Positions 1 through 64,000 of a stretch of 64,000 bases of DNA are shown in pieces. How positions within the stretch are numbered: the stretch's first letter is position 1; every line of letters starts with the position of its first letter. Location: assembly GCA_035656295.1 (NCBI GenBank), contig DASRSU010000025.1, positions 150,132 through 214,131 of the forward strand, given 5' to 3'. The position numbers and the translations under genes were made by a program. A model generated the notes under the pieces. The model worked only from the letters and a program-made list of their open reading frames with translations. It ran no database searches and was not told where the DNA came from. The stretch is from Candidatus Bathyarchaeia archaeon (GTDB lineage: Archaea; Thermoproteota; Bathyarchaeia; 40CM-2-53-6).

Positions 1-935
1 GATCGGCGCATCGAGTAGCCCGTTCTCGATACTGCGTGTTTGATCATGCGATATACCTGCCCTTGAAAGTCTTCGTTGACCTTCTTCGCCATTCGAACTA
101 GTCTGCCTACCGATCTCGTGTTTGAATCCTCGAGAAGTATCGTGCTCGCGATAGAGTCTGTCATCGGCAGCTTCTGGGAGGGAGTCAGAAAGTCTGCGCC
201 CGCTGTCCTGCAAATATCCAACAGCTGGCTGAAATCGAGTCCAGCATTCTCGGAAATCATGGCTAGCTCTAGCTCAAGAGCCTGAACGACTTCGCGGGAA
301 ACCGCGGAGAGTAGTCCTGCAGCTTCGGCCAATCGGAAGCTTGCGACAGACAGCATCGAGGGAAAGACTCGCAGTAGCACTTCCTGTACTGGAGTCGGAT
401 ATGTACGCTCGGAGGCGAGAATCTTTGGGCGTTCCCTGAAAGCCTGGATTGGTTCTTCATTCCAGAGAAGGGGCATGTAACAAAGCCCAACCGATCGTCC
501 GACCTTGAACCCACTGTACTTCTCCAACCAAAATTGTATGTTTGTCCTAGTGTAATCAGGTCGACACAGGCCTGTGTAGATGAGGCTCGAACCTTCGGCT
601 AGTTCTGAGGCAATCTTTCGGACTGCCGTCTCCAAGTGGTTCGAGTCTTCCCTTCTGGCGGCGTGCGACGTGAGTATCACCGTTCCGACTCTCGAAACGG
701 GAATCTGGTCGACATCCGAGGACGATTTGATCGCACCAGACTTCTGGTGTAGGCCGAGTAACCATTGGGCTTCCCCAATCTCTGATTTCTCGGTCTGGAC
801 AGAGTCGCCGTTGTTGAAAGGTCCGACAAGATGGCATTTTGTATCGGCCTCTGCGAAGAGCACAGAGAGAATCAGTGCTTCGGCCCGATCGCCGATAATC
901 GCAATCTCTCTAGGTTCATGGAGTTGATTCGTCAT
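1..935 (-). CDS. NDP-sugar dehydrogenase-like protein (divergent paralog), 5'-partial; runs off the window start
   Basis: Hand translation of the minus strand from ATG at 933-935 gives a stop-free frame to position 1 (MTNQLHEPREIAIIGDRAEALILS...LCYMPLLWNEEP...). Weak resemblance to the UDP-glucose/GDP-mannose dehydrogenase family, but the Rossmann GxGxxG is degenerate (GDRAEA). A clear family member lies downstream at 2240-3610. Not in the ORF track because it is edge-truncated. Confidence 0.4.
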   Translation of the reverse strand, partial: MTNQLHEPREIAIIGDRAEALILSVLFAEADTKCHLVGPFNNGDSVQTEKSEIGEAQWLLGLHQKSGAIKSSSDVDQIPVSRVGTVILTSHAARREDSNHLETAVRKIASELAEGSSLIYTGLCRPDYTRTNIQFWLEKYSGFKVGRSVGLCYMPLLWNEEPIQAFRERPKILASERTYPTPVQEVLLRVFPSMLSVASFRLAEAAGLLSAVSREVVQALELELAMISENAGLDFSQLLDICRTAGADFLTPSQKLPMTDSIASTILLEDSNTRSVGRLVRMAKKVNEDFQGQVYRMIKHAVSRTGYSMRR

Positions 936-1167
936 TGTTGATTGCCTACGGTGGGGGATGTTTACACGAGTCATGGAATATTCTGCTTAACAGATTGCAT
1001 CTGTCGTGGTGCAAGATCAAGGGCAACAGTTGCTAGGAATTGCTTCTGTGGCGTGAGCGTCGAATCGCCCCTGACTGCGAATGCAACGCGTGTTACGATG
1101 CCTCAGCACGACGATATTCAATATCTTATGTACTTGACGAAAATGCCAGGAATCAGTTCTGAGACGT

Positions 1168-2247
1168 GTGAAATTGAAGATTTGGATCGACGTCCTGACT
1201 CCGAAACAAGCATTATTCTTTGCTCCACTTTATGATTGGCTGACGAGGAATAATCACGATGTCTTGCTCACAACTCGCGTGTATCGCGAAGCTGTCCAGT
1301 CGCTTCAGCTCAAGAAGCTGCCTTTCCACGTAGTCGGAAAGCATGGAGGCGCGGACCCGTACGCAAAGCTAGTATCGAGTGCCCAGCGAATAATGTCGCT
1401 AGCCCGCCTCATCCAGAAGTGGCGGCCTGATGTCGCGGTATCCTTTTCATCAGTCGAAGCCTCACGGGTAGCCTTCGGACTCTCGGTACCTCACGTAGCT
1501 GTGAATGATTCCCCGCATTCTCGGTTCGTAGCAAGACTCACTATTCCTTTGTCACGGTATGTTTGTTCACCCTGGATAATTCCGAGCCATATTTGGAAGA
1601 GCTTTGGAGCTCGAAGAGACGATATCGTGGCGTACAAGGCCCTAGATCCAGCGGCCTGGCTGAAACGACATAAGCCGAACAGTCGCGTCGTGAAGGAACT
1701 CAGGCTGACCCGGACAAACCCAATTGTCCTGCTTCGGACCGAAGAAGCTTTCGCCTCCTATCTAGCCGGAAAAGCTAGTGACAAGGCACCAGTGATAGGT
1801 CCGGTAATCCGAGAAATACTAAGACTTGGACTAAAAGTCCAGATCATCGTTTCAACACGGTACGGGCAACAGGCCCCGGTCCTGAGAAAAATGTTTGGAA
1901 GAAGAGTAAGGGTCATTGATAGGGTCGTAGATGCCGCAAGCCTCCTCGACTACTCCACGATTTTCATCGGGTCGGGTGGTACAATGACAATAGAGGCCGC
2001 GTTGCTGGGCAAACCCGCAATCTCCTGTTTCCCGGGCGAAAAACCTCTCTACATCAAGTATTTGGAGCAGAAGGGCCTAGTGAAGAGCCTGAAAGATCCG
2101 AAAAAGATCGCACTGGAAGTGAAAAGGATCCTCTCCTCGCCTGATTTTCTCAAGGAGCAACGAGAACGGGGACGAGCACTATTGGCTTGGATGGAGGATC
2201 CCATTGTGAGAATTTCGAAAGTTGTGATCGCGGCAGCCAATGACTAG
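1168..2247 (+). CDS. DUF354 family protein (glycosyltransferase/epimerase-like, GT-B fold)
   Basis: N-terminus MKLKIWIDVLTPKQALFF matches the conserved DUF354 start (KIWIDI...). 359 aa. Immediately followed by a nucleotide-sugar dehydrogenase, the usual archaeal neighbourhood. Confidence 0.65.
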   Translation: MKLKIWIDVLTPKQALFFAPLYDWLTRNNHDVLLTTRVYREAVQSLQLKKLPFHVVGKHGGADPYAKLVSSAQRIMSLARLIQKWRPDVAVSFSSVEASRVAFGLSVPHVAVNDSPHSRFVARLTIPLSRYVCSPWIIPSHIWKSFGARRDDIVAYKALDPAAWLKRHKPNSRVVKELRLTRTNPIVLLRTEEAFASYLAGKASDKAPVIGPVIREILRLGLKVQIIVSTRYGQQAPVLRKMFGRRVRVIDRVVDAASLLDYSTIFIGSGGTMTIEAALLGKPAISCFPGEKPLYIKYLEQKGLVKSLKDPKKIALEVKRILSSPDFLKEQRERGRALLAWMEDPIVRISKVVIAAAND

Positions 2248-3610
2248 CATAACGACCTCATACCAAGAGAGTCTGCTGGAAAAGATCAGAAGCAAGAGCG
2301 CAACGGTTTGTGTTGTCGGCCTCGGGTACGTCGGAATCCCGCTATCCGTAGCATCCGCGGAGGCAGGGTTCAATGTAATCGGAGTCGACGTTGACGTCAA
2401 GAAAGTCGAGAGCGTGAATCGAGGCGTATGCTACGTGGAGGACGCTTACAGTGAAAGGCTACTCCCTTCCCTGGTCCAGAGTGGAAAAATCAGAGCGGTC
2501 ACAAAACTTGAGGAAGCAGTCCCACGGGCTAGCGTTGTCATAGTTGCTGTACCGACACCGCTTGATCGACTTGGAGCCCCGGACCTATCGTATCTCAGGA
2601 CTGTAGCGAACGGACTCTCAAGAATATTGTCAGACTACAAGCTAGTCATCCTCGAAAGCACAAGCTATCCTGGCACGACGGAGGAAGTTTTTCGACCCTT
2701 GCTGGAAAAGAGGGGCAAGAAGGCCACGGTTGATTTCGCACTCGTCTATTCGCCAGAAAGGATCGACTATGGAAATTCCCAATTCGGTGTCAGGAATATT
2801 CCGAAAGTGGTCGGTGGAATCGATGTTACATCCACGAAGCTCGGTCAATTATTCTATGAGACAATTCTTCAAGCACAAGTCGTGGCTGTTGTCGGCCCGT
2901 CAGTCGCAGAGGCGACAAAGATGCTCGAGAACGTATTTCGCTACGTTAACATCGCACTGGTAAACGAGCTAGCAGTTCTTCACGAAATCCTCGGAGTCGA
3001 CTTTATCGAAGCTGTAAAGGCCGCCTCAACTAAACCCTTCGGGTTCATGGCTCACTATCCAGGGCCTGGGGTCGGTGGACATTGCATTCCCAAGGATCCA
3101 TTCTATCTGGTGTACAAAGCGAAGAAAGCGGGATTCCCGTTACGGCTCGTCTCAGCGGCGAAAACCATCAACGGAGAGATGCCCGTACACACTGTGGATC
3201 GACTCAAGTCCATTTTGCGAAAGCAAAAAAAGAACCCGGTGAAATCCAAAGTAGCCCTGTGGGGATTAGCTTACAAGGGAGAGGTCAAGGACACTCGCAG
3301 AAGCCCCAGCCTCGAAATTCTCAAGTTGTTGAAGAAAACAATGATCAAAACTCAGGTGTACGACCCGTATGTACAGAATGTACAGGTTGCGGGCACCAAC
3401 TACGAGTCTGCCAAATCTGCAGCGGACTCTGCGACAGGAGCTGATGCGATCATGATCGTAACGAATCACAAGATGTTTCGAGATGTCGACCTCAGACAGC
3501 TCAAACAGGTCATGAAGCCTGATCCGGTACTGTTCGACACTCGGAACCTGTTGAACAAAGAAGAGGCGGAATTGGCTGGGTTTACGTACATAGCTACGGG
3601 ACGCCCCTGA
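2240..3610 (+). CDS. nucleotide-sugar dehydrogenase (UDP-glucose/GDP-mannose DH family; likely UDP-ManNAc/UDP-Glc 6-dehydrogenase)
   Basis: Rossmann motif VCVVGLGYVGIPLSVA. Catalytic-cysteine motif GGHCIPKDP. 456 aa. Overlaps the upstream DUF354 gene by 8 nt, suggesting an operon. Confidence 0.85.
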   Translation: MTSITTSYQESLLEKIRSKSATVCVVGLGYVGIPLSVASAEAGFNVIGVDVDVKKVESVNRGVCYVEDAYSERLLPSLVQSGKIRAVTKLEEAVPRASVVIVAVPTPLDRLGAPDLSYLRTVANGLSRILSDYKLVILESTSYPGTTEEVFRPLLEKRGKKATVDFALVYSPERIDYGNSQFGVRNIPKVVGGIDVTSTKLGQLFYETILQAQVVAVVGPSVAEATKMLENVFRYVNIALVNELAVLHEILGVDFIEAVKAASTKPFGFMAHYPGPGVGGHCIPKDPFYLVYKAKKAGFPLRLVSAAKTINGEMPVHTVDRLKSILRKQKKNPVKSKVALWGLAYKGEVKDTRRSPSLEILKLLKKTMIKTQVYDPYVQNVQVAGTNYESAKSAADSATGADAIMIVTNHKMFRDVDLRQLKQVMKPDPVLFDTRNLLNKEEAELAGFTYIATGRP

Positions 3611-3636
3611 ACTGTCCATATGCTATGCACACGCAT

Positions 3637-4563
3637 TCAGCGACTGGTCTTAGATGATTCCAGTCCGAGAACTAGGTTAGTGAGCAGTGTGTTGTAGGGA
3701 GTATCAAGGTTTCTCGACTTCCCGAACTTCGCAATCATGCCGTTTAATTGAAGTATTTCAGACCGTTTGCCCTTCTCGACGTCCTGAAGCATCGAGGACT
3801 TATTGAGTGCTGTAGACGATAGTATCTTTTCGAGAAGCTGGCCAGGGCCCGGACGAGTCGTTTTGATTCCTAGTAGGCTACATACTTGCTGACCTTCTTC
3901 GACGACTTTGATGGTTATGGCCAGTAAGCCCGGAACTTTGACAAGTTCCCCATTTCGAAGTCTGGTAAGAGCCGTGAGCGGATTTATCGCCGAATTCACT
4001 ATCGCCTTCGACCATAGAACGCCTTTGACGTTGCGAGTGACCCTCGTCGAAAACCCGGCGCCTTGGAACACTTTCTTCAAATGATAGATATTTGCTGATT
4101 TCGCCGGGACAATTTGGCCAAGCCACGTTGTGCCTCGGCCCGTGTGCTGAGCATAGCCTTCGCCGATCAGATATGCCCCTTCAGTTGTGGAACCGCCTAC
4201 GATGGCCTTGGCTGGAATATACCTGGACAACGTCTCGAGGTTGTTCAGTCCGTTCTGAAGTGTTAGCACGAGTCCGAGTGGTCCTAAGGATCCTTTCAGG
4301 CTCCGAGCGACCGTTTCTGTGTCATATGCTTTGACAGTGACAATGACAAGATCGACTCTGTCAGAGCGATGGAGTGTCCCCTGAATCTTGAGATTTGCCT
4401 TTTCAATTCGACCGGATAGGTTCTTGAGCCGAACCCCGGATGCCTTGATTCTTCGAACACTGCGCTTACGATGATGTACGAGGATAATATCGTGGCCCGT
4501 TTTGTTGAGACGGATCCCAAAAAGGCAACCCAGCGCGCCTGGGCCGATGATGGCTATGCGCAT
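3637..4563 (-). CDS. panE: 2-dehydropantoate 2-reductase (ketopantoate reductase, ApbA/PanE)
   Basis: MRIAIIGPGALGCLFGIRL Rossmann N-terminus. 308 aa. Adjacent to panB. Confidence 0.75.
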   Translation of the reverse strand: MRIAIIGPGALGCLFGIRLNKTGHDIILVHHRKRSVRRIKASGVRLKNLSGRIEKANLKIQGTLHRSDRVDLVIVTVKAYDTETVARSLKGSLGPLGLVLTLQNGLNNLETLSRYIPAKAIVGGSTTEGAYLIGEGYAQHTGRGTTWLGQIVPAKSANIYHLKKVFQGAGFSTRVTRNVKGVLWSKAIVNSAINPLTALTRLRNGELVKVPGLLAITIKVVEEGQQVCSLLGIKTTRPGPGQLLEKILSSTALNKSSMLQDVEKGKRSEILQLNGMIAKFGKSRNLDTPYNTLLTNLVLGLESSKTSR

Positions 4564-4566
4564 TTG

Positions 4567-5436
4567 CTAGGTTTTCCGTCTTGGAGCTAGTCTCACCCGC
4601 TCGTTTTCATCCATGTTGAAAACATGCTGGGCATCGGGAAATATGCCCTTCCTGACTTCTTCAACGTATGTCCCGAGGGCTTGACGTATCATGGAACCAG
4701 TATCTACATATCGTTTAGCAAACTTCGGGGTGAACCGTGGGTACAATCCAATAATGTCGTGTAAGACCAAGACCTGTCCGTCGCAATATCTTCCGGAACC
4801 GATCCCGATTGTCGGTACGCTCACGGCCTCAGTGATTCGCTTCGCCACTTCTTCGGTCACCATTTCGAGCACGATTCCGAAGACTCCTACTTGTTCAAGA
4901 CTGCGTGCGTCCTCTATCAGGGCGGTGGCAGATTCGGCCGTTCTTCCTTGGACCCTGTAGCCAGTGTTCAGCGTTGCGGTCTGAGGGATTACTCCTATGT
5001 GTCCGAGAACAGGAATCCCGGTGTCGACGATCGCCTTCGCGGTGGCCGCGATATCCTTTCCCCCTTCTATCTTGACGGCTGTCATTCCGCCTTCCTTGAT
5101 GAAACGGCCCGCGTTTCGAATTGCTTCTTCCTTCGAGACTTGGAAGCTGAGGAAAGGCATGTCCGCTATTAGCAATGGATGAGATGCGCCCCTTGCCACG
5201 GCGCGACAGACAGGCAACATCTCCTCGACGGTCACAGGTATGGTAGTATCATATCCGAGAACCACCATCCCGTATGAGTCTCCAACTAGTATTGAGTCTA
5301 CTCCGATCTCATCAGCAATTTTGGAGGTTGGATAGTCGTATGATGTCACCATTACGCTGCGTTCGTTTTGCGTCTTCATTTTCCGGAAAGCGTCGACGGA
5401 GACTTTTCGTCGCTGCGTTTCTTCGGTGGGCTTCAA
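4567..5436 (-). CDS. panB: 3-methyl-2-oxobutanoate hydroxymethyltransferase
   Basis: VTSYDYPTSKIADEIGVDSILVGDSYGMVVLGYDTT and IADMPFLS motifs typical of PanB. 289 aa. Confidence 0.9.
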   Translation of the reverse strand: MKPTEETQRRKVSVDAFRKMKTQNERSVMVTSYDYPTSKIADEIGVDSILVGDSYGMVVLGYDTTIPVTVEEMLPVCRAVARGASHPLLIADMPFLSFQVSKEEAIRNAGRFIKEGGMTAVKIEGGKDIAATAKAIVDTGIPVLGHIGVIPQTATLNTGYRVQGRTAESATALIEDARSLEQVGVFGIVLEMVTEEVAKRITEAVSVPTIGIGSGRYCDGQVLVLHDIIGLYPRFTPKFAKRYVDTGSMIRQALGTYVEEVRKGIFPDAQHVFNMDENERVRLAPRRKT

Positions 5437-6233
5437 TTATGCATCCAGCCGTTCAAGTAGCTCGTTATCTGTCTGACACTTTCCGTTAGATTCTCTTGAT
5501 TGTCAAAATTCTTCTTGAGCCGATTGATCTCCGACCTGTCTGATCTCTTCAGATCGCCGATGGCCTTCGTTAAGGCAGGTATTGCTCGAATAATATTGTC
5601 GACTATCGTTATGGAAGCGACTTTCGATGTACGGGACAACGGATTCAGATCTATCGCAATGACGATCTTCCCGATTTTCGTTAGTGCTTCGGCACGGTCA
5701 CCATCTTCTAGTGGTACGAACACAACATCGGCGTTGGCTATCCCCTCAGGATCTGATCGTCCCCTTGAGCTTGAGATTCCAGGAATTCTTACCATCGGGA
5801 CTGGTCCAATACCGAGTATGTTCTTCGCGCCCAGCTTCCTCAGCTGTTGAGCTATTAGCATCCTCCTTCTCGGCGTCGAGTGGAAGAGATTCACCTCGAT
5901 GGGTGCAGGAATGTTATGAGATAGATCAACAATTTCCTTTCCGACTAGCGCGACTGAGTTGCCGTTTACAGAAAGAACGGGCCTTCTAGCATCGAGGATG
6001 AATGCCGCGGCCGTAGTAATTGCATTGAGCGCGACAGAACTGGTGCGTTCTCCGAGGATGTAGTCGAAGGCCTCGCCTCGTCCGTGGGCGATCAGTCCCT
6101 GCGGAACCACGATCTTGCTGAGTGACGCTTTGACCAACTTCTCCCTGGTGAAGAGGGACAGGAAACGGGGATGATTTTCAGACAGCTTCAACATGATTGA
6201 GTTCCAGTTTGAACAACCTTCACGCGGAATCAT
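5433..6233 (-). CDS. putative archaeal 4-phosphopantoate--beta-alanine ligase (phosphopantothenate synthetase-like), by context
   Basis: 266 aa with no GHMP-kinase glycine motif. Overlaps the panB start by 4 nt, giving a three-gene minus-strand operon with panB and panE. The assignment rests mainly on archaeal CoA-pathway gene context. Confidence 0.4.
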   Translation of the reverse strand: MIPREGCSNWNSIMLKLSENHPRFLSLFTREKLVKASLSKIVVPQGLIAHGRGEAFDYILGERTSSVALNAITTAAAFILDARRPVLSVNGNSVALVGKEIVDLSHNIPAPIEVNLFHSTPRRRMLIAQQLRKLGAKNILGIGPVPMVRIPGISSSRGRSDPEGIANADVVFVPLEDGDRAEALTKIGKIVIAIDLNPLSRTSKVASITIVDNIIRAIPALTKAIGDLKRSDRSEINRLKKNFDNQENLTESVRQITSYLNGWMHN

Positions 6234-6570
6234 CCGCCACTTCGGTAATTCCCAGTTATTCTGCGAGCACCCCTAGAGAATGCTAAGGCAGGACGTCTTC
6301 TCTACAGATGGAGACCTAACCAGTTCGTTTTACAAGAAGAATCGGCGGCGGCCTTGTCGGCTTGTTTTTACTTATTTGCGTAGATTGGATACGGTTAAGC
6401 AAGAATTTGTGGATGCGAGCCGCGCACCCGGGCTATACTGACATGATTCTGTTCATAGTCAACTCGTGTAAATTGGAATTACGAATTGTGGATGCCGACA
6501 AGACTTCGACGTCGTGACGAAGATGTTAACTAACATTTCCCCATAGAATGAGGTTTGGAAAGACTACTTC

Positions 6571-7185
6571 TTGAAACCGGCCGCATCGGCGATTTTCGAG
6601 GACGAACGCAGAGCTCACTGCGCAGATTGTAATCAGCCATTAACCTTCGTCCGAACCAGAAGTCATGAGAAGCGATGGTATTGCTACGGCTGCGAAAAAT
6701 ACGTCAACAATTTTCCTGAACCTTCGCCCGGAAAGGATGCGTTTACGAAACTTGATAGCCTGAGCGGGTTGCAGGTCGTGGATTCCCACGGGATCTTAAT
6801 AGGAAGAGTCCGAAAGGCGCTTCCTACCGACACTGGAGATCTGAAATCCCTTCTTCTCTTTGTAGATAAGGAGCAATTCAAGAACCTGCTTGACGATAGA
6901 GAATGGCCTAAAGAATTCGAAATTGGCCACGAGAAGATTGCGACCATAGGAGATGTAGTAATCCTCTCCGACGTATTTTCTCCGAGTGCACTAGCCCCTC
7001 CGAAATCTCTCCCGGAGAAACGGATCGCAGGCACCTGCGAGAAGTGCGGAGCAGAAATCATCGGTGGAGCGAAACACTGCATCAAGTGCGGTGCATTGTT
7101 AAGGTCGCTCAACTGTGCGTCCTGTGGAACTCCCAACCCGTTCGATGCCAAGTTTTGCAAGAATTGTGGTTCTAAGATCTCCTAG
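6571..7185 (+). CDS. multi-zinc-ribbon protein (hypothetical)
   Basis: Four CxxC pairs: an N-terminal CADCNQ...CYGCEKY and a C-terminal double zinc ribbon CEKCG...CIKCG...CASCG...CKNCG. Confidence 0.55.
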   Translation: MKPAASAIFEDERRAHCADCNQPLTFVRTRSHEKRWYCYGCEKYVNNFPEPSPGKDAFTKLDSLSGLQVVDSHGILIGRVRKALPTDTGDLKSLLLFVDKEQFKNLLDDREWPKEFEIGHEKIATIGDVVILSDVFSPSALAPPKSLPEKRIAGTCEKCGAEIIGGAKHCIKCGALLRSLNCASCGTPNPFDAKFCKNCGSKIS

Positions 7186-7193
7186 ATTCGTAC

Positions 7194-7832
7194 TCAATAA
7201 TTTGGCCTGCTCAGGCGCCTTCCCGGTAAGGATTCGAACGCAAGCACTAGCATGACTATCGCGGACACTGCAACGGCCTCGTAACTGAAAAATGCTCTTG
7301 CAAAGATAACGTTGGATCCGAACCATGTCTGCATTTTGGCATTGGACAGGTATTCCTGAACGAGCCAAGAGTAGAGCGAGACTAGTACAATGCTCTGGAG
7401 GATTACAATGAGAGAGACTCTAGGCAATCGTATTCCTAGGGACTCTCGCCGAGCTCGTCCTACGTTCCTAACGGAGTCGAGTACCGGATTTGATAGATTT
7501 TCGAGTGCGGCTGAGGCCTCTGTCTTGGTTTTCAGGCGTCGGGAGCGGACGCTCTTCTTCGTTGTGGATTTTCTGCCCATGAAGTAGGCGGAGACTCCGG
7601 TTCCGGCCGTGATGAATGCGCTTCCTATCACGAATAGCACGAGTGGTGAGGTGGCGCTTCCGATGCTGCCAGCTATGGAAAATGCTCTGAGAGCCCATGT
7701 CCAGAGGCCTGCTCCGAGACCGAACGAAACTAGTGTTGCGGTGGCTCTGGCGTCGTTGTTTACGCGGCTTTTGGTAAAAATTGCCCCGACGCCATCTTGT
7801 GGCATTTTTTTACGGATGGTTCTGCCTGGCAT
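7194..7832 (-). CDS. hypothetical integral membrane protein
   Basis: Several hydrophobic segments (LVSFGLGAGLWTWAL, LVLFVIGSAFITAGTGV, LIVILQSIVLVSLYSWL). 212 aa. Tightly follows parA. Confidence 0.45.
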   Translation of the reverse strand: MPGRTIRKKMPQDGVGAIFTKSRVNNDARATATLVSFGLGAGLWTWALRAFSIAGSIGSATSPLVLFVIGSAFITAGTGVSAYFMGRKSTTKKSVRSRRLKTKTEASAALENLSNPVLDSVRNVGRARRESLGIRLPRVSLIVILQSIVLVSLYSWLVQEYLSNAKMQTWFGSNVIFARAFFSYEAVAVSAIVMLVLAFESLPGRRLSRPNY

Positions 7833-7839
7833 TGCTGTA

Positions 7840-8643
7840 CTAGGATCCGAGTTTTGATACGACGGTTTCTGCTAGCGAACTCTCCAATAGTTGGGTTGCA
7901 AAGCGACGATATTGTTCAGAGGCTTTGTTGCGTGGGCTCCAGATTATCCCGGGCATTCCCTTGCTCGGGGCTTCCGCCATTCGGACAGACCTTGGAATAA
8001 CATTACTGGCAACGTGGCTCCCGAATTTTTCCTTCAATTGTTGCAAAACTCTTCGAGAGAGACCTGTGCGTGAATCGTGCATCGTCAAGAGTATGAGGTA
8101 GTCAAAATCTGTCTTTGCACGCGACTTGACGATCCGCATGAACCTCAGGAGAGTTGGGAGACCCTCCATCGAGTAGTACTCAGATTGTACGGGCACTAGC
8201 AGAAGGTCGCAGGCGATGATTGCGTTGACGGTTAGTATTCCGATGTTTGGTGGGCAGTCTATCAGGACACTGTCAAACTTTCGCCTTGAGACCGCGAGCG
8301 CTTCTCTGAGCACGAATTCTCGGCCTGCTACCGAGGACAATTCTACTTCTGACCCTGCAAGATCTAGGTTGCTTGGAACGATGGAGAGGTTTTCGACCTT
8401 CGTTGAGATCGTGACTTCTTCGATAGTCCTAGACTGAGCGAGAACATCGTAGACCGTATACAGCAGCTTCGACTTGTCAAGCCCGAAGCTTATGGTAGCA
8501 TTTCCTTGCGGGTCAAGGTCCAATAGAAGCACCCTTCTGCCGGACTGCGCCAGCGCGGTAGCGAGATTCACGCAGCTTGTGGTCTTACCCGTCCCTCCTT
8601 TGTTATTGGCGAAAGTCAGTATCATCGGCATTTGGAATTGCAT
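7840..8643 (-). CDS. parA: ParA/Soj/MinD-family partition ATPase (the true start is probably an internal Met at MILTFANNKGG)
   Basis: Deviant Walker A NNKGGTGKTT. The downstream block LLLDLDPQGNAT and the C-terminal VIPRSVRMAEAPSKG are shared with the paralog at 53833-54600. Confidence 0.85.
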   Translation of the reverse strand: MQFQMPMILTFANNKGGTGKTTSCVNLATALAQSGRRVLLLDLDPQGNATISFGLDKSKLLYTVYDVLAQSRTIEEVTISTKVENLSIVPSNLDLAGSEVELSSVAGREFVLREALAVSRRKFDSVLIDCPPNIGILTVNAIIACDLLLVPVQSEYYSMEGLPTLLRFMRIVKSRAKTDFDYLILLTMHDSRTGLSRRVLQQLKEKFGSHVASNVIPRSVRMAEAPSKGMPGIIWSPRNKASEQYRRFATQLLESSLAETVVSKLGS

Positions 8644-9080
8644 TACGTTCGTCTACTAGGATTCAATTGTAATGAGTTCGACAATCGAGTACGATTCAAG
8701 CTAGCGTTTTGGCTGGGAACGTGATAGTCCAAGCGTTCTGCGACAGCCAAGCCACTGTCTCCCATATTATCGTCACGCCGTTCAGAGAATTCGTCTGTTT
8801 ATAGCCGTGGCTCGGCAGTGTGACGACCTAGTCTTCATCGGCTAATAGCGTGACGCGTATCCGCCTGGGCGACGCAACAATTGCAACACCGTTATGACTC
8901 GATTCACAAGATCTCTGTAAGATATCGTCACCACTGATCCCTCCAGATTCGGAATGTCTCAATAGTCACGAGTTACGCTAGCCATGGGTTGCAAGGAAAT
9001 CGCGGTCGGCTCGCCAAACCAGAAGCACATTTTAAGCCAACGTCGGCTGCTCTCGGACGATCATCTCGGTTGAAATCGAT

Positions 9081-10118
9081 TTGCAGGCGTTGATACTTGC
9101 TGGAGGCTTTGCAACGCGGTTACGACCCCTGAGCTGTTCAAAGCCGAAGCTGCTGTTTCCGATCCTGGGTCGTCCTTTGATTGACCATATGATTGACTGG
9201 CTCAACAGAGATGGGGTAGACCAATTGATTTTAGCGGTGAACCATTTGGCGGATAGGCTGAACATTGAACTCGGATCGCGCAGACTAGGTTCGAAGATCA
9301 TATTCTCAGTGGAGAGAACTCCGCTTGGAACCGGAGGCCCGCTAAAGTTGGCGTCTAGACTGTTAGCTTCGAACGCACCGTTAGTAGTTGTGAACGGTGA
9401 CATTGTAAGCGACATCGACTTGCGGAGCGTCCTTAACGTTCACACAGAATCAGGCGCAGAAGCCACCGTAGCTCTCGTACGCGTCCGAGACCCGAAAGCC
9501 TACGGAAGAGCAACCCTTGACGACAAAGATAGAATAGTCAATTTCCGAGAAAAAACAAGCAAGCCGACTCGACCGGCATGGGTCAACGCTGGCGTATACG
9601 TTCTAGAACCCAAAGTCATCAACCGTCTTCCCACCGGCCCAGTAAGCCTCGAGAGACACGTTTTCCCCAGCATCGCCTCAAGAATGAAGATGCAAGGCTG
9701 GAAGCATCGAGGTTACTGGTACGACGTCGGTAAGATCTCCGACTATGTACGTTGTAATCGCGAACTTCTCGCAGACCCGCAACGTCAATCCTTAGCCCGA
9801 AGCGGAAGTGCAAAAACACGAAAGGCCAGAAAACTCTCCCATGTCAGCAAGGGTTGCATTATCAGCGACACCGCCATGCTAGGGCCTTACACGATCCTTT
9901 CGGAAAACGTCCGAGTAGCTCCCCACGCTGCATTGGACAGGACGATCGTATTCGAGCAGACCACAATTGGGAGTAATAGCCGCGTTACCGGCTCTTTGAT
10001 CGGCGAGAACGTCAAAGTCGGAAGAGCAACTCGGATAGGCGCGGGCTCGATCGTTGCCGGGCACGTTACAATTCCCGACCAGACTGTAATAAGACCGGGA
10101 TCAGTAGTTCTCAACTAG
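9081..10118 (+). CDS. sugar-1-phosphate nucleotidyltransferase with C-terminal left-handed beta-helix domain (TTG start)
   Basis: ALILAGGFATRLRPLSCSKPKLLFPILGRPLIDH pyrophosphorylase signature. C-terminal hexapeptide-repeat region (IGSNSRVTGSLIGENVKVG...). 345 aa. Confidence 0.8.
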   Translation: MQALILAGGFATRLRPLSCSKPKLLFPILGRPLIDHMIDWLNRDGVDQLILAVNHLADRLNIELGSRRLGSKIIFSVERTPLGTGGPLKLASRLLASNAPLVVVNGDIVSDIDLRSVLNVHTESGAEATVALVRVRDPKAYGRATLDDKDRIVNFREKTSKPTRPAWVNAGVYVLEPKVINRLPTGPVSLERHVFPSIASRMKMQGWKHRGYWYDVGKISDYVRCNRELLADPQRQSLARSGSAKTRKARKLSHVSKGCIISDTAMLGPYTILSENVRVAPHAALDRTIVFEQTTIGSNSRVTGSLIGENVKVGRATRIGAGSIVAGHVTIPDQTVIRPGSVVLN

Positions 10119-10128
10119 CACAGTTGGA

Positions 10129-11493
10129 ATGGGTTATGTATTGAGGGCTTCACGGCTATTCGGTACAAACGGAATAAGAGGAGTGGTCGGAAAGACTCTG
10201 ACCGTTGACCTCGCATATCGCGTAGGATCCAGCATTGGCGTATTGTATCCAAGACAGCGCGTGATGGTAGGGCGGGACGGCAGATCCTCGAGTCTCATGC
10301 TAATGCAGGGTCTGATCGGTGCCTTGCTTGCTCAAGGCAACATCGTCGAAGATTGTGGCCTCATAACAACTCCTGGACTCCAGTTTCTCGTCAGGCATAG
10401 CGCAGCCGCGGCAGCAGTGATGGTCACCGCAAGCCACAATCCTCCCGAGTACAATGGATTCAAGGTCATACATTCTGACGGGATAGAACTCGATCCTCGT
10501 AGGCAAGCGATGGTTGAGAAATTAGTGGACAGAAACCAGTGGAGGATCAACCGGCACCCCGGACAAAAGCTTACGCGAGCGCACCCCTTGGAGCCATACT
10601 TTGCTCAACTGGAAACCCTCGTAAAGAACCGACACGTCGCGAGGAGTTACCGGATCGTGGTAGACGTGGGAAATGGTGTAGCCGCACTCACCACTCCCGT
10701 ACTGCTTCGAAGGGTGGGTTGCCACGTGGTCACGTTGAATGATAATATCGATGGCAGGTTTTCCGGGCGACTATCAGAACCTAGACCGGAAAACCTCTCC
10801 GCATTAGCAGCTCTTGTAAAGTCGGAGAAGGCAGACTTCGGTGTTGCGCACGACGGTGACGGTGACCGCGCGGTGTTTGTTGACGAGACCGGATTCGTTC
10901 ATTCCGGCGATCGTAGCCTCGCTCTGATAGAGGATGAGGTGCTGAAGGATAACCGAGGCGGCAAACTTGTCACGCCGGTCAACTCATCCATGGCTCTCTC
11001 AGAGATTGCGAAGAAGAGGCATGGAAAGATCGTTCTAACAAGAGTCGGCAGCATAGAGGTTTCGAGGACAATGGTAAGAGAAAAAGCGATACTCGGTGGA
11101 GAAGAGAACGGCGGAATCTTCTATTCTCCGCACCATCCAGTCCGCGATGGAACCATGGCGACAATCCTCGTGTTAAACGCCTTAACTGATGCTCGAGTTC
11201 CTTTGTCCAAGTTGATGGCACGCCTTCCCCGCTTTTTCATGGTCAAAGAAAAGATTCCTTGTCTTGACAGGGAAAAGGACTCGGCTATGGCAAGGCTCAG
11301 GCAGAAGCTCGGCAGGAGAATCTCGAATACTGTTGACGGAGTAAAGGTCGATCTGCCCGGAGGATGGTTGCTTGTTAGACCCAGTGGGACAGAGCCACTA
11401 GTCAGAATGTATGTCGAAGCGAGCACCGAGGAAGAATTAGGCGCAATAATCGCCGAGTTCAGACCGCTTGTCTTGGATTCGATCAAACATTAG
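10129..11493 (+). CDS. phosphohexomutase (phosphoglucosamine mutase / phosphomannomutase family)
   Basis: Active-site serine loop TASHNPPEYNGFK. Metal-binding loop DGDGDR. 454 aa. Follows the nucleotidyltransferase, giving a sugar-nucleotide precursor pair. Confidence 0.85.
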   Translation: MGYVLRASRLFGTNGIRGVVGKTLTVDLAYRVGSSIGVLYPRQRVMVGRDGRSSSLMLMQGLIGALLAQGNIVEDCGLITTPGLQFLVRHSAAAAAVMVTASHNPPEYNGFKVIHSDGIELDPRRQAMVEKLVDRNQWRINRHPGQKLTRAHPLEPYFAQLETLVKNRHVARSYRIVVDVGNGVAALTTPVLLRRVGCHVVTLNDNIDGRFSGRLSEPRPENLSALAALVKSEKADFGVAHDGDGDRAVFVDETGFVHSGDRSLALIEDEVLKDNRGGKLVTPVNSSMALSEIAKKRHGKIVLTRVGSIEVSRTMVREKAILGGEENGGIFYSPHHPVRDGTMATILVLNALTDARVPLSKLMARLPRFFMVKEKIPCLDREKDSAMARLRQKLGRRISNTVDGVKVDLPGGWLLVRPSGTEPLVRMYVEASTEEELGAIIAEFRPLVLDSIKH

Positions 11494-11509
11494 CGAGTGC
11501 TTGTCTACG

Positions 11510-11842
11510 TCATCCGTAGGATTTAGCCAGTTTCCGGATCTCCTGCTCGATAACGTCTAGCTCACTCTGTTTTGATTCGAGCGACACACCGACTATCATA
11601 CAAAACCAAGTAGCCATCTCCTTTGAGTTCGAGAAGACGAAAACATTGCCGTCGTTGGTTGTGACTGTCCAACCGTTCTCGACTTGTTCGATCTTGAACG
11701 CTGCCCGGATACTTCTTACCGTTGCTTGTTTGTCCAACGCATATCCCTGAGCTTCGACGTTCGGCCCTGGGGCCTCTTCAAGAGAAGAGGCGGTTACCCT
11801 ACATTTGAGACTCGTGTTCCCGCGGTCATCTTTCGATAGCAC
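11510..11842 (-). CDS. hypothetical protein
   Basis: 110 aa ORF with no recognisable motif. Coding-like composition. Confidence 0.35.
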   Translation of the reverse strand: MLSKDDRGNTSLKCRVTASSLEEAPGPNVEAQGYALDKQATVRSIRAAFKIEQVENGWTVTTNDGNVFVFSNSKEMATWFCMIVGVSLESKQSELDVIEQEIRKLAKSYG

Positions 11843-12068
11843 TCGTGCGGCTGGCAGGCAGTCTCTAATCCATGTTTGTCTTCCTACTTTTTTACCGTAA
11901 CTGAGTTTAATAGGTGAGTGTTGCCTTGTCTATACGCGTATTTTAGTACCAATTTCCGTAGTTAGAGATAATCTAGACTAACATTCATGTCAACTGTCTC
12001 TCAAGTTAGTTCACGCGTTCCGCTCATATTTGACATGTTCAAGTTCGATAGTGTAATAACCTTGTTAC

Positions 12069-12078
12069 CTAAAAAAGG
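12069..12078 (+). promoter_or_regulatory. A-rich TATA-like box about 30 nt upstream of the 12099/12105 start (putative archaeal promoter, leaderless transcript)
   Basis: The sequence ttacctaaaaaaggtac sits in a 250 bp AT-rich intergenic region. Its spacing is consistent with an archaeal TATA box at about -26/-30. Confidence 0.25.
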
Positions 12079-12098
12079 TACTTTCTATCAGGAATAAA

Positions 12099-12788
12099 GT
12101 GAAAATGCTCAAACAAGAACAGCCCACGATAACCGCACAAAGTGGCGCGGAGATAAGTTACGAAGGCAGCGGCGTAGAAAAGCATAGACTCGTTATCGTC
12201 TGCGTGCGCGGTAATGTAAGCGTAAGAGAGACGATGAGGTCAATTCTACGAGACTCTCTGGACCCGTCAGGACTCCTTCCGGTCTACCTGTTAGGGCCGA
12301 CAGCCCCTGAGGATCTCCCGAGCCAAGAGACCGACAAAGTTGCATGGATAACTTTTGTCGACGGAACTTCTTGCACGCATCCTTCTCCCGGAGTTGAGAT
12401 AATTTCTCCTGACAACCTTCTCGAGGTCAACCTGTTCATAGAGAAAGCGGTTCAAGCCGCCAACAGTCACGTTCTGGTTGGCGACTTTCTTGACAACGTA
12501 ATAAAAACCGCAGGGTCCCCTGAGAGCTTCTATTCGTTCTTCTGCCAACTCGCATCTAGGGTCAAGATGAGAAAGAGAACGGCAATCCTTGTCATCAAGG
12601 AAGACATTCACGATCGCGCAATCGTGGAAATCGTCAAGAGATTCGCCGACGTCGTTGTAGAAGTTCGGGACCGAGAAAACGAAGGGTCGTTGAAAGTCGA
12701 AATGAGAACTCTTAACTTCGCCGACAATGTCTACACGTCATGGCGCCCGTTCTCTGAAGCGTTACGCCCCTTAGCAATCAACTGCTAG
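12099..12788 (+). CDS. hypothetical protein with a degenerate RecA/KaiC-like fold (no Walker A)
   Basis: 229 aa. The central region (LVGDFLDNVIKTAG...TAILVIKEDIHD) resembles RecA-superfamily strand topology but has no P-loop. GTG start, with an ATG at 12105. Confidence 0.4.
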   Translation: MKMLKQEQPTITAQSGAEISYEGSGVEKHRLVIVCVRGNVSVRETMRSILRDSLDPSGLLPVYLLGPTAPEDLPSQETDKVAWITFVDGTSCTHPSPGVEIISPDNLLEVNLFIEKAVQAANSHVLVGDFLDNVIKTAGSPESFYSFFCQLASRVKMRKRTAILVIKEDIHDRAIVEIVKRFADVVVEVRDRENEGSLKVEMRTLNFADNVYTSWRPFSEALRPLAINC

Positions 12789-12828
12789 ATTCTTAAGCCA
12801 AAACCTAGCAGGCATCGGGCCTGCAACC

Positions 12829-13554
12829 TTGCACGTTCTCCAGTACAAGCGCGTTGCATCAACAAACACGACGGCGCGCCGTCACGCTGAAAACGGAAAA
12901 CCCGAGTGGACTGTTGTCGTTTCAGGCAGTCAGAGTAATGGTCGAGGAAGACAAGGTGCGACTTGGCAGTCTCCTCGCGGAGGGTTATGGTTCACGATAA
13001 TCCTCCGACCCATCATCCCAACTGAAAGCGCGCCAACAATACAATTCCTCGCTGGAAATGGGCTCCTCAACGGCATCAGAGCAGTCACCGGCCTAGCACC
13101 TCGAGTCAAATGGCCGAACGACATACTCGTTGACTCGAAAAAACTTGCTGGGATTCTCGTAGAGACCAAAACAAGTAGCGCTCATATCGAATACGCGCTC
13201 ATTGGGATAGGTCTAAACCTGAATCTTGCTTCCAACCAAATACCCTCAGGGGCAATATCTACCCACATGCTGCTTCTAAGAAAACTCGACCCTAAACACG
13301 TTTTGAAAAAAATTCTGCAATCAATCCAGTCAGAATGTGACCAACCATTCAACCCTGAAAGGATCATGGCTCAATGGTGGAAAAACTGTATTCACAGAGA
13401 CAAACTGGTTACAATAAAAAGAGGCAAGACAAGCCTTAGCGGGCGCAACAGTGCGATAGACAATCAAGGACGCTTAATTCTCGACAAACCTTCGAGAAAG
13501 CCAATCCTGGTGTCTGAAGGCAGTCTGCAGCTGTCATCAACTCCCACAACGTGA
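12829..13554 (+). CDS. birA: biotin--[acetyl-CoA-carboxylase] ligase
   Basis: QSNGRGRQGATWQSPRGGLWFT is the canonical biotin-protein-ligase GRGRxGxxW motif. 241 aa. Immediately upstream of the carboxylase genes. Confidence 0.8.
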   Translation: MHVLQYKRVASTNTTARRHAENGKPEWTVVVSGSQSNGRGRQGATWQSPRGGLWFTIILRPIIPTESAPTIQFLAGNGLLNGIRAVTGLAPRVKWPNDILVDSKKLAGILVETKTSSAHIEYALIGIGLNLNLASNQIPSGAISTHMLLLRKLDPKHVLKKILQSIQSECDQPFNPERIMAQWWKNCIHRDKLVTIKRGKTSLSGRNSAIDNQGRLILDKPSRKPILVSEGSLQLSSTPTT

Positions 13555-13593
13555 CCCTGCTTTTATACAAGAATTACCTGGCCCGCGACAATC

Positions 13594-15141
13594 ATGAAAA
13601 TGCCGGAACTAATCAAGGAACTGAGTCAGCTCAAAGATGAGTCGCTGCGTGGCGGAGGCACAGACAAAATCCAACAACAGCACTCCAAAGGAAAACTCAC
13701 GGCCAGAGAGAGAATAGATACGCTCGTTGACCCTGGAAGCTTCGTAGAAATAGACCGTTACGCCGTCCATCAAACCACCGACTTTGATATGGCGGACAAG
13801 AAGATCCTCGGGGACGGTGTCGTAACAGGTCACGCGACAATCCAGGGAAGGAAGGTCTACCTCTTCTCGCATGATTTCACAGTGTTCGGAGGATCTCTAG
13901 GCGAAACATTCGCTAGGAAAATAACGAAGGTAATGGATTTGGCGCTGAAAACTGGTTTCCCGGTGATAGGCCTCAACGACTCCGGAGGCGCACGGATCCA
14001 GGAAGGCGTCGTAAGTCTGGGAGGATATGCCGAGATCTTCTTCAGAAATGTTCTTGCTTCTGGGGTAATTCCTCAAATTTCAGCAGTCATGGGCCCCTGC
14101 GCGGGAGGGGCGGTCTATTCTCCGGCAATGACGGACTTCACTATCATGGTGGACAAGACTAGTTACATGTTCATTACAGGCCCCGATGTCATCAAAGTGG
14201 TTCTCAACCAGGACGTGACCTTCGAAGAACTCGGAGGAGCGAGGCTGCACAACACTAGGAGTGGAGTTGCTCACCTTTTTGCTCGCGATGAGGAGGAATG
14301 CTTCCAACATATACGGAGACTCCTGAGCTATCTGCCATCGAACAACATGGAAGACCCCCCCGTAGAAAAACCAAGGCCTGCCGCAGGCACGACTGAAGAA
14401 CTCGACCGGATCTTACCAGACGATCCCGACAAGCCCTACGACATGACCGAGATCATTCGGAGAATCGTCGATGGTGGAGATCTTTTCGAGATACAACCTG
14501 ACTACGCGAAGAACATTATTGTGGGCTTTGCAAGACTCAACGGTTACTCGATAGGAATCGTCGCAAACCAGCCCAAGATAGGCGCAGGAGTAATCGACAT
14601 CAACTCATCTGTGAAAGCCGCGCGGTTCGTCAGAACCTGCGACGTGTACAACATCCCGATACTCACATTTGTAGACGTACCAGGATTTCTCCCAGGGATC
14701 GACCAAGAGCACGACGGGATAATACGCCATGGCTCTAAGCTGCTATTCGCCTACTGTGAAGCTACAGTTCCAAAACTGACTTTGATAGTCAGAAAGGCTT
14801 ACGGCGGCGCATACGACGTACTTGGCAGCAAACACATCCGCGCAGACGTGAATTTAGCGTGGCCGTCCGCTGAAATTGCAGTGATGGGTCCCGAAGGAGC
14901 GATCAACATCATTTTCAGGGATGAAATCGCTGAGGCTAGTGACAAGGATTCTACGAGACAAAAGCTAGTCGAGGATTACAAGAGAAAGTTTGCCAACCCC
15001 TTCGTTGCCGCAGGTCGAGGCTATATTGATGACGTCATCCAGCCGAGAGACACTAGAGAAATCCTCATCAAACATCTCGACTCTATCAGGACAAAAAGGG
15101 AAGCGCGTCCCCCGAAAAAGCACGGCAATATACCCCTATAG
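13594..15141 (+). CDS. pccB: acyl-CoA carboxylase carboxyltransferase subunit (propionyl/acetyl-CoA carboxylase beta)
   Basis: 515 aa. Typical PccB/AccD blocks ([31 protein letters not shown]). Confidence 0.9.
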
Positions 15142-15154
15142 TTCGGGCAACCCC

Positions 15155-16666
15155 ATGTTCCGGAAGATTCTGATAGCCAACCGTGGAGAGATAGCTGTCA
15201 GAATCATTAGAACATGTAAGAGACTCAACATCAAGACCGTCGCAGTCTACTCCGAACCAGACCTAGGATCACTTCACGTAACAATGGCGAACGAGGCCTA
15301 TCCGATCGGCCCCGGAGAGCCCGTTGAAAGCTACCTAAACATATCTCGCATTGTAAGGGTCGCACAGAAGTCGAAGGCGGAAGCTGTCCACCCCGGATAT
15401 GGATTTCTGGCCGAAAACGCGGACTTTGCCAAAGCTCTTGAAGAGGCACACATGTCGTTCGTCGGTCCCTCTAGTCGAATTCTGGGAAGGATTGCCAACA
15501 AGTTAGAGTCGAAGAAGGAGGCACTGGACGCTGGAATTCAGCCAATACCTGGATCGAAAAATCAAACTACCACCGGCGAAGAGGCCGAAGAAGAAGCGGA
15601 AAAGATCGGCTTCCCAGTTCTCCTCAAAGCCGCTTACGGTGGTGGCGGAAGAGGGATGCGTGTCGTTAAGAATCCTAGAGAGATGAAGAAGACTTTTGAG
15701 ATTGCATCTTCGGAGGCGCGGACTGCTTTCGGCCATCCCGAACTTTATGTCGAAAAATATCTCAACGATCCTAGACACATCGAAGTCCAAGTTATTGCGG
15801 GCCGCCGAGGACGGATCGTGCATCTAGGAGAGAGGGAATGCTCGCTCCAGAGAAGACACCAGAAAATCCTCGAGGAAACGCCATCCCCGGCATTGACACC
15901 CAAGACGAGAGAGGAACTGGCAAAAAAAGCAGTCAAGCTTGCCAAAGCAAGCAAGTACGAAAATGCGGGAACTTTCGAATTTGTGAGGTCTAGAACAGGT
16001 GAATTCTATTATCTTGAGACGAACAAGAGGATTCAGGTCGAGCATCTGATAACGGAGATGGTTACAGGTGTCGACATTGTCGAAGAACAGCTGAGGATAG
16101 CTAGCGGGGACAGTTTCGACCTTTCACAGAACGAGATAGCTTTCACGGGGACCGCCATGAACTGTAGAATAAACGCGGAAGACCCAGAAAATCAGTTCAT
16201 ACCATCCCCTGGACACATCGCCAAGTTCATTCCACCAGCGGGACCAGGCGTTAGGGTCGATACAGGGCTCTATGATGGTGCCGTGGTCCCCCAATACTAT
16301 GATTCGCTCGTGGCGAAGATCGCAACTCAAGGACGCAGCCGGATCGAAGCCATCGATAGAATGAAAATCGCGCTTGCGGAGACTGTAATTGACGGAGTCA
16401 AAACGACCCTTCCGCTTCAACAGAACCTAATCGAAGCCCCCGAGTTCGTGAAGGGACACTTCGGTACGCAGTGGCTCGACAAGTTTCAGGCTAGATTGCA
16501 CTACAAATCGCCACCGTCGGAAGACGAAGCTGCGCTGATATTCCTCGCATTAACCGCCAGGAAGTTCGACACAGTCAAGCCAACAGAACGACAGGGGTTC
16601 GGGAACAAGTGGAGAGTAACCCCTCCCGCCGAATCACTTCGACCGGCGCTCTTTGTAGAGGTCTGA
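15155..16666 (+). CDS. accC: biotin carboxylase subunit of acetyl/propionyl-CoA carboxylase
   Basis: Starts at the internal ATG (MFRKILIANRGEIAVRIIRTC). The track ORF 14990-16666 overlaps pccB by 150 nt, and pccB stops at 15141. ATP-grasp motifs are present (PVLLKAAYGGGGRGMRVV). Confidence 0.9.
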   Translation: MFRKILIANRGEIAVRIIRTCKRLNIKTVAVYSEPDLGSLHVTMANEAYPIGPGEPVESYLNISRIVRVAQKSKAEAVHPGYGFLAENADFAKALEEAHMSFVGPSSRILGRIANKLESKKEALDAGIQPIPGSKNQTTTGEEAEEEAEKIGFPVLLKAAYGGGGRGMRVVKNPREMKKTFEIASSEARTAFGHPELYVEKYLNDPRHIEVQVIAGRRGRIVHLGERECSLQRRHQKILEETPSPALTPKTREELAKKAVKLAKASKYENAGTFEFVRSRTGEFYYLETNKRIQVEHLITEMVTGVDIVEEQLRIASGDSFDLSQNEIAFTGTAMNCRINAEDPENQFIPSPGHIAKFIPPAGPGVRVDTGLYDGAVVPQYYDSLVAKIATQGRSRIEAIDRMKIALAETVIDGVKTTLPLQQNLIEAPEFVKGHFGTQWLDKFQARLHYKSPPSEDEAALIFLALTARKFDTVKPTERQGFGNKWRVTPPAESLRPALFVEV

Positions 16667-16705
16667 GACCGACTCTTGCCACACCTGAACATAGATCGCA
16701 CAATT

Positions 16706-17188
16706 ATGACTGTAGAACAAGTCGAGAGATCAGGTTCCATTGTAAAAGTGAAGGTCAACGGTAGGCTCGTGACCGTTGAGGTGCTCAGCGAGTCTACTGG
16801 TGGGAGGGACGCTTTCGTCGGGAAAGTCGGAAACCGCGTGTACGCAGTCGAGCGAGCCAGCTTGGTTGAGCATGATGTACAGGCGGTACTGATAAACCGT
16901 AGACACTTTAGCGTCAGACTAGAAAGAAAAGATCTTAGGGATCGACCACGGGACGTACAGCCAATTGACGAGGGACCATTTCTAGTGACGGCTCCGATGA
17001 GTGGAAGAATCACGTCTGTGAATAAGCAAGCCGGCGCCAATGTCGAATCCTCGGAGTCCGTGTTGGTTCTTGAAGCGATGAAGATGGAGAACGATGTAGC
17101 TTCTCCAAGGAAAGGTGTAGTCCGAGAGGTCTACATACGACCGGGAGCGCTCGTCAAGGCCGGAGATAAGCTGCTGCTTATCGACTAA
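16706..17188 (+). CDS. accB: biotin carboxyl carrier protein
   Basis: C-terminal biotinyl-domain motif LEAMKMENDV. ATG at 16706, with an alternative TTG at 16676. Confidence 0.8.
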   Translation: MTVEQVERSGSIVKVKVNGRLVTVEVLSESTGGRDAFVGKVGNRVYAVERASLVEHDVQAVLINRRHFSVRLERKDLRDRPRDVQPIDEGPFLVTAPMSGRITSVNKQAGANVESSESVLVLEAMKMENDVASPRKGVVREVYIRPGALVKAGDKLLLID

Positions 17189-17243
17189 CCATTCCTATGA
17201 CATTCCAACCTGGGTGAGATTTGATCCAATTCAACGTGGGACC

Positions 17244-19232
17244 TTAGTCTCTTTGAAGACTAGACTGCAACTTCTGATAAAAGTCGAGAGACTCTGGATT
17301 TACCAAGACGGCACGGTTTGTCACCGGCCTATTATTCAGTATGTTCGATACAGCCACTTCCACCTTTTTCATATTGAACGTATAGGGAATATCCGGGACT
17401 TCCAATATTAGTGCGGGAACGTGTTTTGGTGAGGCTTCCTCTCGCAATGCCTTCCGAATCTTCTCTCTCAGCGCTTCTGTAACATGCTGATTCTGGACTG
17501 GTTTGACGAAGAGTATGATTCGTTGGTCGTCTTTCCAGTTTTGACCAATTGCGAGGCTGTCTTCGATCTCAGGTATCTTCTCGACCACGTTGTAAATCTC
17601 TGAGGTGCCGATTCGGACGCCTGAGGCTTTGATGACCGCGTCTGAACGACCGTAGAACGTGATTCCGCCAGTATTGCTGTGGAAAACAACAAAGTCGCCG
17701 TGCCTCCAGACATTCTTTCCTACCGATTGATAGTAGCCGAAGTATGCTTCCTTGTACCTTTCGTTTTGAGGATCATTCCAGAAGTATAGTGGCATTGAAG
17801 GAGCTGGAGCCTCGCAGACAAGCTCTCCCATCTGATCCCTTACAGAATTGCCGTTTTCATCGTAAGCTTTGATCTTCATTCCAAGCCCAGGAGCCTGAAG
17901 CTCACCGGCGTGGACGGGAAGAATGGGAACTCCACCTGCAAAACAGCCATTGATGTCAGTTCCGCCGGAGATAGAGTTGAGATGCAAGTCGTCCTTGACC
18001 TCACGGTACACCCATTCGAACCCATCTGACGACAGGGGTGAGCCAGTTTGAGAGATTTCCCGCAATGATGACAAGTCGTGGACGGTGCCTGGTCTGACCC
18101 CGAGACTTTTGAGATAGTTGATGTAGCTAGCGCTACACCCGAATACTGTTACCTTCTCATCTTGCACGACTCTCCACATAGTTTTCCAGTCCGGATGGTT
18201 TGGATTGCCGTCGTACAATACAACAGAGGCTCCCGTAGCAAGGCAGGACATTAGCCAGTTCCACATCATCCAGCTTGGAGACGTAATGTAGGTGACTCGA
18301 TCAGTATTCTTCAAGTCAGCGTGTAAAATGATCTCTTTGAGCTGGTTCGCCAGAAGTCCTGCTGCTCCCTGAACCATGCACTTCGGCTTGCCTGTTGTTC
18401 CCGAAGAAAACATGATGTACACTGGATGATCCGCGGGGAGTTGTTCGAACCTAATGTCTGACTCTTTTTCTTGGCGCACTAGTTCATCAAAGTCAAGAGA
18501 ATTCGGAATGCGGCCGGTTCGTGTTCCCTCTTGGCGGACGATGATTGTCTTCTCAATGGATGGGACTTTGGAAAGTTTCTCGACGTTGGAGAGAATATCG
18601 AAAGTTCGCCCCTTGTACTGGTATCCATCAACTGCAAACAACAGTTTTGGCGTTATCTGTCCTATCCTGTCGAGTGCTGCACCTGGGCCTATCTCTGCAC
18701 CACAACATCCCCAAAGCGCGCCGATACTGGTCGTCGCCAGCATTGCCACTGTGGCCTCTGGGATGTTAGACATGTAGCCTACTACTCGATCCCCGGCCCG
18801 GACGCCCATCCTTCTCATGGAACGTGCAAGGCCTGCTACCTTCGAGAACAGTTCAGCATGAGTTAGCTGGGACCTGTCTCCACGTTCAGACCTTGAGATC
18901 AGAGCGGCTTTCGCGTCTCTATGTCTGAGGAGATTATCGGCGAAATTGAGTCTCGCTCCAGGAAACCACTTTGCGCCAGGAAACTTGACGAGGTCGTCGA
19001 CCACCTTATCGTAAGGCCGAGAGGCGATGATTCCTGTGTACTCCCAAATCGCGGACCAGAAATCTGAGACTTTCTCAATAGACCAGTTGTATAATTCAGA
19101 ATATTGTTTGAATTTCAGACCATGCTTCTTGTTGACGAACTCGACAAACCGGGTTATGTTTGAGTCTCTAATCTGTTTCTGTGAAGGTGTCCACAGAGTG
19201 GTAGGCCCGTCTGGTCCGTCCTGCTTGTTCAC
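17244..19232 (-). CDS. AMP-forming acyl-CoA synthetase, acetoacetyl-CoA synthetase-like
   Basis: 662 aa. The N-terminus (TLWTPSQKQIRDSNITRFVEFVNKKHGLKFKQYSELYNWSIEKVSDFW) is characteristic of acetoacetate-CoA ligases. AMP-binding motifs are present (SSGTTGKPK). Confidence 0.85.
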   Translation of the reverse strand: MNKQDGPDGPTTLWTPSQKQIRDSNITRFVEFVNKKHGLKFKQYSELYNWSIEKVSDFWSAIWEYTGIIASRPYDKVVDDLVKFPGAKWFPGARLNFADNLLRHRDAKAALISRSERGDRSQLTHAELFSKVAGLARSMRRMGVRAGDRVVGYMSNIPEATVAMLATTSIGALWGCCGAEIGPGAALDRIGQITPKLLFAVDGYQYKGRTFDILSNVEKLSKVPSIEKTIIVRQEGTRTGRIPNSLDFDELVRQEKESDIRFEQLPADHPVYIMFSSGTTGKPKCMVQGAAGLLANQLKEIILHADLKNTDRVTYITSPSWMMWNWLMSCLATGASVVLYDGNPNHPDWKTMWRVVQDEKVTVFGCSASYINYLKSLGVRPGTVHDLSSLREISQTGSPLSSDGFEWVYREVKDDLHLNSISGGTDINGCFAGGVPILPVHAGELQAPGLGMKIKAYDENGNSVRDQMGELVCEAPAPSMPLYFWNDPQNERYKEAYFGYYQSVGKNVWRHGDFVVFHSNTGGITFYGRSDAVIKASGVRIGTSEIYNVVEKIPEIEDSLAIGQNWKDDQRIILFVKPVQNQHVTEALREKIRKALREEASPKHVPALILEVPDIPYTFNMKKVEVAVSNILNNRPVTNRAVLVNPESLDFYQKLQSSLQRD

Positions 19233-19311
19233 ATGACGCTTCTTGGATCGGTGATTGATAACCGCTTGGTCGAATGAGGCGACCTTAGGAGATCGGACAC
19301 TTTAGAATGTC

Positions 19312-20121
19312 TTGCTCGCTTCAATCAACCAGGCTGAGCAGATGCGAAAAAATTGCATTCGAGATGGAGAGCTTATAGCCTTTCAGCGCTCGCAAGTCAG
19401 AACCAGCTTGACAGTACTAGACGTTCGATTGTTGTCGGATGGTTACTTCACTCTGGACAAGAGCTTCCTGGTCTTCGGGAAATATCAAGGAGTAAAGTAC
19501 AAGGCCGCGCTTAAACCTCTCTTGGTTCAGACCGAGAAAGAAAAAATAATCATTGACACGGGTGTAGGGACGCTCCCTGCGAAATACAAAGGTTTCCACG
19601 AGGTCATAAGAGGCAGGGATGAACAGCTCAGATTGTCGCTCAAGCAGGCTGGAGTGGAGCCTGACGAAGTTACTCTAGTCATCAATACTCACCTTCATTT
19701 TGATCACTGTGGGAACAATGCATTGTTTCCCAGTTCTAAGTTTCTAGTTCAAACGGATGAGGTTCGTTACGCGTATTTTCCGGACAGATTCATGAGAGTT
19801 AGCTATCTTCGCGAGTTTTTCGACACTGGAGGGGAGTTCTTGCCTGTCCGTGGAAGGTATACGGTCGAGGATGGAGTCGATCTTCTTCCTACGCCGGGAC
19901 ACACGATCGGGCATCAGTCAGTCCTAGTGAGGTGGAAGGGTCGTAATGTGGTCTATGCGGGAGACGCGGCTCCTCTACCGGAGAACATTGAACGGAGAAA
20001 CATAACGGGGATGATTTACAATGGTGCGCAAGCCCTTGAGTCCATTGACGCTCTTCGGAGAATCGAAAACCCTCTATTCATCTATAGCCATGACAATGAG
20101 CAATTGAAACTTGGGACATGA
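19312..20121 (+). CDS. MBL-fold metallo-hydrolase (lactonase-like)
   Basis: HLHFDHCGN metal-binding motif. 269 aa. Confidence 0.7.
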   Translation: MLASINQAEQMRKNCIRDGELIAFQRSQVRTSLTVLDVRLLSDGYFTLDKSFLVFGKYQGVKYKAALKPLLVQTEKEKIIIDTGVGTLPAKYKGFHEVIRGRDEQLRLSLKQAGVEPDEVTLVINTHLHFDHCGNNALFPSSKFLVQTDEVRYAYFPDRFMRVSYLREFFDTGGEFLPVRGRYTVEDGVDLLPTPGHTIGHQSVLVRWKGRNVVYAGDAAPLPENIERRNITGMIYNGAQALESIDALRRIENPLFIYSHDNEQLKLGT

Positions 20122-20123
20122 TG

Positions 20124-21170
20124 CTAACGAAGACCTTTCCGTACTCCAGTCCGATATGCAACCCAGTATGGATCAATTCTGTGCCTTACTAACGGTTTAA
20201 TTTTTCCGTGCTTACTGAGAACACGGTTTCTCCCTTTAGACGAGAGTCTGCCGATAACTGCAGCTTTGACGCCGTTCTTGCTTAGTGCCAGTAAGACTCG
20301 ACTAGTCGCTTCGGGTCTTGCACAAATTAAAAGGCTGCCTTGTCCGAGCGAGATGTAGGGATCGAGTCGAAATAGTTTGCAGACTTCCCGGACCTCGTCG
20401 AAGACAGGGATCGAATCTGCTTCGATTACTGCTTTCAAATCCGAGGCGCTCGCGACATCCAAGACAGCTGAGAATATACCTCCCTCAGTGACGTCATGCA
20501 TGGCAGTCACACTCGTTCTCAAGCCGACTGATCGGGCAACAAGTGCGTCTCTCACGGTCGTTACGTCTTTCACTAATGCTGCGGCCCGTTCAGCTGTTTT
20601 TCTTCCTACATGTTTAGCCACGGTTCCGTGGAAAACTCTGCCTAAGACTGCTGCTGTTTCTAGCGCTGCGCTTTTGGTAACTATCAGATTGTCGCCGCTC
20701 CTAGCCATTGCTGAAGTAACGTACCCATCTTTTGGGCCGAGTGACAGTATCGTTCCAGCACCTACAATGGTGTAATCAATCCCCTCAAACCGGCCGGTAT
20801 GACCGCCGAGAATCGAGATTCTCAAGTCCAAACAGGATCTATGAATTGCCCTCCAGTATCGTTCCAGTTCCAGATCAGACATCGAAGGCGGGAGGTTCAG
20901 ATTGAAGAAAGCGTACTGGGGGGCTAAGCCGCTGGTTGCAACATCCGACGCAATTGCGTTGACACTGAGGAAACCTGAGTCTGCTGGCCCGAGACGTGGA
21001 ACATAAGAAAGAGGATCTGAACTTCCGATAAGTACATGATTACGTTGGAATCTGACAACACTCACGTCAACTCCGGGCTGCGGACCAAAAATTATAGAGT
21101 GCCTCTTCATGCCATACTCATGAAAGACTGTTCGAGCTAATACTTCGAAACTAGGCTTCCCAAGAGGCAT
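20124..21170 (-). CDS. AIR-synthase-related (PurM/ThiL/HypE superfamily) protein
   Basis: 348 aa. PurM-like N and C domains (VDVSVV...IGSSDPL, ...MHDVTEGG). Confidence 0.65.
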   Translation of the reverse strand: MPLGKPSFEVLARTVFHEYGMKRHSIIFGPQPGVDVSVVRFQRNHVLIGSSDPLSYVPRLGPADSGFLSVNAIASDVATSGLAPQYAFFNLNLPPSMSDLELERYWRAIHRSCLDLRISILGGHTGRFEGIDYTIVGAGTILSLGPKDGYVTSAMARSGDNLIVTKSAALETAAVLGRVFHGTVAKHVGRKTAERAAALVKDVTTVRDALVARSVGLRTSVTAMHDVTEGGIFSAVLDVASASDLKAVIEADSIPVFDEVREVCKLFRLDPYISLGQGSLLICARPEATSRVLLALSKNGVKAAVIGRLSSKGRNRVLSKHGKIKPLVRHRIDPYWVAYRTGVRKGLR

Positions 21171-21202
21171 CAGTTTAGAAGCCCCTCAAGGAATCTGGTC
21201 TT

Positions 21203-21961
21203 CTAACTAAAGAACTGAATCTTGAAAGCTCGACGAGCTGCAACAACCAATGCCAGTGCTATTGGGATCCAAACGAGATCGAGAAGAGTTCCAAAATCGA
21301 AAGCTGCCAAATATAATCCTCCAGCCAAACCTGACGATCCACACGGAGACGTTGTGCAGTAAAACGCTGTAAAGGAATAGACTGGCCAATCTATAAGAAA
21401 GAACACTACTGACTCGAAGACAGTCGCAATGACCATTCCTAACACTACCAAACGAACTGTTTTGGCCCGAAATCGATTGATAATTAATGCCTCCGGAGCC
21501 CTTGCAAGAATAATTCCTGGGACATAGGTCAATGCGAACGCCCCGGGAACTAGGCCAAATAGGAATATGCCGGCAGCTTCACCAACACCCGAGCCGATCG
21601 CAGTCGACCAGAAACTGATACGGCGAGAAAACAAAACAGCAATGGCCATGTAGAATGCTGGAGCCACAGTTATTTCATAAAGAGGGGGCGGCAGTGGGTA
21701 ACCCAGGAGGAGAATGTTCGATAGAAGGGTACCTACGGCGACAAGAGCCGAAAACGCTGCGATCTGTGCGAGACTTATTGTGGGGATCTCTCGACGACTC
21801 TTCGAGACGAGAGATTTGGTTTCGGAAAGCTCTCTATTCTGTGCTGGGATCACGTTTCGGTTGGACATTTTTTGACTTCCCGACGAGGGTTTCGTAAGCT
21901 TAGTTGGCTGAGAATTAGGTCCCGTTGTTTCCTTCGCCGGCATTACCCGGATCAGGTTCAA
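21203..21961 (-). CDS. integral membrane protein (ECF-transporter S-component-like)
   Basis: About 5 to 6 hydrophobic helices after a hydrophilic N-terminal region of about 60 aa. Follows the PurM-like gene on the same strand. Confidence 0.5.
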   Translation of the reverse strand: MNLIRVMPAKETTGPNSQPTKLTKPSSGSQKMSNRNVIPAQNRELSETKSLVSKSRREIPTISLAQIAAFSALVAVGTLLSNILLLGYPLPPPLYEITVAPAFYMAIAVLFSRRISFWSTAIGSGVGEAAGIFLFGLVPGAFALTYVPGIILARAPEALIINRFRAKTVRLVVLGMVIATVFESVVFFLIDWPVYSFTAFYCTTSPCGSSGLAGGLYLAAFDFGTLLDLVWIPIALALVVAARRAFKIQFFS

Positions 21962-22054
21962 AGGGTCGATGGCGATGAAGCCATCCTCTCAGCCAGGTTT
22001 ACCCTAGCTCCCCGTCAAATTCGATGAGTCAGCTGTCTCGTATTTAAGCGCTGA

Positions 22055-22396
22055 CTACGCGGTCTCTTTGAAAAAGTACCTGGGCCATTGGGGCCATGCA
22101 GAGTCTTGAACACTGGGGCTGAAATCGACCTCTAGCTCCATGCCTATCTTCAAAGATTCCAGCCTTGAAGTTCTGATAATGCTTGGTAGGTTTACTCCCT
22201 CTGGCATCGCTACAATCCCGACGGTGTAGGGTGCCATATGTTTGAACTGTGGTGGCGAGACGTGGACGATGGTGTAAGTGATAAGCTTCCCGTGCTGCGA
22301 GAGTTGCACCCATTCCACCTGTGTAGACCGACAGTTTGGACAAATGCTTCTAGGTGGAACCATGACGTGCCGGCAGCGAACACACCGTACAGCCAT
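22055..22396 (-). CDS. DUF35 OB-fold/zinc-ribbon protein (thiolase partner subunit)
   Basis: N-terminal zinc ribbon CVRCRHVMVPPRSICPNCRS followed by an OB-fold region. The partner thiolase is encoded immediately upstream. Confidence 0.8.
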   Translation of the reverse strand: MAVRCVRCRHVMVPPRSICPNCRSTQVEWVQLSQHGKLITYTIVHVSPPQFKHMAPYTVGIVAMPEGVNLPSIIRTSRLESLKIGMELEVDFSPSVQDSAWPQWPRYFFKETA

Positions 22397-22463
22397 GAGC
22401 TTGCGTTGTAGACAGAATTTGTAGAATTCCTCGATTGTTGGAGGAGGGAGTTCGCTCAGGCCT

Positions 22464-23645
22464 CTATCCGCTCCTCAGGATGTGTACGACAGCAGTAGCG
22501 CCTGATCCGCCTAGATTATGCGCGAGACCGATTTCGGCTCCGTCGACCTGTCTTCGGTCAGCTTGACCTGTCAGCTGCAGGTAGAGTTCATGGATTTGGG
22601 CTGTGCCTGTCGCTCCGACAGGGTGACCCTTCGACTTCAATCCTCCACTTGTGTTAACTGGCATGGTACCGTTAAGTGCGGTCGCGCCGCTCTCCACGTA
22701 CTTTCCTCCCTGCCCGGGTCGGCAAAACCCTAGATCCTCGTAGCCAATAATCTCTGCAATGGTGAAGCAGTCGTGCAATTCTGCCACATTCAGATCTTTT
22801 GGCCTGACATCAGCCATCCTGTATGCCTCTTGGGCTGCTGTTTTTGCGGCCTTCACAGTGGTGAGGCTCTCACGTTCATGGAGGCAAAAAGTGTCCTGGG
22901 CTTGTCCGGATCCCATTATGTGTACGTAGTTGTCCGTCAGTTTCTTGGCCAATTTCGGCTTTGTTAGGATGACGCAACTTGCTCCGTCAGTTATGAGTGA
23001 GCAGTCGTACAATTTCAAAGGCCAGGAAACGACTCTTGACTTCAGAACCTCGTCCAGGCTTACCTCTTTCTGCATGTGCGCCATTGGATTTAGCGCTCCG
23101 TTCTTGTGATTCTTCATCGCCACAGCCGCCATCTGTTCCTCGGTCGTTCCATACTCGTGCATGTGAGCTGTGGCCATCAACGCGAAGAGGCCTGGGAAAG
23201 TCATTCCGTTCCACTGCTCGAACGGATAGTCCGACGCGGAGGCCAGTATTCCCGTGACCGCGGGCGTCGGTTGGTTTGTCATCTTCTCGACGCCTCCAAC
23301 GAGAACGATATCGTACAATCCGGACATTATTGCCATGATTCCTGCTCTGAGAGCTGATCCCGAGGAAGCGCAAGCATTCTCGACTCTCATTGCCGGCGCC
23401 GGAAACAATCCGGCCCAGCTTGCAGCTATCGGCGCAGTGTGAGCCTGGTGTTCGTATGCCTCGCTCATCTGCCCTATCAGGGCCAACTTGATGTCCTTGG
23501 CTGGATCGAGCTTTTCCACTCGATTGAACGCGTTGAGAGCCGCTTCTGCGAACAATTCGCGCGCGTAGAGTCCCTCTCTTCTACCAAATTTCGAGAGACC
23601 TGCCGTTACTATTGTCGCTAGAGGCTTTGCGGGCAACCTTTCCAT
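22464..23645 (-). CDS. acetyl-CoA C-acetyltransferase (thiolase)
   Basis: 393 aa. Thiolase blocks (NACASSGSALR active-site Cys region, NTSGGLKSKGHPVGATG). Confidence 0.9.
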   Translation of the reverse strand: MERLPAKPLATIVTAGLSKFGRREGLYARELFAEAALNAFNRVEKLDPAKDIKLALIGQMSEAYEHQAHTAPIAASWAGLFPAPAMRVENACASSGSALRAGIMAIMSGLYDIVLVGGVEKMTNQPTPAVTGILASASDYPFEQWNGMTFPGLFALMATAHMHEYGTTEEQMAAVAMKNHKNGALNPMAHMQKEVSLDEVLKSRVVSWPLKLYDCSLITDGASCVILTKPKLAKKLTDNYVHIMGSGQAQDTFCLHERESLTTVKAAKTAAQEAYRMADVRPKDLNVAELHDCFTIAEIIGYEDLGFCRPGQGGKYVESGATALNGTMPVNTSGGLKSKGHPVGATGTAQIHELYLQLTGQADRRQVDGAEIGLAHNLGGSGATAVVHILRSG

Positions 23646-24138
23646 TCACAATGTTTCTTGCGCTGTATATGACTTCGTTGTCGGACGAACTAGCTCAAAA
23701 TTCAGTCGCAGAAATTTTCACGCGAGGCTTGTGAAAAACCGTTAGTAGATTCCAGAGAAAAATTGGGATAAACGTCTCAGCTCCAGCAGATATTGTAGGG
23801 AGATTCGCTCCGGACGAACCCGAGGGCCTATTCGGAATTTGACCTTGGCCATCGTCGCGCATAGCTTTGAGCAACCCAGCAACCTTACCTGAAGCGAAGC
23901 GTCTCGGGACATCATCTAGGGAGCGCCCCCTAATTCGGGTATTGTGCAAACCCGGTTCAATTCCTTTTACTCTGCGTTCGATTAGCCGATGTCGACCACT
24001 CGTTTAGCGATCTGAAGGGAGTTCTAGCTCACAACACGATTCTCGTGTGGACAGTCCAATATACGAAACACTCTTAACCTTCTCTAAGGAAAAACGTCAA
24101 ATCCACACTACTGTATTTATGGAAAAAGGTAGGTCCAA

Positions 24139-24948
24139 GTGCAAGACGCGTCAAGAATAGATGAGAACCTCCATCGAATCCTCAAGGATCACGGTCTGAC
24201 AGAGTACGAGATCAAAACCTACCTGAAACTTGTCTTCGATGGACCTGCCACCCCCTACGAGATCAGCGAGTCCGTAAAAATCCCGTACGCGAGAGTTTAC
24301 GGGACTCTGGAAGGCCTCGAGAAACGGAAATGGATCAGGGCCCGTCCTGGAAGGCCGGTGATCTACGAATCGAATCCACCGCGGTCAGTCGCCGAACTCG
24401 AAGTTGAACAGAAACAGTCTGAGATGGAAGCTTTCACGAACCTGATGCGCAGAGATCTACAAGCGATCTATGAACGCAGGGAGGTTGTAAAACATATCAG
24501 CCTTTGGGTCATTCATGGAGGAGATAAGATAGCGGACAAACAGGCCGAGCTCATTAGTAGCGCAAAGACCCGGGCCTATCTGCAACTTGCCTCAATCATT
24601 CCACAGGACGTAGAGGATCTAAAGAATCCGATAAAGGCTGCGCGTGAGCGAGGCGTCTCAGTTAAGATCGTTTCATTTGTCCATCCCAAGTTTGTCGACA
24701 TGAAGAGCCTCACGGTTCTTTCCGACGAGGCAGAAGTTGGCGTGATACAGGAGCCGAGCGAAGAATCGCCCCGGCCAATGAACGTTTGCGCGGTCGACGG
24801 CCGCGATGCAATAATCACTTACCTGTGGAACATTGACAATCCGTCCGAGATCGGTTCTAGAATAGCTTTCAGATTAGCCGACGAAGAATTTGCCGGTGTA
24901 ATGGACAGATATTTTGAATACTATTGGCTCAAGGCACGGAGAATCTAG
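24139..24948 (+). CDS. TrmB-family transcriptional regulator
   Basis: N-terminal wHTH (LTEYEIKTYLKLVFDGPATPYEISESVKIPYARVYGTLEGLEKRKWI) with a C-terminal effector-domain-like extension. 269 aa. Confidence 0.7.
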   Translation: MQDASRIDENLHRILKDHGLTEYEIKTYLKLVFDGPATPYEISESVKIPYARVYGTLEGLEKRKWIRARPGRPVIYESNPPRSVAELEVEQKQSEMEAFTNLMRRDLQAIYERREVVKHISLWVIHGGDKIADKQAELISSAKTRAYLQLASIIPQDVEDLKNPIKAARERGVSVKIVSFVHPKFVDMKSLTVLSDEAEVGVIQEPSEESPRPMNVCAVDGRDAIITYLWNIDNPSEIGSRIAFRLADEEFAGVMDRYFEYYWLKARRI

Positions 24949-24993
24949 AAAGGCAGTAGACAGGTTTCCTAGGGTTGGGAGTGATGAGAGACC

Positions 24994-25386
24994 TTATTGT
25001 GTAGGTTGTCTCTGTGGCCCCTGACCTAGTGTCCCCGGCTGTCTCGAGTCAAGCTGCGCCATGATCATCATTAGTTTACGAGTCTCGTCTAGCTTTCTGA
25101 TCATTCCCTGTAGCTCAGTCTTGTAGAAGTCTCTCTGCTGGTTGTATTCTTGTTCGCCTAGCTCTCCCGACGTATATTTTCCTTGCAATGCAAGGAATCC
25201 GGATAAGGTCGTGCCGCTCAGTTGATCCCGAAGATCACGCAAGCTCTTAGCGACTATTTCATTGATCTGAGACGCCCTCTCTCCCAAGGCTCTACTGACC
25301 TTTCCAATCTCTTCTTTTATCATCGCTGTGCGTTGTCGGAACCCGTTTAGCTCAACAACCACTTTTTCGATACCGAGTTCGCTCAT
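24994..25386 (-). CDS. hypothetical coiled-coil protein
   Basis: 130 aa, predicted helical and charged. No motif recognised. Confidence 0.35.
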   Translation of the reverse strand: MSELGIEKVVVELNGFRQRTAMIKEEIGKVSRALGERASQINEIVAKSLRDLRDQLSGTTLSGFLALQGKYTSGELGEQEYNQQRDFYKTELQGMIRKLDETRKLMMIMAQLDSRQPGTLGQGPQRQPTQ

Positions 25387-25501
25387 TGCTGATCAGTGAA
25401 CTGTCACAACCGGTGTACTCGCAACACTTGGGCGCGATGTTACTCTAGGAACGCGATATTGGTAATTGTGGTGGAGCGCTGAGGGTATATTTTGACAGTT
25501 A

Positions 25502-26245
25502 TCAAGCGCGGCTGACACTTAAAATGCTCTTTCTTAGCCTGGCAACGTTCTGGGCCACCGATGCCTTCGCGTTGAATACGCTGGAGCCCGCAACGAGGAC
25601 TCCTGCTCCAGCACTTACTACAAGCGGCGCAGTTTTCTCATCTATTCCTCCATCCACTGCAATCACAACATTACCTCCCTTTTCGCGAAGGATCTGCCTA
25701 AGTCTCGTGATCTTCTGTAACTGGCTAGTAATGAATTCCTGGCCTGCGAAGCCGGGATTCACTGTCATCACTTGAACGCAGTCTGCGAGGTCGAGCACCT
25801 CTTCAACGGCTGTGACGGGTGTTCCAGGGTTGACCGCAACGCCCGCCTCGAGCTTCAGCTTTTTGATTGACTGCACAGTTCGGTGAAGATTCCTGCACGC
25901 CTCTTGGTGTACTATTAGCCTGTCAGCCCCGGCATCGGCAAACTCTTGGAAAAACTTGTCGGGACTCTCGATCATCAAGTGGACATCTATGAAAAGGCCG
26001 ACAGCATCTCTTAACGCTCTTACAATCCCCGGTCCGAAGGTTATGTTGGGAACAAAGTGTCCGTCCATGACATCAATTTGAATCCCGTCAGCTCCGGCTG
26101 ACTCTGCCTCCTTGGCTTGGCCCCCCAGTCTCGCGAAGTCGGCACTGAGAATAGATGGTTCTAGCGAGACTCTGGAAATTCTAGGAGTAAATTCGGCCTC
26201 CTGCTTGGAGCTAATGTTTGTTCGCATAGATGGACTCAAATTCAT
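25502..26245 (-). CDS. rpe: ribulose-phosphate 3-epimerase (the true start is probably downstream of the annotated Met, near PSILSADF)
   Basis: PSILSADFARLGG and GADGIQIDVMDGHFVPNITFGP are canonical RPE motifs. Overlaps the FBPase stop at 26211. Confidence 0.85.
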   Translation of the reverse strand: MNLSPSMRTNISSKQEAEFTPRISRVSLEPSILSADFARLGGQAKEAESAGADGIQIDVMDGHFVPNITFGPGIVRALRDAVGLFIDVHLMIESPDKFFQEFADAGADRLIVHQEACRNLHRTVQSIKKLKLEAGVAVNPGTPVTAVEEVLDLADCVQVMTVNPGFAGQEFITSQLQKITRLRQILREKGGNVVIAVDGGIDEKTAPLVVSAGAGVLVAGSSVFNAKASVAQNVARLRKSILSVSRA

Positions 26246-27125
26246 TGACCAACTCAGGATTGCCTAGATACGTTGGAACTCGCTGGGAAAGACTTGTAGG
26301 TTCAATATCTAAAATGGGCCTTGCACCCGTCGTTGCTCTACCACCAGCCTTTTCCGTGATGAACGCAATAGGATTCGACTCGAACTGAAGTCGATACTTG
26401 CCCTGAGGCGCATCCGTTAGCTGAGGGTAAGCGAAGAATCCTCCTTTGCTCAATACCTGGTTGTAATCCCCGACAAACGACCCTCCGTAACGAAGCGAGA
26501 GCGCACGTTTCTCAAGCATTTCTACGAACTGCCGGACGTGTTGGACCCACTTGATACGTGACCCTCCTATTCCATAGACTGTGGGGGGTGAAGGAAGCTT
26601 TTGCTTCTCCCCGGTGGATAGAAACCTTGCGGATCCCCTTCCCTTCCCTACTGCAAAGAAGGTTCGAACTCCATCTCGTAAAGCGAGTACAAGTTCGAGG
26701 TATGGACCATAGAGAAAGTACATTGAAGCCATCAACTCCCGCCCCTTTGCAGGGAGAGGCCTGTCATCATAGACTCCGACAATTGTTCCGACAAGGTTGT
26801 CACTCGCTAGATTAGATGAGCCGTCTAACGGGTCTAAGACCACAGAGTATTCGCCTCCGAGGTTTTCAACGACTTTGTCGAGTTCCTCAGACGCGACATA
26901 TTTGACAAGGCTGCTCCGTTTGAGGTGTTTTACAAAGAGATCGTTGGACCAGAGGTCTACATCCAGCTGCTTTTCTCCATAAATGTTCACGCTTCCCGCA
27001 ATTCCCGACTTGTCGACAATGCCTGTGGAAACCTCGATACTGAGACGGGCCAACAGGGCCACTAGCTCATACAAACTCCTGCTCTCCGGCAATAGAAGAT
27101 CTCTCAAAGTTACGTCGAGTTTCAT
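26211..27125 (-). CDS. fbp: fructose-1,6-bisphosphatase class 1
   Basis: DPLDGSSN metal-binding motif with FBPase-I-like architecture. 304 aa. Confidence 0.75.
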   Translation of the reverse strand: MKLDVTLRDLLLPESRSLYELVALLARLSIEVSTGIVDKSGIAGSVNIYGEKQLDVDLWSNDLFVKHLKRSSLVKYVASEELDKVVENLGGEYSVVLDPLDGSSNLASDNLVGTIVGVYDDRPLPAKGRELMASMYFLYGPYLELVLALRDGVRTFFAVGKGRGSARFLSTGEKQKLPSPPTVYGIGGSRIKWVQHVRQFVEMLEKRALSLRYGGSFVGDYNQVLSKGGFFAYPQLTDAPQGKYRLQFESNPIAFITEKAGGRATTGARPILDIEPTSLSQRVPTYLGNPELVNEFESIYANKH

Positions 27126-27739
27126 GCCATTATCTTGCTACGATAACATTTGAATTCTCTGTCATGGGTCCGTCCGGCTTCAACAGCTATGAACTCACCG
27201 GGACAATGCAGCCGTTTCAGAACTGATCATGTGGAAAGAAAACAAGGACTAGACGCAGAACCCACTATCTTCCGGTTCTACTTCTTGTTCTTCTTTTTCG
27301 ACTTACCTTGCGTCTCGAATTCACCGATCACAATAACGGGCAGTCTATTACTATAAGACTAGTGGAATACTCGTGTAATTTTTCGGGAAATTATTTTTGG
27401 ATCTCCGCAAACTAAATGAATTAGTTACGCGGAGATAATTCTTGGAATTGCAAAATTCGGACAATTTTCGCTATACACAATTTAATGTCAATTCAGGATG
27501 TGACGATTCCACATTGAAACGGTGAGTTAGCGCTTCTTGCAAGCGACCACCCTCTACTGCTCGGAACTACACAATAGCAGTCATAGAGTCCAGGGGATGG
27601 TAATATACACGGTCAAGATCGATCTCACCGGGCATAGATGCCGTCCCGCCAGCAATTATCTGCCCGGTCTACTACTCGCTGCCGGCATAGCGGCAGTGAG
27701 CAGAGTCAAAGTTGGGCGCTCATTGGAGAGCTACGCCGT

Positions 27740-29185
27740 TTACCGCGAAGACGGGCTGAACCTCGCGTTAAGCAAGTCGCTGGTAGCCCGGGGGCTATCC
27801 GCACTTACACTAGACGAGTACTGAGGTGCCATGCAAGTAATGCTCGAGTCACGCAGGTCTTGCAACACTGCTTGTCTCAGGACTCTGGTTAGCTTCGCGA
27901 CGTCTGACTCGTCCATTGAGTCTGGTCCTACAATGATCCTGTGCGGTTCGCTGAAACTCTCTCTTCGCAGCACTTCGTCCGGATTGTAGCCGAAGCTTGT
28001 AACGAGCTGCTTCAATAGATCCAGTTTGGTAGCCTGTGCTCTGGGCGTGATTGCGAGGTCTGCCTTACGATAGAGGTTGCGATGGAACTCTTCACCGGTT
28101 GACTTGACGTCGTTGTAGAGTTTGTTCTTGTGACCGAACCAGAATTCTACGTATTCTGGATTTACGCCTAGAGCTGAGAGTCTGGTTCGGAAGTAGTACC
28201 GGCAGCTGTGGACGCAGAGCTCGTGTCGTCTCTTGGTTAGGTTCGGATATCCGCACTCCTGGCAATCAGGGCCATGTCGTCTATGGATCCGCCAGCTTGG
28301 ACAACGTTTGATTATGCCTGCGCGGATGTAGAGCGAGTTGACCACGTGCCAGATCTCGCCAGAGGTGACGGGCTGTGCTTGATGGGTTGCGCTTCCTATG
28401 TTTCGTATGAGAGGGCTGTTGTCTCGGAGGGTCTCTGGGGGGAAGAACCTGTTGCCGCGTTGGCGGTCTGCCAGGTAGGCTTTGAGGAGGTCGACGGCTT
28501 CTGCTGGTAGAAAGGTCCAGTGGCCTTGGGTGTCCCAGCCTCTTCCTTTGAGGATCTGGGGTTCGACTCTGACCAGAACCGGTATGATGTTCTGTTCCAA
28601 GTCGTGTTTGACATGCCTGTACTCGAGTTTTGCTAGTGTTGCCGCTCTGAAGCCTCCTAGGGCGAGCAATACGATGATCACCTTTCCCCTCAGGTCGGCC
28701 ATGGCCAGGACTCGCTGCAGTTCTTCCGGACTCGGAGACCGGTCCGGGTAGACGACTGTCCGGGGATACCGTGGAAGATCCAGGCGTAGCTTGTTCGCTG
28801 CATAGAGGGCTTTGACTCCCTTGACATGGTTGGCTCTGGTGCCTGGCGCCAGAGTGTTCGTGTCTTGCAGGTGTCCCATGAAATCGTCGACTAGCTGCGC
28901 GTGTTTGACCAGCATCTTGGACAGGGGGTCGCCGTCTGGTCCCCAGCACTCGAACAGGATCTTGTCAGGCTCGCTATTGATCCATTTTGCGAACCGCCAG
29001 ATTCCGTAGACGTACTGGTAGGCTGTGTGGGGACTGCCGGTCGTGTGACGTTTCAAGTGACGTATCAGCTGAAGCACGGTCTTGTTGCGGAGGCTGAAGT
29101 CGATCAATACTGGGAACTTGGTACGGAAGGCTTGTTCCAGGAACTCTTTGATGCCACGTTCATAGTCCAATTGTTGACTAAGCAT
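27740..29185 (-). CDS. int: tyrosine recombinase / integrase (large, 481 aa)
   Basis: C-terminal catalytic region HSCRYYFRTRLSALGVNPEYVEFWFGH resembles the H-x-x-R...Y box of tyrosine recombinases. Lies at the element edge. The att repeat is embedded in its 3' end (codons SPRAT). Confidence 0.75.
   Translation of the reverse strand: MLSQQLDYERGIKEFLEQAFRTKFPVLIDFSLRNKTVLQLIRHLKRHTTGSPHTAYQYVYGIWRFAKWINSEPDKILFECWGPDGDPLSKMLVKHAQLVDDFMGHLQDTNTLAPGTRANHVKGVKALYAANKLRLDLPRYPRTVVYPDRSPSPEELQRVLAMADLRGKVIIVLLALGGFRAATLAKLEYRHVKHDLEQNIIPVLVRVEPQILKGRGWDTQGHWTFLPAEAVDLLKAYLADRQRGNRFFPPETLRDNSPLIRNIGSATHQAQPVTSGEIWHVVNSLYIRAGIIKRCPSWRIHRRHGPDCQECGYPNLTKRRHELCVHSCRYYFRTRLSALGVNPEYVEFWFGHKNKLYNDVKSTGEEFHRNLYRKADLAITPRAQATKLDLLKQLVTSFGYNPDEVLRRESFSEPHRIIVGPDSMDESDVAKLTRVLRQAVLQDLRDSSITCMAPQYSSSVSADSPRATSDLLNARFSPSSR
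27781..27794. repeat. attL core: direct repeat of the tRNA 3' end
   Basis: tggtagcccggggg is identical to 39590-39603. It lies within the last 18 codons of the integrase ORF. Confidence 0.65.
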
Positions 29186-29282
29186 TGTGGTGTTTCCACC
29201 CTTTCGAGGGTCCTGACGTCTGAACTACTATAAACGCTTTTACACTCATACACCGGTGTGTCGGAACCGAGACGGCGTGCGA

Positions 29283-29588
29283 TTAGGACAACCTCCGCAG
29301 CTCGATGATCGTGGCTCTGTGAATCGTCACGCCGGAGGCCCGGGGCTTATTCCCCTCTTCGCCTGGAATGGCGAAGGTCTCCCAGGTTAGCGTGATCACC
29401 TGGTTGTCCAGGTAGGCGACTCTACCCGTGGTGTCGAGGACTGGCGCTTCACGAAAGCACCTTGGATCTTTGTTGACGAATAATACGTGATCCCAATATT
29501 TGATTGCAACCAAGTCTCCGACGTGGACCCGGGTCTCTGCTGACATGGACTCCTTCAGTGCTGTCCCGCCTGACCCATTTTTCTGCAT
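29283..29588 (-). CDS. hypothetical protein (element)
   Basis: 101 aa ORF co-oriented with int. Confidence 0.35.
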   Translation of the reverse strand: MQKNGSGGTALKESMSAETRVHVGDLVAIKYWDHVLFVNKDPRCFREAPVLDTTGRVAYLDNQVITLTWETFAIPGEEGNKPRASGVTIHRATIIELRRLS

Positions 29589-29776
29589 AGAATACAGCTG
29601 GTGCCATCGTGTGCTGGCCTTTCCCTGCTGGAAGATCTCAGATGCCCGACGAGATCCAAAAGATCGAGAATTGTCTTGGCTAAGACAGGCCTCTCACGGT
29701 GGCAGAGTAGCAGATGCTCTTTGAGTGTCCGAGCGTCGTAGTCCTGCTTGTTGCAGACGGGACACTGACCTTTCAT
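29555..29776 (-). CDS. small zinc-finger protein (C2H2-like)
   Basis: CPVCNKQDYDARTLKEHLLLCH motif. 73 aa. Confidence 0.35.
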   Translation of the reverse strand: MKGQCPVCNKQDYDARTLKEHLLLCHRERPVLAKTILDLLDLVGHLRSSSRERPAHDGTSCILCRKMGQAGQH

Positions 29777-30024
29777 CTTGTCCGAACCTCTAGGTCGACC
29801 AGCTTCGATGGCGTAGCGGGCCGTTTCGCCATGGCGAGTACACTGGACCGCGATCGTTCCAATTCTGTTATCGGTTCGACGATCAAGCGGGCATGCGCAT
29901 CCAGGTAATGCAGCGTGTGAAAACTGGCACAGCTGGTCCTAACGTATCGCTCCCCAGGCTCTATCTCCAACTCGCAGACGTGGCACTGTTGGTACCGAGA
30001 ACCCTGATTGATTCGCACTTTCAT
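29773..30024 (-). CDS. small Cys/His-rich protein (putative Zn-binding)
   Basis: QQCHVCELEIEPGERYVRTSCASFHTLH. Overlapping start and stop codons with its neighbours suggest an operon. Confidence 0.4.
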   Translation of the reverse strand: MKVRINQGSRYQQCHVCELEIEPGERYVRTSCASFHTLHYLDAHARLIVEPITELERSRSSVLAMAKRPATPSKLVDLEVRTR

Positions 30025-31664
30025 TTCTCGGGTTCCTTGATTCGCTCGGGAGAGGTGGCATCGAAGCAGGCTTGGCAGACTAGGAATTCGTGATGGTGAT
30101 CAGGGCGGCGTGGCCCCTCTCTCTCGCATAATGCACAGGACCCTAACTCGACAAAGGGAGGTTCCACCTTGGGCAGAGCTCCGCCGTGACCCGTTTTCGA
30201 GTGAGAAAACACGATGTCACCTGAGCCGGGACCAGTCCCAAACTCGTCCGCTGGCTTGGAGGATAGCCCAAAGTCGGAGTTTGGGGAATCGGTGAGTCCG
30301 GATCCTCCAAGTGGGCGATCTTTGGGCTGGCCTGTCATCGTGTTTTCTTCCCTCAAAACATGCCCTTCGTCTAGGAGCTGCCAGCCCCTCTCCTGGGCCC
30401 AGCTGTCGACGGTGACCTGCTTGGCGTACTCGTCGGCTCTGATGTTCAGCGTCTCGGGGCTGAGCTCTGCGAACCTGAACCTCTGACCCTTCTTCCCAGG
30501 CTTGTTGTCAGGATGCTCCTCGACGTAGCCGTCTAGGCAGAGCCGGTCGACGTGGTCGCGGACCCACTGCTCTCCCTTCCGGACTTGGCGACGAACGTTT
30601 CGGTGGATCTCCTTGATCGTCAGATATTCGTAGCCGGTTACGGTGCCGAAGCTGTCCTTTTCGCTGGCGTCTGTCAGAACAGCGAGAATCGCGTCCTCCT
30701 TGGCAGAGACTCCTGACAAGGATTCGCGGAGACTTGCCTCGGCGAGTGCTCTGACGATCTCGATGTCCTGGGGCTCTGCTACGACGGCGACCGTGAGACC
30801 CTTCCGGGCTTTCCTTCTCTGTTCCTGGTAGAGCCAGGCGACGACGTTGATGCTAGACATCAGCTTCGGGAAGTCCCGACGGCTCTCAATGCTGCTGCTC
30901 GGGTACTCTGCCTTGATCAGATGAGCATAGGGATTCGCAACCTCGTAGGGTTTGAGGCCTTGCAGAAGATCCAGAAGCGCCTTTGTCCTAGGCTCTTCCG
31001 AGTAGTCCTCTGACGGGTCCTCGAATCCATCCGCCTCGTAGTCTAGGACCCTGTTGGTCTGTTCGGCGCTCTCGTCGATCTGCATAGGAATTATCCGGTT
31101 CTCGAACTCGGGATCCTGCATCGATGCGAGCGTTGTCGTGGTGATTACGCTGGGCGTGCCGACGACTTCGATCTCCACCGGCTCTCCGTTGATCACCGTG
31201 CCGAGTCGCAGACGACCCTCGCTGATCAGCAGCTTTGGCGATTGGGAGTTTGTGATGCCTCTCAGCTCGTCGATGAACAGAATCTTGCCTGAGAGGTCGA
31301 TTCTCCGGGGCTGTTCACGCCAAGCCTTGAGCTCAGCTACATATTCCTCGTTGGAGATCTCCTTCCGCATCACGGGTTTCGAAGTGGCCTGTGACTTGGC
31401 CATGTTCTCCAGGTAGGCGCCGGTGATCCTGCTGAACTCGATCACCACGCCCATTCTTCGGAATATGTCGAGGACCCGGTTGACGATCCTTGACTTGCCC
31501 GCGCCGGTGACGCCCTTGACGACCGCGGAAAGGGGCCCCTTGGTGAAGGCCGACAGGCAAACGAGGAACAGCAGCACTTTGTTCGTGTCTTCGCCGGCGA
31601 TCTTTCGGTCGAGATACTCCGTCTGAATTCGTTGCAGAAGATTCGGGTCCTTAGAGTCGAGCAT
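30021..31664 (-). CDS. P-loop NTPase, putative replication initiator/helicase of the element (SF3/AAA+-like), with C-terminal zinc ribbon
   Basis: Walker A KGVTGAGKSR at about residue 55. Walker B ILFIDELRG. Possible motif C VITTTT. C-terminal CALCEREG...CQACF. 547 aa. Confidence 0.7.
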   Translation of the reverse strand: MLDSKDPNLLQRIQTEYLDRKIAGEDTNKVLLFLVCLSAFTKGPLSAVVKGVTGAGKSRIVNRVLDIFRRMGVVIEFSRITGAYLENMAKSQATSKPVMRKEISNEEYVAELKAWREQPRRIDLSGKILFIDELRGITNSQSPKLLISEGRLRLGTVINGEPVEIEVVGTPSVITTTTLASMQDPEFENRIIPMQIDESAEQTNRVLDYEADGFEDPSEDYSEEPRTKALLDLLQGLKPYEVANPYAHLIKAEYPSSSIESRRDFPKLMSSINVVAWLYQEQRRKARKGLTVAVVAEPQDIEIVRALAEASLRESLSGVSAKEDAILAVLTDASEKDSFGTVTGYEYLTIKEIHRNVRRQVRKGEQWVRDHVDRLCLDGYVEEHPDNKPGKKGQRFRFAELSPETLNIRADEYAKQVTVDSWAQERGWQLLDEGHVLREENTMTGQPKDRPLGGSGLTDSPNSDFGLSSKPADEFGTGPGSGDIVFSHSKTGHGGALPKVEPPFVELGSCALCEREGPRRPDHHHEFLVCQACFDATSPERIKEPEK

Positions 31665-32111
31665 CTAGCATCCTTCCAGTTCTTTCGCGTCGACGATCTG
31701 GAGGTCCAGCAGCCAGCTGCGAGTCGCGGGGTCGAAGCTGAATGGTGCAACTCCCTCTCGCTTCAGCGCTCGCCTGTTGATCCGTTTGATGCAGCGCAGG
31801 ACCTTTTTCGGATACGCGTTCATCCTGAGAGCGAGCTCTGTCGTGGCCCTCTGCGACTTCTCCAGGAACTTCCGCATCAGGTCGCGCTCGAACTCTTCGC
31901 GGACGTAGGGGCCGATGACGATACTTGGCTGCCGCGCCTTCAGAATCACGGCCATGTTCCGCGCCAGACCGCCTAGGACCCGGACCTCTGCTCTCAGCGA
32001 GCGGATCTCGGAGAGGATCGGAGCTGTCGCATCCAATACGCGTCTCCGGCGCGTCCCCTTGCTTCCGCGTCGAGTCTTAGCCAAGAGCGATCTCTCCATG
32101 CGGTTTGGCAA
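31665..32111 (-). CDS. hypothetical basic protein, translationally coupled upstream of the ATPase
   Basis: 148 aa, Arg/Lys-rich. Its stop directly abuts the ATPase ATG. Confidence 0.45.
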   Translation of the reverse strand: MPNRMERSLLAKTRRGSKGTRRRRVLDATAPILSEIRSLRAEVRVLGGLARNMAVILKARQPSIVIGPYVREEFERDLMRKFLEKSQRATTELALRMNAYPKKVLRCIKRINRRALKREGVAPFSFDPATRSWLLDLQIVDAKELEGC

Positions 32112-32393
32112 AGAACCGGGGTCTTTTGCTAGCAGAAGCTGAGAGGACGCCCGCGTCGTCTCCGACTCCCGCGAACTGTGGTCGCTCGCAACCGCGAATT
32201 TTCATAGTCTAAGTGTCTCCGAGTTTTTCGGGCGGTCGGGAATGTGTTTCAAGAAACAGTGCTGGCGGTGATTGTCGCGGCCGAGTTCCGAACCAAGCGT
32301 AGACTTGATAGTTGGAGGAACCGTAAGTGCCCCTCGTGATTCTAGGCCTGAAACTTCGCCCGAAACAACTACACGCTCTAGGCGGGTGTTCCA

Positions 32394-32621
32394 CTAGTAC
32401 AGCCTCCTCCTGCAAGGATAGACGTGTCCAGTCCTCGAGCACTCCGGTCCTAGAAGTCGACCGTTAACGATCCGGGCCCGTTGTAGAGGCGAGAACCCGC
32501 AACACTCGCACGTCAGAGGCCCGTACCCGTATTTGGCTAGGATCTCTCGCGCCTGCATCTGGGCTTGACGGAGCCTGGCCTCACGCAATCGTTCGCGAAG
32601 CCTCTGGATCGAAGGAATCAA
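32394..32621 (-). CDS. small zinc-ribbon protein
   Basis: CECCGF...CSRTGHVYPC. 75 aa. Overlaps the next ORF by 4 nt. Confidence 0.35.
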   Translation of the reverse strand: MIPSIQRLRERLREARLRQAQMQAREILAKYGYGPLTCECCGFSPLQRARIVNGRLLGPECSRTGHVYPCRRRLY

Positions 32622-32863
32622 GTCTTGCCCCTGTCCGGTCCTGGTCCATGACTGAACCAGCAGTGGTAACGATGATTCTCGAAGCCGAGCGGGCTCAGCT
32701 CGTCAAAGTTCTCACCACAGTATGGACAGGTCTGTGCGATGACCGTTAGCGTTTTATCCGAGGATTGTCTAACAGTCATTTCTGACCTCTTCCCTGTTCG
32801 CGGGACTTGGCGGTGTCCAGCTGGTCGAAGGAATTGCCACAGTACGGCCAGAGGCAACAGCAA
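32618..32863 (-). CDS. small zinc-ribbon protein
   Basis: CPYCGENFDELSPLGFENHRYHC. 81 aa. Confidence 0.4.
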   Translation of the reverse strand: MLLPLAVLWQFLRPAGHRQVPRTGKRSEMTVRQSSDKTLTVIAQTCPYCGENFDELSPLGFENHRYHCWFSHGPGPDRGKT

Positions 32864-33200
32864 AATTCTTTAGCGGGGCCGGGCCTATGCGTGGCTGACC
32901 ACCTCTTCTTCCTGTTCGGCTCTTGGCGGGGTCGAAACCTGAAGATGGTCACGGGGCGTGGGATCCTCTTCCCCGCCCTGAATCATTCTAACAGTAGACC
33001 ATGCTATGGCCTCCATTCGTTGTACCGCGTGCAGCCCTAGTACTGTCATCGGAGTGTGGGCTGTCCCGCCAATTGTTTTGCAGGCGGCTTTGTTTGCTGT
33101 GTAGTAGTGAGCTCTGTATGATTCGAATCCTCTTCGATCTCCTCAAAGGACACGGAGCCACCGCCGATGAGATCTGCAACGGCCCTGTTTTTCGCGGCCG

Positions 33201-33563
33201 TCATGGCCGGATCTCTCCGTCGGACCTTTGGGCCGAGGTGACGGGCTGCGGTGCCTCGATGGCTCTGCCTGTTTCGTTGCCGTTGGTGATGAAAACACGA
33301 CGTCGCACATCGCCTCCAGTGGTTCGGACCCTGAAACTCCTGTACCGCGGGTCCTGCAACGCTAGCATCCCCAAGTAGCGGCGGGCACGGTGTTCGGTCA
33401 CCTTGTTGGCGTCGATCTCGACAACGTGCCGTGGCGGGATCTTCTTTACCACGGCTCTGAACTCGTCAAAGTATTCGCCTGGTCTGGACCGGCTAGGCAG
33501 TTTGATCTCTGGAAAGGTGCCGAGAAGAAGGCTGGTTTTGCTTCGTTTCATTTTCCTCATCAA
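33201..33563 (-). CDS. hypothetical protein (element)
   Basis: 120 aa, basic N-terminus. Confidence 0.3.
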   Translation of the reverse strand: MMRKMKRSKTSLLLGTFPEIKLPSRSRPGEYFDEFRAVVKKIPPRHVVEIDANKVTEHRARRYLGMLALQDPRYRSFRVRTTGGDVRRRVFITNGNETGRAIEAPQPVTSAQRSDGEIRP

Positions 33564-33602
33564 TATATACGAGAAGGGGTCGGGGGACTCTTTCGGTCAC
33601 GC

Positions 33603-34364
33603 ATGATCATTCCGTTCTCCAGTTTTGCGACGAACCTTGAGGTAGAGGGTACGTGCAACAAGTTTGCAAGGGCAGGCTTCAAGGTTGAACGACCACTGGC
33701 TCAGGGAACCCAGGGCTTCTGCAAAGTGACTCTTGACGCTGACCGCCAGCTGCGCCTACAGATCTACGGGACTCGACGGGTCCTGATCTACGCCCACGGA
33801 CCCGAAGACGAGGCGACGGCCAAAAAGTTGCTCAAGCGCTACGCGGTCACAGTCGACAATGCGCCGCTGAGCTTTGAGGACTACAAGGTCTATCCTGACA
33901 AGAAACAGGCTGCTGAGGATCTGATGGCGCTCTGCCAGATACTGCTCGTTGACAACCTGAACCTGGAAGTCGCGCTGGGTCTACTCGCCAGAGACCTCTC
34001 AGACGGTTCAGACAGGAGAGTGATGACAGAGTACGCGAAATCTCTTCATGATCTCACGAGGACGCTGTTCCGGTTGCGTCAACAGGACCCGTTGGCGCCA
34101 ATATCCCCCGCCGTGATCGAGAGTCTTGATCCTCAGAACAAAAGGGCAGACTGGATTCGTACTAATAGTCTGCCGGTTCCAACTGGAGCCTTCACCCAGG
34201 CGCTGCGAACGGCAGCCGCCACTCTCAGAGATCTCAGCCAGGACCCGACCGGCGTTTCAGAACAGTTGCGGACCCAGCCTGTCCACGACTTTACAGGGGT
34301 CTTCCGACGTGACGCTCTCCAGAGTTTTCAAAAGCTTGCCAAACACAGCGTGGCCGAAGGGTGA
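33603..34364 (+). CDS. hypothetical protein (element, plus-strand island)
   Basis: ATG at 33603 (MIIPFSS...) avoids overlap with the minus-strand ORF. 253 aa. No motif recognised. Confidence 0.4.
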   Translation: MIIPFSSFATNLEVEGTCNKFARAGFKVERPLAQGTQGFCKVTLDADRQLRLQIYGTRRVLIYAHGPEDEATAKKLLKRYAVTVDNAPLSFEDYKVYPDKKQAAEDLMALCQILLVDNLNLEVALGLLARDLSDGSDRRVMTEYAKSLHDLTRTLFRLRQQDPLAPISPAVIESLDPQNKRADWIRTNSLPVPTGAFTQALRTAAATLRDLSQDPTGVSEQLRTQPVHDFTGVFRRDALQSFQKLAKHSVAEG

Positions 34365-34370
34365 TCTCGG

Positions 34371-34637
34371 ATGCCAAGTATCGTAAAGCCTCTCGAAAGC
34401 TTCGATGGCCGAATCATTGGACTGAGACAAGTTTCAGTCGGCCCTTTCATAACTCAGCCTTACACTGAGATCATGATAACGCGGGGCGTCGATTTCGCGG
34501 ACGAACTCTACATACTTGACCAGCCGATCGAGACGGTCCCGCAGGTTTGCATGTTGAAGAGGCACCGGTTCGACAGGCACCATTCACGCATTCTGAGAAT
34601 CGTGGAACACATTGACCACCTAAGCAAGTCAAACTAG
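34371..34637 (+). CDS. hypothetical protein (element)
   Basis: 88 aa, 6 nt after the preceding plus-strand ORF. Confidence 0.35.
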   Translation: MPSIVKPLESFDGRIIGLRQVSVGPFITQPYTEIMITRGVDFADELYILDQPIETVPQVCMLKRHRFDRHHSRILRIVEHIDHLSKSN

Positions 34638-35617
34638 ATCCTGTAACCTAGATGCTGCTTTCAACCCCTCGTGACACCCGCATGTTCAAAATCCTCTACT
34701 CGCTTTACAGCGTAGCATTCCTACTAGTGCTCTACAAGGTGCCACTTACGATCCAGAGCCGTCGCCCTTGAACTCGGAGTTAAGCCAGCCCGGATAGAAT
34801 CAGAGTTCTATGCTGTCATGCGAAACTTGCGAGACATCGCAGAAGAGGCCTGGAATGACAAGAAACTTTTCTTCGACAAGCTCGGTTGGAAGCAGAGCTG
34901 GCAGGGCGGGCCTTATCGCCGCGCCCTCGACTCTCGACTAGTTCAGCGGGAGTCTGATCTCGATTGCGGGTAGCATGGCAAAATCCCTGGACGAGTTTAG
35001 AAGCCTCTGACAGATGTGCCAAGTGGCACTCCGCAGGAGCGTGGCAAGCAGAAACTCTTGGTACGGGACACTAGTCGAGGCTACATCGTGGAAACGATCC
35101 AGGAATGAGTCAGGAGAACGTGATTATCAAGGCTTGATAATTGTGCAAGCCAAGCGACACCGGCTAGGACGAAGTTGTTGTGTTCCCAGGCCTGCGGATC
35201 ACCCGATTCGTCCAGGTATAGAATGTACAAGATCTTGCTTCGGAGTCGCAAACAGAACTCGATAATAAAGGCAGATGCAACCCAGTACGGTTTTTACGCC
35301 GTAGCGGACCGCCGAGGCAGCCCTCTGGATCGCACTTAGAATCTTGTAACCTCAGAATGTAAACATTGTGGCTCCCGACCGTCCTAGCGGTTTGGTGAAG
35401 CTAAAGATCCAATGCCAACAGAGCCTTGACTAGCTAGGCCTCTGTGATGTGGACCATGGACGACTCTCCGGAGTCCTAGAGGTTGAACAACAGAGAAGCG
35501 TGAACGTGAATGGCAAAGTAATGCTGGACAGCCAACGTTTCAGTAGCCTCGTGCCATGTGGCAGAAACTGTTCCGGCGATGGTTGCTAGGACCCGTCTTG
35601 CAGAAGCGAGCGTGTTC

Positions 35618-36115
35618 TCAGCTGGATGATGTAATGGGATGGATGGTCCTTTCTTTTAGCCGACGTTCCGCCCAATCCTTCTCGATCATCGCCTGACGCT
35701 TCAGAACGTCCTCTAACTGGTCGGTCATCCAGAGCTGCTCGAGGTCTGGCAGGAACCGTGATAGGACGGCGAGGCTGCTGACGATTCTCGCTAGTAGGCT
35801 GCTTCGAAGCTCCGGTTTGCCTGCATTGTTAGAGTCGTGATACATCCTCCAGGCCTCGCGCATGACTAACGTGATCCGGTCGTGGATCTCCTGAAGGAGT
35901 TTAGAGTGCATGTCTCGGGATGATTGTGTGATGCAGGCGTTTCCGTCGCGGACTTCAGCGATGGCGCGGCTGACTGTCGACTGGTCAACCTGCAATGATT
36001 CGGCGATCTCGACTTGGGTCCAGCCTTTGAGGTGCAGCTGGTAGATCTGTTCGCGACGCTTCTCGACTTCCCGCCGCTTCAACGACTGGCTAGAAGTATG
36101 CGAGTTTACGCTCAA
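35618..36115 (-). CDS. HTH DNA-binding protein (sigma-70 region-4 / small-terminase-like HTH)
   Basis: LKGWTQVEIAESLQVDQSTVSRAIAEV helix-turn-helix. 165 aa. Confidence 0.55.
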   Translation of the reverse strand: MSVNSHTSSQSLKRREVEKRREQIYQLHLKGWTQVEIAESLQVDQSTVSRAIAEVRDGNACITQSSRDMHSKLLQEIHDRITLVMREAWRMYHDSNNAGKPELRSSLLARIVSSLAVLSRFLPDLEQLWMTDQLEDVLKRQAMIEKDWAERRLKERTIHPITSSS

Positions 36116-36140
36116 GACTCATTCCGTGGAATGCGCATAT

Positions 36141-36377
36141 TCAGCCCAGTCTTCCAGCCGCGAGGTCTTGATGTGCCTGTTTCACGGTTCGGAGGTGTAC
36201 ATGGGGCTGCAACAGTTTCCGGGCCTCAAGCTGGATTCTCGCTATTTTCACTACAAGCGCGAGCCGTGTGCTCGGCCGCGTCCAGGGGAGCATGTCGAGT
36301 AGGCGTTCTGACTCGTATACGAGCTGTGTGAATCTTAGATGTCTCGAGGACTCGTCCAGGCTTGACATGGGCGCCAT
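36141..36377 (-). CDS. hypothetical small protein
   Basis: 78 aa ORF co-oriented with its neighbours. Confidence 0.25.
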   Translation of the reverse strand: MAPMSSLDESSRHLRFTQLVYESERLLDMLPWTRPSTRLALVVKIARIQLEARKLLQPHVHLRTVKQAHQDLAAGRLG

Positions 36378-36404
36378 ACTATTGTTGTCAGGCTGGATCA
36401 GTTC

Positions 36405-37187
36405 TCAGTTTCTTGTCCATCGCTGGTGCTCGCTACACCAGGTCCAGCCGCGGCTTTCGCGCACAGGTACGGCTGACTCACGGTATCGGGCTCGGATGCT
36501 TTGAAGAGCTCGTTCATGCCGGGCACGTTCTTCTTCCTCCATATCGTCAAGGTCGTCGGCGTGTAACCGTCTGTTGTCAGGGTCGTCCTCGGCCCGAATT
36601 ACCTTCTCTGCGCGAGTGTATGCCTGTTGTGCTGGCGGCGCCGGATAACCGGGCCGACCCCAGAACCCTGTTCGTCGACGCTGGCTCCTCCGACGGTAAT
36701 TGGGCCGATGAGGAAAATCGTCAGCGTAGATTCCTAGTGCGGCTATGTCGTCGCTGCCGGGCTTGAAGCCTGCCATCGGACCCGCCTCTGTAATCGGGCT
36801 TCTCGCGAAATGTTGCACCGTCTCTTCGACTCCGCGTGGAATACCGACTCCCATCTGCCTCGCGAAGTCTATGAATCTCATTCGGTCGTGTCCCATCCTC
36901 CCACCGGGGCCGTAGTCGATAACTGTGGCGCCGGGTCCGATGGTTGGTCCGTTCGCGAATGGTGGCCTGTACGCGGCTGCAAGCGTGTTGACGGTGCACA
37001 TGCTTGACTGACCTCCAGCGGACTCGTGAACGTTGACGGGGAGGCCCATTATCGACATCGGCCGTGACTCTTGGATCCGTCTCGATGCGCCCAGGACTCT
37101 ACCGACGAGCTCGTTTCGTTCTGCGAGTCTGGCTCTTACTTCTTCCGGCAACGAGGTTGCAGTGATCATTCCTGACCATTCTTGCAT
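36405..37187 (-). CDS. hypothetical protein (element)
   Basis: 260 aa. Gly/Pro-rich middle with an acidic C-terminal stretch (DDLDDMEEEE). Confidence 0.45.
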   Translation of the reverse strand: MQEWSGMITATSLPEEVRARLAERNELVGRVLGASRRIQESRPMSIMGLPVNVHESAGGQSSMCTVNTLAAAYRPPFANGPTIGPGATVIDYGPGGRMGHDRMRFIDFARQMGVGIPRGVEETVQHFARSPITEAGPMAGFKPGSDDIAALGIYADDFPHRPNYRRRSQRRRTGFWGRPGYPAPPAQQAYTRAEKVIRAEDDPDNRRLHADDLDDMEEEERARHERALQSIRARYRESAVPVRESRGWTWCSEHQRWTRN

Positions 37188-37310
37188 CTTCGATCGTTAC
37201 TAGGCTAGCGTTCGTGATTGAAAACTTTTGTGGCGGATGCGCTGCGTGCAGGTTGGGCGTATCCGAACCGGATCTCGTGTAATCTTCGGGGCGTACTGCG
37301 ACAATTATTG

Positions 37311-37856
37311 TCATTCATTCCACAGGTTTAGGTCTGCATGTTCACGTAACGCATTGTACAAGCATTCTTCTAGTATTGTCTTGTCAAAGCCTCCAGCACG
37401 ACATGAGTCATAGTCGCAGGATTCGCGGTATAGTACACGTGCACTCGCCTCGGAATAATTCTCAGGAGGATTCATTGCGAACGAGCTCCCGTAGACGTGG
37501 TAGACGTCGATCTCTTTTCCATTCAGCTGTGCGACTATGTCCCCCTCGTCGTGCTTTTTCGAAAGCGCTACAATCTGCGCGACCGCACGGTCAAACTCTT
37601 TCTTGCTGACATGCATTTCTAGCATGCTCCTTGAAAAGTGTTTGAAACCCAGGACTGCTGGAGCACTGCAGAGCCGGCAGATCGTCGTCCGGGGCCACGC
37701 CGGCTGTTCTACGCCGCATTTCTGGCACTTCTTCTCGACCACGAGCGGGTCTCCATTGCAGGATCCAATAGGGCCCCTCCTACCGTTCAACTGCTGCTCT
37801 TGATCTCCAGCTCGATGGTCTTCATCGTTCTCGGCCGTGTTGGGGGTACGGATCAT
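37311..37856 (-). CDS. hypothetical Cys-rich protein
   Basis: CQKCGVEQPAWPRTTICRLC zinc-ribbon-like N-terminal part. 181 aa. Confidence 0.45.
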   Translation of the reverse strand: MIRTPNTAENDEDHRAGDQEQQLNGRRGPIGSCNGDPLVVEKKCQKCGVEQPAWPRTTICRLCSAPAVLGFKHFSRSMLEMHVSKKEFDRAVAQIVALSKKHDEGDIVAQLNGKEIDVYHVYGSSFAMNPPENYSEASARVLYRESCDYDSCRAGGFDKTILEECLYNALREHADLNLWNE

Positions 37857-37977
37857 CCAGGCAGACGATTACTACAAGCATGAGCGTGTGACCGACCCTG
37901 ACTTTTTCCAGAACGATGATGTCCGGTGACTCGAAAAAGGGGGAGTTTGAGTTTTGTCGTGTTGTCAAGATTGCATG

Positions 37978-38526
37978 TCAGCCTGATGCTGTACTATAGG
38001 CCGCGAACACGGTTTGGAAGGAGACGGATCCAAGGGCCCCGGTCCGCGCGGCGCTGAGTTGCAGTGTCAAGATGGTGCTGGTTGTGCCGGGCGTCAACAT
38101 CAAACATCCGGTCACGGTTGGTGTGCCGGGACAGGCAGCTGTCCCGAGCTTGCTGGAAAAGTCCCATGTCAAGGTTACACCGTTCGGCAAGCCCGGATTG
38201 GTGGTGAGTGATTCGACGCCTGGAGTGGTGCTATCAACGATCCAGATGTTGGTCAGGCCGGTGTTGACAATGCTGATCTGGTGAGTGCGGCTTGTTGTCT
38301 GCTGGACATCGCCCCATGTCAGGGCTGTAAGTGTTCCGCCCTTCGTAACGTCGTTGACTGACATGCCTGGGGCGCCGGTGATCGTGACTGTTGATGGTAC
38401 GATGAAGTTGCTGAGGAAGACCGCGTATGCTCCCGTGGTGATGGTAGCTGCGATTACTGTTGCGAGCAGTATCTTAACGAGTTTCTTCACTGTTTTTTCC
38501 ACCTTCGATTGGAAGCTTTCCAACAA
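37978..38526 (-). CDS. secreted/membrane-anchored Thr/Gly-rich beta-rich protein (possible structural or surface protein of the element)
   Basis: N-terminal hydrophobic segment KILLATVIAATITTGAYAVFL, followed by a Thr/Gly/Val-rich region of about 150 aa. Confidence 0.5.
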   Translation of the reverse strand: MLESFQSKVEKTVKKLVKILLATVIAATITTGAYAVFLSNFIVPSTVTITGAPGMSVNDVTKGGTLTALTWGDVQQTTSRTHQISIVNTGLTNIWIVDSTTPGVESLTTNPGLPNGVTLTWDFSSKLGTAACPGTPTVTGCLMLTPGTTSTILTLQLSAARTGALGSVSFQTVFAAYSTASG

Positions 38527-38589
38527 CCATAACCTCGTCCAGCCTCTGCCGGGAGCTTCGCGGGGATACGTCCGCGGTTTTTGCGGAAC

Positions 38590-38868
38590 CTACAAGACCG
38601 GGAAGTAGAGGGCTTCCTTACCGCAGCGGCGTTTGGCCAAAAACCCTTTCTTCTGGAGAAAGCTGAGGGCACGGTCCATCTGGTCCGGGCTCAGCTGCAG
38701 GACTCTGGCACGATGGAATCGGAGGAGCTCAACCCGGCTGAAAGGGTACAAGTGTTCTAGGAAGAAGAGGTAGAGTTGGACCCGTGGATCCTCGAGGGTT
38801 CCCACGAGTCTTGCCAGGGCTCCTAGGAGTCTTTCCGATGAGAGTTTCGCAATGGCCCGGTCGGTCAA
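38590..38868 (-). CDS. winged-helix transcriptional regulator-like protein
   Basis: 92 aa, wHTH-like (LSPDQMDRALSFLQKKGFLAKRR). Confidence 0.45.
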   Translation of the reverse strand: MTDRAIAKLSSERLLGALARLVGTLEDPRVQLYLFFLEHLYPFSRVELLRFHRARVLQLSPDQMDRALSFLQKKGFLAKRRCGKEALYFPVL

Positions 38869-39086
38869 CCCGCCACCTCCCGAACGGTGCCCGGGACCCG
38901 GGCAGCATCATGCTGGAGGCCTATTGTGCCATCCAGTACGTGGGGGCCCTCCTCCGGCAGATTCCATAGAACAACCGTTCCGTCTTCCTGCATGTGCTGG
39001 ATCAATTTGATCGAGACCTGGCAGGACTCGCAATAGTCTGATGCGCCGCGAGGCACATTCAGGTTGCAACCCCAGCAGACCGTCAT
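38865..39086 (-). CDS. small zinc-ribbon protein
   Basis: CWGCNLNV...CESCQ. 73 aa. Confidence 0.4.
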   Translation of the reverse strand: MTVCWGCNLNVPRGASDYCESCQVSIKLIQHMQEDGTVVLWNLPEEGPHVLDGTIGLQHDAARVPGTVREVAG

Positions 39087-39250
39087 TCTTCGAACTCCCA
39101 GAACATGGCTCCGCCAGCAGTGTATCCACAGTCATTGCAGCTGAACGATTCCAGTTCTTGATCTAGCTCAAGATGTGTCGAGCCGCATCCTGGACAGGTC
39201 GAAATGGGCTTCCAGGACCAGGTTATTGTCGGCGTGCGTATGCTCATTTC
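39083..39250 (-). CDS. small zinc-ribbon protein (55 aa; below the ORF-track cutoff)
   Basis: Hand translation gives MSIRTPTITWSWKPISTCPGCGSTHLELDQELESFSCNDCGYTAGGAMFWEFEE. Overlaps the downstream ORF by 4 nt (atga). Confidence 0.35.
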   Translation of the reverse strand, partial: EMSIRTPTITWSWKPISTCPGCGSTHLELDQELESFSCNDCGYTAGGAMFWEFEE

Positions 39251-39327
39251 AAACACTCCGGTGTATTAGTGTACGCGTGTAGTACAACTTATAAGTGCTT
39301 CGGTGTGAGAGTGCAGGAACACCGGAA

Positions 39328-39483
39328 ATGGCACGACTGAACCTCCTCCTGGAGGACGACCTAGCCAAGAAGCTGCGGCTAAGAGCCGTCGAACTGTACG
39401 ATGGAGAGAAAGGGGCCCTCAGCAGGGCGATATCTGACGCGGTAGAGCTCTGGCTGGAGAAACCTGCTTCAAGGAAGAAATGA
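39328..39483 (+). CDS. ribbon-helix-helix (CopG-like) protein
   Basis: MARLNLLLEDDLAKKLRLRAVELYDGEKGALSRAISDAVELWL is a beta-strand plus two helices typical of RHH regulators. Lies next to attR. Confidence 0.45.
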   Translation: MARLNLLLEDDLAKKLRLRAVELYDGEKGALSRAISDAVELWLEKPASRKK

Positions 39484-39589
39484 GAAAAAGGGGGGATGTG
39501 GCATCAGCTGTGTTCCTCCGAAGAAGGATCGGTGGAGCCCTTGTTCTGATCAGTTTCAGCCTTGTCTGGTAGCTTTCTAGTGTAAGTCG

Positions 39590-39603
39590 TGGTAGCCCGG
39601 GGG
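39590..39603. repeat. attR core, equal to the 3' terminal 14 nt of the tRNA gene
   Basis: Identical to 27781-27794. Confidence 0.65.
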
Positions 39604-39709
39604 AGATTCGAACTCCCGTCGATGGGTTTCCTCCCGGAATCTGGTCCAAAGCCCATCATTGACCGGGCCATTTGTCGAGGCCCTTGCTAGTCCACTACAC
39701 CACCGGGCT
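39590..39709 (-). tRNA. tRNA gene with encoded CCA, about 120 nt, probably containing intron(s); isotype not resolved by hand
   Basis: Reverse complement ends ...GGGAGTTCGAATCTCCC-CCGGGCT-A-CCA: a 5 bp T-stem, a TTCGAAT T-loop, and a 7 bp acceptor stem pairing with the 5' AGCCCGG. Excess length and internal helices (GGGCC...GGCCC; ATGGG...CCCAT enclosing 25 nt) suggest one or two introns. Confidence 0.6.
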
Positions 39710-40134
39710 ACAAGTTTCGCTCCTCGTTCAGGATACCCAATAAAGCCTTCCCAGATCTATTCCTGATCATAGAAGATGTTCCTACGAAAATGCTCCCCCG
39801 AAGAGATACGATCTTCAGTAACGCACTCTCGTGAGGCCTTTTGCGACTTCACTGTGTCAGTTGTCCACTAAATTTGGAGATCATGGTGAATGAATTGCAA
39901 CCCACGCGAACAGGTTAATCGTGTATGCGTCCAGAGGAGCGGGGCACTCTCCCAAGTTGCCAGGCCATCAGATTAACTGGCTGAGCCGTCATTCTAGCTG
40001 GCTCGCCGTTTCGAATTTGACAAGATGCGTCCGATGACTCCTATGGCATTTTATTAAGAGCTGAGCAGACAGCGTTATTTCGTATTACTTGGGTAATACA
40101 ATCAACTGCAGGATGTCTTATCATTGGTCTCATC

Positions 40135-41199
40135 TTGCTCCAGTCAAGTATGTCGGCAGGAGAGCTTACGGCAGTTCGGCAGCCCATAGGAACTGGACTA
40201 AGAGTATACGTCGTCGGCGTCGGGGGTGCGGGGACAAATCTTCTTTCCCACGGAATCGACCGGGGGATGAACCCGAATAACTGTGTCGCCGTAAACAACG
40301 ATACCGGTCAGCTTGCGTGTTGTGCTGTTCCAAACAAAGTCTATCTCGGGAACCCGGTGTCAGAGAGTGATGCCCAAAGCCTTCAACCAAGACAAGTCGC
40401 AAGGTTCCTGCAATCTTCTGCCCAAAGGGTCGCGCCTTTTACTCAGGGTTCGGACTTCACAATATTGGTGGCCGGTCTGGGCGGCGTGATCGGGACTGGG
40501 ACGGCACCTGTAATCGCCCAGTCTCACAGGACACAAGTCAAACCGGTCGTTGCTATCGTCGCTATTCCCTTCATCCATGAAAGAGAGAGACGATTTCTGG
40601 CTGTGCGGGGTCTCAAAAAGATGGTTGAAGCCTGCGACTGCACCATAGTTGTTGACAACGGAATCGAAAGAGAGCCTTTCCAGTCATCTTCTCGCGAGGC
40701 CGATGTAACAGCCTCGTCAGCCATGCATACGCTCTCAGAAATCCTATCTGCAGGAGGTCGAGCACTGGGCCAGAAAATTCTCGACGCTCTCTCAATAGGG
40801 GATATAGCAACCGTCTGTAGCACCACCTGGACCCACAGGGATACCATCCAGTCGACCGTTTTCAATGCCCTACGGTCTCCATCGGCAAAAATGCCACTCA
40901 ATCAAACTAGAGGAGCAGTCCTAGTGTACACGGGCCCAACCCCGTTAACCACTACCCAGGCTGCAAAGGCTTACGAAACTATCGTCTCCATGGTCGGCCA
41001 CAACGTTAGGTTCGTGTTCGGAGGAATAACCAGACCCTCTGAGCCAAGGGTTTCAATCTTCTTATCAGGCTACTCATACGACAATGCCCTGGTAGCGTTC
41101 GTGGATTTCATAGAGAACATATACGATCTGGAGTACGGGCAAGATCGATCAACCTTAGCAATACGCTTGGAAATTCCTCTTTTCGAGATGGAAAACTAG
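40135..41199 (+). CDS. FtsZ/tubulin-superfamily protein, divergent (thaumarchaeal FtsZ-like)
   Basis: VYVVGVGGAGTNLL (GGGGN-like) and the tubulin signature LGGVIGTGTAPVIAQ (GGGTGTG). The T7-loop NxDFAD catalytic region is not conserved. Confidence 0.65.
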   Translation: MLQSSMSAGELTAVRQPIGTGLRVYVVGVGGAGTNLLSHGIDRGMNPNNCVAVNNDTGQLACCAVPNKVYLGNPVSESDAQSLQPRQVARFLQSSAQRVAPFTQGSDFTILVAGLGGVIGTGTAPVIAQSHRTQVKPVVAIVAIPFIHERERRFLAVRGLKKMVEACDCTIVVDNGIEREPFQSSSREADVTASSAMHTLSEILSAGGRALGQKILDALSIGDIATVCSTTWTHRDTIQSTVFNALRSPSAKMPLNQTRGAVLVYTGPTPLTTTQAAKAYETIVSMVGHNVRFVFGGITRPSEPRVSIFLSGYSYDNALVAFVDFIENIYDLEYGQDRSTLAIRLEIPLFEMEN

Positions 41200-41211
41200 C
41201 AGGTATGCCCC

Positions 41212-41829
41212 TCATCGACACAGTTTTTTCAGTCTGTCTCCGAGCCTAATGGGTACTCCCTCTGGCTGGATATCGCCGTTTCTTATCGCTGCAAGTATCG
41301 ACGGTGTCTCTTTGGAATGAGCTTCTATCACTGTGCAAGCTCTTCCGAGAGTCTCTGGAATGTGCGAGTCACTGCCTCCCGTCCGGGGCAATCCGTGTAG
41401 TTTTGCGAACTTTTCCGCCTTTCTCCAGGAAAGCGAATGGAGAAAGCTTGCAGAGTTCACTACTTCGATCGCGTCTGGACGAAGTGACAATCGTTGGGGG
41501 GTAATGCTAGATCGCAGCAGATCATAGGGATGCGCGACTATCGCGATTCCACCTGCGGCGTGGATTAGCGTTATAGTCTCTTCTGCGGACAAACCTCGAG
41601 GAACCGCCTTTGATACCCCCAAGCCCAAGAGGTGTCCATCACGAGTGGAGACTTCGATTCCAGGAATAATGATCACATCGTCCGAGGTTATTGTCGAAAG
41701 GAAATTGTGATCGGTGATCGCTAAACCGTCGAGACCCGCCGCCTTGCAAAGCGAGGTTACCCGTTCCGGCATAGTATGGGCGTCCTTCGAATTGGCAGTA
41801 TGAACGTGAAGGTCAAGCCGCAGTTTCAA
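41212..41829 (-). CDS. PHP-domain metal-dependent phosphoesterase
   Basis: LDLHVHTANS...ITDHN...VAHP histidine motifs. 205 aa. Confidence 0.7.
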   Translation of the reverse strand: MKLRLDLHVHTANSKDAHTMPERVTSLCKAAGLDGLAITDHNFLSTITSDDVIIIPGIEVSTRDGHLLGLGVSKAVPRGLSAEETITLIHAAGGIAIVAHPYDLLRSSITPQRLSLRPDAIEVVNSASFLHSLSWRKAEKFAKLHGLPRTGGSDSHIPETLGRACTVIEAHSKETPSILAAIRNGDIQPEGVPIRLGDRLKKLCR

Positions 41830-43513
41830 GAAGTGTCCCCGAACGAATCCTTGCCAGCTGTGCGCGCACTTCTTCAGCGGAAACCTTGTGGAACAGTGGT
41901 TGGAGTGGCCTAATCTTACTGCCTGATGTTAGAGTTACGTGCCCCGCTCTAGTCCAGTCAGGAGCTTTACCTGAGAACAGGCTTTGAAGAATCTTCGAAG
42001 CGCTCTTCGGCATAAAGGGCTGTAGAAGAATTCCAATTGTACTAACTATTTGGAGTACGACTCCAATCGATTGCCCTGCATCTGATGAACGCGTCTTAAT
42101 CATGTGCCACGGTTCTCTCTCGTTCAGATACCTGTTCCCTTCTCTGGCCAATTGCACGACTTGCTCTAACGATTCCTTCAAATGGAACTGTTCGAGTCTT
42201 GTTTTGACTCGCTCGGCAATTTCAGCGACGACCTTCAGAAGAGCTTGATTCTCTTGGAGTGTCGACGTGAACTCGGGGACACGTCCATTGAACCTAGTGT
42301 GAGCGAACGCAATCGTCCGATGTACAAAGTTGCCCAGGACATCGTTCAGTTCAGTGTTGATTTTCCGTTCGAACTCTTCCCATGTAAAGTTACTATCTTT
42401 TTGTTCTGGCCTCAGACTGATGAGGACGTACCGCCAGTATTCCGCAGACTCAAGCTCCAGAGCCTCGTCTATCCAGATCCCGATTTTTCGACTCTTCGAA
42501 AATTTTTGCCCTTCAAACTGAATGTACTCGGTCGAACATACTTGCCAAGGAAGAGAGTAGTTGTCCCCGGAAGCCATCAGCAAAGCAGGAAAAATTATCG
42601 TGTGAAACGGAATGTTGTCCTTTCCGATGAAGTGAATGTTATGACTGTCGTTTCGAAGCCAATACTTTTTCCATGCGGCTGGCTTGTTCTGTTTCTCCGC
42701 CCATTGTAGCGTTGCCGAGACATATCCTAGCACTGCCTCCATCCAGACATAGATTGTCTTGTTTTCTGCACCCTTGAACGGCGCCGGAATGCCCCAACGA
42801 TTGTCTCTAGTTAGAGACCTCGGCTTGAGCCCCTCCCTAATCCAAGCTAAACTAAGGTTTCGAGCATTCTCAGGAAAGTTCGCATGCTCTAATAAGTACT
42901 GCTCCAGCTTGGTCGTCAACTTAGGAAGATCAAAAAACCAGTCTGTTGAGTCTCTCCAAACGGGTGGTGTTTTGTCGAGTACGCAATAGGGTTTGATCAG
43001 GTCTTTGGGTTCGAGAATCCTTCCACAGTTATCGCACTGATCCCCCCTCGCCCGTGCATAATGACAAAATGGACACTCACCTTCTATGAATCGATCAGGA
43101 AGAAATCGCTTGTCTATTTCGCAGTAAGGCATTGTTATTTTCTGAGAATAGACATATCCATTCCTGTCCACTTTTCGGTAGAATGCTTGTACGAATTTTT
43201 TGTGGACAGGATTTTCCGTGCGAGTATAATTGTCGAATTGGATGTCGAATGCCTTCAAAGCATCAAGATACACTCTATGATACTCATTCGTTAGCTCCCT
43301 AGGATGTATCCCTCTCGAAAGTGCTTCGACTTCTATCGGCGTTCCATGCTCATCGCTCCCACTTACGAGTACAGCATCTTCGCCCTTGAGTCGCAGGTAC
43401 CGAGTGTAGACATCCGCTGAAAGCAGGTGAATGAAGGTTCCCAAGTGTGGCTTGTCGTTAACGTATGGCCACGCCGAGCATACAACCCACCTCCCCACGC
43501 CTGTTACGTCCAT
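41813..43513 (-). CDS. metG: methionine--tRNA ligase
   Basis: Class I HIGH-region (PYVNDKPHLGTFIH). KFSKS (KMSKS) motif. Zn knuckles CPFC...CDNCG. Confidence 0.9.
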   Translation of the reverse strand: MDVTGVGRWVVCSAWPYVNDKPHLGTFIHLLSADVYTRYLRLKGEDAVLVSGSDEHGTPIEVEALSRGIHPRELTNEYHRVYLDALKAFDIQFDNYTRTENPVHKKFVQAFYRKVDRNGYVYSQKITMPYCEIDKRFLPDRFIEGECPFCHYARARGDQCDNCGRILEPKDLIKPYCVLDKTPPVWRDSTDWFFDLPKLTTKLEQYLLEHANFPENARNLSLAWIREGLKPRSLTRDNRWGIPAPFKGAENKTIYVWMEAVLGYVSATLQWAEKQNKPAAWKKYWLRNDSHNIHFIGKDNIPFHTIIFPALLMASGDNYSLPWQVCSTEYIQFEGQKFSKSRKIGIWIDEALELESAEYWRYVLISLRPEQKDSNFTWEEFERKINTELNDVLGNFVHRTIAFAHTRFNGRVPEFTSTLQENQALLKVVAEIAERVKTRLEQFHLKESLEQVVQLAREGNRYLNEREPWHMIKTRSSDAGQSIGVVLQIVSTIGILLQPFMPKSASKILQSLFSGKAPDWTRAGHVTLTSGSKIRPLQPLFHKVSAEEVRAQLARIRSGTLLETAA

Positions 43514-43633
43514 TCCTTTTGAGCTAGTCAGGATTCAAGGCTCACGGTTTTGATAAGTGTTTGTTGGAAACGGTTGAAATAGGACTTCGACCTAATCACT
43601 GTTAGGGTGTAAACTTCGCAGAGTTATGAGTCG

Positions 43634-44023
43634 TTGCTCGACAGGGCGCTATCAGGGATTACAAAGAAAGGAACTTCGGGTGAAAGATTCGAGGTTCCCG
43701 TCGCACAAGTGCAGGTAATTGGCGCTCGAACTATAGTCGTCAACTTTGCGGACGTCGTGGATAGGTTGAACAGGGACCCTCACCATGTCTTGAAGTACTT
43801 AGCGAAAGAGATGGCAACCGCGGGATCTTATGAAAGTGGCCGCGGATATTTCCAAGGCAAGTTTTCCCGTGAAACTATCAATAGACTGATAGGCGTTTAC
43901 TCGAACAGGTTCGTCATTTGTCCCGTCTGCCATCGACCAGACACTCGGGTGGAAAGACGCGAGCGTCTCTCCTTCCTAGTCTGTGAGGCTTGCGGGGCTC
44001 GGTCCTCGATTCTCACGACCTAG
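43634..44023 (+). CDS. translation initiation factor aIF2 beta subunit
   Basis: 129 aa with a C-terminal C4 zinc finger (CPVCHRPDT...CEACG). Archaeal/eukaryotic only. Confidence 0.8.
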   Translation: MLDRALSGITKKGTSGERFEVPVAQVQVIGARTIVVNFADVVDRLNRDPHHVLKYLAKEMATAGSYESGRGYFQGKFSRETINRLIGVYSNRFVICPVCHRPDTRVERRERLSFLVCEACGARSSILTT

Positions 44024-44079
44024 GGTCTCAATTATTGCACCTGGTCTACGCATGCTCGTACAAGACGGAAAAAGGCCTG

Positions 44080-44334
44080 ATGGTAGCATGTTGTGACGAC
44101 GATATTATTGGAAAGACGTTCAGACAAGGAAAACTGAAACTCAACCCTGACTCGAGATTCTATGGAAATTCTGTTAGCCGCATATCAGACGCGTTGGTGA
44201 TATTGGAAAAGGCCGACATACTGAACCTAGTCGGCGAAAGAATCATTCAGGCAGCCATAGAAAGAGGTCTTGTGCATCCGGACGCGGTGATAAGGATCGA
44301 CGGCGTTCCGCACGTGCAAGTTATGAGACTCTAG
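44080..44334 (+). CDS. DUF424-like small archaeal protein (start taken at an internal ATG to avoid overlap with the aIF2-beta gene)
   Basis: ORF track gives 43990-44334. The conserved position downstream of aIF2-beta is typical of DUF424. Confidence 0.4.
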   Translation: MVACCDDDIIGKTFRQGKLKLNPDSRFYGNSVSRISDALVILEKADILNLVGERIIQAAIERGLVHPDAVIRIDGVPHVQVMRL

Positions 44335-44335
44335 T

Positions 44336-45913
44336 TCAGTGTTTTGCAACTTGGTAATTTTCGCCAACGTTGTTTACGGGAGAATAGTTTGTCGGCTGAC
44401 CGTTCTTCCCCTGTACTATCTTTCTCCAGTTCAGCTGGAGAGTTTTGGGATGTGACGCTTTGACTTCGTCTATTCGTCTCACCGAGGTATTGTGCGGTGC
44501 ATCCTTCACTAGGTCTGGATTCCGCTTTGCCTCATCGGCTGTTCGTAGGATTACTTCTACGAGTCGATCCAGATCTTCGATGCTTTCTGATTCTGGTGTT
44601 TCAATCATTAGAGCCTCGTCTACGATTTGTGGGAAATAGACTGTTGGAGAATGCAGTCCGAAATCTAGCATTCTCTTTGCAATGTCCATGGCCCTGACTC
44701 CAGTCTCTTGGGTAAGCCTCTTCGTACTCAGTACAAACTCGTGTTTTCTCTTCCTGGAAAATGGTAGGTCAAACTTGCTGCTCTCCATTATTTTTGACAG
44801 TACATAGTTCGTATTCAGCACGGAGGTTTCACCTGCAGTTCTGAGTCCGTCCGCTCCGAGACTCAGAATGTACGAATATGCTCGGACGAGTATCCCTATG
44901 TTTCCGTGAAAAGCCCGTATCTTTCCTACGGTGTCAGTCACATCATAGTCGTAGTAGTATCTCTTTCCATCAAAGCCGATCAGCGGAACGGGAAGGAACC
45001 GTTCAAGTCTCTTGGTAACACCTACTGGACCTGCACCGGGACCTCCGCCTCCGTGCGGTGTTGCAAATGTCTTGTGCAGGTTCAGATGTACGATGTCGAA
45101 ACCCATGTCTCCGGGTCTGGCCTTTCCCAGAATCGGGTTGAAATTGGCGCCGTCGTAATACAACATCCCTCCCGCTTCGTGCACTACTTGAGCAATTTCC
45201 AATATCTCGCGCTCGAAAATACCCAGAGTGTTCGGGTTTGTTATCATCAATCCAGCGGTCCTCGAACCTACCATTCGCTTGAGAGATTCGAGGTCGACGA
45301 TGCCCTCGGGGCTTGAAGATACAATCTTCACCTTGAACCCCGCCATGGCCGCACTCGCCGGGTTGGTGCCGTGAGCGGAGTCCGGCACTATCATCTCGTC
45401 TCGCATGTCCATTTCACCCCTTGTTCTGTGATATGCTCTGATTATGAGTGCCCCAAGGTACTCACCATGAGCTCCGGCAGCAGGTTGGAGCGACATCCTA
45501 CTCATTCCGGTGATCTCGCAAAGGGCCTTGTCCAGTTTGTAGAGGATCGAGAGTATTCCTTGGACTGTTGACTCGTCCTGTTCCGGGTGTAGCTTCTCAA
45601 GTTTGGGATTTTGAACAATTATCTCCGATACTTTCGGGCTGTACTTCATTGTACAACTCCCCAGAGGATAAATCCCAGTATCTACAGAGTAGTTTTGCTG
45701 CGACAAACGGATGAAGTGTCGCATAACCTCCGGCTCGGACAGCTCGGGCAGCTTCGGCAGGTCATCTCTTCTCAGAGACGAAGGGACCAACTCCAGAAGG
45801 TTTCCAACTGTCTTCTCTTCAGTCGGAGACGGTCTTTCAGGGTTATGCCCGATCTTGCCTGGTCGTGACCTTTCGATTATGAGGGGTTCGTTCCAAGTCG
45901 CTTGGTGAAACAT
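44336..45913 (-). CDS. gcvPB: glycine dehydrogenase (decarboxylating) subunit 2
   Basis: 525 aa. PLP-dependent P-protein C-terminal half, with the SLNLHKTF Lys motif. Confidence 0.85.
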   Translation of the reverse strand: MFHQATWNEPLIIERSRPGKIGHNPERPSPTEEKTVGNLLELVPSSLRRDDLPKLPELSEPEVMRHFIRLSQQNYSVDTGIYPLGSCTMKYSPKVSEIIVQNPKLEKLHPEQDESTVQGILSILYKLDKALCEITGMSRMSLQPAAGAHGEYLGALIIRAYHRTRGEMDMRDEMIVPDSAHGTNPASAAMAGFKVKIVSSSPEGIVDLESLKRMVGSRTAGLMITNPNTLGIFEREILEIAQVVHEAGGMLYYDGANFNPILGKARPGDMGFDIVHLNLHKTFATPHGGGGPGAGPVGVTKRLERFLPVPLIGFDGKRYYYDYDVTDTVGKIRAFHGNIGILVRAYSYILSLGADGLRTAGETSVLNTNYVLSKIMESSKFDLPFSRKRKHEFVLSTKRLTQETGVRAMDIAKRMLDFGLHSPTVYFPQIVDEALMIETPESESIEDLDRLVEVILRTADEAKRNPDLVKDAPHNTSVRRIDEVKASHPKTLQLNWRKIVQGKNGQPTNYSPVNNVGENYQVAKH

Positions 45914-47311
45914 TCACGCTGGTCCTCCTAGAGACTTGTCAAGAATCGCGTATAGTCGGTCAATAGCACTCGTCGCATGAGTTTCCGTTACTGAGAGCAG
46001 ACAACTTTCTCCGAGCTCCGCGAAATCCTTGACCAAACTCTTTCCACCGTGGACACCGTTAGCCAATAGTGAGCCATTGGTCCTGGAGACTGTTCCCGGC
46101 GGACCGCTAAAGGATGCCACGAAATCTTGATAATGATTAGCCTCGAACCTCGGGATTTTGGCTCTGCGTAATTCAGAGAGACGTTTGATTGCGTAATTGG
46201 TCTTCGTTAGGATCGTGTCGAATAGCTGTCGAAGACCGTTCGGTCCAAGAAGTGATAGGAATACGGCCGCTCCGACACCAAGGAGGGCTTCATTGGTGCA
46301 AATGTTTGACGTGGCTCTTTCTCTGCGGATGTGCTGCTCCCTTGTCTGGAGTGCCATACTGAACGCACGTTGCTCGCCATCCATCGTAGTAGTCAGACCA
46401 ATGAGCCGTCCAGGGATCTGCCTAAGCAGATTTTCTCCTCGGCAACCGATAATTCCGAGAAGTGGGCCGCCAAAATTCATTTCGGAAGAAATGGATTGAC
46501 CCTCCGCAACTACAATGTCGGATCCGTATGCACCCGGTGGCTTCAGACCGCCGAGCGAGATCGGATCGAAACCTGTAATCGCGAGAGCTCCCTTTTCATG
46601 GGACAATTCTGGAATCCTGACAACATCTGGGTCCAAGATTCCGAAGAATGAGGGTGTCTCGGAATACACGGCGGCAGTTTCTCTATCCAGTCTTGATTGG
46701 AGATCCTGAATGTCCACGCCTCCTGTCTCCATGTCGTAACCATATGCTTCCGTCATAATCCCTACCGGTTCTGTGTAGTTGTGCAATACTGACAGCTTGT
46801 CGGGGTGTAAGTTTTTGGGGACTAGGATCTTGTAGCGACCTGTTGCGCGAACAGCCATTCTAGCTGATTCACCTACCGCTGTAGAACCGTCATAAAGTGA
46901 TGAGTTAACTGCATCCATCTCTGTTAGGTCTGCTATCATCGACTGGAACTCGAATAGTGCCTGCAACAATCCTTGCGAAATCTCGGCTTGGTAGGGCGTG
47001 TAGGATGTTTGAAATTCGGTTCTAGAGAGTATCGCCTTGACCGCGGCTGGAATGTAATGGTTGTAGATTCCGGCTCCGAGGAATATTGGACCGTCATTGC
47101 TTGACTTGTTGGCTGAGAGTAGGCTTTCCAGGTGTTTAGCAATGTCTTGCTCTGATGAATGGCCTTCGACTTTCAGAGGCTTCTTCAGAACTATCCTATC
47201 TGGTATGTCTGAGTAGAGTTCGTCGATTGAAGTTATGCCGATTGTCTGGAGCATCTTTCTCCTACTTTGCTCGGCAGCATTGGGGATGAATGGATGAATC
47301 GTCGATGCCAA
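45914..47311 (-). CDS. gcvPA: glycine dehydrogenase (decarboxylating) subunit 1
   Basis: 465 aa. P-protein N-terminal half. Its stop abuts the gcvPB start. Confidence 0.85.
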   Translation of the reverse strand: MASTIHPFIPNAAEQSRRKMLQTIGITSIDELYSDIPDRIVLKKPLKVEGHSSEQDIAKHLESLLSANKSSNDGPIFLGAGIYNHYIPAAVKAILSRTEFQTSYTPYQAEISQGLLQALFEFQSMIADLTEMDAVNSSLYDGSTAVGESARMAVRATGRYKILVPKNLHPDKLSVLHNYTEPVGIMTEAYGYDMETGGVDIQDLQSRLDRETAAVYSETPSFFGILDPDVVRIPELSHEKGALAITGFDPISLGGLKPPGAYGSDIVVAEGQSISSEMNFGGPLLGIIGCRGENLLRQIPGRLIGLTTTMDGEQRAFSMALQTREQHIRRERATSNICTNEALLGVGAAVFLSLLGPNGLRQLFDTILTKTNYAIKRLSELRRAKIPRFEANHYQDFVASFSGPPGTVSRTNGSLLANGVHGGKSLVKDFAELGESCLLSVTETHATSAIDRLYAILDKSLGGPA

Positions 47312-47409
47312 ACGTATCCTTGTATCAGTACGAATTTTTCGATCACTGATAATGTTTCCTTCTCGACGGTCGCCATTTTATAGTCGGTAACTACCGGCCC
47401 CAGTTTGAC

Positions 47410-48426
47410 ATGGCACCATTAGGGCAGGAGACCGTAGCGGTACTTGTGGCCCTCGGATCCTTTCCGCTGTCGCTTGGAATCACCCGAGTTCTAATGACTT
47501 GGAATCTTTCAAAGGGAATCGTCGGGATTGATGCTCACAAGTTGAGTAGCCCGAAGATTCCAGAGATGTGTGGTGCATCGGTTCCCATCACCGTCATATT
47601 GTTCGGATTGCTATACGCGTTGACTCAAGGTGCACAATCTTTGATTTTACTCTCGTACTGCCTTGTCGTCGGTCTGGCTGGTCTTGTGGGTGCTATCGAT
47701 GATATGTTCAAGCTGCCTGGGATCTACAAGCCTCTCATGACAATTTTCTGCGGAATGCCGATATTGGTCTTAGGGCTCCTGTATCCCGGCCAGGTTTACA
47801 ACTCCACGCTAAAGGTTCCAATCTTTGGCGCGTTCCATCTGCCGATTATCTATCCCTTGACGATACTCGTTGCTATAGCTGTGAGCTCGAATACTGTAAA
47901 CATGCTTGATCCTCTCAACGGATCCATGGCGGGAGCGATGACGATCGTCTGTGTCGGCCTCGTGATTGGATTGGTCTTGTTGGCTGGCAGTTCAACAATA
48001 GTATTTCTCTACTCCAGCCTTGCATTCGCATTGCTGGGGTTTTACTATTACAACAAATATCCTGCCCGTGCGTTTGCGGGGAATGTCGGTCAATTATCGA
48101 TTGGAGCTTCCATCGGGGCACTCGCGATCTTAGGTAGAATTGAGATAGCAAGCATCGTGGCGATATTTCCTAACATTCAAAACTCCTTTTTCTTCCTCTC
48201 GAAGATAAGACGGTTTACAGAACATAGAAGACTAAAAGCCCGACCAACAAAGCTACTGGAAGATGGAAGGCTTGCCTCTTCCGAAGACGAAGGAGCACCG
48301 TTGACACTCGTAAGAACGTTGATCGTTGTCCGGCCGTCCACAGAACCGGAAATCGTACACACAATCTTTGCGCTATTTGTCATATCCACGAGCCTTGCTG
48401 TGGTCACAATGCTCTTGACAGGTTGA
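47410..48426 (+). CDS. glycosyltransferase family 4 (MraY/WecA/AglH-like UDP-GlcNAc:polyprenyl-phosphate GlcNAc-1-P transferase)
   Basis: Polytopic membrane protein with the GAIDDMFKLPG motif. Confidence 0.7.
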   Translation: MAPLGQETVAVLVALGSFPLSLGITRVLMTWNLSKGIVGIDAHKLSSPKIPEMCGASVPITVILFGLLYALTQGAQSLILLSYCLVVGLAGLVGAIDDMFKLPGIYKPLMTIFCGMPILVLGLLYPGQVYNSTLKVPIFGAFHLPIIYPLTILVAIAVSSNTVNMLDPLNGSMAGAMTIVCVGLVIGLVLLAGSSTIVFLYSSLAFALLGFYYYNKYPARAFAGNVGQLSIGASIGALAILGRIEIASIVAIFPNIQNSFFFLSKIRRFTEHRRLKARPTKLLEDGRLASSEDEGAPLTLVRTLIVVRPSTEPEIVHTIFALFVISTSLAVVTMLLTG

Positions 48427-48680
48427 GAATCAGATTGAACACAAGGGCAATCATCTACCACTTGGTGATTTTCGTCGTACAATGGGGTTTAATGATACTC
48501 GGATTTGGAATCCTATCGCGAGTCATAGCTCATCTGACTCTGTTCGATGAAAGCAGGATCCCGTTCGGACACATCCTCGACGCTGGCTTGAAGGCAACGA
48601 TCGCATTGATAATGTCGCTCGCTTGGTTATTTATATGGGATAGGCAGGTTCGGCTCTACTTCTACCGCGGGTCCCGCTAG
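48423..48680 (+). CDS. small membrane protein
   Basis: 85 aa with two hydrophobic helices. 4 nt overlap with the GT4 gene. Confidence 0.4.
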   Translation: MRIRLNTRAIIYHLVIFVVQWGLMILGFGILSRVIAHLTLFDESRIPFGHILDAGLKATIALIMSLAWLFIWDRQVRLYFYRGSR

Positions 48681-49690
48681 AGTTTCCCTTGGATCTCCAT
48701 TGCCTTCCAATGATCGTTGTCAACCATTGTGAACCCCATATCCGTGTTTTTTGTGAACCAGAGGTCTTCTGGCAGCGCATCATACTTCTTACATGGTGGA
48801 ACTTGGTCTCCAACGGCGATAAGGGCGGCGATCCATGGAAAATTCCACTCGGCCTGTCCTAATCGGATCGACGCAAGTGTCAGATAGTGAACGTTCGTTG
48901 TGAATCGACAGTTTATTTCCGTCGGCGACGGGTTTCCCTCATCAGTTTCTTTCAGGTCTACGCAAAAGATTCCGTGAGGTCGTTCAGAGACAGCCTTGAT
49001 CGCTTCCACTGCCGCATTGTTTGCTCGGGTGTTGTGAACAATCCTGTTGAGCTTCGAAGTACCCCCCGACCCTACAAGACGGTGCCCTACCCAGCTCAGC
49101 CTCTCCCGTACCATTGATGTAACCAGCTGTCCCTGATTCCAGATTGACATGAAACAATAGTCTCTACCGGGAAGGTAATCTTCTGCGACGAAGTCGGTTC
49201 TTATGCCCTGATCCCAGTGAAACTTCACCCAATTGCTCACACTCTCATTGTTCTTAGCGAGACAGCTCAATAATCCCCCAGCTCCTTGTCTTGCTCTTAT
49301 CCAGCAAGGAAAGTCGAGCCCACGCACTTTCTTTTGCCAGTCAGAGTCTCTCGGGGAGAGACGCGTGGGCTTAGGGCGCAGCCCACGTTCATGCCAGCTT
49401 TCGAGAGCAGCAAACTTATCCAAACATTTCGAGACCGTAACCTTGTCGGGGAGGAAGACCTTTGTCCCCAGCCTTTCACGAGCTTCAGATATTCTTTCTA
49501 CTTCAGGGTCCGGTTGTGGGAACAACGCCTCCACCCGCCGCAGCTTCACAACCCTGTTGACCGCAGGTAGGTACGCCTTGTTGTTGGCTCCAGGCAGATG
49601 GTAAGCAAAGTCAATCCAAGTGTTGAGCTGGAGACTCGTCCGATCAGAGTCTGTACCCGTAACGAGTAGTTTCTTGCCGTGTCGGCTCAC
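48677..49690 (-). CDS. ATP-grasp domain protein (putative)
   Basis: 337 aa. Gly-rich loop DFPCWIRARQGAGG and an E..L.G..Y-type C-terminal block. Tentative. Confidence 0.45.
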   Translation of the reverse strand: MSRHGKKLLVTGTDSDRTSLQLNTWIDFAYHLPGANNKAYLPAVNRVVKLRRVEALFPQPDPEVERISEARERLGTKVFLPDKVTVSKCLDKFAALESWHERGLRPKPTRLSPRDSDWQKKVRGLDFPCWIRARQGAGGLLSCLAKNNESVSNWVKFHWDQGIRTDFVAEDYLPGRDYCFMSIWNQGQLVTSMVRERLSWVGHRLVGSGGTSKLNRIVHNTRANNAAVEAIKAVSERPHGIFCVDLKETDEGNPSPTEINCRFTTNVHYLTLASIRLGQAEWNFPWIAALIAVGDQVPPCKKYDALPEDLWFTKNTDMGFTMVDNDHWKAMEIQGKL

Positions 49691-49863
49691 CCGTAAGCTC
49701 CAGGAGACGTTGTGGCCCGCACTTCCACCGGCTCCTGTGACAAGTAGGCTGTTCGACTCTAACTACCTCTCCGTAGACGGGGGTCCTTGAACAGGGCGAA
49801 TAAATAAGTAAGACAATCCAGCTCAGCGCAACAATCTACAAGGCAGCTTAGTGGTACGCACGC

Positions 49864-51570
49864 ATGAGACTCCTCGTAACGTTCCTACTGGCGACAGTAC
49901 TCTTTACAATCGCCGCACCTGGAATAGTCAATGCCACCAATGATTGTTCCGCTACAACCTGTTCTGCGTCCATAGACCGTTCGGTCTCGACGACGAACTG
50001 GGGAGTAACTTCCGTCAGTGACAGTGTTACCTTGAATAGCACTGCGCCTGTATCTCACTTGTCTTTAGGAATACCTGGTGTCATAGCTAGCCACCTCCGC
50101 TACTCGACTGCTGTCCAGTCTGGAACCCAGAACAGTTTACAGGTGTCAAATCTGGGTACGAAACCCTTGCCGGGAGGCGGAAACTATGCAGTTCTAGATG
50201 TCACGCTCGCGGCTACGCCAAGAACTGGATTGTTCCTGTTCAACCTCACGAACGTATATTCCGACTTGTTGAGTTACAACCAGACGAGTAGCATGATGCG
50301 GTTGACAATCAACCCCTTTCCACTGGTAGATCGCAGTTTTAACGTCACGAGCGCAAGTGTCAAAATAGATCCCAGCGACTGGCCCTCCCCGAGAATCAGT
50401 CCCGCAAACCTCACACTGACCAGCCAAGGAATTACTGGAGGGCCAATCCGGCCGTACAACGCAACCATATGGAACATCGATTTTTCGACAGGCGGTACTG
50501 GCCAAGCAATTCTCAACAGCAGCGCCGGCAGGACGATAACCATTGCCTCTAGTGGCTCTATCTGGGTCACAGACAGCTACAACCTAACCAATCGAGGACC
50601 GGTTCTGTCTTCTATCCCGTTCATCCTCCCCAAAGGGATCAGCGACATTTCTGCTAGCGACGTGATTGGGTCGGTGACCCTTCCTCCCGTATCAAAGAAT
50701 TCTGACGGGACGTCTACGGTAACCTTCACGCCACGTTATGGGGCTGTATCAACCAACAATTCTACGAAAGTCCAAATATCTTATCAGCTGTCAAAACAAA
50801 CCTATCTGAGTTCGCCGCGTGTGGGCGAGTACGTTCTCAACTTCAGGCTGCTCGACAACGTAAAGTTCTACCAGCCTTCGCTCGAGACTCGTATTGTTAC
50901 CCCGCTGGGGTTCAAACTCGAAAGGCTCACGGGAGCTCAACAATATGCGATGGGTTCGAATCAGATCGTGGTCCACGCCACGCCGCTAACCCCGGTCTCC
51001 AATCTGGGATTCTCCATGACCTATCAACTTAGCCCATTCTGGGCTAGTCTTAGCCCGCTTTCTTGGATATTATTGCTTGAAGCGGCACTAGCCGGTGCGG
51101 TCTTAGTGCTAGGAGCCCGGCCAGGCGCAGCCGCAGCCGGGTTAGCACCACAATCGGAGCTGATCAACCGTTTTGTCGAATTGTACGATGAAAAATCGTC
51201 CTTGCGTCTCGAATCTGACAGGATAGAAGAGGACATGAACCGAGGCGCGATGAACAAGTTCGACTACCGACGTCGCAGACGCACGATCGACTTGAGGATG
51301 AATGAGATCGACAGGCTACTTGTCTCGGTCAAGGAACAGCTGGCTAGCATGGGGGGACGATATCAAGACATGATTAGACGGATCGAAAGGTCGGAGGCGG
51401 AATTGCAGGTTGTTCGATCGACCTCAATCGACATTCGAAATCAGAACCGTAGCGGAAGAATGTCAAGGGAACTCTACGAATCACTGTCCAATGACTTGGT
51501 TCGGAGAAAGCAGCGGGCACAACAGGCAATAGATACAATTCTCATTAACCTGCGCGAGGAAATACGCTAA
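49864..51570 (+). CDS. N-glycosylated cell-surface protein with C-terminal TM anchor and cytoplasmic coiled-coil tail
   Basis: Signal peptide MRLLVTFLLATVLFTIAAPGIVNA. More than 15 N-x-S/T sequons. TM segment WILLLEAALAGAVLVLGA. Then a charged heptad-like tail of about 150 aa. Confidence 0.6.
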   Translation: MRLLVTFLLATVLFTIAAPGIVNATNDCSATTCSASIDRSVSTTNWGVTSVSDSVTLNSTAPVSHLSLGIPGVIASHLRYSTAVQSGTQNSLQVSNLGTKPLPGGGNYAVLDVTLAATPRTGLFLFNLTNVYSDLLSYNQTSSMMRLTINPFPLVDRSFNVTSASVKIDPSDWPSPRISPANLTLTSQGITGGPIRPYNATIWNIDFSTGGTGQAILNSSAGRTITIASSGSIWVTDSYNLTNRGPVLSSIPFILPKGISDISASDVIGSVTLPPVSKNSDGTSTVTFTPRYGAVSTNNSTKVQISYQLSKQTYLSSPRVGEYVLNFRLLDNVKFYQPSLETRIVTPLGFKLERLTGAQQYAMGSNQIVVHATPLTPVSNLGFSMTYQLSPFWASLSPLSWILLLEAALAGAVLVLGARPGAAAAGLAPQSELINRFVELYDEKSSLRLESDRIEEDMNRGAMNKFDYRRRRRTIDLRMNEIDRLLVSVKEQLASMGGRYQDMIRRIERSEAELQVVRSTSIDIRNQNRSGRMSRELYESLSNDLVRRKQRAQQAIDTILINLREEIR

Positions 51571-51597
51571 GTATGACCTCGCCGGGTCCATGTTGAA

Positions 51598-52848
51598 TTG
51601 ACGCTAACCCTAGAGAAATACGAATCCTGGGTTTCCATCGAACTCCAGAAGATGCTCCGCCCGGTCAGGTCCAAAGCGACAAAACTTCTGTCTGAAACGG
51701 AGCGATCGGTTGTCGAAGCGAGGTCCTTCTTCCAAGGCCTGTCCGCAAAAGGAGAACGAGACATGAACACAAAACGAGATGCTGCCTCATATCGTGCCGC
51801 AAGGACTATCGGCCACTCGGCCCAACAGGCGTTCCAAATAATGCAACAAATCCAGCCCGCACCAGAAGCAACATGGGAATCCCTGAAAAATCTGAAAGAT
51901 GATATCTCCGGCGCCACTAGGACCATACGAGATATTCGAAACAAAACATCGATGGAACTTTCCGGCTTTTACATCCTTGACATGCGTTCGTTTTCTCGAG
52001 CAGTTGAACGGTTGGCCAAGTATGGAGAACGATTATCGGCATTTCTAGAAGGCGATGGATCGAGCCTGCAGAAAGCAAGGACCATCACCGGCATCATAGA
52101 CAGTATGAAAGTTGCGAGGCAGGACCTTACTGAGAGATCGGATGAACTCGCGAAACTCGAAAACAAGAAGTCAGAAGTGGAAAACGCAATGGTGGAGCTT
52201 GCGCAGCATGCCGAGAAGCTTTCCGAGGACAGAAACCTGAGCGAGATACTAGCCGCTGAGAGAGAATTGAGGAAGGAGAGTCAGAGCTTCAGAGGAGATA
52301 CCCTGGCCCACCTGCAACGACCATTGAGAAGACTTAAGGAGATTTCCGAGAGGGGAGAATTTCCTATCGACACGGAACAGCGCGAGGCGCTCTCCCAGTA
52401 TCTCGAGAAACCGTACAAAAGCTTCCTCTCGAACAAGATAGGTCCTCAGCTGAAACCCATCCTCGAAGACATGAAACGTGCAATCGACACCGGGAAGATG
52501 GAATTCAAGCATCGCAAGTCCACCCGGGTTTCAACCCAGTTGAACCAACTGATCTCTACGAACTTGCTATCGGAAAAACAACGTAGAGGCCGGGAACTTG
52601 CTGTCAAGCGCAGAAGGCTGTTGGGGGATCCACAAACGAAAAAGCTCTACCTTGAAAGAAAGGAGTTACTGTCCAAAATCGATGCCACCAAGACACAACA
52701 AGCAAATCTCGGAGAGAGGCTGGAATCAGTCCGTCAAATGGTCCAAGCGGCGAGTCAACGCGTCTCACAACTCGCATCATTGGCAGAGGCCAAAACTAGG
52801 GAGTATGTTGGACTTGAGGCCCAGATAGAGCGACCCACAAGTGCTTGA
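51598..52848 (+). CDS. long coiled-coil protein (cytoplasmic)
   Basis: 416 aa, almost entirely charged heptad-like sequence. TTG start 27 nt after the surface-protein stop. Confidence 0.5.
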   Translation: MTLTLEKYESWVSIELQKMLRPVRSKATKLLSETERSVVEARSFFQGLSAKGERDMNTKRDAASYRAARTIGHSAQQAFQIMQQIQPAPEATWESLKNLKDDISGATRTIRDIRNKTSMELSGFYILDMRSFSRAVERLAKYGERLSAFLEGDGSSLQKARTITGIIDSMKVARQDLTERSDELAKLENKKSEVENAMVELAQHAEKLSEDRNLSEILAAERELRKESQSFRGDTLAHLQRPLRRLKEISERGEFPIDTEQREALSQYLEKPYKSFLSNKIGPQLKPILEDMKRAIDTGKMEFKHRKSTRVSTQLNQLISTNLLSEKQRRGRELAVKRRRLLGDPQTKKLYLERKELLSKIDATKTQQANLGERLESVRQMVQAASQRVSQLASLAEAKTREYVGLEAQIERPTSA

Positions 52849-52851
52849 AAA

Positions 52852-53583
52852 TCAAGCCTCGATCGCTCGACGGATCTTCCTAAGCAGTGAAACCATCATT
52901 CCTTCTGTTAGCCTTCCCGTCTGGGTGTTCCTCGGGCTCGGATGATAGGAACAGAAAATCCTAGGATTCGGCCCTCCCAGATTAACCTCAGCGCCATGTG
53001 CAAACTTAATCGATCTCAGGTCCGCGAGATTTACAGGTACAATGAGTTTTGTGACAGCCCTCAATGCAAATTGGCCCAGGCACAAGATTGCCCTTACGCC
53101 AGAAAGGGCTCGAATCTCCTTCGTAAGATGTCTCGAACACTGCATCATCTCCTCGGGCAAGGGCCTGTTTTCTGGGGGCGCGCACTTGACCGCCGCTGTG
53201 ATGTAAGCCCCGGACAGTCTTAGACCATCACCCCGATTGATGGAGAGGGGCTGGTTTGAAAAGCCAGCGTTATACAGACATTGAAATAGAAAGTCTCCAC
53301 TTCGGTCTCCTGTGAACACTCTTCCGGTCCTATTGCCGCCGTGAGCTGCAGGTGCCAACCCAACGATAAGTAACCAAGCTCTCGGGTCGCCGAAACCCGG
53401 AACTGGTCGCCCCCAGTAGTTCCAGTCGAGGAAAGTTGTCCGCTTATCCCGAGCAATTCGCTCACGATATCTAACCAGCCTCGAACAAAGCCGACAGCCA
53501 ACGATCTCTGAGTTTAGATTTACCAACGTCGCTCTTCCGGGACCAGATGTTTGCATAGAGACCGAGTCCACTTGAGAAATCAT
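52852..53583 (-). CDS. uracil-DNA glycosylase, family 5 (UDGb)-like, 4Fe-4S type
   Basis: Cys cluster (CRLCSRL). Motif GLAPAAHG (the family-5 variant of GEAPG). HPSP motif near the C-terminus. Confidence 0.7.
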   Translation of the reverse strand: MISQVDSVSMQTSGPGRATLVNLNSEIVGCRLCSRLVRYRERIARDKRTTFLDWNYWGRPVPGFGDPRAWLLIVGLAPAAHGGNRTGRVFTGDRSGDFLFQCLYNAGFSNQPLSINRGDGLRLSGAYITAAVKCAPPENRPLPEEMMQCSRHLTKEIRALSGVRAILCLGQFALRAVTKLIVPVNLADLRSIKFAHGAEVNLGGPNPRIFCSYHPSPRNTQTGRLTEGMMVSLLRKIRRAIEA

Positions 53584-53832
53584 GTAAATCCAGTCCGGAA
53601 TGGTGAAGGAACTTGATACGTTAGTGGGAATAACGACAACCCCGAATCATCCTTGATAAGGACGCTCTATAACATGAAAAAGTTGACTTTCTTACATTGG
53701 CTTGAGGAAAGATGAAGCCATCTGCCAGAAACTATTAACTTCCGTGTTAATATCTTCACTTTCAACACTTCTATTAGCTGTTTTCTGTGAATAATTCTTA
53801 GTAATCAACCCGAATAACTTCGTCATCTAACA

Positions 53833-54600
53833 ATGATACTCAGCGTGTTGAACAATAAAGGCGGAACAGGAAAGACTACAACTGCAGTCAATCTCGCAGC
53901 GAGTGCGGCGCTAGAAGGAAAGCGGGTGCTCCTCATAGACCTAGATCCTCAAGGAAACGCAACGACTGGCTTGGGATTCGAAAAAGCGACGCTGCCCTGC
54001 ACGGTCTACAATCTTCTATCGCAGACGCGAAGAGCTGACGAGGTCATTCTTCAGACTAGGATCAAGAACCTCTCATTACTGCCAAGCAATCTAGACCTGG
54101 CGGGAGCCGAGGTAGAACTCTCATCTGCCCCCGGCAGAGAATACGTCCTCAGGGAAGCCATTGCAACGGTGAAGGACCGGTTCGACGATACGGTGATCGA
54201 CTGCCCTCCGAATATCGGGCTCTTGACTCTGAATGCCCTGGTAACGTCAGACTTGGTGCTGATACCAGTCCAATGCGAATTTTACCCGATGGAGGGCTTG
54301 CCTACACTGATCAAAGTCATGGACCTAGTGAAATCCAGGCTGAGAGCAAGTTTCGACTTTCGCATTGTTCTCACAATGTCTGATGCGCGGACAGCGCTCT
54401 CGCGCAGGGTACAATCCCAGGTTCGCCAGAACTTTGGAGAGAAGGCACTAAAGACTGTAATTCCAAGGTCCGTCCGAATGGCAGAGGCACCTAGCAAAGG
54501 ACTTCCAGGAATAGTCTATCGGCCCAAGAATCCGGCCTCGGAACAGTACAGAGCACTTACGAAAGAACTCTTAGAGACACCGCTCCTGGCCGAGGCCTGA
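53833..54600 (+). CDS. parA: ParA/Soj-family ATPase (second paralog)
   Basis: Deviant Walker A NNKGGTGKTT. Strong similarity to 7840-8643 throughout. Confidence 0.85.
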   Translation: MILSVLNNKGGTGKTTTAVNLAASAALEGKRVLLIDLDPQGNATTGLGFEKATLPCTVYNLLSQTRRADEVILQTRIKNLSLLPSNLDLAGAEVELSSAPGREYVLREAIATVKDRFDDTVIDCPPNIGLLTLNALVTSDLVLIPVQCEFYPMEGLPTLIKVMDLVKSRLRASFDFRIVLTMSDARTALSRRVQSQVRQNFGEKALKTVIPRSVRMAEAPSKGLPGIVYRPKNPASEQYRALTKELLETPLLAEA

Positions 54601-54653
54601 CCTGAGAAGCTCATACATCACACCGACCTCGCGAATAGACATTTGAGTGATAT

Positions 54654-55841
54654 CTAGCGCGGCTTATCTTTTTGATCTGGCCAAAGAAATCGCCACTCCT
54701 CAAGCTCTGTTTGTATGCCGCTTGCCCATTGAAGAGCAATGTCCTCACTCAAAGTGAGTAACAGCTTGCCGACATGTTTGCAGAGTTTGCGTGATTCGAT
54801 TGATCTTGCCCAATCGCCGCAGTCGTGGAAGATGGTTCGCGCGGGCCTATCCATTATGATGGTGTATTCTCTAACCTTTGCTTCAACGTGTTGAGGACTG
54901 GCGGACCGGATTTTGATCTCTGAGTCTGCGATGGCAAACGCTCTTGCCAATCGAGATTCTCCCATGAGCATGTCCAGTGTCTCCACAATCTTGAGTCGGT
55001 CATCCCCTCCGCGGGTCCATTCTCCAAGATCGACTGTCTCATGCCTCGGAGCTTGCAGGTGTTTCTTGGCACGCTCTAGAGCTTCCTCCTGCGCGGTAGT
55101 GAGCTTACCGAGCATCTGCAGAATTTCTAGAGCGTTCTCCACAGCATAGCCATGGAAGTGATTGTTGAAGTATCCGTACGTGGTGTTGACTGATGATTCA
55201 ACTTCTTTGACCCGCGGAACCCACTCTTGCAGTTCGCTGATTTCATATCTGTAATCATACCAGGGTCTCTGTCCTCTTCCATGCCATCGAAGGTAGGCAA
55301 AGTCTGCGGTAACGTGCAAATCTGGAGGAAGTAGCGGCTCGTCGACGATCGTGTAGGCGACGTTATACTTGGACAATGTGTTCCAGGTTTCATTTTTCAT
55401 CCAGGACTTGTTTCTGAACTCGATCGCATATCTGAACCCTTCAGGAAGGATTGATAGAAACGATTCGAGGTGGGTGGGATTGTACTTGTATCTTGGGGGA
55501 AGTTGTAGCAGTAAGCAGCCCAGCTTTCCCGCATTGTTCAGTGGCTGCATTAGCTCGGCGAAGCGGTCAAGATCTTGTTCCATTGGCTGTCCTAGAGATT
55601 CCAGTTTGTCATGGGTGACTGTCTGAGGCATCTTCGCATTGAAAACGAACCCTTTGGGTGAGTATCTCTGCCAGCCCAGAACCATTCCCTGAGTGGGAAA
55701 AGCGTAGAATGTCGAGTCGATTTCTGCAGTCAAGAATATCTTGGTGTAAAAAGTGAGCTTGCTCTCCTTTGAAGAAGGGTAGAACACGCCTGCCCATTCC
55801 GGATAGGACCACCCTGAGGTTCCGACGACTATCCGGCCCAT
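54654..55841 (-). CDS. DUF72 (UPF0759) family protein with a C-terminal extension of about 130 aa
   Basis: N-terminus MGRIVVGTSGWSYPEWAGVFYP matches the DUF72 GTSGWSY signature. 395 aa. Confidence 0.6.
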   Translation of the reverse strand: MGRIVVGTSGWSYPEWAGVFYPSSKESKLTFYTKIFLTAEIDSTFYAFPTQGMVLGWQRYSPKGFVFNAKMPQTVTHDKLESLGQPMEQDLDRFAELMQPLNNAGKLGCLLLQLPPRYKYNPTHLESFLSILPEGFRYAIEFRNKSWMKNETWNTLSKYNVAYTIVDEPLLPPDLHVTADFAYLRWHGRGQRPWYDYRYEISELQEWVPRVKEVESSVNTTYGYFNNHFHGYAVENALEILQMLGKLTTAQEEALERAKKHLQAPRHETVDLGEWTRGGDDRLKIVETLDMLMGESRLARAFAIADSEIKIRSASPQHVEAKVREYTIIMDRPARTIFHDCGDWARSIESRKLCKHVGKLLLTLSEDIALQWASGIQTELEEWRFLWPDQKDKPR

Positions 55842-55889
55842 GTTCGCTCTCCTCTAGACTTAGTAACCTCGGCTCTCAAAAGTCCGTTC

Positions 55890-56819
55890 ATGGTAGAGGT
55901 TCTGCCTGGGACGGGAGGATGGTCATACTTTCGGGTTCCCGGCTCCGATAGCTTGAGCGCGTATTCGCAAGCCTTCAACTTTGCTGAGGTCAATGCGTCT
56001 TACTATCGGCTCCCCAGCTTGAATCTGCTGGGCAGGTGGCGTCAGAGGGTATCTGAATCCTTTAGCTTTTCACTCAGGTGCCCGCGAGATCTGGTGGACA
56101 CGTATGGTTTAGAGCTCAAGGATAAGGCGAGAGGACTCTTTCTTAGGATTCAACAAGCATGCAAGATTCTACGGGCCCCAGTTCTGACCGTTCTGATATC
56201 CGACAAGTCCAAAATCAGAGAAGAATCATTGGAGAATTGGCTGGAGGAATTCATCAAGGCATTCCATGCTGGCGGTACAAGAGTGGCAGTCGAGTTTCGG
56301 AGACGGAGACCTTCAAATCAAGTTTTGGAAGTCATGAAGGAAGAGGGAGCTGTCCATACGGTTGACCTCTCGAAGGAAGAGCCCGAATTTGAGGCGCCAT
56401 TGCTCTACTCACGACTATTCGGCAAAGGAGAGCAGAATATCTACGAATTCGATGACAGGGAACTGGAAGAAATAGCCTCGCGTGCTAAGAAGGCGAAGAT
56501 ACAGAAGAGCATTTTAGCATTCCATGGAGTAAGAATGTACCGCGACGCTGCAAGGATCAAGACGTATCTTGAATCAGGCTACTTTCCAAGAATAACGAAT
56601 AATGTGGGCGTGGAGGCTGTGAAGGAGGTTCTGAGAGAGGATGCGCGGTTCCCGACGACTAAAATCGAGCTTCTTGAAAGACAAGGTTGGAAACTCTTCA
56701 ACTCGAATGCCTCGGAGACCAAAAGGCTACGCGACGTGCTCACGTTAATTCCTGAGAGACATTACCATGATCTTGGTGAGGTGTTGAAGTCGCTCAGGAA
56801 GCATGCTGGATTAAGCTAG
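55890..56819 (+). CDS. DUF72 (UPF0759) family protein, divergent paralog
   Basis: LPGTGGWSYF variant of the GTSGWSY motif. 309 aa. Divergently transcribed from the other DUF72 gene. Confidence 0.5.
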   Translation: MVEVLPGTGGWSYFRVPGSDSLSAYSQAFNFAEVNASYYRLPSLNLLGRWRQRVSESFSFSLRCPRDLVDTYGLELKDKARGLFLRIQQACKILRAPVLTVLISDKSKIREESLENWLEEFIKAFHAGGTRVAVEFRRRRPSNQVLEVMKEEGAVHTVDLSKEEPEFEAPLLYSRLFGKGEQNIYEFDDRELEEIASRAKKAKIQKSILAFHGVRMYRDAARIKTYLESGYFPRITNNVGVEAVKEVLREDARFPTTKIELLERQGWKLFNSNASETKRLRDVLTLIPERHYHDLGEVLKSLRKHAGLS

Positions 56820-57472
56820 AGTTCTGGTTTTAGAATCTGGACTTTGATTGAGGATAATTGTTTGAATGTCTCGGCATCCTTTTCTGATCCGACAATCCTT
56901 CCGTAGTGCATGGGGATTGCAAGCTTGGCTTGCAATAGTTTTGTAGCGTCTGCTGCTTCTTTGGCGGTCATGACATAGGTACCGCTGACGGGGAGTAGGG
57001 CGAGATCCGTTTTCAACCCTTTCATCTCAGGGATCAAATCCGTATCTCCTGCGTGATAGATTCTCACTCCCTTTAACGTGATTATGTAGCCTACTTTGCC
57101 ATCCTCTTTTGGATGGAAAGGTTTTCCGGGTTCTCTGAACTTGTTCACGTTGTATGCCGGGACGGCCTCGACAGTGGCGCCGTCGACTTGGAGCTTGTCC
57201 CCAGGTTTCACAAGCTTAACCTGTTTGACCTTCAAGGTCGACAAATCTTTTTCGCAGGACTTAATGGCGACAATAATCGTCTTCTCGGTTGAAACCCGCT
57301 TAACATCCTCGATCGAGAAGTGGTCGTAGTGCTCGTGAGTAATTAGCAGGATATCGGCCATTTCCGAGATCGGACTAATCTTGAAGGGATCGATAATGAC
57401 GGTTTGTCCATTCCTTATGAGGAATGAATCATGCCCTAACCAACGTATTTTCAAGCCGCCATATTCAAGCAT
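56816..57472 (-). CDS. MBL-fold metallo-hydrolase
   Basis: ITHEHYDHF motif. 218 aa. Confidence 0.7.
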   Translation of the reverse strand: MLEYGGLKIRWLGHDSFLIRNGQTVIIDPFKISPISEMADILLITHEHYDHFSIEDVKRVSTEKTIIVAIKSCEKDLSTLKVKQVKLVKPGDKLQVDGATVEAVPAYNVNKFREPGKPFHPKEDGKVGYIITLKGVRIYHAGDTDLIPEMKGLKTDLALLPVSGTYVMTAKEAADATKLLQAKLAIPMHYGRIVGSEKDAETFKQLSSIKVQILKPEL

Positions 57473-57533
57473 GAAAATTTCGCGCTAGCTGGTCCTGGTG
57501 AAAGTTTCTTAATTAACCCTTTGACAATTCCTG

Positions 57534-58496
57534 TTGGGGAATCCCATCATCAAAGTGCCAAGCCAGAGCGCAACCGCATCAGTCTTTGATGTGATAATAA
57601 TAGGATCAGGTGCTGCAGGATATACCGCTGCGATCTATTCGACGCGAGCGGGTCGCAAGACCCTCCTGTTGGCAGGCTCGGTTCCCGGTGGACAATTGAT
57701 GCTCACTTCGGAAGTCGAGAATTTCCCAGGTTTCGCCGAGGCGATAATGGGACCAGATCTTATGGAGAGGATGCGAAAACAGGCGCAGAGATTCGGGCCT
57801 GAAATCGTCTACGACGACGTAACCAAAGCAGATTTTTCGTCAAGGCCGTTCACAGTTAGCGCGGGAAAGCATCGGCACACGGGTAAGACCGTCATCATTG
57901 CAACGGGTGCGAACGCGAAGTGGCTTGGACTTGAGTCAGAGACTAAGTTTAGAGGTAAGGGCGTGTCTAGTTGCGCAACGTGTGACGGTTTCTTCTTCAA
58001 GTCGAAGGATGTAGCGGTTGTGGGCGGGGGCGATACTGCGATGGAAGAGGCAAACTTCTTGGCGAACATAACCAACAAAGTGATCGTGATCCATAGAAGA
58101 GACGAGCTTCGGGCAAGCAAAATAATGCAGGAAAGAGCGTTCAAAAACCCGAAGATCGGCTTTGTTTGGGACTCGGCCGTTCAAGAGGTTCTAGGCGACA
58201 AGAAGATCACTGGAGTACGTGTGAAGAATCTGAAGACTGGTAAGTCGAACAATCTGAACGTCGAAGGTGTCTTTGTAGCGATCGGCTATAAGCCGAACAC
58301 CTCCGTTTTCAAGGGTCAGATACAACTAGACGCTAGAGATTACATAGTTACTCGGAATGATACGGAGACAAATGTTCCTGGAGTCTTTGCTGCTGGCGAC
58401 GTCAAGGATTCAAAGTATAGGCAGGCTGTGACCGCGGCCGCTGATGGTTGCAAAGCTGCAATGGACGCTGACAGATTCATTTCTGAACATGGATAG
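57534..58496 (+). CDS. trxB: thioredoxin-disulfide reductase
   Basis: FAD motif IIIGSGAAG. Redox-active CATCDG. NADPH motif GGGDTAMEEA. Confidence 0.85.
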   Translation: MGNPIIKVPSQSATASVFDVIIIGSGAAGYTAAIYSTRAGRKTLLLAGSVPGGQLMLTSEVENFPGFAEAIMGPDLMERMRKQAQRFGPEIVYDDVTKADFSSRPFTVSAGKHRHTGKTVIIATGANAKWLGLESETKFRGKGVSSCATCDGFFFKSKDVAVVGGGDTAMEEANFLANITNKVIVIHRRDELRASKIMQERAFKNPKIGFVWDSAVQEVLGDKKITGVRVKNLKTGKSNNLNVEGVFVAIGYKPNTSVFKGQIQLDARDYIVTRNDTETNVPGVFAAGDVKDSKYRQAVTAAADGCKAAMDADRFISEHG

Positions 58497-58514
58497 AAAC
58501 CGGAAGCTGAGCAA

Positions 58515-58718
58515 GTGAAGTGTCCAAAATGCGAAGCCCAACTTGATTTTGTAGGACGCTACATAGTTCAGGAAGACTTTGAGGCAGCGGCACCTGCACA
58601 GGTTCGGGACATGGAAGTTTGGCAGTGCGACTTGTGCAAGGTGTACTACGAGGCCAGTCCCAGTGGCAAACCGTTGGCGATACGGTTCATGCAGAGCCTC
58701 TTCAAACGACTGGAATGA
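58515..58718 (+). CDS. small zinc-ribbon protein
   Basis: CPKCEAQ...CDLCKVY. 67 aa. Follows trxB. Confidence 0.4.
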   Translation: MKCPKCEAQLDFVGRYIVQEDFEAAAPAQVRDMEVWQCDLCKVYYEASPSGKPLAIRFMQSLFKRLE

Positions 58719-58724
58719 GAGTCG

Positions 58725-59036
58725 CTAGGACTGGATTGACCTGACCTTGTCAACCATTGTCCGCGGTTTGTCCAGCCTCTGATCTACCCTCAGCATAGAA
58801 GAAATCCTCTTCGCTCCCATCGACCTGAGCGTCATATGTGCCACCTCTACAGCTCTCAAAATAGTGGACAATTCTTCCGCCTCTAGAACCGTGGCCATCG
58901 GAGTAGTTTGATACTTCAATCCAGGCAACCTGGACAACGCGTCGACGGCACCCTTAACGTATCGCCCCACGCTAGTACCAGAACCTATGGGGTGAATGCT
59001 GAATTCAGCGATGATAACGAGTTTCTTCTTGGGCAT
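58725..59036 (-). CDS. MTH1187/YkoF-family (UPF0045) protein
   Basis: KKLVIIAEFSIHPIGSGTSVGRYV matches the family start (VIAEISVIPLG). Confidence 0.6.
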   Translation of the reverse strand: MPKKKLVIIAEFSIHPIGSGTSVGRYVKGAVDALSRLPGLKYQTTPMATVLEAEELSTILRAVEVAHMTLRSMGAKRISSMLRVDQRLDKPRTMVDKVRSIQS

Positions 59037-59088
59037 GAACGACTGTTCGCTCAGTCTAACTGGGAAGTGGCTGGTTGGGAGCGACTGT

Positions 59089-59421
59089 TCAGCTGACTAG
59101 TCGATTGTCTCGAGTCGGCTTCTGTCGCAGTCCGTGCGACTGTTCGTATTTCTCAGTCTTGTCAATGTCAAGCTCCATTAGCTGCACAGTGGCCTTCTTG
59201 ATGATTCCAAAAATTTCGTCGAGCTCTTTCTGTTCGAAGTCTTTCAGAGACAAGTTTCCGATCCATTGCATCCATCCTTGCATGCTCTTCGCAAGTGTCG
59301 AACAACACAGGCCGATCCCATATACAATATCCAACCTGTCCCTCGGATCAAGATCGACTATGCGTTTCACTCTGTTTCGCGCCTCTTCCACCCACGATTT
59401 GGGTTCGTCAGACATTTCCAT
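59089..59421 (-). CDS. hypothetical protein
   Basis: 110 aa, helical and charged. Confidence 0.35.
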   Translation of the reverse strand: MEMSDEPKSWVEEARNRVKRIVDLDPRDRLDIVYGIGLCCSTLAKSMQGWMQWIGNLSLKDFEQKELDEIFGIIKKATVQLMELDIDKTEKYEQSHGLRQKPTRDNRLVS

Positions 59422-59645
59422 TCTTCTTGTCTTCCTTGGTTATGATTGAACCCCACTAGAGTCCGATGCCACATAATGCCCAGCAAAGGTTCTGGGGAGG
59501 TTCGCGTGGAAAGTTCACGCGAGTGAATATTAACATTATCCGATACAAATTCGTCGAACGTTCGGTAACAAGTTGGCCGATCGTATTTTCGAGAGCAAAT
59601 CCAGGGCAAGTATGAGACACTTGCGACCCTGACTGCGATACGAGA

Positions 59646-61202
59646 CTATCTGGGAGGTCCAGGGAGTCCCGCAATTGGGGAAGGACCGGTAGTGGTGGAA
59701 GTGGCGCTGACGAGATCGGTTGCACGTCTCCTCCTGAAGAGGAGCGCGAAGATTGTACCGGCCGCTGCGGCTACTGCAACTGCAATGAACAGCGAGGTAA
59801 CAAGACCAGAGTTGTCAGCGGGCAGGTAGAAGGCGGTGAAACTGGGATCGTTATTGATCCTGTGACCGCCCCAAGGTGCGTAGGAGATGACGTAGAGATA
59901 GTCGGAGGTTGTAAAGTCAACGATGCCCGCTTTTGCTTCTCTTGCGAGTCCGGGATCGACATGTATTACAAACAAGGGAAGGAGGCCCATGAAGAGGTTT
60001 TGGAACCTGAAAACCGGATTTCCAGCCCACCCCGGACGGTTAACAGTCCTAACGTTCACATTGCCGGTAACATAACTACTCTCAGTTGGGTCGGTTGTGT
60101 AATTGTAAAGCTTGTAGGTGGGCTTTGCCGAAAAATCGGTCTTGAAAATACGTTCTCCGTCATCTGCCCTTGTGTTTATCGTAGCACGCGTCACATCAAC
60201 TTGGGCGTCCCGGTCCACGCTTGTTCCAGAATCATTAGTGTTGCTCGTAGTGTGGCTTGCCAGGATTGCTTTCTGCGAGAGGACAATCGACAGTTTGAAC
60301 TGTTTCGAGTCTAGGAACTTGCTAACCGTCTGGGTATTACTCAGGGACCCATTCAAGTTGTATGTTCCTGTAGAGTTTAGATGTGTAGCAGGGTTGGCGG
60401 TGAGCAACCAGAGATCGGTAATTCTGCCGATGGTGTAGCTTGTGGTCAGACTCGCAGTCTTAGACGCGGGATCCAGGGTCAGGACGTAGTTGAAGGTTAA
60501 TTCGGAATATTGCGCTAGACCTCTAGGCTGGACTTGATCCCAGTACGGAAACAATGGGTGAACTCCAACTCTCCACCATATTGCATTCAAATTCGTGTAT
60601 TTCAGCCCCCAAGTCCAGTGGAGATTATCGGTTGTGGTTAGCGGAGTTATTTGCGTGCCCGCGACATATGACGGGGCCTTGTGCCCTGTTAGGGCGGTGA
60701 GGTTTACGCCAAGGCTGAACGATGCATAGACTTCGTCGCCAGCGTCTGGAGAGTTTGGATAGATGGAGGAACTGTTTTCCCTGAAGGCTACGAGTGATAT
60801 GAAGGAGGAGGCGGTTATCGCGTCCTTTCCTCCCTGGGTCCTAAAATGTTCAAAAAAGGTCTGGAGTGGAATTGTTACAAATTTCCCGTTGTCGGTTGCG
60901 TTTACTAGACCGGTATAGAACAGCTGGAATCCGCCCGTGTTGACATAGTTGGCGTAAATTTACGCGTGCTGGGTTGGATCAGGTGCGGGGAAATTGTTGG
61001 CCGCCGCATACTGTCTGACATAATCGTACCAGTCAACGGTTTTCAGGAAGCTCTGAGACTGAAAATCGCTGTTCTGAATGAGTGATGAGCTAGCGAGTCC
61101 ATTGCTGGGAACTGTTAGGAGAACTAGTATCAATCCGAGTCCGAGTAGGGAGATTACCCTTAGCCTGTGAAAGAGAGTAACCATCGCCAAGGTCACAAAC
61201 AA
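59646..61202 (-). pseudogene. cell-surface (signal peptide plus C-terminal TM) glycoprotein gene interrupted by a single in-frame TAA
   Basis: Track ORFs 60960-61202 (signal peptide MFVTLAMVTLFHRLRVISLLGLGLILVLL) and 59646-60590 are in the same frame (612 nt apart). Hand translation of 60591-60959 shows no further stop. TAA (plus-strand tta) at 60960-60962. N-x-S/T sequons and a C-terminal TM (LVTSLFIAVAVAAAAGTIFALLF). Confidence 0.5.
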
Positions 61203-61338
61203 TCGTTGCTTCCAACGCGTTGTCCAGATAGAATTCTCGTTACCTAATCCTTACACTCAGAGAAACAATTCGGGTTCTATGCGAGCGTTATCCTAGTTGT
61301 GTTAGGCTGGGGTCTAGCTAGTTATCCTCGGTTCCCTC

Positions 61339-61420
61339 GTCCCCGCCACCCCAATCATCGTCCTCTCCCCATTCGTCTTCCCCACCCCAGTCCTCGTCTT
61401 CACCCCATTCTTCGGAGAAG
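61339..61420. repeat. tandem 18 nt repeat (about 4 units of ccccaNtcNtcgtcNtcN) encoding W-G-(E/G)-(D/E)3 repeats on the minus strand
   Basis: Units at 61349-61366, 61367-61384, 61385-61402 and 61403-61420. The minus-strand ORF 61318-61515 ends ...EEWGEDEDWGGEDEWGEDDDWGGGDEGTEDN. Confidence 0.6.
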
Positions 61421-61504
61421 GCCAATGGGAGGTATGATTTTCTCATTGCAAAAGGTCGGTGGACGCCGCAAATGTCTAGGCTTAAAAGCCTTCCCGAGCA
61501 CGTA

Positions 61505-62515
61505 TTAGCGAACACGCTGTCCTACTACGCCCTGCTCTGATTTGTGATGTGCCACGATTGCCCAGCAGAGGTTTCTCGTATTATGGGCTATGCCATAGTT
61601 ACCGTTCCGGTTTAGAGTGATCATTCCCATTCCGGGACCAAAATAGCCGTAGGCGGATGTCACGATTGTCTTCGCGGCCGAAATTGGGCTGGTTCTTCCC
61701 ATCAGGATACAGGCGGCTTTCGAGACTATCAGTCTCATGGCTTGTTCTCCAATTCCCGTGGCCGCAGCAGCTGAATTTTCATCGGCATAAATTCCGGCTC
61801 CGAGTATGGCGCTGTCACCGATTCTGCCTGGTAGTTTCAGCAAGAGGCCACCGGTTGAGTTGGCCGCCGCCATGTGTCCTGCACCGTCAACGGCGAGTGC
61901 GCCAACAGTATCCGAGAGCCCAGATAGGATGGATCGTACTGTCGACTGATGGATTACAGAGAACCCAGTTCGCCTACCACTCTTCAACGACTTAAGTTCT
62001 TGACGCCATAATTTGACGCGAATCGGGACCTTGAGGTTCGCGGTTGCTGCATGGTGCGCGAGGCCTATCTTTCTCGCTGTCCCGCCGGCTAGGAGGACGT
62101 GGTCGGTATGTTCCATCACTAGCCTTGCCACCTTAACGGGGTTCTTCATTCCCTTGAGCATCGCAACGCCAGCGCCGCAAAGGATGCTTCCGTCCATGAT
62201 CGCGGCGTCGTCTTCAACCTCTCCTAGTAGATTTAGCGAGGACCCGGTTCCCGCATTGAAAATTGGATCGTCCTCCAAGGACGCGACTGCAGCTTCTACT
62301 GCGTCGATCGCTGGTCGACCGTTTCGCATAATCTTGAATCCGTGGTTTGCGGCTTTCATGACTCCAGCGATACCGCGCTTGTGCAGAGCCTTCGGCCAGT
62401 CTCCGGCCCCGCCATGTACGATGATCGCTGGTCGACTCAACGCATTAGCGAGTCGGTCGGGATGAACGGAATATAAGAAGCGACTTGGTTCTTTGCGATG
62501 TTTAGACCGTGACAA
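61505..62515 (-). CDS. isoaspartyl peptidase / L-asparaginase (plant-type, Ntn-hydrolase)
   Basis: IIVHGGAGDW N-terminal block and a GTGSS-type autocleavage region. 336 aa. Confidence 0.8.
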   Translation of the reverse strand: MSRSKHRKEPSRFLYSVHPDRLANALSRPAIIVHGGAGDWPKALHKRGIAGVMKAANHGFKIMRNGRPAIDAVEAAVASLEDDPIFNAGTGSSLNLLGEVEDDAAIMDGSILCGAGVAMLKGMKNPVKVARLVMEHTDHVLLAGGTARKIGLAHHAATANLKVPIRVKLWRQELKSLKSGRRTGFSVIHQSTVRSILSGLSDTVGALAVDGAGHMAAANSTGGLLLKLPGRIGDSAILGAGIYADENSAAAATGIGEQAMRLIVSKAACILMGRTSPISAAKTIVTSAYGYFGPGMGMITLNRNGNYGIAHNTRNLCWAIVAHHKSEQGVVGQRVR

Positions 62516-63126
62516 GAGTTGAACCTGTCAGCGACGGCATTCTTAGGGAAGCCATCCAACTCGTTCGTGACGGTGGTCTCGTTGCGTATCCTACGGACAC
62601 GGTTTACGGTCTCGGATGTGACCCGTTCAATCCTGGGGCGGTCGAGCGTCTCGCTGCGGTGAAGGAAAGATCAAAAATGTTGCTCCCGATTCTGATCGAT
62701 AATATGGACACTGCTCGGCGGTTGGGGATACTCAGCAGTACTGCAGAGCGCGTTGCCAATATGTTCTGGCCAGGCGTGGTCACGCTAGTTGTGCCGTCCA
62801 GGGTGATATTATCTATGATAACCGAAGAGTCTAACACGATCGGCTTGCGAGTCCCCGGACACGCATTTGCACGAAAACTTGTAGGCGAATGCGGGGGTGC
62901 GCTTGTCGGAACCAGCGCAAATATCTCAGGAAGACCTTCTTGCAAGACCGCGGAGGAAGTTCTTGAAAATTTGGACGGTCGCATCGATCTGATAATAGAT
63001 GGTGGACCAGCTCAAGACAAGGAATCCTCTGTCGTCAAGATCATCGAAGATGATGTTACGATCATTCGAGAAGGGCAAATTCCCAACGAGGCAATTCTAA
63101 GAGTGGTTCGGGACATTGTCGTTTAA
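62509..63126 (+). CDS. tsaC: L-threonylcarbamoyladenylate synthase (YrdC/Sua5 domain; GTG start)
   Basis: AYPTDTVYGLGCDPFNPGAV and GTSANISG YrdC motifs. 205 aa. Confidence 0.75.
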   Translation: MTRVEPVSDGILREAIQLVRDGGLVAYPTDTVYGLGCDPFNPGAVERLAAVKERSKMLLPILIDNMDTARRLGILSSTAERVANMFWPGVVTLVVPSRVILSMITEESNTIGLRVPGHAFARKLVGECGGALVGTSANISGRPSCKTAEEVLENLDGRIDLIIDGGPAQDKESSVVKIIEDDVTIIREGQIPNEAILRVVRDIVV

Positions 63127-63147
63127 CATTGGAGCGTTCTAGTTCTG

Positions 63148-63780
63148 ATGGAAGACTTCGACCTCCTCCTGTCCAGTGCCAGGGGGAATGAGTCAGAAGC
63201 GAATCATGAGGCAAGGTACCTTCTTGGAGAACTCGGCGATAGAGGTGCGAGCACGGATTTCACGATTGTCAGTGGCCTGACGGTTGCAAAGACTTCCTTA
63301 GAGCCTATCAGCGCAATTCCTAGACTACGGTCGATCCTGAGAAAGAGTCCGTGGAAGTTTAGGTATTTACTGAAAATCAAGCCCATCGCCTGCGTCGTGC
63401 CCTGCGATCTAGAGTCTATCGAAACTGCCGCGAAATCCATGATTAAAGACATTCGAGCGACCGAGACTTTCAGAGTCTCGCTGGAGAAGCGCAGATCCGA
63501 GATTTCTACTAAGGCGATTGTTGACGCTGTTGCGTCTCAGATAGGAAGAAAGGTAGAGCTGCAGAATCCCGACAAGGTAGTGTTGATAGAGATCGTTGGC
63601 AAGATTGCAGGTCTTTCGATGATTAGGCCGACTGAAATTCTTAGCGTTGAGAAGGAGAAGAGGACTCAGCTTTCGAGACTCAACAGCGCGGACCGTTCAA
63701 TGACGAGACGTTTCAGGACGTCGGTGTCGGATTCACCCGGAAATCGCGCAGCTTCAACTTCTCTGTCTTCGATCCTGTAG
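63148..63780 (+). CDS. THUMP-domain-like RNA-binding protein (putative)
   Basis: 210 aa. The central FRVSLEKRRS...KVVLIEIVG pattern resembles THUMP domains. Follows tsaC. The C-terminal extent is uncertain because it overlaps the antisense ORF 63666-63947. Confidence 0.4.
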   Translation: MEDFDLLLSSARGNESEANHEARYLLGELGDRGASTDFTIVSGLTVAKTSLEPISAIPRLRSILRKSPWKFRYLLKIKPIACVVPCDLESIETAAKSMIKDIRATETFRVSLEKRRSEISTKAIVDAVASQIGRKVELQNPDKVVLIEIVGKIAGLSMIRPTEILSVEKEKRTQLSRLNSADRSMTRRFRTSVSDSPGNRAASTSLSSIL

Positions 63781-64000
63781 TACGTTTTCAATGCCTCCAT
63801 CTTCTTCTCCGAGGTTATTTCGAGAAGACTCTCGTCACGCTCTCCGGGTATCGTAGAGGAGACGGCCCGAGCTAGACTCTCCAGAGAATCTTCGGAATTC
63901 GATAGTGCGACAAGGACTATTTCGCTGTCTCCTCGAGCGATGCCCATTCGTTGGATCGCAACGGAAATCTGTCGTTGACATGAAATATACAGTAAGAGTT

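Follow-up and report, generated by a model that had tools for sequence, protein, structure and literature searches.

The window, a stretch of 64,000 nucleotides of genomic DNA, very probably contains a cryptic, plasmid-like integrative element of about 11.8 kb that entered the 3' end of a tRNA-Gln(UUG) gene by means of its own Xer/Cre-like tyrosine recombinase. The case is made by the repeats at its ends, the tRNA gene, the fold and catalytic residues of the recombinase, the points at which homology breaks off, a palindromic attP and the association of the integrase family with tRNA-Gln genes. As archaeal genome islands go, it is an ordinary one of a known kind, and the understanding of archaeal integration is unchanged by it.

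Limits of the element and the tRNA-Gln gene

The sequence TGGTAGCCCGGGGG is present exactly twice in the window even when one mismatch is allowed, at 27781-27794 and 39590-39603, both times on the forward strand. No match was obtained in any of 100 dinucleotide-preserving shuffles, and none is expected by chance. Both copies are preceded by aagtcg, the left side carrying an additional c (27774-27780, aagtcgc; 39584-39589, aagtcg), and the direct repeat continues inward imperfectly to 25 nt, of which 21 are identical (27781-27805 and 39590-39614). With one repeat copy counted, the element spans 27781..39589, i.e., 11,809 bp, the start-to-start spacing of the repeats. Its G+C content is 0.55-0.59, compared with 0.46-0.52 in the flanks, and the shift occurs at both ends.

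The right copy, the attR core (39590..39603), was placed by the repeat and the tRNA alignment and forms the final 14 nt of an intact tRNA-Gln gene: three nucleotides of the T-stem, the 7-nt 3' strand of the acceptor, the discriminator A and CCA. The left copy, the attL core (27781..27794), is a displaced fragment of the tRNA 3' end in the same orientation, and begins with base three of codon 464 and ends with base one of codon 469 in the integrase reading frame of 481 codons. Its position follows from the repeat and from a blastn breakpoint; the int modules of two related loci (L068 and L073, 78% DNA identity) can be aligned to the window only as far as 27781.

The tRNA gene itself occupies 120 nt on the reverse strand (39590..39709), where it gives an Rfam tRNA match of 31.5 bits, and ARAGORN returned identical boundaries when introns were allowed. 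With default settings ARAGORN called no tRNA anywhere in the window; the gene is overlooked by default tRNA finders because it apparently has two introns. These probable introns, one of 26 nt in the D-arm (39659-39684) and one of 18 nt at the canonical 37/38 position (39627-39644), both on the reverse strand, have putative borders set by alignment with intronless relatives. The spliced 76-nt sequence is called as tRNA-Gln(ttg) and matches the intronless tRNA-Gln genes of related loci. A forced ARAGORN call of tRNA-Gly(tcc) with a 36-nt intron was dropped for the two-intron tRNA-Gln on the strength of those relatives.

An earlier note on this DNA had proposed an element of about 11.8 kb bounded by a 14-bp direct repeat of a tRNA 3' end that occurs exactly twice, with a flanking aagtcg match carrying one indel, and with the left copy near the C-terminal end of a 481-aa integrase at the tRNA-distal end. 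The repeats, the tRNA and the homology breakpoint bear this out in each respect; the tRNA can now be specified as tRNA-Gln(UUG) with two probable introns, and the integrase is co-oriented with it.

Inverted repeats and a palindromic attP

The top-ranked inverted pair in the repeat search was a perfect 12-bp terminal inverted repeat. Its left arm, ACTTACACTAGA, lies at 27803..27814 (imperfect arm 27787-27814) and its right arm, TCTAGTGTAAGT, at 39576..39587 (imperfect arm 39576-39603). The right end of the element (39577-39612) matches the int tail of a related locus (L067) at 92% in blastn. When reconstructed on the tRNA-sense strand, attP reads AGTGTAAGTGCGGATAG-CCCCCGGG-CTACCACGACTTACACT, with two 17-bp imperfect inverted arms on either side of an 8-bp spacer. 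The reconstructed attP sites of the window element and of three related elements (L085, L116 and L101) are all imperfect palindromes, with 22-26 of 36 positions and the same dyad centre, and the palindrome score was reached by none of 500 shuffles; the attB sites, unlike attP, are not palindromic. In every reconstructed case the palindrome is centred on the CCC-GG-GGG of the tRNA-Gln acceptor stem, and palindromic attP-like sites were also found in four distant members of the integrase family. We infer that integrase binds at the arms and that crossover takes place in the spacer.

In the mechanism proposed here, the circular form would carry an attP that overlaps the last int codons. Integrase subunits would bind its arms and synapse it with the end of the tRNA gene (...AGTTCGAATCT-CCCCCGGG-CTACCA-GCGACTT...), and strand exchange would occur within the common CCCCCGGG(CTACCA) segment. 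Such a reaction would leave an intact tRNA at attR (39590-39603) and the displaced 14-bp copy at attL (27781-27794), would turn the palindrome arms of attP into terminal inverted repeats that lie immediately within the direct repeats, and would cause DNA formerly downstream of the tRNA to supply the last 13 int codons and the stop codon.

Host, empty site and free form

The host belongs to the soil Bathyarchaeia, and the thaumarchaeal setting suggested in the earlier note does not hold. Relatives of the FBPase encoded in the window were found at 66 loci among 185,579 species genomes, 23 of them in Bathyarchaeia. These 23 loci have only FBPase-RPE in common with the window; the tRNA-Gln gene, the FtsZ-like gene, the integrase and the ATPase are absent near FBPase in every one. 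No empty site joining both flanks was found in the FBPase relatives, which are too distant for this comparison (the closest have at most 69-72% FBPase identity to the window). An exact look-up of the 304-aa FBPase reading frame gave no match. The 287-aa FBPase gene call matched only a Logan contig of the same population; this contig, the sole second assembly of that population, carries the element. From the other side, one locus (L157) has an FtsZ-like neighbour that is 86% identical and keeps the FtsZ-like/tRNA-Gln synteny, and a Logan contig (L158) also reaches the tRNA from the FtsZ-like side; both contigs end inside the tRNA gene. Exact matching of the empty site or attR pattern AAGTCG(N)TGGTAGCCCGGGGGAGATTCG in metagenomes, and of the circular attP junction pattern in IMG/VR, returned nothing.

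That neither a free form nor an empty site was detected in the metagenome patterns, the same-population assembly or IMG/VR is consistent with a decayed and immobilised remnant, i.e., a fixed genomic island that can no longer be excised. The cargo also includes a DUF3800 gene that is truncated and frameshifted, so the element may be decaying. However, there is no difference between the two 14-bp repeats and no mismatch in the 12-bp terminal inverted repeats, and the integrase reading frame is full length with all invariant residues kept; moreover, the junctions that were not found reflect limited data and are no real test. An immobilised remnant is thus a possibility that deserves some weight, albeit an unlikely one. 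As the catalytic domain is untouched, the integrated integrase could in principle still excise the element, and we infer that the element is still mobile.

Cargo genes

Directly upstream of int is a small reading frame of 87-101 aa (29283..29588, reverse strand) whose position is conserved in related loci: tblastn matches lie upstream of int and on the same strand in L067, L068, L075, L076 and L081, and further in L123, L132, L135, L146 and L148. It has no Pfam, PHROG or NCBIfam match. Two small Cys-rich reading frames of 73 and 83 aa (29555..30024, reverse strand) are both shared with L068. The zinc ribbons listed in the earlier note correspond to weak C2H2 zinc-finger matches for the 73-aa frame (29555-29776) and to cysteine patterns in the others.

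A further cargo gene encodes an AAA+ ATPase of 547 aa (30021..31664, reverse strand) with a Walker A motif (GxxGxGKS) and a C-terminus predicted to be disordered. Its fold is predicted to be MCM/Orc1/RuvB-like: a Foldseek search of the PDB with the AlphaFold2 model (mean pLDDT 75) gave MCM subunits, Orc1 and RuvB as the best matches, at E 2e-10 and with TM of only 0.35-0.40. The sequence has weak AAA_16/AAA_30 matches in Pfam, and profile and PDB sequence searches provided no family assignment. Homologues of the ATPase carry PF27228, and the ATPase module is 87% DNA-identical to two other loci (L153 and L154).

Six further reading frames between 31665 and 35022 (148, 75, 81 and 120 aa on the reverse strand; 324 and 88 aa on the forward strand) have no detectable homology. 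A DUF3800-VI RNA motif (35278-35332, reverse strand; Rfam 47.1 bits, cut-off 35) precedes the DUF3800 remnant, which comprises approximately the first 48 codons (35153-35297, reverse strand) and was recognised by tblastn with the intact protein of L153; in that locus the same motif stands ahead of an intact DUF3800 gene. A helix-turn-helix DNA-binding protein of 165 aa is encoded at 35618..36115 (reverse strand; HTH_23, E 1.5e-5, above cut-off, and PHROG DNA-binding families). The RHH assignment made in the earlier note was not confirmed by Pfam; the RHH candidate is among the small tRNA-proximal reading frames (92 and 73 aa on the reverse strand, 62 aa on the forward strand; 38590..39483). 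Reading frames of 260 and 181 aa (36405..37856, reverse strand) gave no family match in Pfam, PHROG or NCBIfam searches. A protein of 182 aa (37978..38526, reverse strand), which starts with a hydrophobic segment and is rich in Thr/Ser over its body, is possibly secreted or surface-located; it has a weak DUF6133 match and nothing else, PHROG included. For most cargo genes, searches of PHROGs, NCBIfam, PADLOC and PDB sequences gave nothing useful, and a sigma-70 promoter/terminator scan of the window was uninformative, the model not being applicable to archaea.

With its AAA+ ATPase, its HTH protein and its mosaic relation to other soil elements, this cargo is typical of mobile elements. It could also be that of a provirus of a small, unrecognised archaeal virus (e.g., spindle-shaped or pleomorphic) integrated by the same mechanism: most of the reading frames have no detectable homologues, the 182-aa protein has its hydrophobic segment, and four distant relatives of the integrase are on IMG/VR contigs. 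Small archaeal viruses have short capsid proteins that are difficult to recognise and could escape the tools used. However, the element has no PHROG structural or packaging match beyond the generic HTH and no terminase, portal or capsid match, and neither the integrase nor the ATPase has a match in 50,697 phage/virus records. A viral origin therefore appears quite unlikely, and a cryptic plasmid-like element is preferred.

The integrase

The 481-aa integrase (27740..29185, reverse strand) is a Xer/Cre-like tyrosine recombinase. Residues R180, K213, H326, R329, H352 and Y357, corresponding to the catalytic R-K-H-x-x-R-H/W-Y, are invariant in 41 sequences, and so is Y372; Y357 and Y372 are the candidates for the nucleophile. 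The PF00589 match of the window protein (22.4 bits) is below the Pfam cut-off of 27.1, whereas three homologues (P0018, P0020 and P0034) are above it at 38-49 bits; in the homologues the match stops at approximately residue 355. A profile of the family finds the archaeal XerA structures 4a8e and 5hxy (E 1e-8). The AlphaFold2 model (pLDDT 80) comprises a catalytic-domain fold and a core-binding domain, and its best Foldseek matches are the integron integrase VchIntIA, XerA, Brujita Int, XerH, Cre and lambda Int (E 1e-7 to 1e-4). SSV1 Int (3vcf, 3uxu) is matched only at E 0.5-0.9. In Pfam, PF16795 (Phage_integr_3) has no match in the window protein and marginal, partial matches in homologues, beneath the stronger PF00589 match.

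As attP overlaps the 3' end of int, the last 13 codons and the stop codon of the gene come from host DNA. The protein has 496 aa in the reconstructed free form and 481 aa when integrated, and the two differ after T468. The earlier note was right to place attP inside the int 3' end and to expect integration to rewrite the C-terminus; the rewriting is real, but it touches only a tail that is not conserved and is predicted to be disordered. Residues 447-481 have pLDDT below 50 and are without secondary structure in the AlphaFold2 model, conservation in the family alignment stops near residue 447, and the swapped residues are approximately 110 residues past the catalytic Tyr. After integration a single reading frame still holds every catalytic residue and the entire folded part (to about residue 447). 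The integrase is thus not of the ‘suicidal’ SSV type.

It might still be proposed that the exchange of one C-terminus for another is a functional switch of reaction direction, a mild version of that ‘suicidal’ logic, as attP is truly inside the reading frame and the two forms of the protein differ; in lambda Int and Cre, the C-terminal tail regulates activity between subunits. The disorder and the lack of conservation of this tail argue against a switch, as do the integrated relatives. The related proteins P0002, P0003, P0004 and the L073 product have ...PRAT, encoded by the CCA end, in common and diverge right behind it; beyond PRAT, each integrated relative has a tail of its own, 10-30 aa in length, as random read-through predicts. 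Furthermore, the int stop codon precedes the core in 40 of the 46 loci with the window's orientation, and attP is within the int reading frame only in the subclade of the window. A direction switch is accordingly improbable. The rewritten C-terminus is most likely without functional consequence and is probably a side effect of how compactly int and attP are packed together.

Comparison with known systems

Among known systems the closest are the classical (type II, pNOB8-type) archaeal integrative elements and the ‘cryptic integrated elements’ listed for Thaumarchaeota (Krupovic et al. 2019, PMC6563490; Badel et al. 2021, PMC8371274). The element resembles these in having a tyrosine recombinase, the 3' part of a tRNA gene as its site, short attL/attR repeats and a putative replication-type ATPase among its cargo, in lacking recognisable virion genes, and in keeping the catalytic domain after integration. 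It differs from them in its bathyarchaeal host and in its integrase family, which is common in metagenomes, is dedicated to tRNA-Gln and has no description in the literature searched; it also differs from them in that attP overlaps the last int codons and is not fully separate, and in the shortness of the repeat (12-19 bp across the family).

As in the SSV-type (type I) integrases of fuselloviruses, pTN3 and pT26-2 (Badel et al. 2020, PMC7253208), attP is a tRNA 3' fragment within the integrase reading frame, and part of the protein is a translated att site. Unlike in those systems, only 13 non-conserved terminal residues are exchanged, well beyond the catalytic Tyr, and int is not split into a non-functional Int(N) and Int(C); the window protein also lacks PF16795, and its model fits XerA, IntI and Cre (E approximately 1e-7) rather than SSV1 Int. 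The integrase model shares with XerA/dif and Cre/loxP a two-domain fold without an arm-binding domain, and the element-side target shares with theirs two inverted arms around an asymmetric spacer of 6-8 bp. Here, in contrast, attB (the tRNA end) is not palindromic, and the reaction inserts a mobile element instead of resolving chromosome dimers.

The element is a clear piece of mobile DNA in soil Bathyarchaeia, a lineage without cultured members in which few mobile elements have been described. It draws attention to a large integrase family that combines a very short att core with a palindromic attP and tRNA-Gln sites, and provides a rule for bathyarchaeal MAGs, namely that a fragment of a tRNA-Gln 3' end beside this integrase marks an integrated element. 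It also flags intron-bearing tRNA-Gln genes that standard tRNA finders overlook, and the compact integrase-att module could later become a genetic tool.

The integrase family at tRNA-Gln genes

The integrase family is large, with more than 430 metagenomic loci, and is almost always at tRNA-Gln genes; no description of it was found in the literature searched. A tRNA-Gln acceptor/CCA motif is present at the int 3' end in 77 of 86 related loci (approximately 90%), and ARAGORN calls a tRNA there in 19 loci, 17 of which are tRNA-Gln. Four complete related elements (L085, L116, L101 and L150) have direct repeats of 12-19 bp, and in L150 the far end of the element carries an intact tRNA-Gln(CUG). The notion that there was no insertion, and that the repeat is a coincidence or conserved integrase coding sequence, accords with its length of only 14 bp and its conservation in the coding region of close homologues, and is nonetheless scarcely credible given the shuffles, a second copy that is exactly a tRNA 3' end, the breaks in homology and in protein tails exactly at the repeat edge, the same motif in 90% of family members and the G+C shift at both ends.

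The 77 loci with the motif fall into two arrangements: 46 are oriented as in the window and 31 have int running antisense into the tRNA-Gln sequence. The window integrase is 76% identical to that of L067 (P0005), in which the tRNA-derived core has the opposite orientation relative to int; the L067 int tail leads into a 23-nt antisense tRNA-Gln fragment and then into further T-arm-like remnants, with no intact tRNA seen. A tentative, and on balance doubtful, explanation is that the polarity of attP is set mainly by the central GG/CC, such that two substitutions (CCCGGGGG to CCCCCGGG) would flip the orientation in which the element enters tRNA-Gln. This would explain opposite core orientations at 76% identity and why both arrangements are common. 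If true, it would be a natural example of a site-specific integrase changing its integration polarity, and would also offer a compact int-att cassette usable in Bathyarchaeia. As another source of the two orientations, an inversion of the element through recombination at the palindromic CCCGGG centre was considered, and was rejected because, judging from the sequence, it would result in a broken tRNA 3' end.

Boundaries of the integrated element

The element of about 11.8 kb very probably owes its place in the tRNA-Gln(UUG) gene to integration by its own tyrosine recombinase. It is familiar as a biological kind, working in the same way as the classical archaeal tRNA-targeting integrative elements and as cryptic integrated elements known from Thaumarchaeota (PMC6563490), although no description of a tRNA-Gln-specific Bathyarchaeia integrase family was found in the literature searched. 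The host itself belongs to Bathyarchaeia, not Thaumarchaeota, and the nearest relatives of its FBPase, encoded beside the element, come from soil Bathyarchaeia MAGs. The host region upstream of the element also carries a TPP riboswitch (21912-22024, plus-strand numbering, minus strand; Rfam RF00059, 67.7 bits).

The earlier note had reported that a 14-bp repeat, TGGTAGCCCGGGGG, occurs exactly twice in the window, at 27781-27794 (attL) and 39590-39603 (attR). This was confirmed, also with one mismatch allowed, and matches were obtained in none of 100 dinucleotide-preserving shuffles. Both copies are flanked by aagtcg, with one extra c at the left copy, and inwards the repeat extends imperfectly to 25 nt (21/25 identical). 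The tRNA-Gln gene ends in the right copy, whose 14 nt cover three bases of the T-stem, the 3' strand of the acceptor, the discriminator A and CCA. G+C content is 0.55-0.59 between the repeats vs 0.46-0.52 in the flanks.

Sequence comparison places the left junction exactly at 27781 by three independent lines. Alignments of the integrase module with two related loci (L068 and L073; 78% DNA identity) end at this position (blastn). The four closest relatives have proteins that share ...S(V)S..(x)PRAT and diverge completely thereafter; as PRAT is the translation of CCCCGGGCTACC, the divergence starts at the CCA end. For L068, 25 nt match the 3' end of the tRNA, which shows that the 14 bp of the window are what remains without mismatch of an att site derived from a tRNA.

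Element genes adjoined FBPase in none of 23 Bathyarchaeia relatives. The element was present in the Logan assembly of run SRR12347814. No empty site was found by searching via FBPase and FtsZ-like relatives and by metagenome pattern look-up, and an IMG/VR pattern search found no circular attP junction.

The tRNA-Gln gene

With introns allowed, ARAGORN located a gene of 120 nt on the minus strand (39590-39709); in default mode it found no tRNA in the entire window. The Rfam tRNA model matched the same strand at gathering score (39593-39669). Aligned with intronless tRNA-Gln genes of related loci, the gene appears to have two insertions, from which the borders of two predicted introns were inferred: one of 26 nt in the D-arm (39659-39684, minus strand) and one of 18 nt at the canonical 37/38 position (39627-39644, minus strand). 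The 76-nt sequence lacking both insertions folds as a canonical tRNA-Gln(UUG) in ARAGORN, and the Gly(tcc) call made by its intron mode was rejected by comparison with the intronless relatives.

Adjoining the tRNA is a gene for a Tubulin/FtsZ-family GTPase (40135-41199, plus strand; Pfam PF00091, E 7.5e-20), related proteins of which are labelled FtsZ by their sources. The closest relative on this side, contig L157, keeps the synteny of the FtsZ-like gene (86% protein identity) and tRNA-Gln, which also has a D-arm insertion, and ends inside the tRNA gene. Two independent assemblies, L157 (ENA ZJ_forest) and L158 (Logan SRR12347814), break inside the tRNA-Gln gene, position 1 of the contigs corresponding to about 39671-39682 of the window. 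These breaks could stem from repeats that further tRNA-Gln genes share, or from a heterogeneous integration site.

The integrase and its family

The 481 aa integrase (27740..29185, minus strand) matches Pfam PF00589 below the cut-off. Its assignment to the tyrosine recombinases follows from homologues that pass this cut-off, a match of the family profile to archaeal XerA structures (E 1e-8), a partial match to the NCBIfam XerA model, the AlphaFold2 model and invariant residues. At E 1e-7 to 1e-4, the AlphaFold2 model (mean pLDDT 80) matches integron integrase, XerA, XerH, Cre and lambda Int; its match to SSV1 integrase is only at E 0.5-0.9. The recombinase is Xer/Cre-like, not SSV-like. Across 41 sequences there is no variation at R180, K213, H326, R329, H352 and Y357, nor at Y372. 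In the window's subclade the catalytic domain carries a Cys-rich insertion, CPSWRIHRRHGPDCQECGYPNLTKRRHELC (28210-28300, minus strand; residues about 296-325), which is absent from more distant homologues in the alignment and is modeled with low confidence by AlphaFold2. It may be a zinc-binding loop.

The family was confirmed in more than 432 metagenome stretches, 80 of which were retrieved. Among 86 related loci, 77 have a tRNA-Gln acceptor/CCA motif no more than a few tens of bases from the 3' end of the integrase gene. The arrangement resembles that of the window in 46: the integrase gene has the orientation of the tRNA, sits at the tRNA-distal end and adjoins a sense 3' fragment. In another 31, it runs antisense into tRNA-Gln sequence, and integrase tails such as ...GSPGEIRTPV are translated T-arm; ARAGORN called a tRNA in 19 of these loci, and 17 of the 19 calls were tRNA-Gln. 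Orientation differs even between integrases that are 76% identical (those of the window and L067). Complete elements with direct repeats of 12-19 bp were present at L085 (11 kb), L116, L101 and L150; the last is arranged like the window, and its far end carries an intact tRNA-Gln(CUG). Downstream of the L067 integrase (8840-9200), a 23-nt antisense tRNA-Gln fragment is followed by two T-arm-like remnants with no intact tRNA, which looks like the debris of repeated integration events.

Attachment sites and polarity

The predicted empty site, attB, would read CGCGTTAAGCAAGTCGC-TGGTAGCCCGGGGG-AGATTCGAACTCCCGTCG, and the junction of the circular form, attP, would read GCTTTCTAGTGTAAGTCG-TGGTAGCCCGGGGG-CTATCCGCACTTACACTAGACG. 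In the element-free state, about 650 bp would separate tRNA-Gln from FBPase on its downstream side, and CCA would be followed immediately by the flank GCGACTTGCTTAACG.

Joining the element ends gave, on the plus strand, an attP of TCTAGTGTAAGT-cg-TGGTAGCCCGGGGG-ctatccgc-ACTTACACTAGA, in which the 12-bp arms at 39576-39587 and 27803-27814 are perfect complements of each other. This terminal pair is the best inverted repeat of the whole 12 kb region (28 nt, 79% complementary). Perfect inverted pairs of 12-13 nt also arise by chance elsewhere in the region, and it is position and recurrence, more than length, that carry weight. The reconstructed attP sites of the window element and of the independent elements L085, L116 and L101 are imperfect palindromes (22-26/36 positions) sharing the dyad axis CCC-GG-GGG; their score was reached by none of 500 shuffles, and the matching attB sites were at background. 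Core sites of simple tyrosine recombinases classically have this layout, in which inverted binding arms surround an asymmetric spacer of 6-8 bp. CCCCCGGG is the putative crossover region, and the arms are putative integrase binding sites. The conserved protein tails "SSVS" and "KSMNS.L" are best read as translated DNA arms.

On the integrase-sense strand, the window has ...TAGCCC-CC-GGGCTACCA vs ...TAGCCC-GG-GGGAGATTCGAA in L067. A change of the central GG/CC dinucleotide in a near-symmetric attP may flip the polarity of integration; if true, this accounts for the two orientations among close relatives.

The integrase C-terminus

The proposal that integration rewrites the integrase C-terminus held in reconstruction: the free form would be 496 aa, ending ...PRAT-TTYTRKLPDKAETDQNKGSTDPSSEEHS, and the integrated form is 481 aa, ending ...PRAT-SDLLNARFSPSSR. 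Unlike the SSV-type (suicidal) integrases, the gene is not split by integration. The overlap of the reading frame with the att site is regarded as a by-product of a compact integrase-attP module. The rewritten residues start at 469, about 110 residues past Y357; family conservation stops near residue 447, residues 447-481 have pLDDT below 50 with no predicted secondary structure, and the tails that follow PRAT in integrated relatives are mutually unrelated. That the exchange of one tail for another serves as a regulatory switch is highly improbable. The integrase stop codon precedes the core in 40 of the 46 same-orientation loci, which makes the overlap in this orientation peculiar to the window's subclade.

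Cargo genes and mosaicism

In a 547 aa cargo protein there is a Walker A motif, along with weak AAA matches, and MCM subunits, Orc1 and RuvB are the nearest structures to its AlphaFold2 model (pLDDT 75; E 2e-10, TM only 0.35-0.40). It can reasonably be called a putative replication-type AAA+ ATPase. Its distant bacterial homologues are located on plasmids. On one of these, from Enterobacter (L159; NZ_CP074161.1, 49096-51973), the gene of a homologue with 26% identity immediately precedes a xerC-like tyrosine recombinase gene and overlaps with it; ATPase and recombinase may form a pair that is conserved between domains.

Immediately upstream of the integrase gene, a small ORF of 87-101 aa (29283-29588, minus strand) occurs on the same strand in at least 10 related loci; it has no family match and is a candidate accessory or directionality factor. 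The cargo also includes an HTH protein, small Cys-rich ORFs and a protein with an N-terminal hydrophobic segment. A PHROG search found no virion or packaging genes in the element, and the integrase and ATPase had no match among virus records.

By sequence identity the element is a mosaic. The ATPase module (30060-32221) has 87% DNA identity to elements from two other soil samples (L153 and L154), and the integrase module (27781-29261) is 74-79% identical to L067, L068 and L073 and closest (78%) to contigs other than those matched by the ATPase module. At 35153-35332 (minus strand), the DUF3800-VI motif, an RNA (Rfam RF02915, 47 bits), is followed by a truncated DUF3800 gene, a frameshifted remnant of about the first 48 codons; in L153 (6003-6853) the same motif precedes an intact DUF3800 gene.

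Follow-up and report, generated by a model that had tools for sequence, protein, structure and literature searches.

We analysed a window of 64,000 nucleotides in which an archaeal element of about 11.8 kb is integrated, and we propose that the largest gene of this element probably encodes its replication helicase and initiator. The gene (30021..31664, on the minus strand, as are all of the stranded features that we describe) encodes a 547-amino-acid AAA+ ATPase with an MCM-like core, a winged helix, a disordered linker, and a four-cysteine tail. From its predicted structure, the protein would be a primase-less and self-loading helicase of the MCM-like kind. Replication is the best reading of its role because relatives of the ATPase are fused to primases. 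A likely role is thereby given to the largest gene of a cryptic element; many elements of this sort have no replication protein that can be identified, according to excerpts of Krupovic et al. 2019 (PMC6563490). We view the result as a sound annotation and not as a new kind of system.

The initial annotation treated the ATPase as part of a mobile element, and this is supported by the GC content, an integrase, and a tRNA-end repeat at both ends. The GC content is 0.535-0.585 in 2-kb windows from 28000 to 40000, versus 0.478-0.526 in the other 2-kb windows. The tyrosine integrase (27740..29185, 481 amino acids) has a match to PF00589 that is below the family's cutoff (E = 1.1e-4, 22.4 bits; cutoff 27.1), and it also matches the integrase family phrog_1 (1.4e-7) and the XerA-like family NF040815 (2e-7). 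The element is integrated next to a tRNA gene and is bounded by a repeat of the tRNA's 3' end. The left copy of the repeat, a candidate att site (27781..27805; direct-repeat family D3, 84% over 25 nt), falls within the final codons of the integrase ORF and shares the exact core CCCCCGGGCTACCA with the right copy. The right copy (39590-39614) is the 3' end of a tRNA gene with insertions (39590..39710), which matches RF00005 with 31.5 bits at 39593-39669. This gene was not called by ARAGORN, and 39588-39712 has a cloverleaf-like fold. Contig joints from 39620/39621 to 39685 are internal to the tRNA gene and are probably derived from the tRNA genes of other organisms.

We scanned 21 ORFs of the element and found no primase or polymerase domain. 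Searches for repeats and tandem repeats and the composition of 200-nt segments did not identify any origin-like iterons or AT-rich tract in the element. Among sequencing runs, the stretch was found only in the probable source sample, as contigs, and no RNA data set was listed as containing it. One of these contigs reaches from the flanking DNA across the greater part of the element. No contig joint across the element was seen in this sample's contigs, which are silent on excision and copy number.

The ATPase is clearly homologous in sequence to proteins with the PF27228 domain (MTBMA_p00010_2nd in Pfam 38.1), and this homology places it in that family. For instance, the homologue P0007, which carries PF27228, is 57% identical to the ATPase (E = 6e-165). 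A word-indexed search found 46 homologues, and an exhaustive search expanded the family to 3826 representatives. Precomputed annotations assign PF27228 to 25 of the 46 non-self homologues, some of which are 40-62% identical to the ATPase. The initial annotation suggested that the ATPase may represent a distinct family of initiators. It is distinct by sequence, but it is not novel, as the family is already catalogued. In profile and sequence searches of the ATPase against Pfam, PHROGs, NCBIfam, and PDB sequences, all matches were to P-loop or winged-helix entries and fell short of the thresholds. The family has so far received just a name: no paper on MTBMA_p00010 turned up in a full-text search, and a literature search found no published biochemistry on any member of PF27228. 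We take MTBMA_p00010 to be a gene of plasmid pME2001, namely the first gene of this Methanothermobacter marburgensis plasmid. Excerpts of two papers report that pME2001 was used whole as a replicon (PMC8609365) and, in a review, that it has a putative Rep gene (PMC4379921).

Many members of the family are joined to primase domains. A Pfam scan of 59 relatives with N-terminal extensions identified primase-type or DUF3854 domains in 22 of them: 13 are of the DnaG type (zinc ribbon, DNAG_N, or Toprim), 5 are of the AEP, PrimPol, PriCT, or RepB-primase types, and 4 are DUF3854. One of the 59 contains Gins51_C, and the other 37 proteins beyond the 22 had no primase-type match. Similarly, the Atlas places the ATPase next to PF27228 clusters in both features and structure, and many of these clusters contain Toprim, Toprim_2, DNAG_N, or Zn_ribbon_DnaG; in the Atlas rows the aligned part of the ATPase "meets the bar for a name." Bacterial plasmids also yield matches, with annotations as CHC2 zinc finger or toprim proteins. 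Like the ATPase itself, 133 of 190 relatives lack a long N-terminal extension, and the initial annotation's statement that the ATPase has no primase domain was correct.

With a closer alignment as the query, we identified related loci in one bacterial MAG (in a genome collection) and 38 loci in a metagenome collection. In phage-like contigs and in one bacterial MAG, relatives adjoin integrases or recombinases, and the ORFs scanned in small phage-like contigs include no replication candidate other than the family protein. A tblastn search of GenBank phages gave no match to the ATPase at E ≤ 1e-3. The ATPase gene is single-copy in its own genome and patchy in its class (19 of 301 genomes match at E ≤ 1e-5, with a best match of 5.8e-25 outside of its own genome).

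An AlphaFold 2 model of the ATPase (pLDDT 78.7, pTM 0.74) divides it into an AAA+ core with a lid (residues 1-317, 30714..31664), a winged-helix domain (residues 318-405, 30450..30713), a short conserved helical piece (residues 406-437), a disordered linker (residues 438-503, 30156..30353; pLDDT below 50), and a C-terminal tail (residues 504-547, 30024..30155). The linker had been described as acidic. There is a linker, but it is only mildly acidic (9 Asp and Glu versus 6 Lys and Arg) and its composition is mainly Gly, Ser, Pro, and Thr (33 of 66 residues). The tail contains CALC (510-513) and CQAC (530-533), which makes it a candidate zinc ribbon; it has no confident fold in the model. The same four-cysteine pattern is found in the tails of 8 of 47 family proteins, and 5 of the 47 have a C2H2-like tail.

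The initial annotation described a P-loop ATPase of AAA+-like layout with a Walker A motif, ILFIDE as Walker B, a threonine-rich motif, and two CxxC motifs. All of these are present (51-58, 128-133, 175-178, and 510-533), and the Walker and threonine-rich motifs are conserved across 191 sequences of the family. In Walker A (GVTGAGKS, residues 51-58, 31491..31514), G56 is found in 180 of 180 aligned relatives and K57 in 178 of 180. In Walker B (residues 128-133, 31266..31283), E133 is conserved in 171 of 182. The threonine-rich motif is TTTT (residues 175-178, 31131..31142), a candidate sensor 1 at the end of strand 172-177 (T176 in 170 of 182 and T177 in 168 of 183). DSSP assigns a β-hairpin with strands at 151-158 and 161-168 directly ahead of this strand, so that residues 146-168 (31161..31229) are a candidate pre-sensor-1 hairpin. 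The model's confidence for the hairpin is only 56-71 (pLDDT); its SEG motif is conserved (S148 in 172 of 182 and E149 in 171 of 182). The family also offers conserved candidates for the arginine finger and for sensor 2. R190 (31095..31097), which lies between helix 185-188 and strand 192-195 in the model, is an arginine in 181 of 181 aligned relatives, and the topology of AAA+ proteins makes it a candidate arginine finger. R262 and R263 (30876..30881), at the start of lid helix 260-278, are candidates for sensor 2, and each is an arginine in 177 of 178 relatives.

The fold is predicted to be an MCM-type motor joined to a DNA-binding winged helix. In structural alignments, the AAA+ core and lid of the model are of the MCM type, and the helical region after strand 192-195, which bears R262 and R263, aligns with the MCM lid. 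Several of the MCM alignments extend to about residue 409 of the model and so take in the MCM winged helix. MCM proteins score 1-5 Z units above RavA-, BchI-, or BrxL-type proteins. These next neighbours are not replicative helicases, which we counted against our proposal. The likeness to MCM consists of the hairpin before sensor 1, the candidate arginine finger and sensor 2, and the C-terminal winged helix. On the other hand, the identity to MCM in the structural alignments is just 11-16%, and PF00493 has no match in the ATPase at E ≤ 1 (in the whole genome, its sole match is the host MCM, encoded on another contig). When we compared the ATPase family to an alignment of 30 MCM proteins with hhalign, the alignment was colinear, with a probability of 1.7% (P = 0.029); hhalign probabilities against MCM were 1.6-1.7% overall. 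In this low-probability alignment, "IxGED..K..LLFL" ahead of Walker A parallels "IYGyEdvK" of MCM, and RRDF is opposite the PRQLE stretch of MCM. R190, R262, and R263 are where the topology leads one to expect an arginine finger and sensor 2, but matching them to particular MCM residues depends on this low-probability alignment. The suggestion in the initial annotation that the protein resembles none of the textbook archaeal replicons therefore holds for its sequence (there is no PF00493 match, and the hhalign probability is at most 1.7%) but not for its predicted fold.

There are other differences from MCM. The N-terminal OB/zinc domain of MCM is absent: the protein begins with the helix ahead of Walker A, and residue 1 of the model aligns to MCM residues of about 264-483, where the AAA+ tier starts. 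The helix-2 insert of MCM is not evident either, as helix 82-92 is predicted without a hairpin; the insertion at 93-120, which includes a helix, is found only in close relatives and is absent from more distant ones. Conversely, a disordered linker and a candidate zinc tail are additions of the ATPase, whose gene belongs to a mobile element and whose relatives are widespread in bacteria.

How might this protein replicate the element? The winged helix (318-405) would bind the element's origin, and the AAA+ domains would assemble into a ring around the DNA. ATP would be bound by K57 of Walker A and E133 of Walker B and sensed by the strand with T176 and T177, and R190 and/or R262 and R263 would act across the subunit interface to trigger hydrolysis. 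The hairpin (146-168) may carry DNA through the pore, perhaps with 3'->5' travel as in MCM. Because the element encodes no primase or polymerase, priming and synthesis would be left to host enzymes, which the C-terminal tail might recruit.

A different initiator mechanism is that the ATPase acts in the style of Orc1/Cdc6, by marking the origin and recruiting the host's MCM without unwinding DNA itself. Excerpts of Krupovic et al. 2019 (PMC6563490) do report thaumarchaeal elements that encode Orc1. Orc1/Cdc6 proteins have the same architecture of AAA+ plus a C-terminal winged helix, the host has its own MCM, and Foldseek lists 2qby_B, 2v1u_A, and 1fnn_A at E of about 3e-7. There is also a match to TIGR02928 at residues 310-395 (E = 0.014), but its score of 14.2 bits is far below the cutoff of 181.3. 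Furthermore, a hairpin precedes sensor 1 in the model, a feature of MCM and SF3 proteins and not of the initiator clade, and the relatives are fused to primases, which is the usual arrangement for helicases. We therefore consider an Orc1/Cdc6-style initiator to be unlikely. If the ATPase were instead a superfamily 3 helicase, as the initial annotation suggested (of the type of papillomavirus E1, SV40 T-antigen, or P4 α), its role would be the same and only its AAA+ lineage would differ. More distant members of the family do have a compact spacing of Walker A, Walker B, hairpin, threonine-rich strand, and arginine, and P4 α has the same order of primase, helicase, and winged helix as the family's long members. 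However, the lid-like region with the invariant R262 and R263 aligns with MCM, the ATPase has no SF3-type match in Pfam or NCBIfam at E ≤ 1, and SF3 helicases do not appear among the best 50 rows of either of two VIA lists or of the Foldseek list (absence from these rows is not exclusion). We consider this assignment improbable.

The ATPase could also be cargo without any role in replication, such as a remodelling, defence, or regulatory AAA+ protein of the MoxR, RavA, BchI, or BrxL type that has a winged helix for binding DNA. Defence genes are frequent on mobile elements, and most of the relatives lack a primase domain. Nevertheless, the higher Z scores of MCM over these types of proteins, the primase-type or DUF3854 domains in 22 of the 59 extended relatives and Gins51_C in one of the 59, and the small phage-like contigs in which a family member is the only replication candidate make such cargo quite unlikely. 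Finally, an ATPase for packaging or transferring DNA, either the large subunit of a terminase or a protein of the TraG/VirD4/FtsK type, would be consistent with weak and generic P-loop matches (Zot, E = 0.005; AAA_30, E = 0.003), which are both below their cutoffs. Pfam, PHROGs, and NCBIfam gave no match to a terminase or coupling-protein family, the fold neighbours are AAA+ proteins with a lid and not terminases or FtsK-type proteins, and the related phage-like contigs encode a separate TerL of their own, so we regard this explanation as very improbable.

Some known systems resemble the proposed replication helicase. Cch, a DUF927 protein from the SCCmec elements of staphylococci (PDB 5dgk), is likewise an AAA+ protein encoded by a mobile element. 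Excerpts from the literature describe Cch as an MCM-like helicase that is active, and they report a Cch homologue on a thaumarchaeal element (PMC6563490). However, the structural match of the ATPase to Cch is much weaker than to true MCMs, and Cch belongs to a different sequence family (DUF927 has no Pfam match in the ATPase at E ≤ 1). The long relatives of the ATPase are organized like the primase-helicase-winged-helix proteins of mobile elements, with a primase (DnaG-type or AEP), the ATPase, and a MarR-like winged helix; unlike them, the 547-amino-acid protein has no primase domain. Excerpts of Kazlauskas et al. 2018 (PMC5862659) describe the same order for PrimPol families and predict that the ATPase domains between the primase and the winged helix are helicases. 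Of the ATPase families that these excerpts name (VirE, DUF927, DUF3987, RepA, DnaB, and MCM), none was matched by the Pfam search. Phage P4 α and the Rep proteins of SaPIs may be functional analogues. The Rep proteins of SaPIs are self-loading helicases that bind their own origins, according to part of another paper (PMC9371898).

More speculatively, PF27228 as a whole might be a deep and sequence-divergent branch of MCM: a self-loading "mini-MCM" with just the AAA+ tier and the winged helix, which reached plasmids, phages, and integrated elements of both bacteria and archaea and was repeatedly joined to DnaG-type or AEP primases and even to GINS. Our ATPase would then be a primase-less archaeal form that borrows host priming with a swappable zinc tail. 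We put this forward tentatively, as an idea that could well be wrong. If it is true, then bacterial mobile elements harbour MCM-type helicases much more often than was thought, and PF27228 would be a minimal system for an MCM-type motor without the N-tier. In any case, a large family (3826 representatives) with only a placeholder Pfam name is now linked to primase fusions and, in structure, to MCM, which makes it a concrete target for helicase assays.

The ATPase gene is in a tightly packed string of genes. Downstream, the ATG of an 83-amino-acid ORF (29773..30024) overlaps the stop codon of the ATPase (ATGA). Upstream is a gene of 148 amino acids (31665..32111), and its stop codon abuts the ATPase's start codon (...GGA TGC TAG ATG CTC...), exactly as first noted. 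Both the 547- and 148-amino-acid ORFs are in the ORF list, and both have homologues, so they are real genes and not chance ORFs. The TTG start listed for the upstream gene is uncertain: the ATG at 32099, which would give 144 amino acids, better fits the N-termini of its 10 homologues, which are 60-99% identical to it. The start of one cluster representative is more internal still and gives 123 amino acids. The upstream protein was described as rich in arginine and lysine, and indeed, 34 of its 148 residues are Lys or Arg (pI 11.25). It has a basic tail, a long helix (30-59), and a winged helix-turn-helix at about 63-148. The initial annotation viewed the two proteins as coupled. The genes do abut in this element, and the winged-helix protein would be co-expressed with the ATPase, but the pairing is not found across the family: tblastn with 19 element proteins found no homologue of the upstream protein at 46 related ATPase loci, and phmmer found none among the ORFs just upstream of the ATPase at 35 loci. 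The upstream protein is probably a regulator or an accessory DNA-binding protein of this lineage of elements and not a fixed partner of the helicase family. A related element in another genome (G301) lacks the ATPase and keeps the integrase, o101, o62, and a broken fragment of the 148-amino-acid gene (o148); its other ORFs were uninformative.

The ATPase is encoded by an ORF of 547 amino acids at 30021..31664 on the minus strand, and its start codon abuts the stop codon of a 148-amino-acid ORF (o148; 31665..32111, minus strand) in the sequence TAG ATG. At its other end, the stop codon of the ATPase overlaps the ATG of the next ORF (ATGA), so the gene is part of a tightly packed minus-strand string. 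Both ORFs were where the initial annotation had placed them, as were the Walker A motif (GVTGAGKS, residues 51-58), the Walker B motif (ILFIDE, residues 128-133), the TTTT motif (residues 175-178), and the two CxxC motifs (CALC, residues 510-513, and CQAC, residues 530-533). The region described as an acidic linker (residues 438-503) is indeed a linker, but it is better described as disordered and Gly/Ser/Pro/Thr-rich: these residues make up 33 of its 66 positions, D+E is 9 versus 6 for K+R, and its pLDDT is below 50. The string itself (29283-32863, minus strand) has 4-nt or abutting junctions and encodes proteins of 81 and 75 amino acids and then, after a gap, of 148, 547, 83, 73, and 101 amino acids; several of these are small zinc proteins with CxxC or C2H2-like motifs. 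The string has the appearance of one operon that ends at the integrase.

We built an AlphaFold2 model of the ATPase from 40 sequences (pLDDT 78.7, pTM 0.74). Confidence was high across most of residues 1-437, with dips to 56-71 near 131-160 and 181-190, and was low in the linker and the C-terminal tail. The initial annotation had held that this protein closely resembles none of the textbook archaeal replicons, but when the model was compared to PDB with Foldseek, the best matches were to MCM subunits, with RuvB and Orc1/Cdc6 next. A β-hairpin (residues 151-168) directly precedes the strand that ends in TTTT, which we take to be where MCM-type AAA+ proteins have their pre-sensor-1 hairpin. By sequence, the relationship to MCM is marginal at best. 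Alignments of the ATPase family to the host's MCM and to 30 MCMs (hhalign) gave probabilities of just 1.6-1.7% (P = 0.029); at that probability, the alignment to the 30 MCMs is colinear (ATPase residues 1-387 with MCM residues 281-680) and matches the Walker A and Walker B motifs of the two families to each other and RRDF (residues 262-265) to the PRQLE stretch of MCM. Furthermore, the only match to PF00493 in the source genome is the host's 687-amino-acid MCM. Given the weak alignments and the lack of another PF00493 match, the relationship is a structural one.

Searches of Pfam, PHROGs, NCBIfam, and PDB sequences with the ATPase gave nothing above threshold, and the P-loop matches were sub-threshold. 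A word-indexed search found 46 relatives, and an exhaustive one yielded 3826 representatives (E ≤ 1e-3), 1241 of them at E ≤ 1e-10. According to precomputed data on the relatives (our local copy of Pfam lacks the model), 25 of the 46 carry PF27228, which the Atlas names MTBMA_p00010_2nd ("MTBMA_p00010 P-loop"). Thus, what had been suggested to be a distinct family of replication initiators is already catalogued in Pfam. Literature searches found no published study of PF27228, and a full-text search found no paper on MTBMA_p00010, which is presumably a gene of the plasmid pME2001. In passages of two sources, the whole of pME2001 from Methanothermobacter marburgensis is said to serve as a replicon (PMC8609365) and a putative Rep gene is mentioned (PMC4379921, a review). 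The MCM-type fold should be a useful annotation for the family. In an hmmsearch alignment of 191 family sequences, there are good candidates for an arginine finger and for sensor residues, as the initial annotation had proposed to check, and we infer that they act in trans. The conserved positions are G56 (180/180), K57 (178/180), E133 (171/182), S148 (172/182), E149 (171/182), T176 (170/182), T177 (168/183), R190 (181/181), R262 and R263 (both 177/178), R283 (177/179), and D300 (178/179).

An extension of at least 120 residues precedes the ATPase in 57 of 190 relatives and is absent in the other 133. These 57, together with two whose extensions are 108-115 residues long, were scanned against Pfam. 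Primase-type or DUF3854 domains were present in 22 of the 59 (13 DnaG-type, 5 AEP/PrimPol/PriCT/RepB-primase, and 4 DUF3854), and 36 had no informative N-terminal match. The remaining protein (P0121, 642 amino acids) has a Gins51 C-terminal domain before the ATPase (PF22090, residues 10-54, E = 4.4e-12, 46 bits); this fusion would link an MCM-like helicase of mobile elements to a component of the host's CMG. Several relatives have MarR-type winged-helix matches C-terminal to the ATPase. Neighbor clusters in the Atlas pair PF27228 with Toprim_2, DNAG_N, and Zn_ribbon_DnaG, and the matches found on bacterial plasmids carry CHC2 zinc finger or toprim annotations. A tyrosine integrase directly follows the family protein in one bacterial MAG. 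Mobile element helicases with a winged helix, and with relatives that are fused to primases, are a well-known kind. Passages of Kazlauskas et al. 2018 (PMC5862659) describe the order primase, ATPase, winged helix in the replication proteins of mobile elements and use it to predict the helicase function of unstudied ATPase domains.

The ATPase gene lies in an integrated element of ~11.8 kb, which is bounded by raised GC content, an integrase, and a repeated tRNA end. GC content is 0.535-0.585 in 2-kb windows from 28000 to 40000 and 0.478-0.526 in the remaining windows. Profile searches identified a tyrosine integrase (481 amino acids; 27740..29185, minus strand), and Rfam identified a tRNA at 39593..39669 (minus strand, 31.5 bits). 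The sequence and fold of 39588-39712 suggest a longer tRNA gene of ~121 nt (39590-39710, minus strand), with its CCA end at 39590 and with what appear to be insertions in both the D-arm region and the anticodon loop; ARAGORN missed this gene and Rfam scores the shorter version alone. A second copy of its 3' end (39590-39614) occurs at 27781-27805; the two copies match at 84% over 25 nt and share an exact core of 14 nt. This second copy falls within the final ~22 codons of the integrase ORF, which would be a mild variant of the arrangement known from SSV, with att inside int. The integrase ORF reads across this left att junction and stops ~40 nt beyond it, in probable host DNA, and its candidate catalytic motifs (read by eye) are well upstream. 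The tRNA's anticodon, also read by eye only, is possibly UUG; metagenome contigs share both ends of the tRNA gene and differ in the middle.

The ATPase gene is single-copy in its genome. A match at E ≤ 1e-5 is present in 19 of 301 genomes of this class, and the only close match is in the source genome (the next best is 5.8e-25). This patchy distribution fits a mobile gene. The 21 element ORFs that we scanned against Pfam included no primase or polymerase domain; most encode small proteins with a zinc finger, zinc ribbon, or HTH, or had no matches. Analyses of repeats, tandem repeats, and 200-nt composition did not locate a replication origin in the element.

We think it fairly probable that the ATPase is an MCM-like AAA+ helicase that lacks a primase domain and carries a winged helix of its own. 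Such a protein would load itself and serve the element as both replicative helicase and initiator, with priming and synthesis supplied by the host. Alternatively, and much less probably, it might be an Orc1-like initiator that lacks unwinding activity: the Orc1/Cdc6 model weakly matches residues 310-395 with its C-terminal part (14.2 bits versus a cut-off of 181.3), and Orc1/Cdc6 structures rank behind MCM subunits in the Foldseek results. An SF3 helicase would also unwind DNA, but no SF3 helicase was among the best 50 rows of a second structure search, independent of Foldseek, of 48,161 representative chains. Below the MCM rows, that search listed RavA (14.4), BchI (13.2), BrxL (12.2), a MoxR-like protein (12.1), ComM (11.3), and Cch (10.7). 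A third alternative, also of low probability, is a non-replicative MoxR/BrxL-like ATPase; the higher rank of the MCM rows and the primase fusions of the relatives speak against it. Finally, it is improbable that the protein is a packaging or transfer ATPase. In seven viral contigs (L001-L007, ~10-22 kb), the ORFs scanned near the family protein include terminase (TerL), portal, capsid, and serine-recombinase genes, and the family protein, which combines DUF3854, the ATPase, and a MarR-like winged helix (as in L003:2384-4570 and L006:3206-5488), is the only replication candidate among them.

The C-terminal tail of the ATPase, which has no confident AlphaFold2 fold, is a real but swappable module, because its sequence patterns are patchy: of 47 family proteins, 8 have a Cys4 pattern and 5 have a C2H2-like tail, neither pattern matches in the 15 most distant (P0033-P0047), and the closest homologs (P0002 and P0005, 79% and 78% identical) have a different, cysteine-free tail.

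The ATPase had also been described as coupled to the upstream basic protein. The genes do abut, but the pairing is not conserved: no homolog of o148 turned up at the 46 loci with ATPase relatives. Across these loci, the ORFs just upstream differ in size and charge. o148 is very basic (pI 11.25) and has 10 homologs (60-99% identity), four of which keep the basic "KR..R.K.TRRRR" N-terminal tail. Its TTG start is doubtful, and an ATG at 32099 would give a protein of 144 amino acids that better fits the N-termini of the homologs. In the model of o148 (pLDDT 73.8), the basic tail is disordered and is followed by a long helix (30-59) and a winged HTH. A related and apparently decayed element (L075, G301:C15:40500-57887, at about 9770-14380) is present in another genus of the same family, with an integrase (34% identity), homologs of the small element proteins o101 and o62, and a C-terminal fragment of o148 that is broken by a TGA, without the ATPase. 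Together with the 46 loci, this fragment indicates that the pairing is local to this lineage of elements.

Elsewhere in the element, there is a DUF3800-VI RNA motif (RF02915; 35278-35332, minus strand; 47.1 bits versus a gathering score of 35). Just downstream, a 56-amino-acid ORF (35081-35251, minus strand) weakly matches the N-terminus of DUF3800 (E = 0.037) and resembles a DUF3800 gene that has been truncated. A 182-amino-acid ORF (37978-38526, minus strand), whose sole match is a weak one to DUF6133, has a hydrophobic segment at its N-terminus and a body rich in Thr and Gly and possibly encodes a secreted or surface protein.
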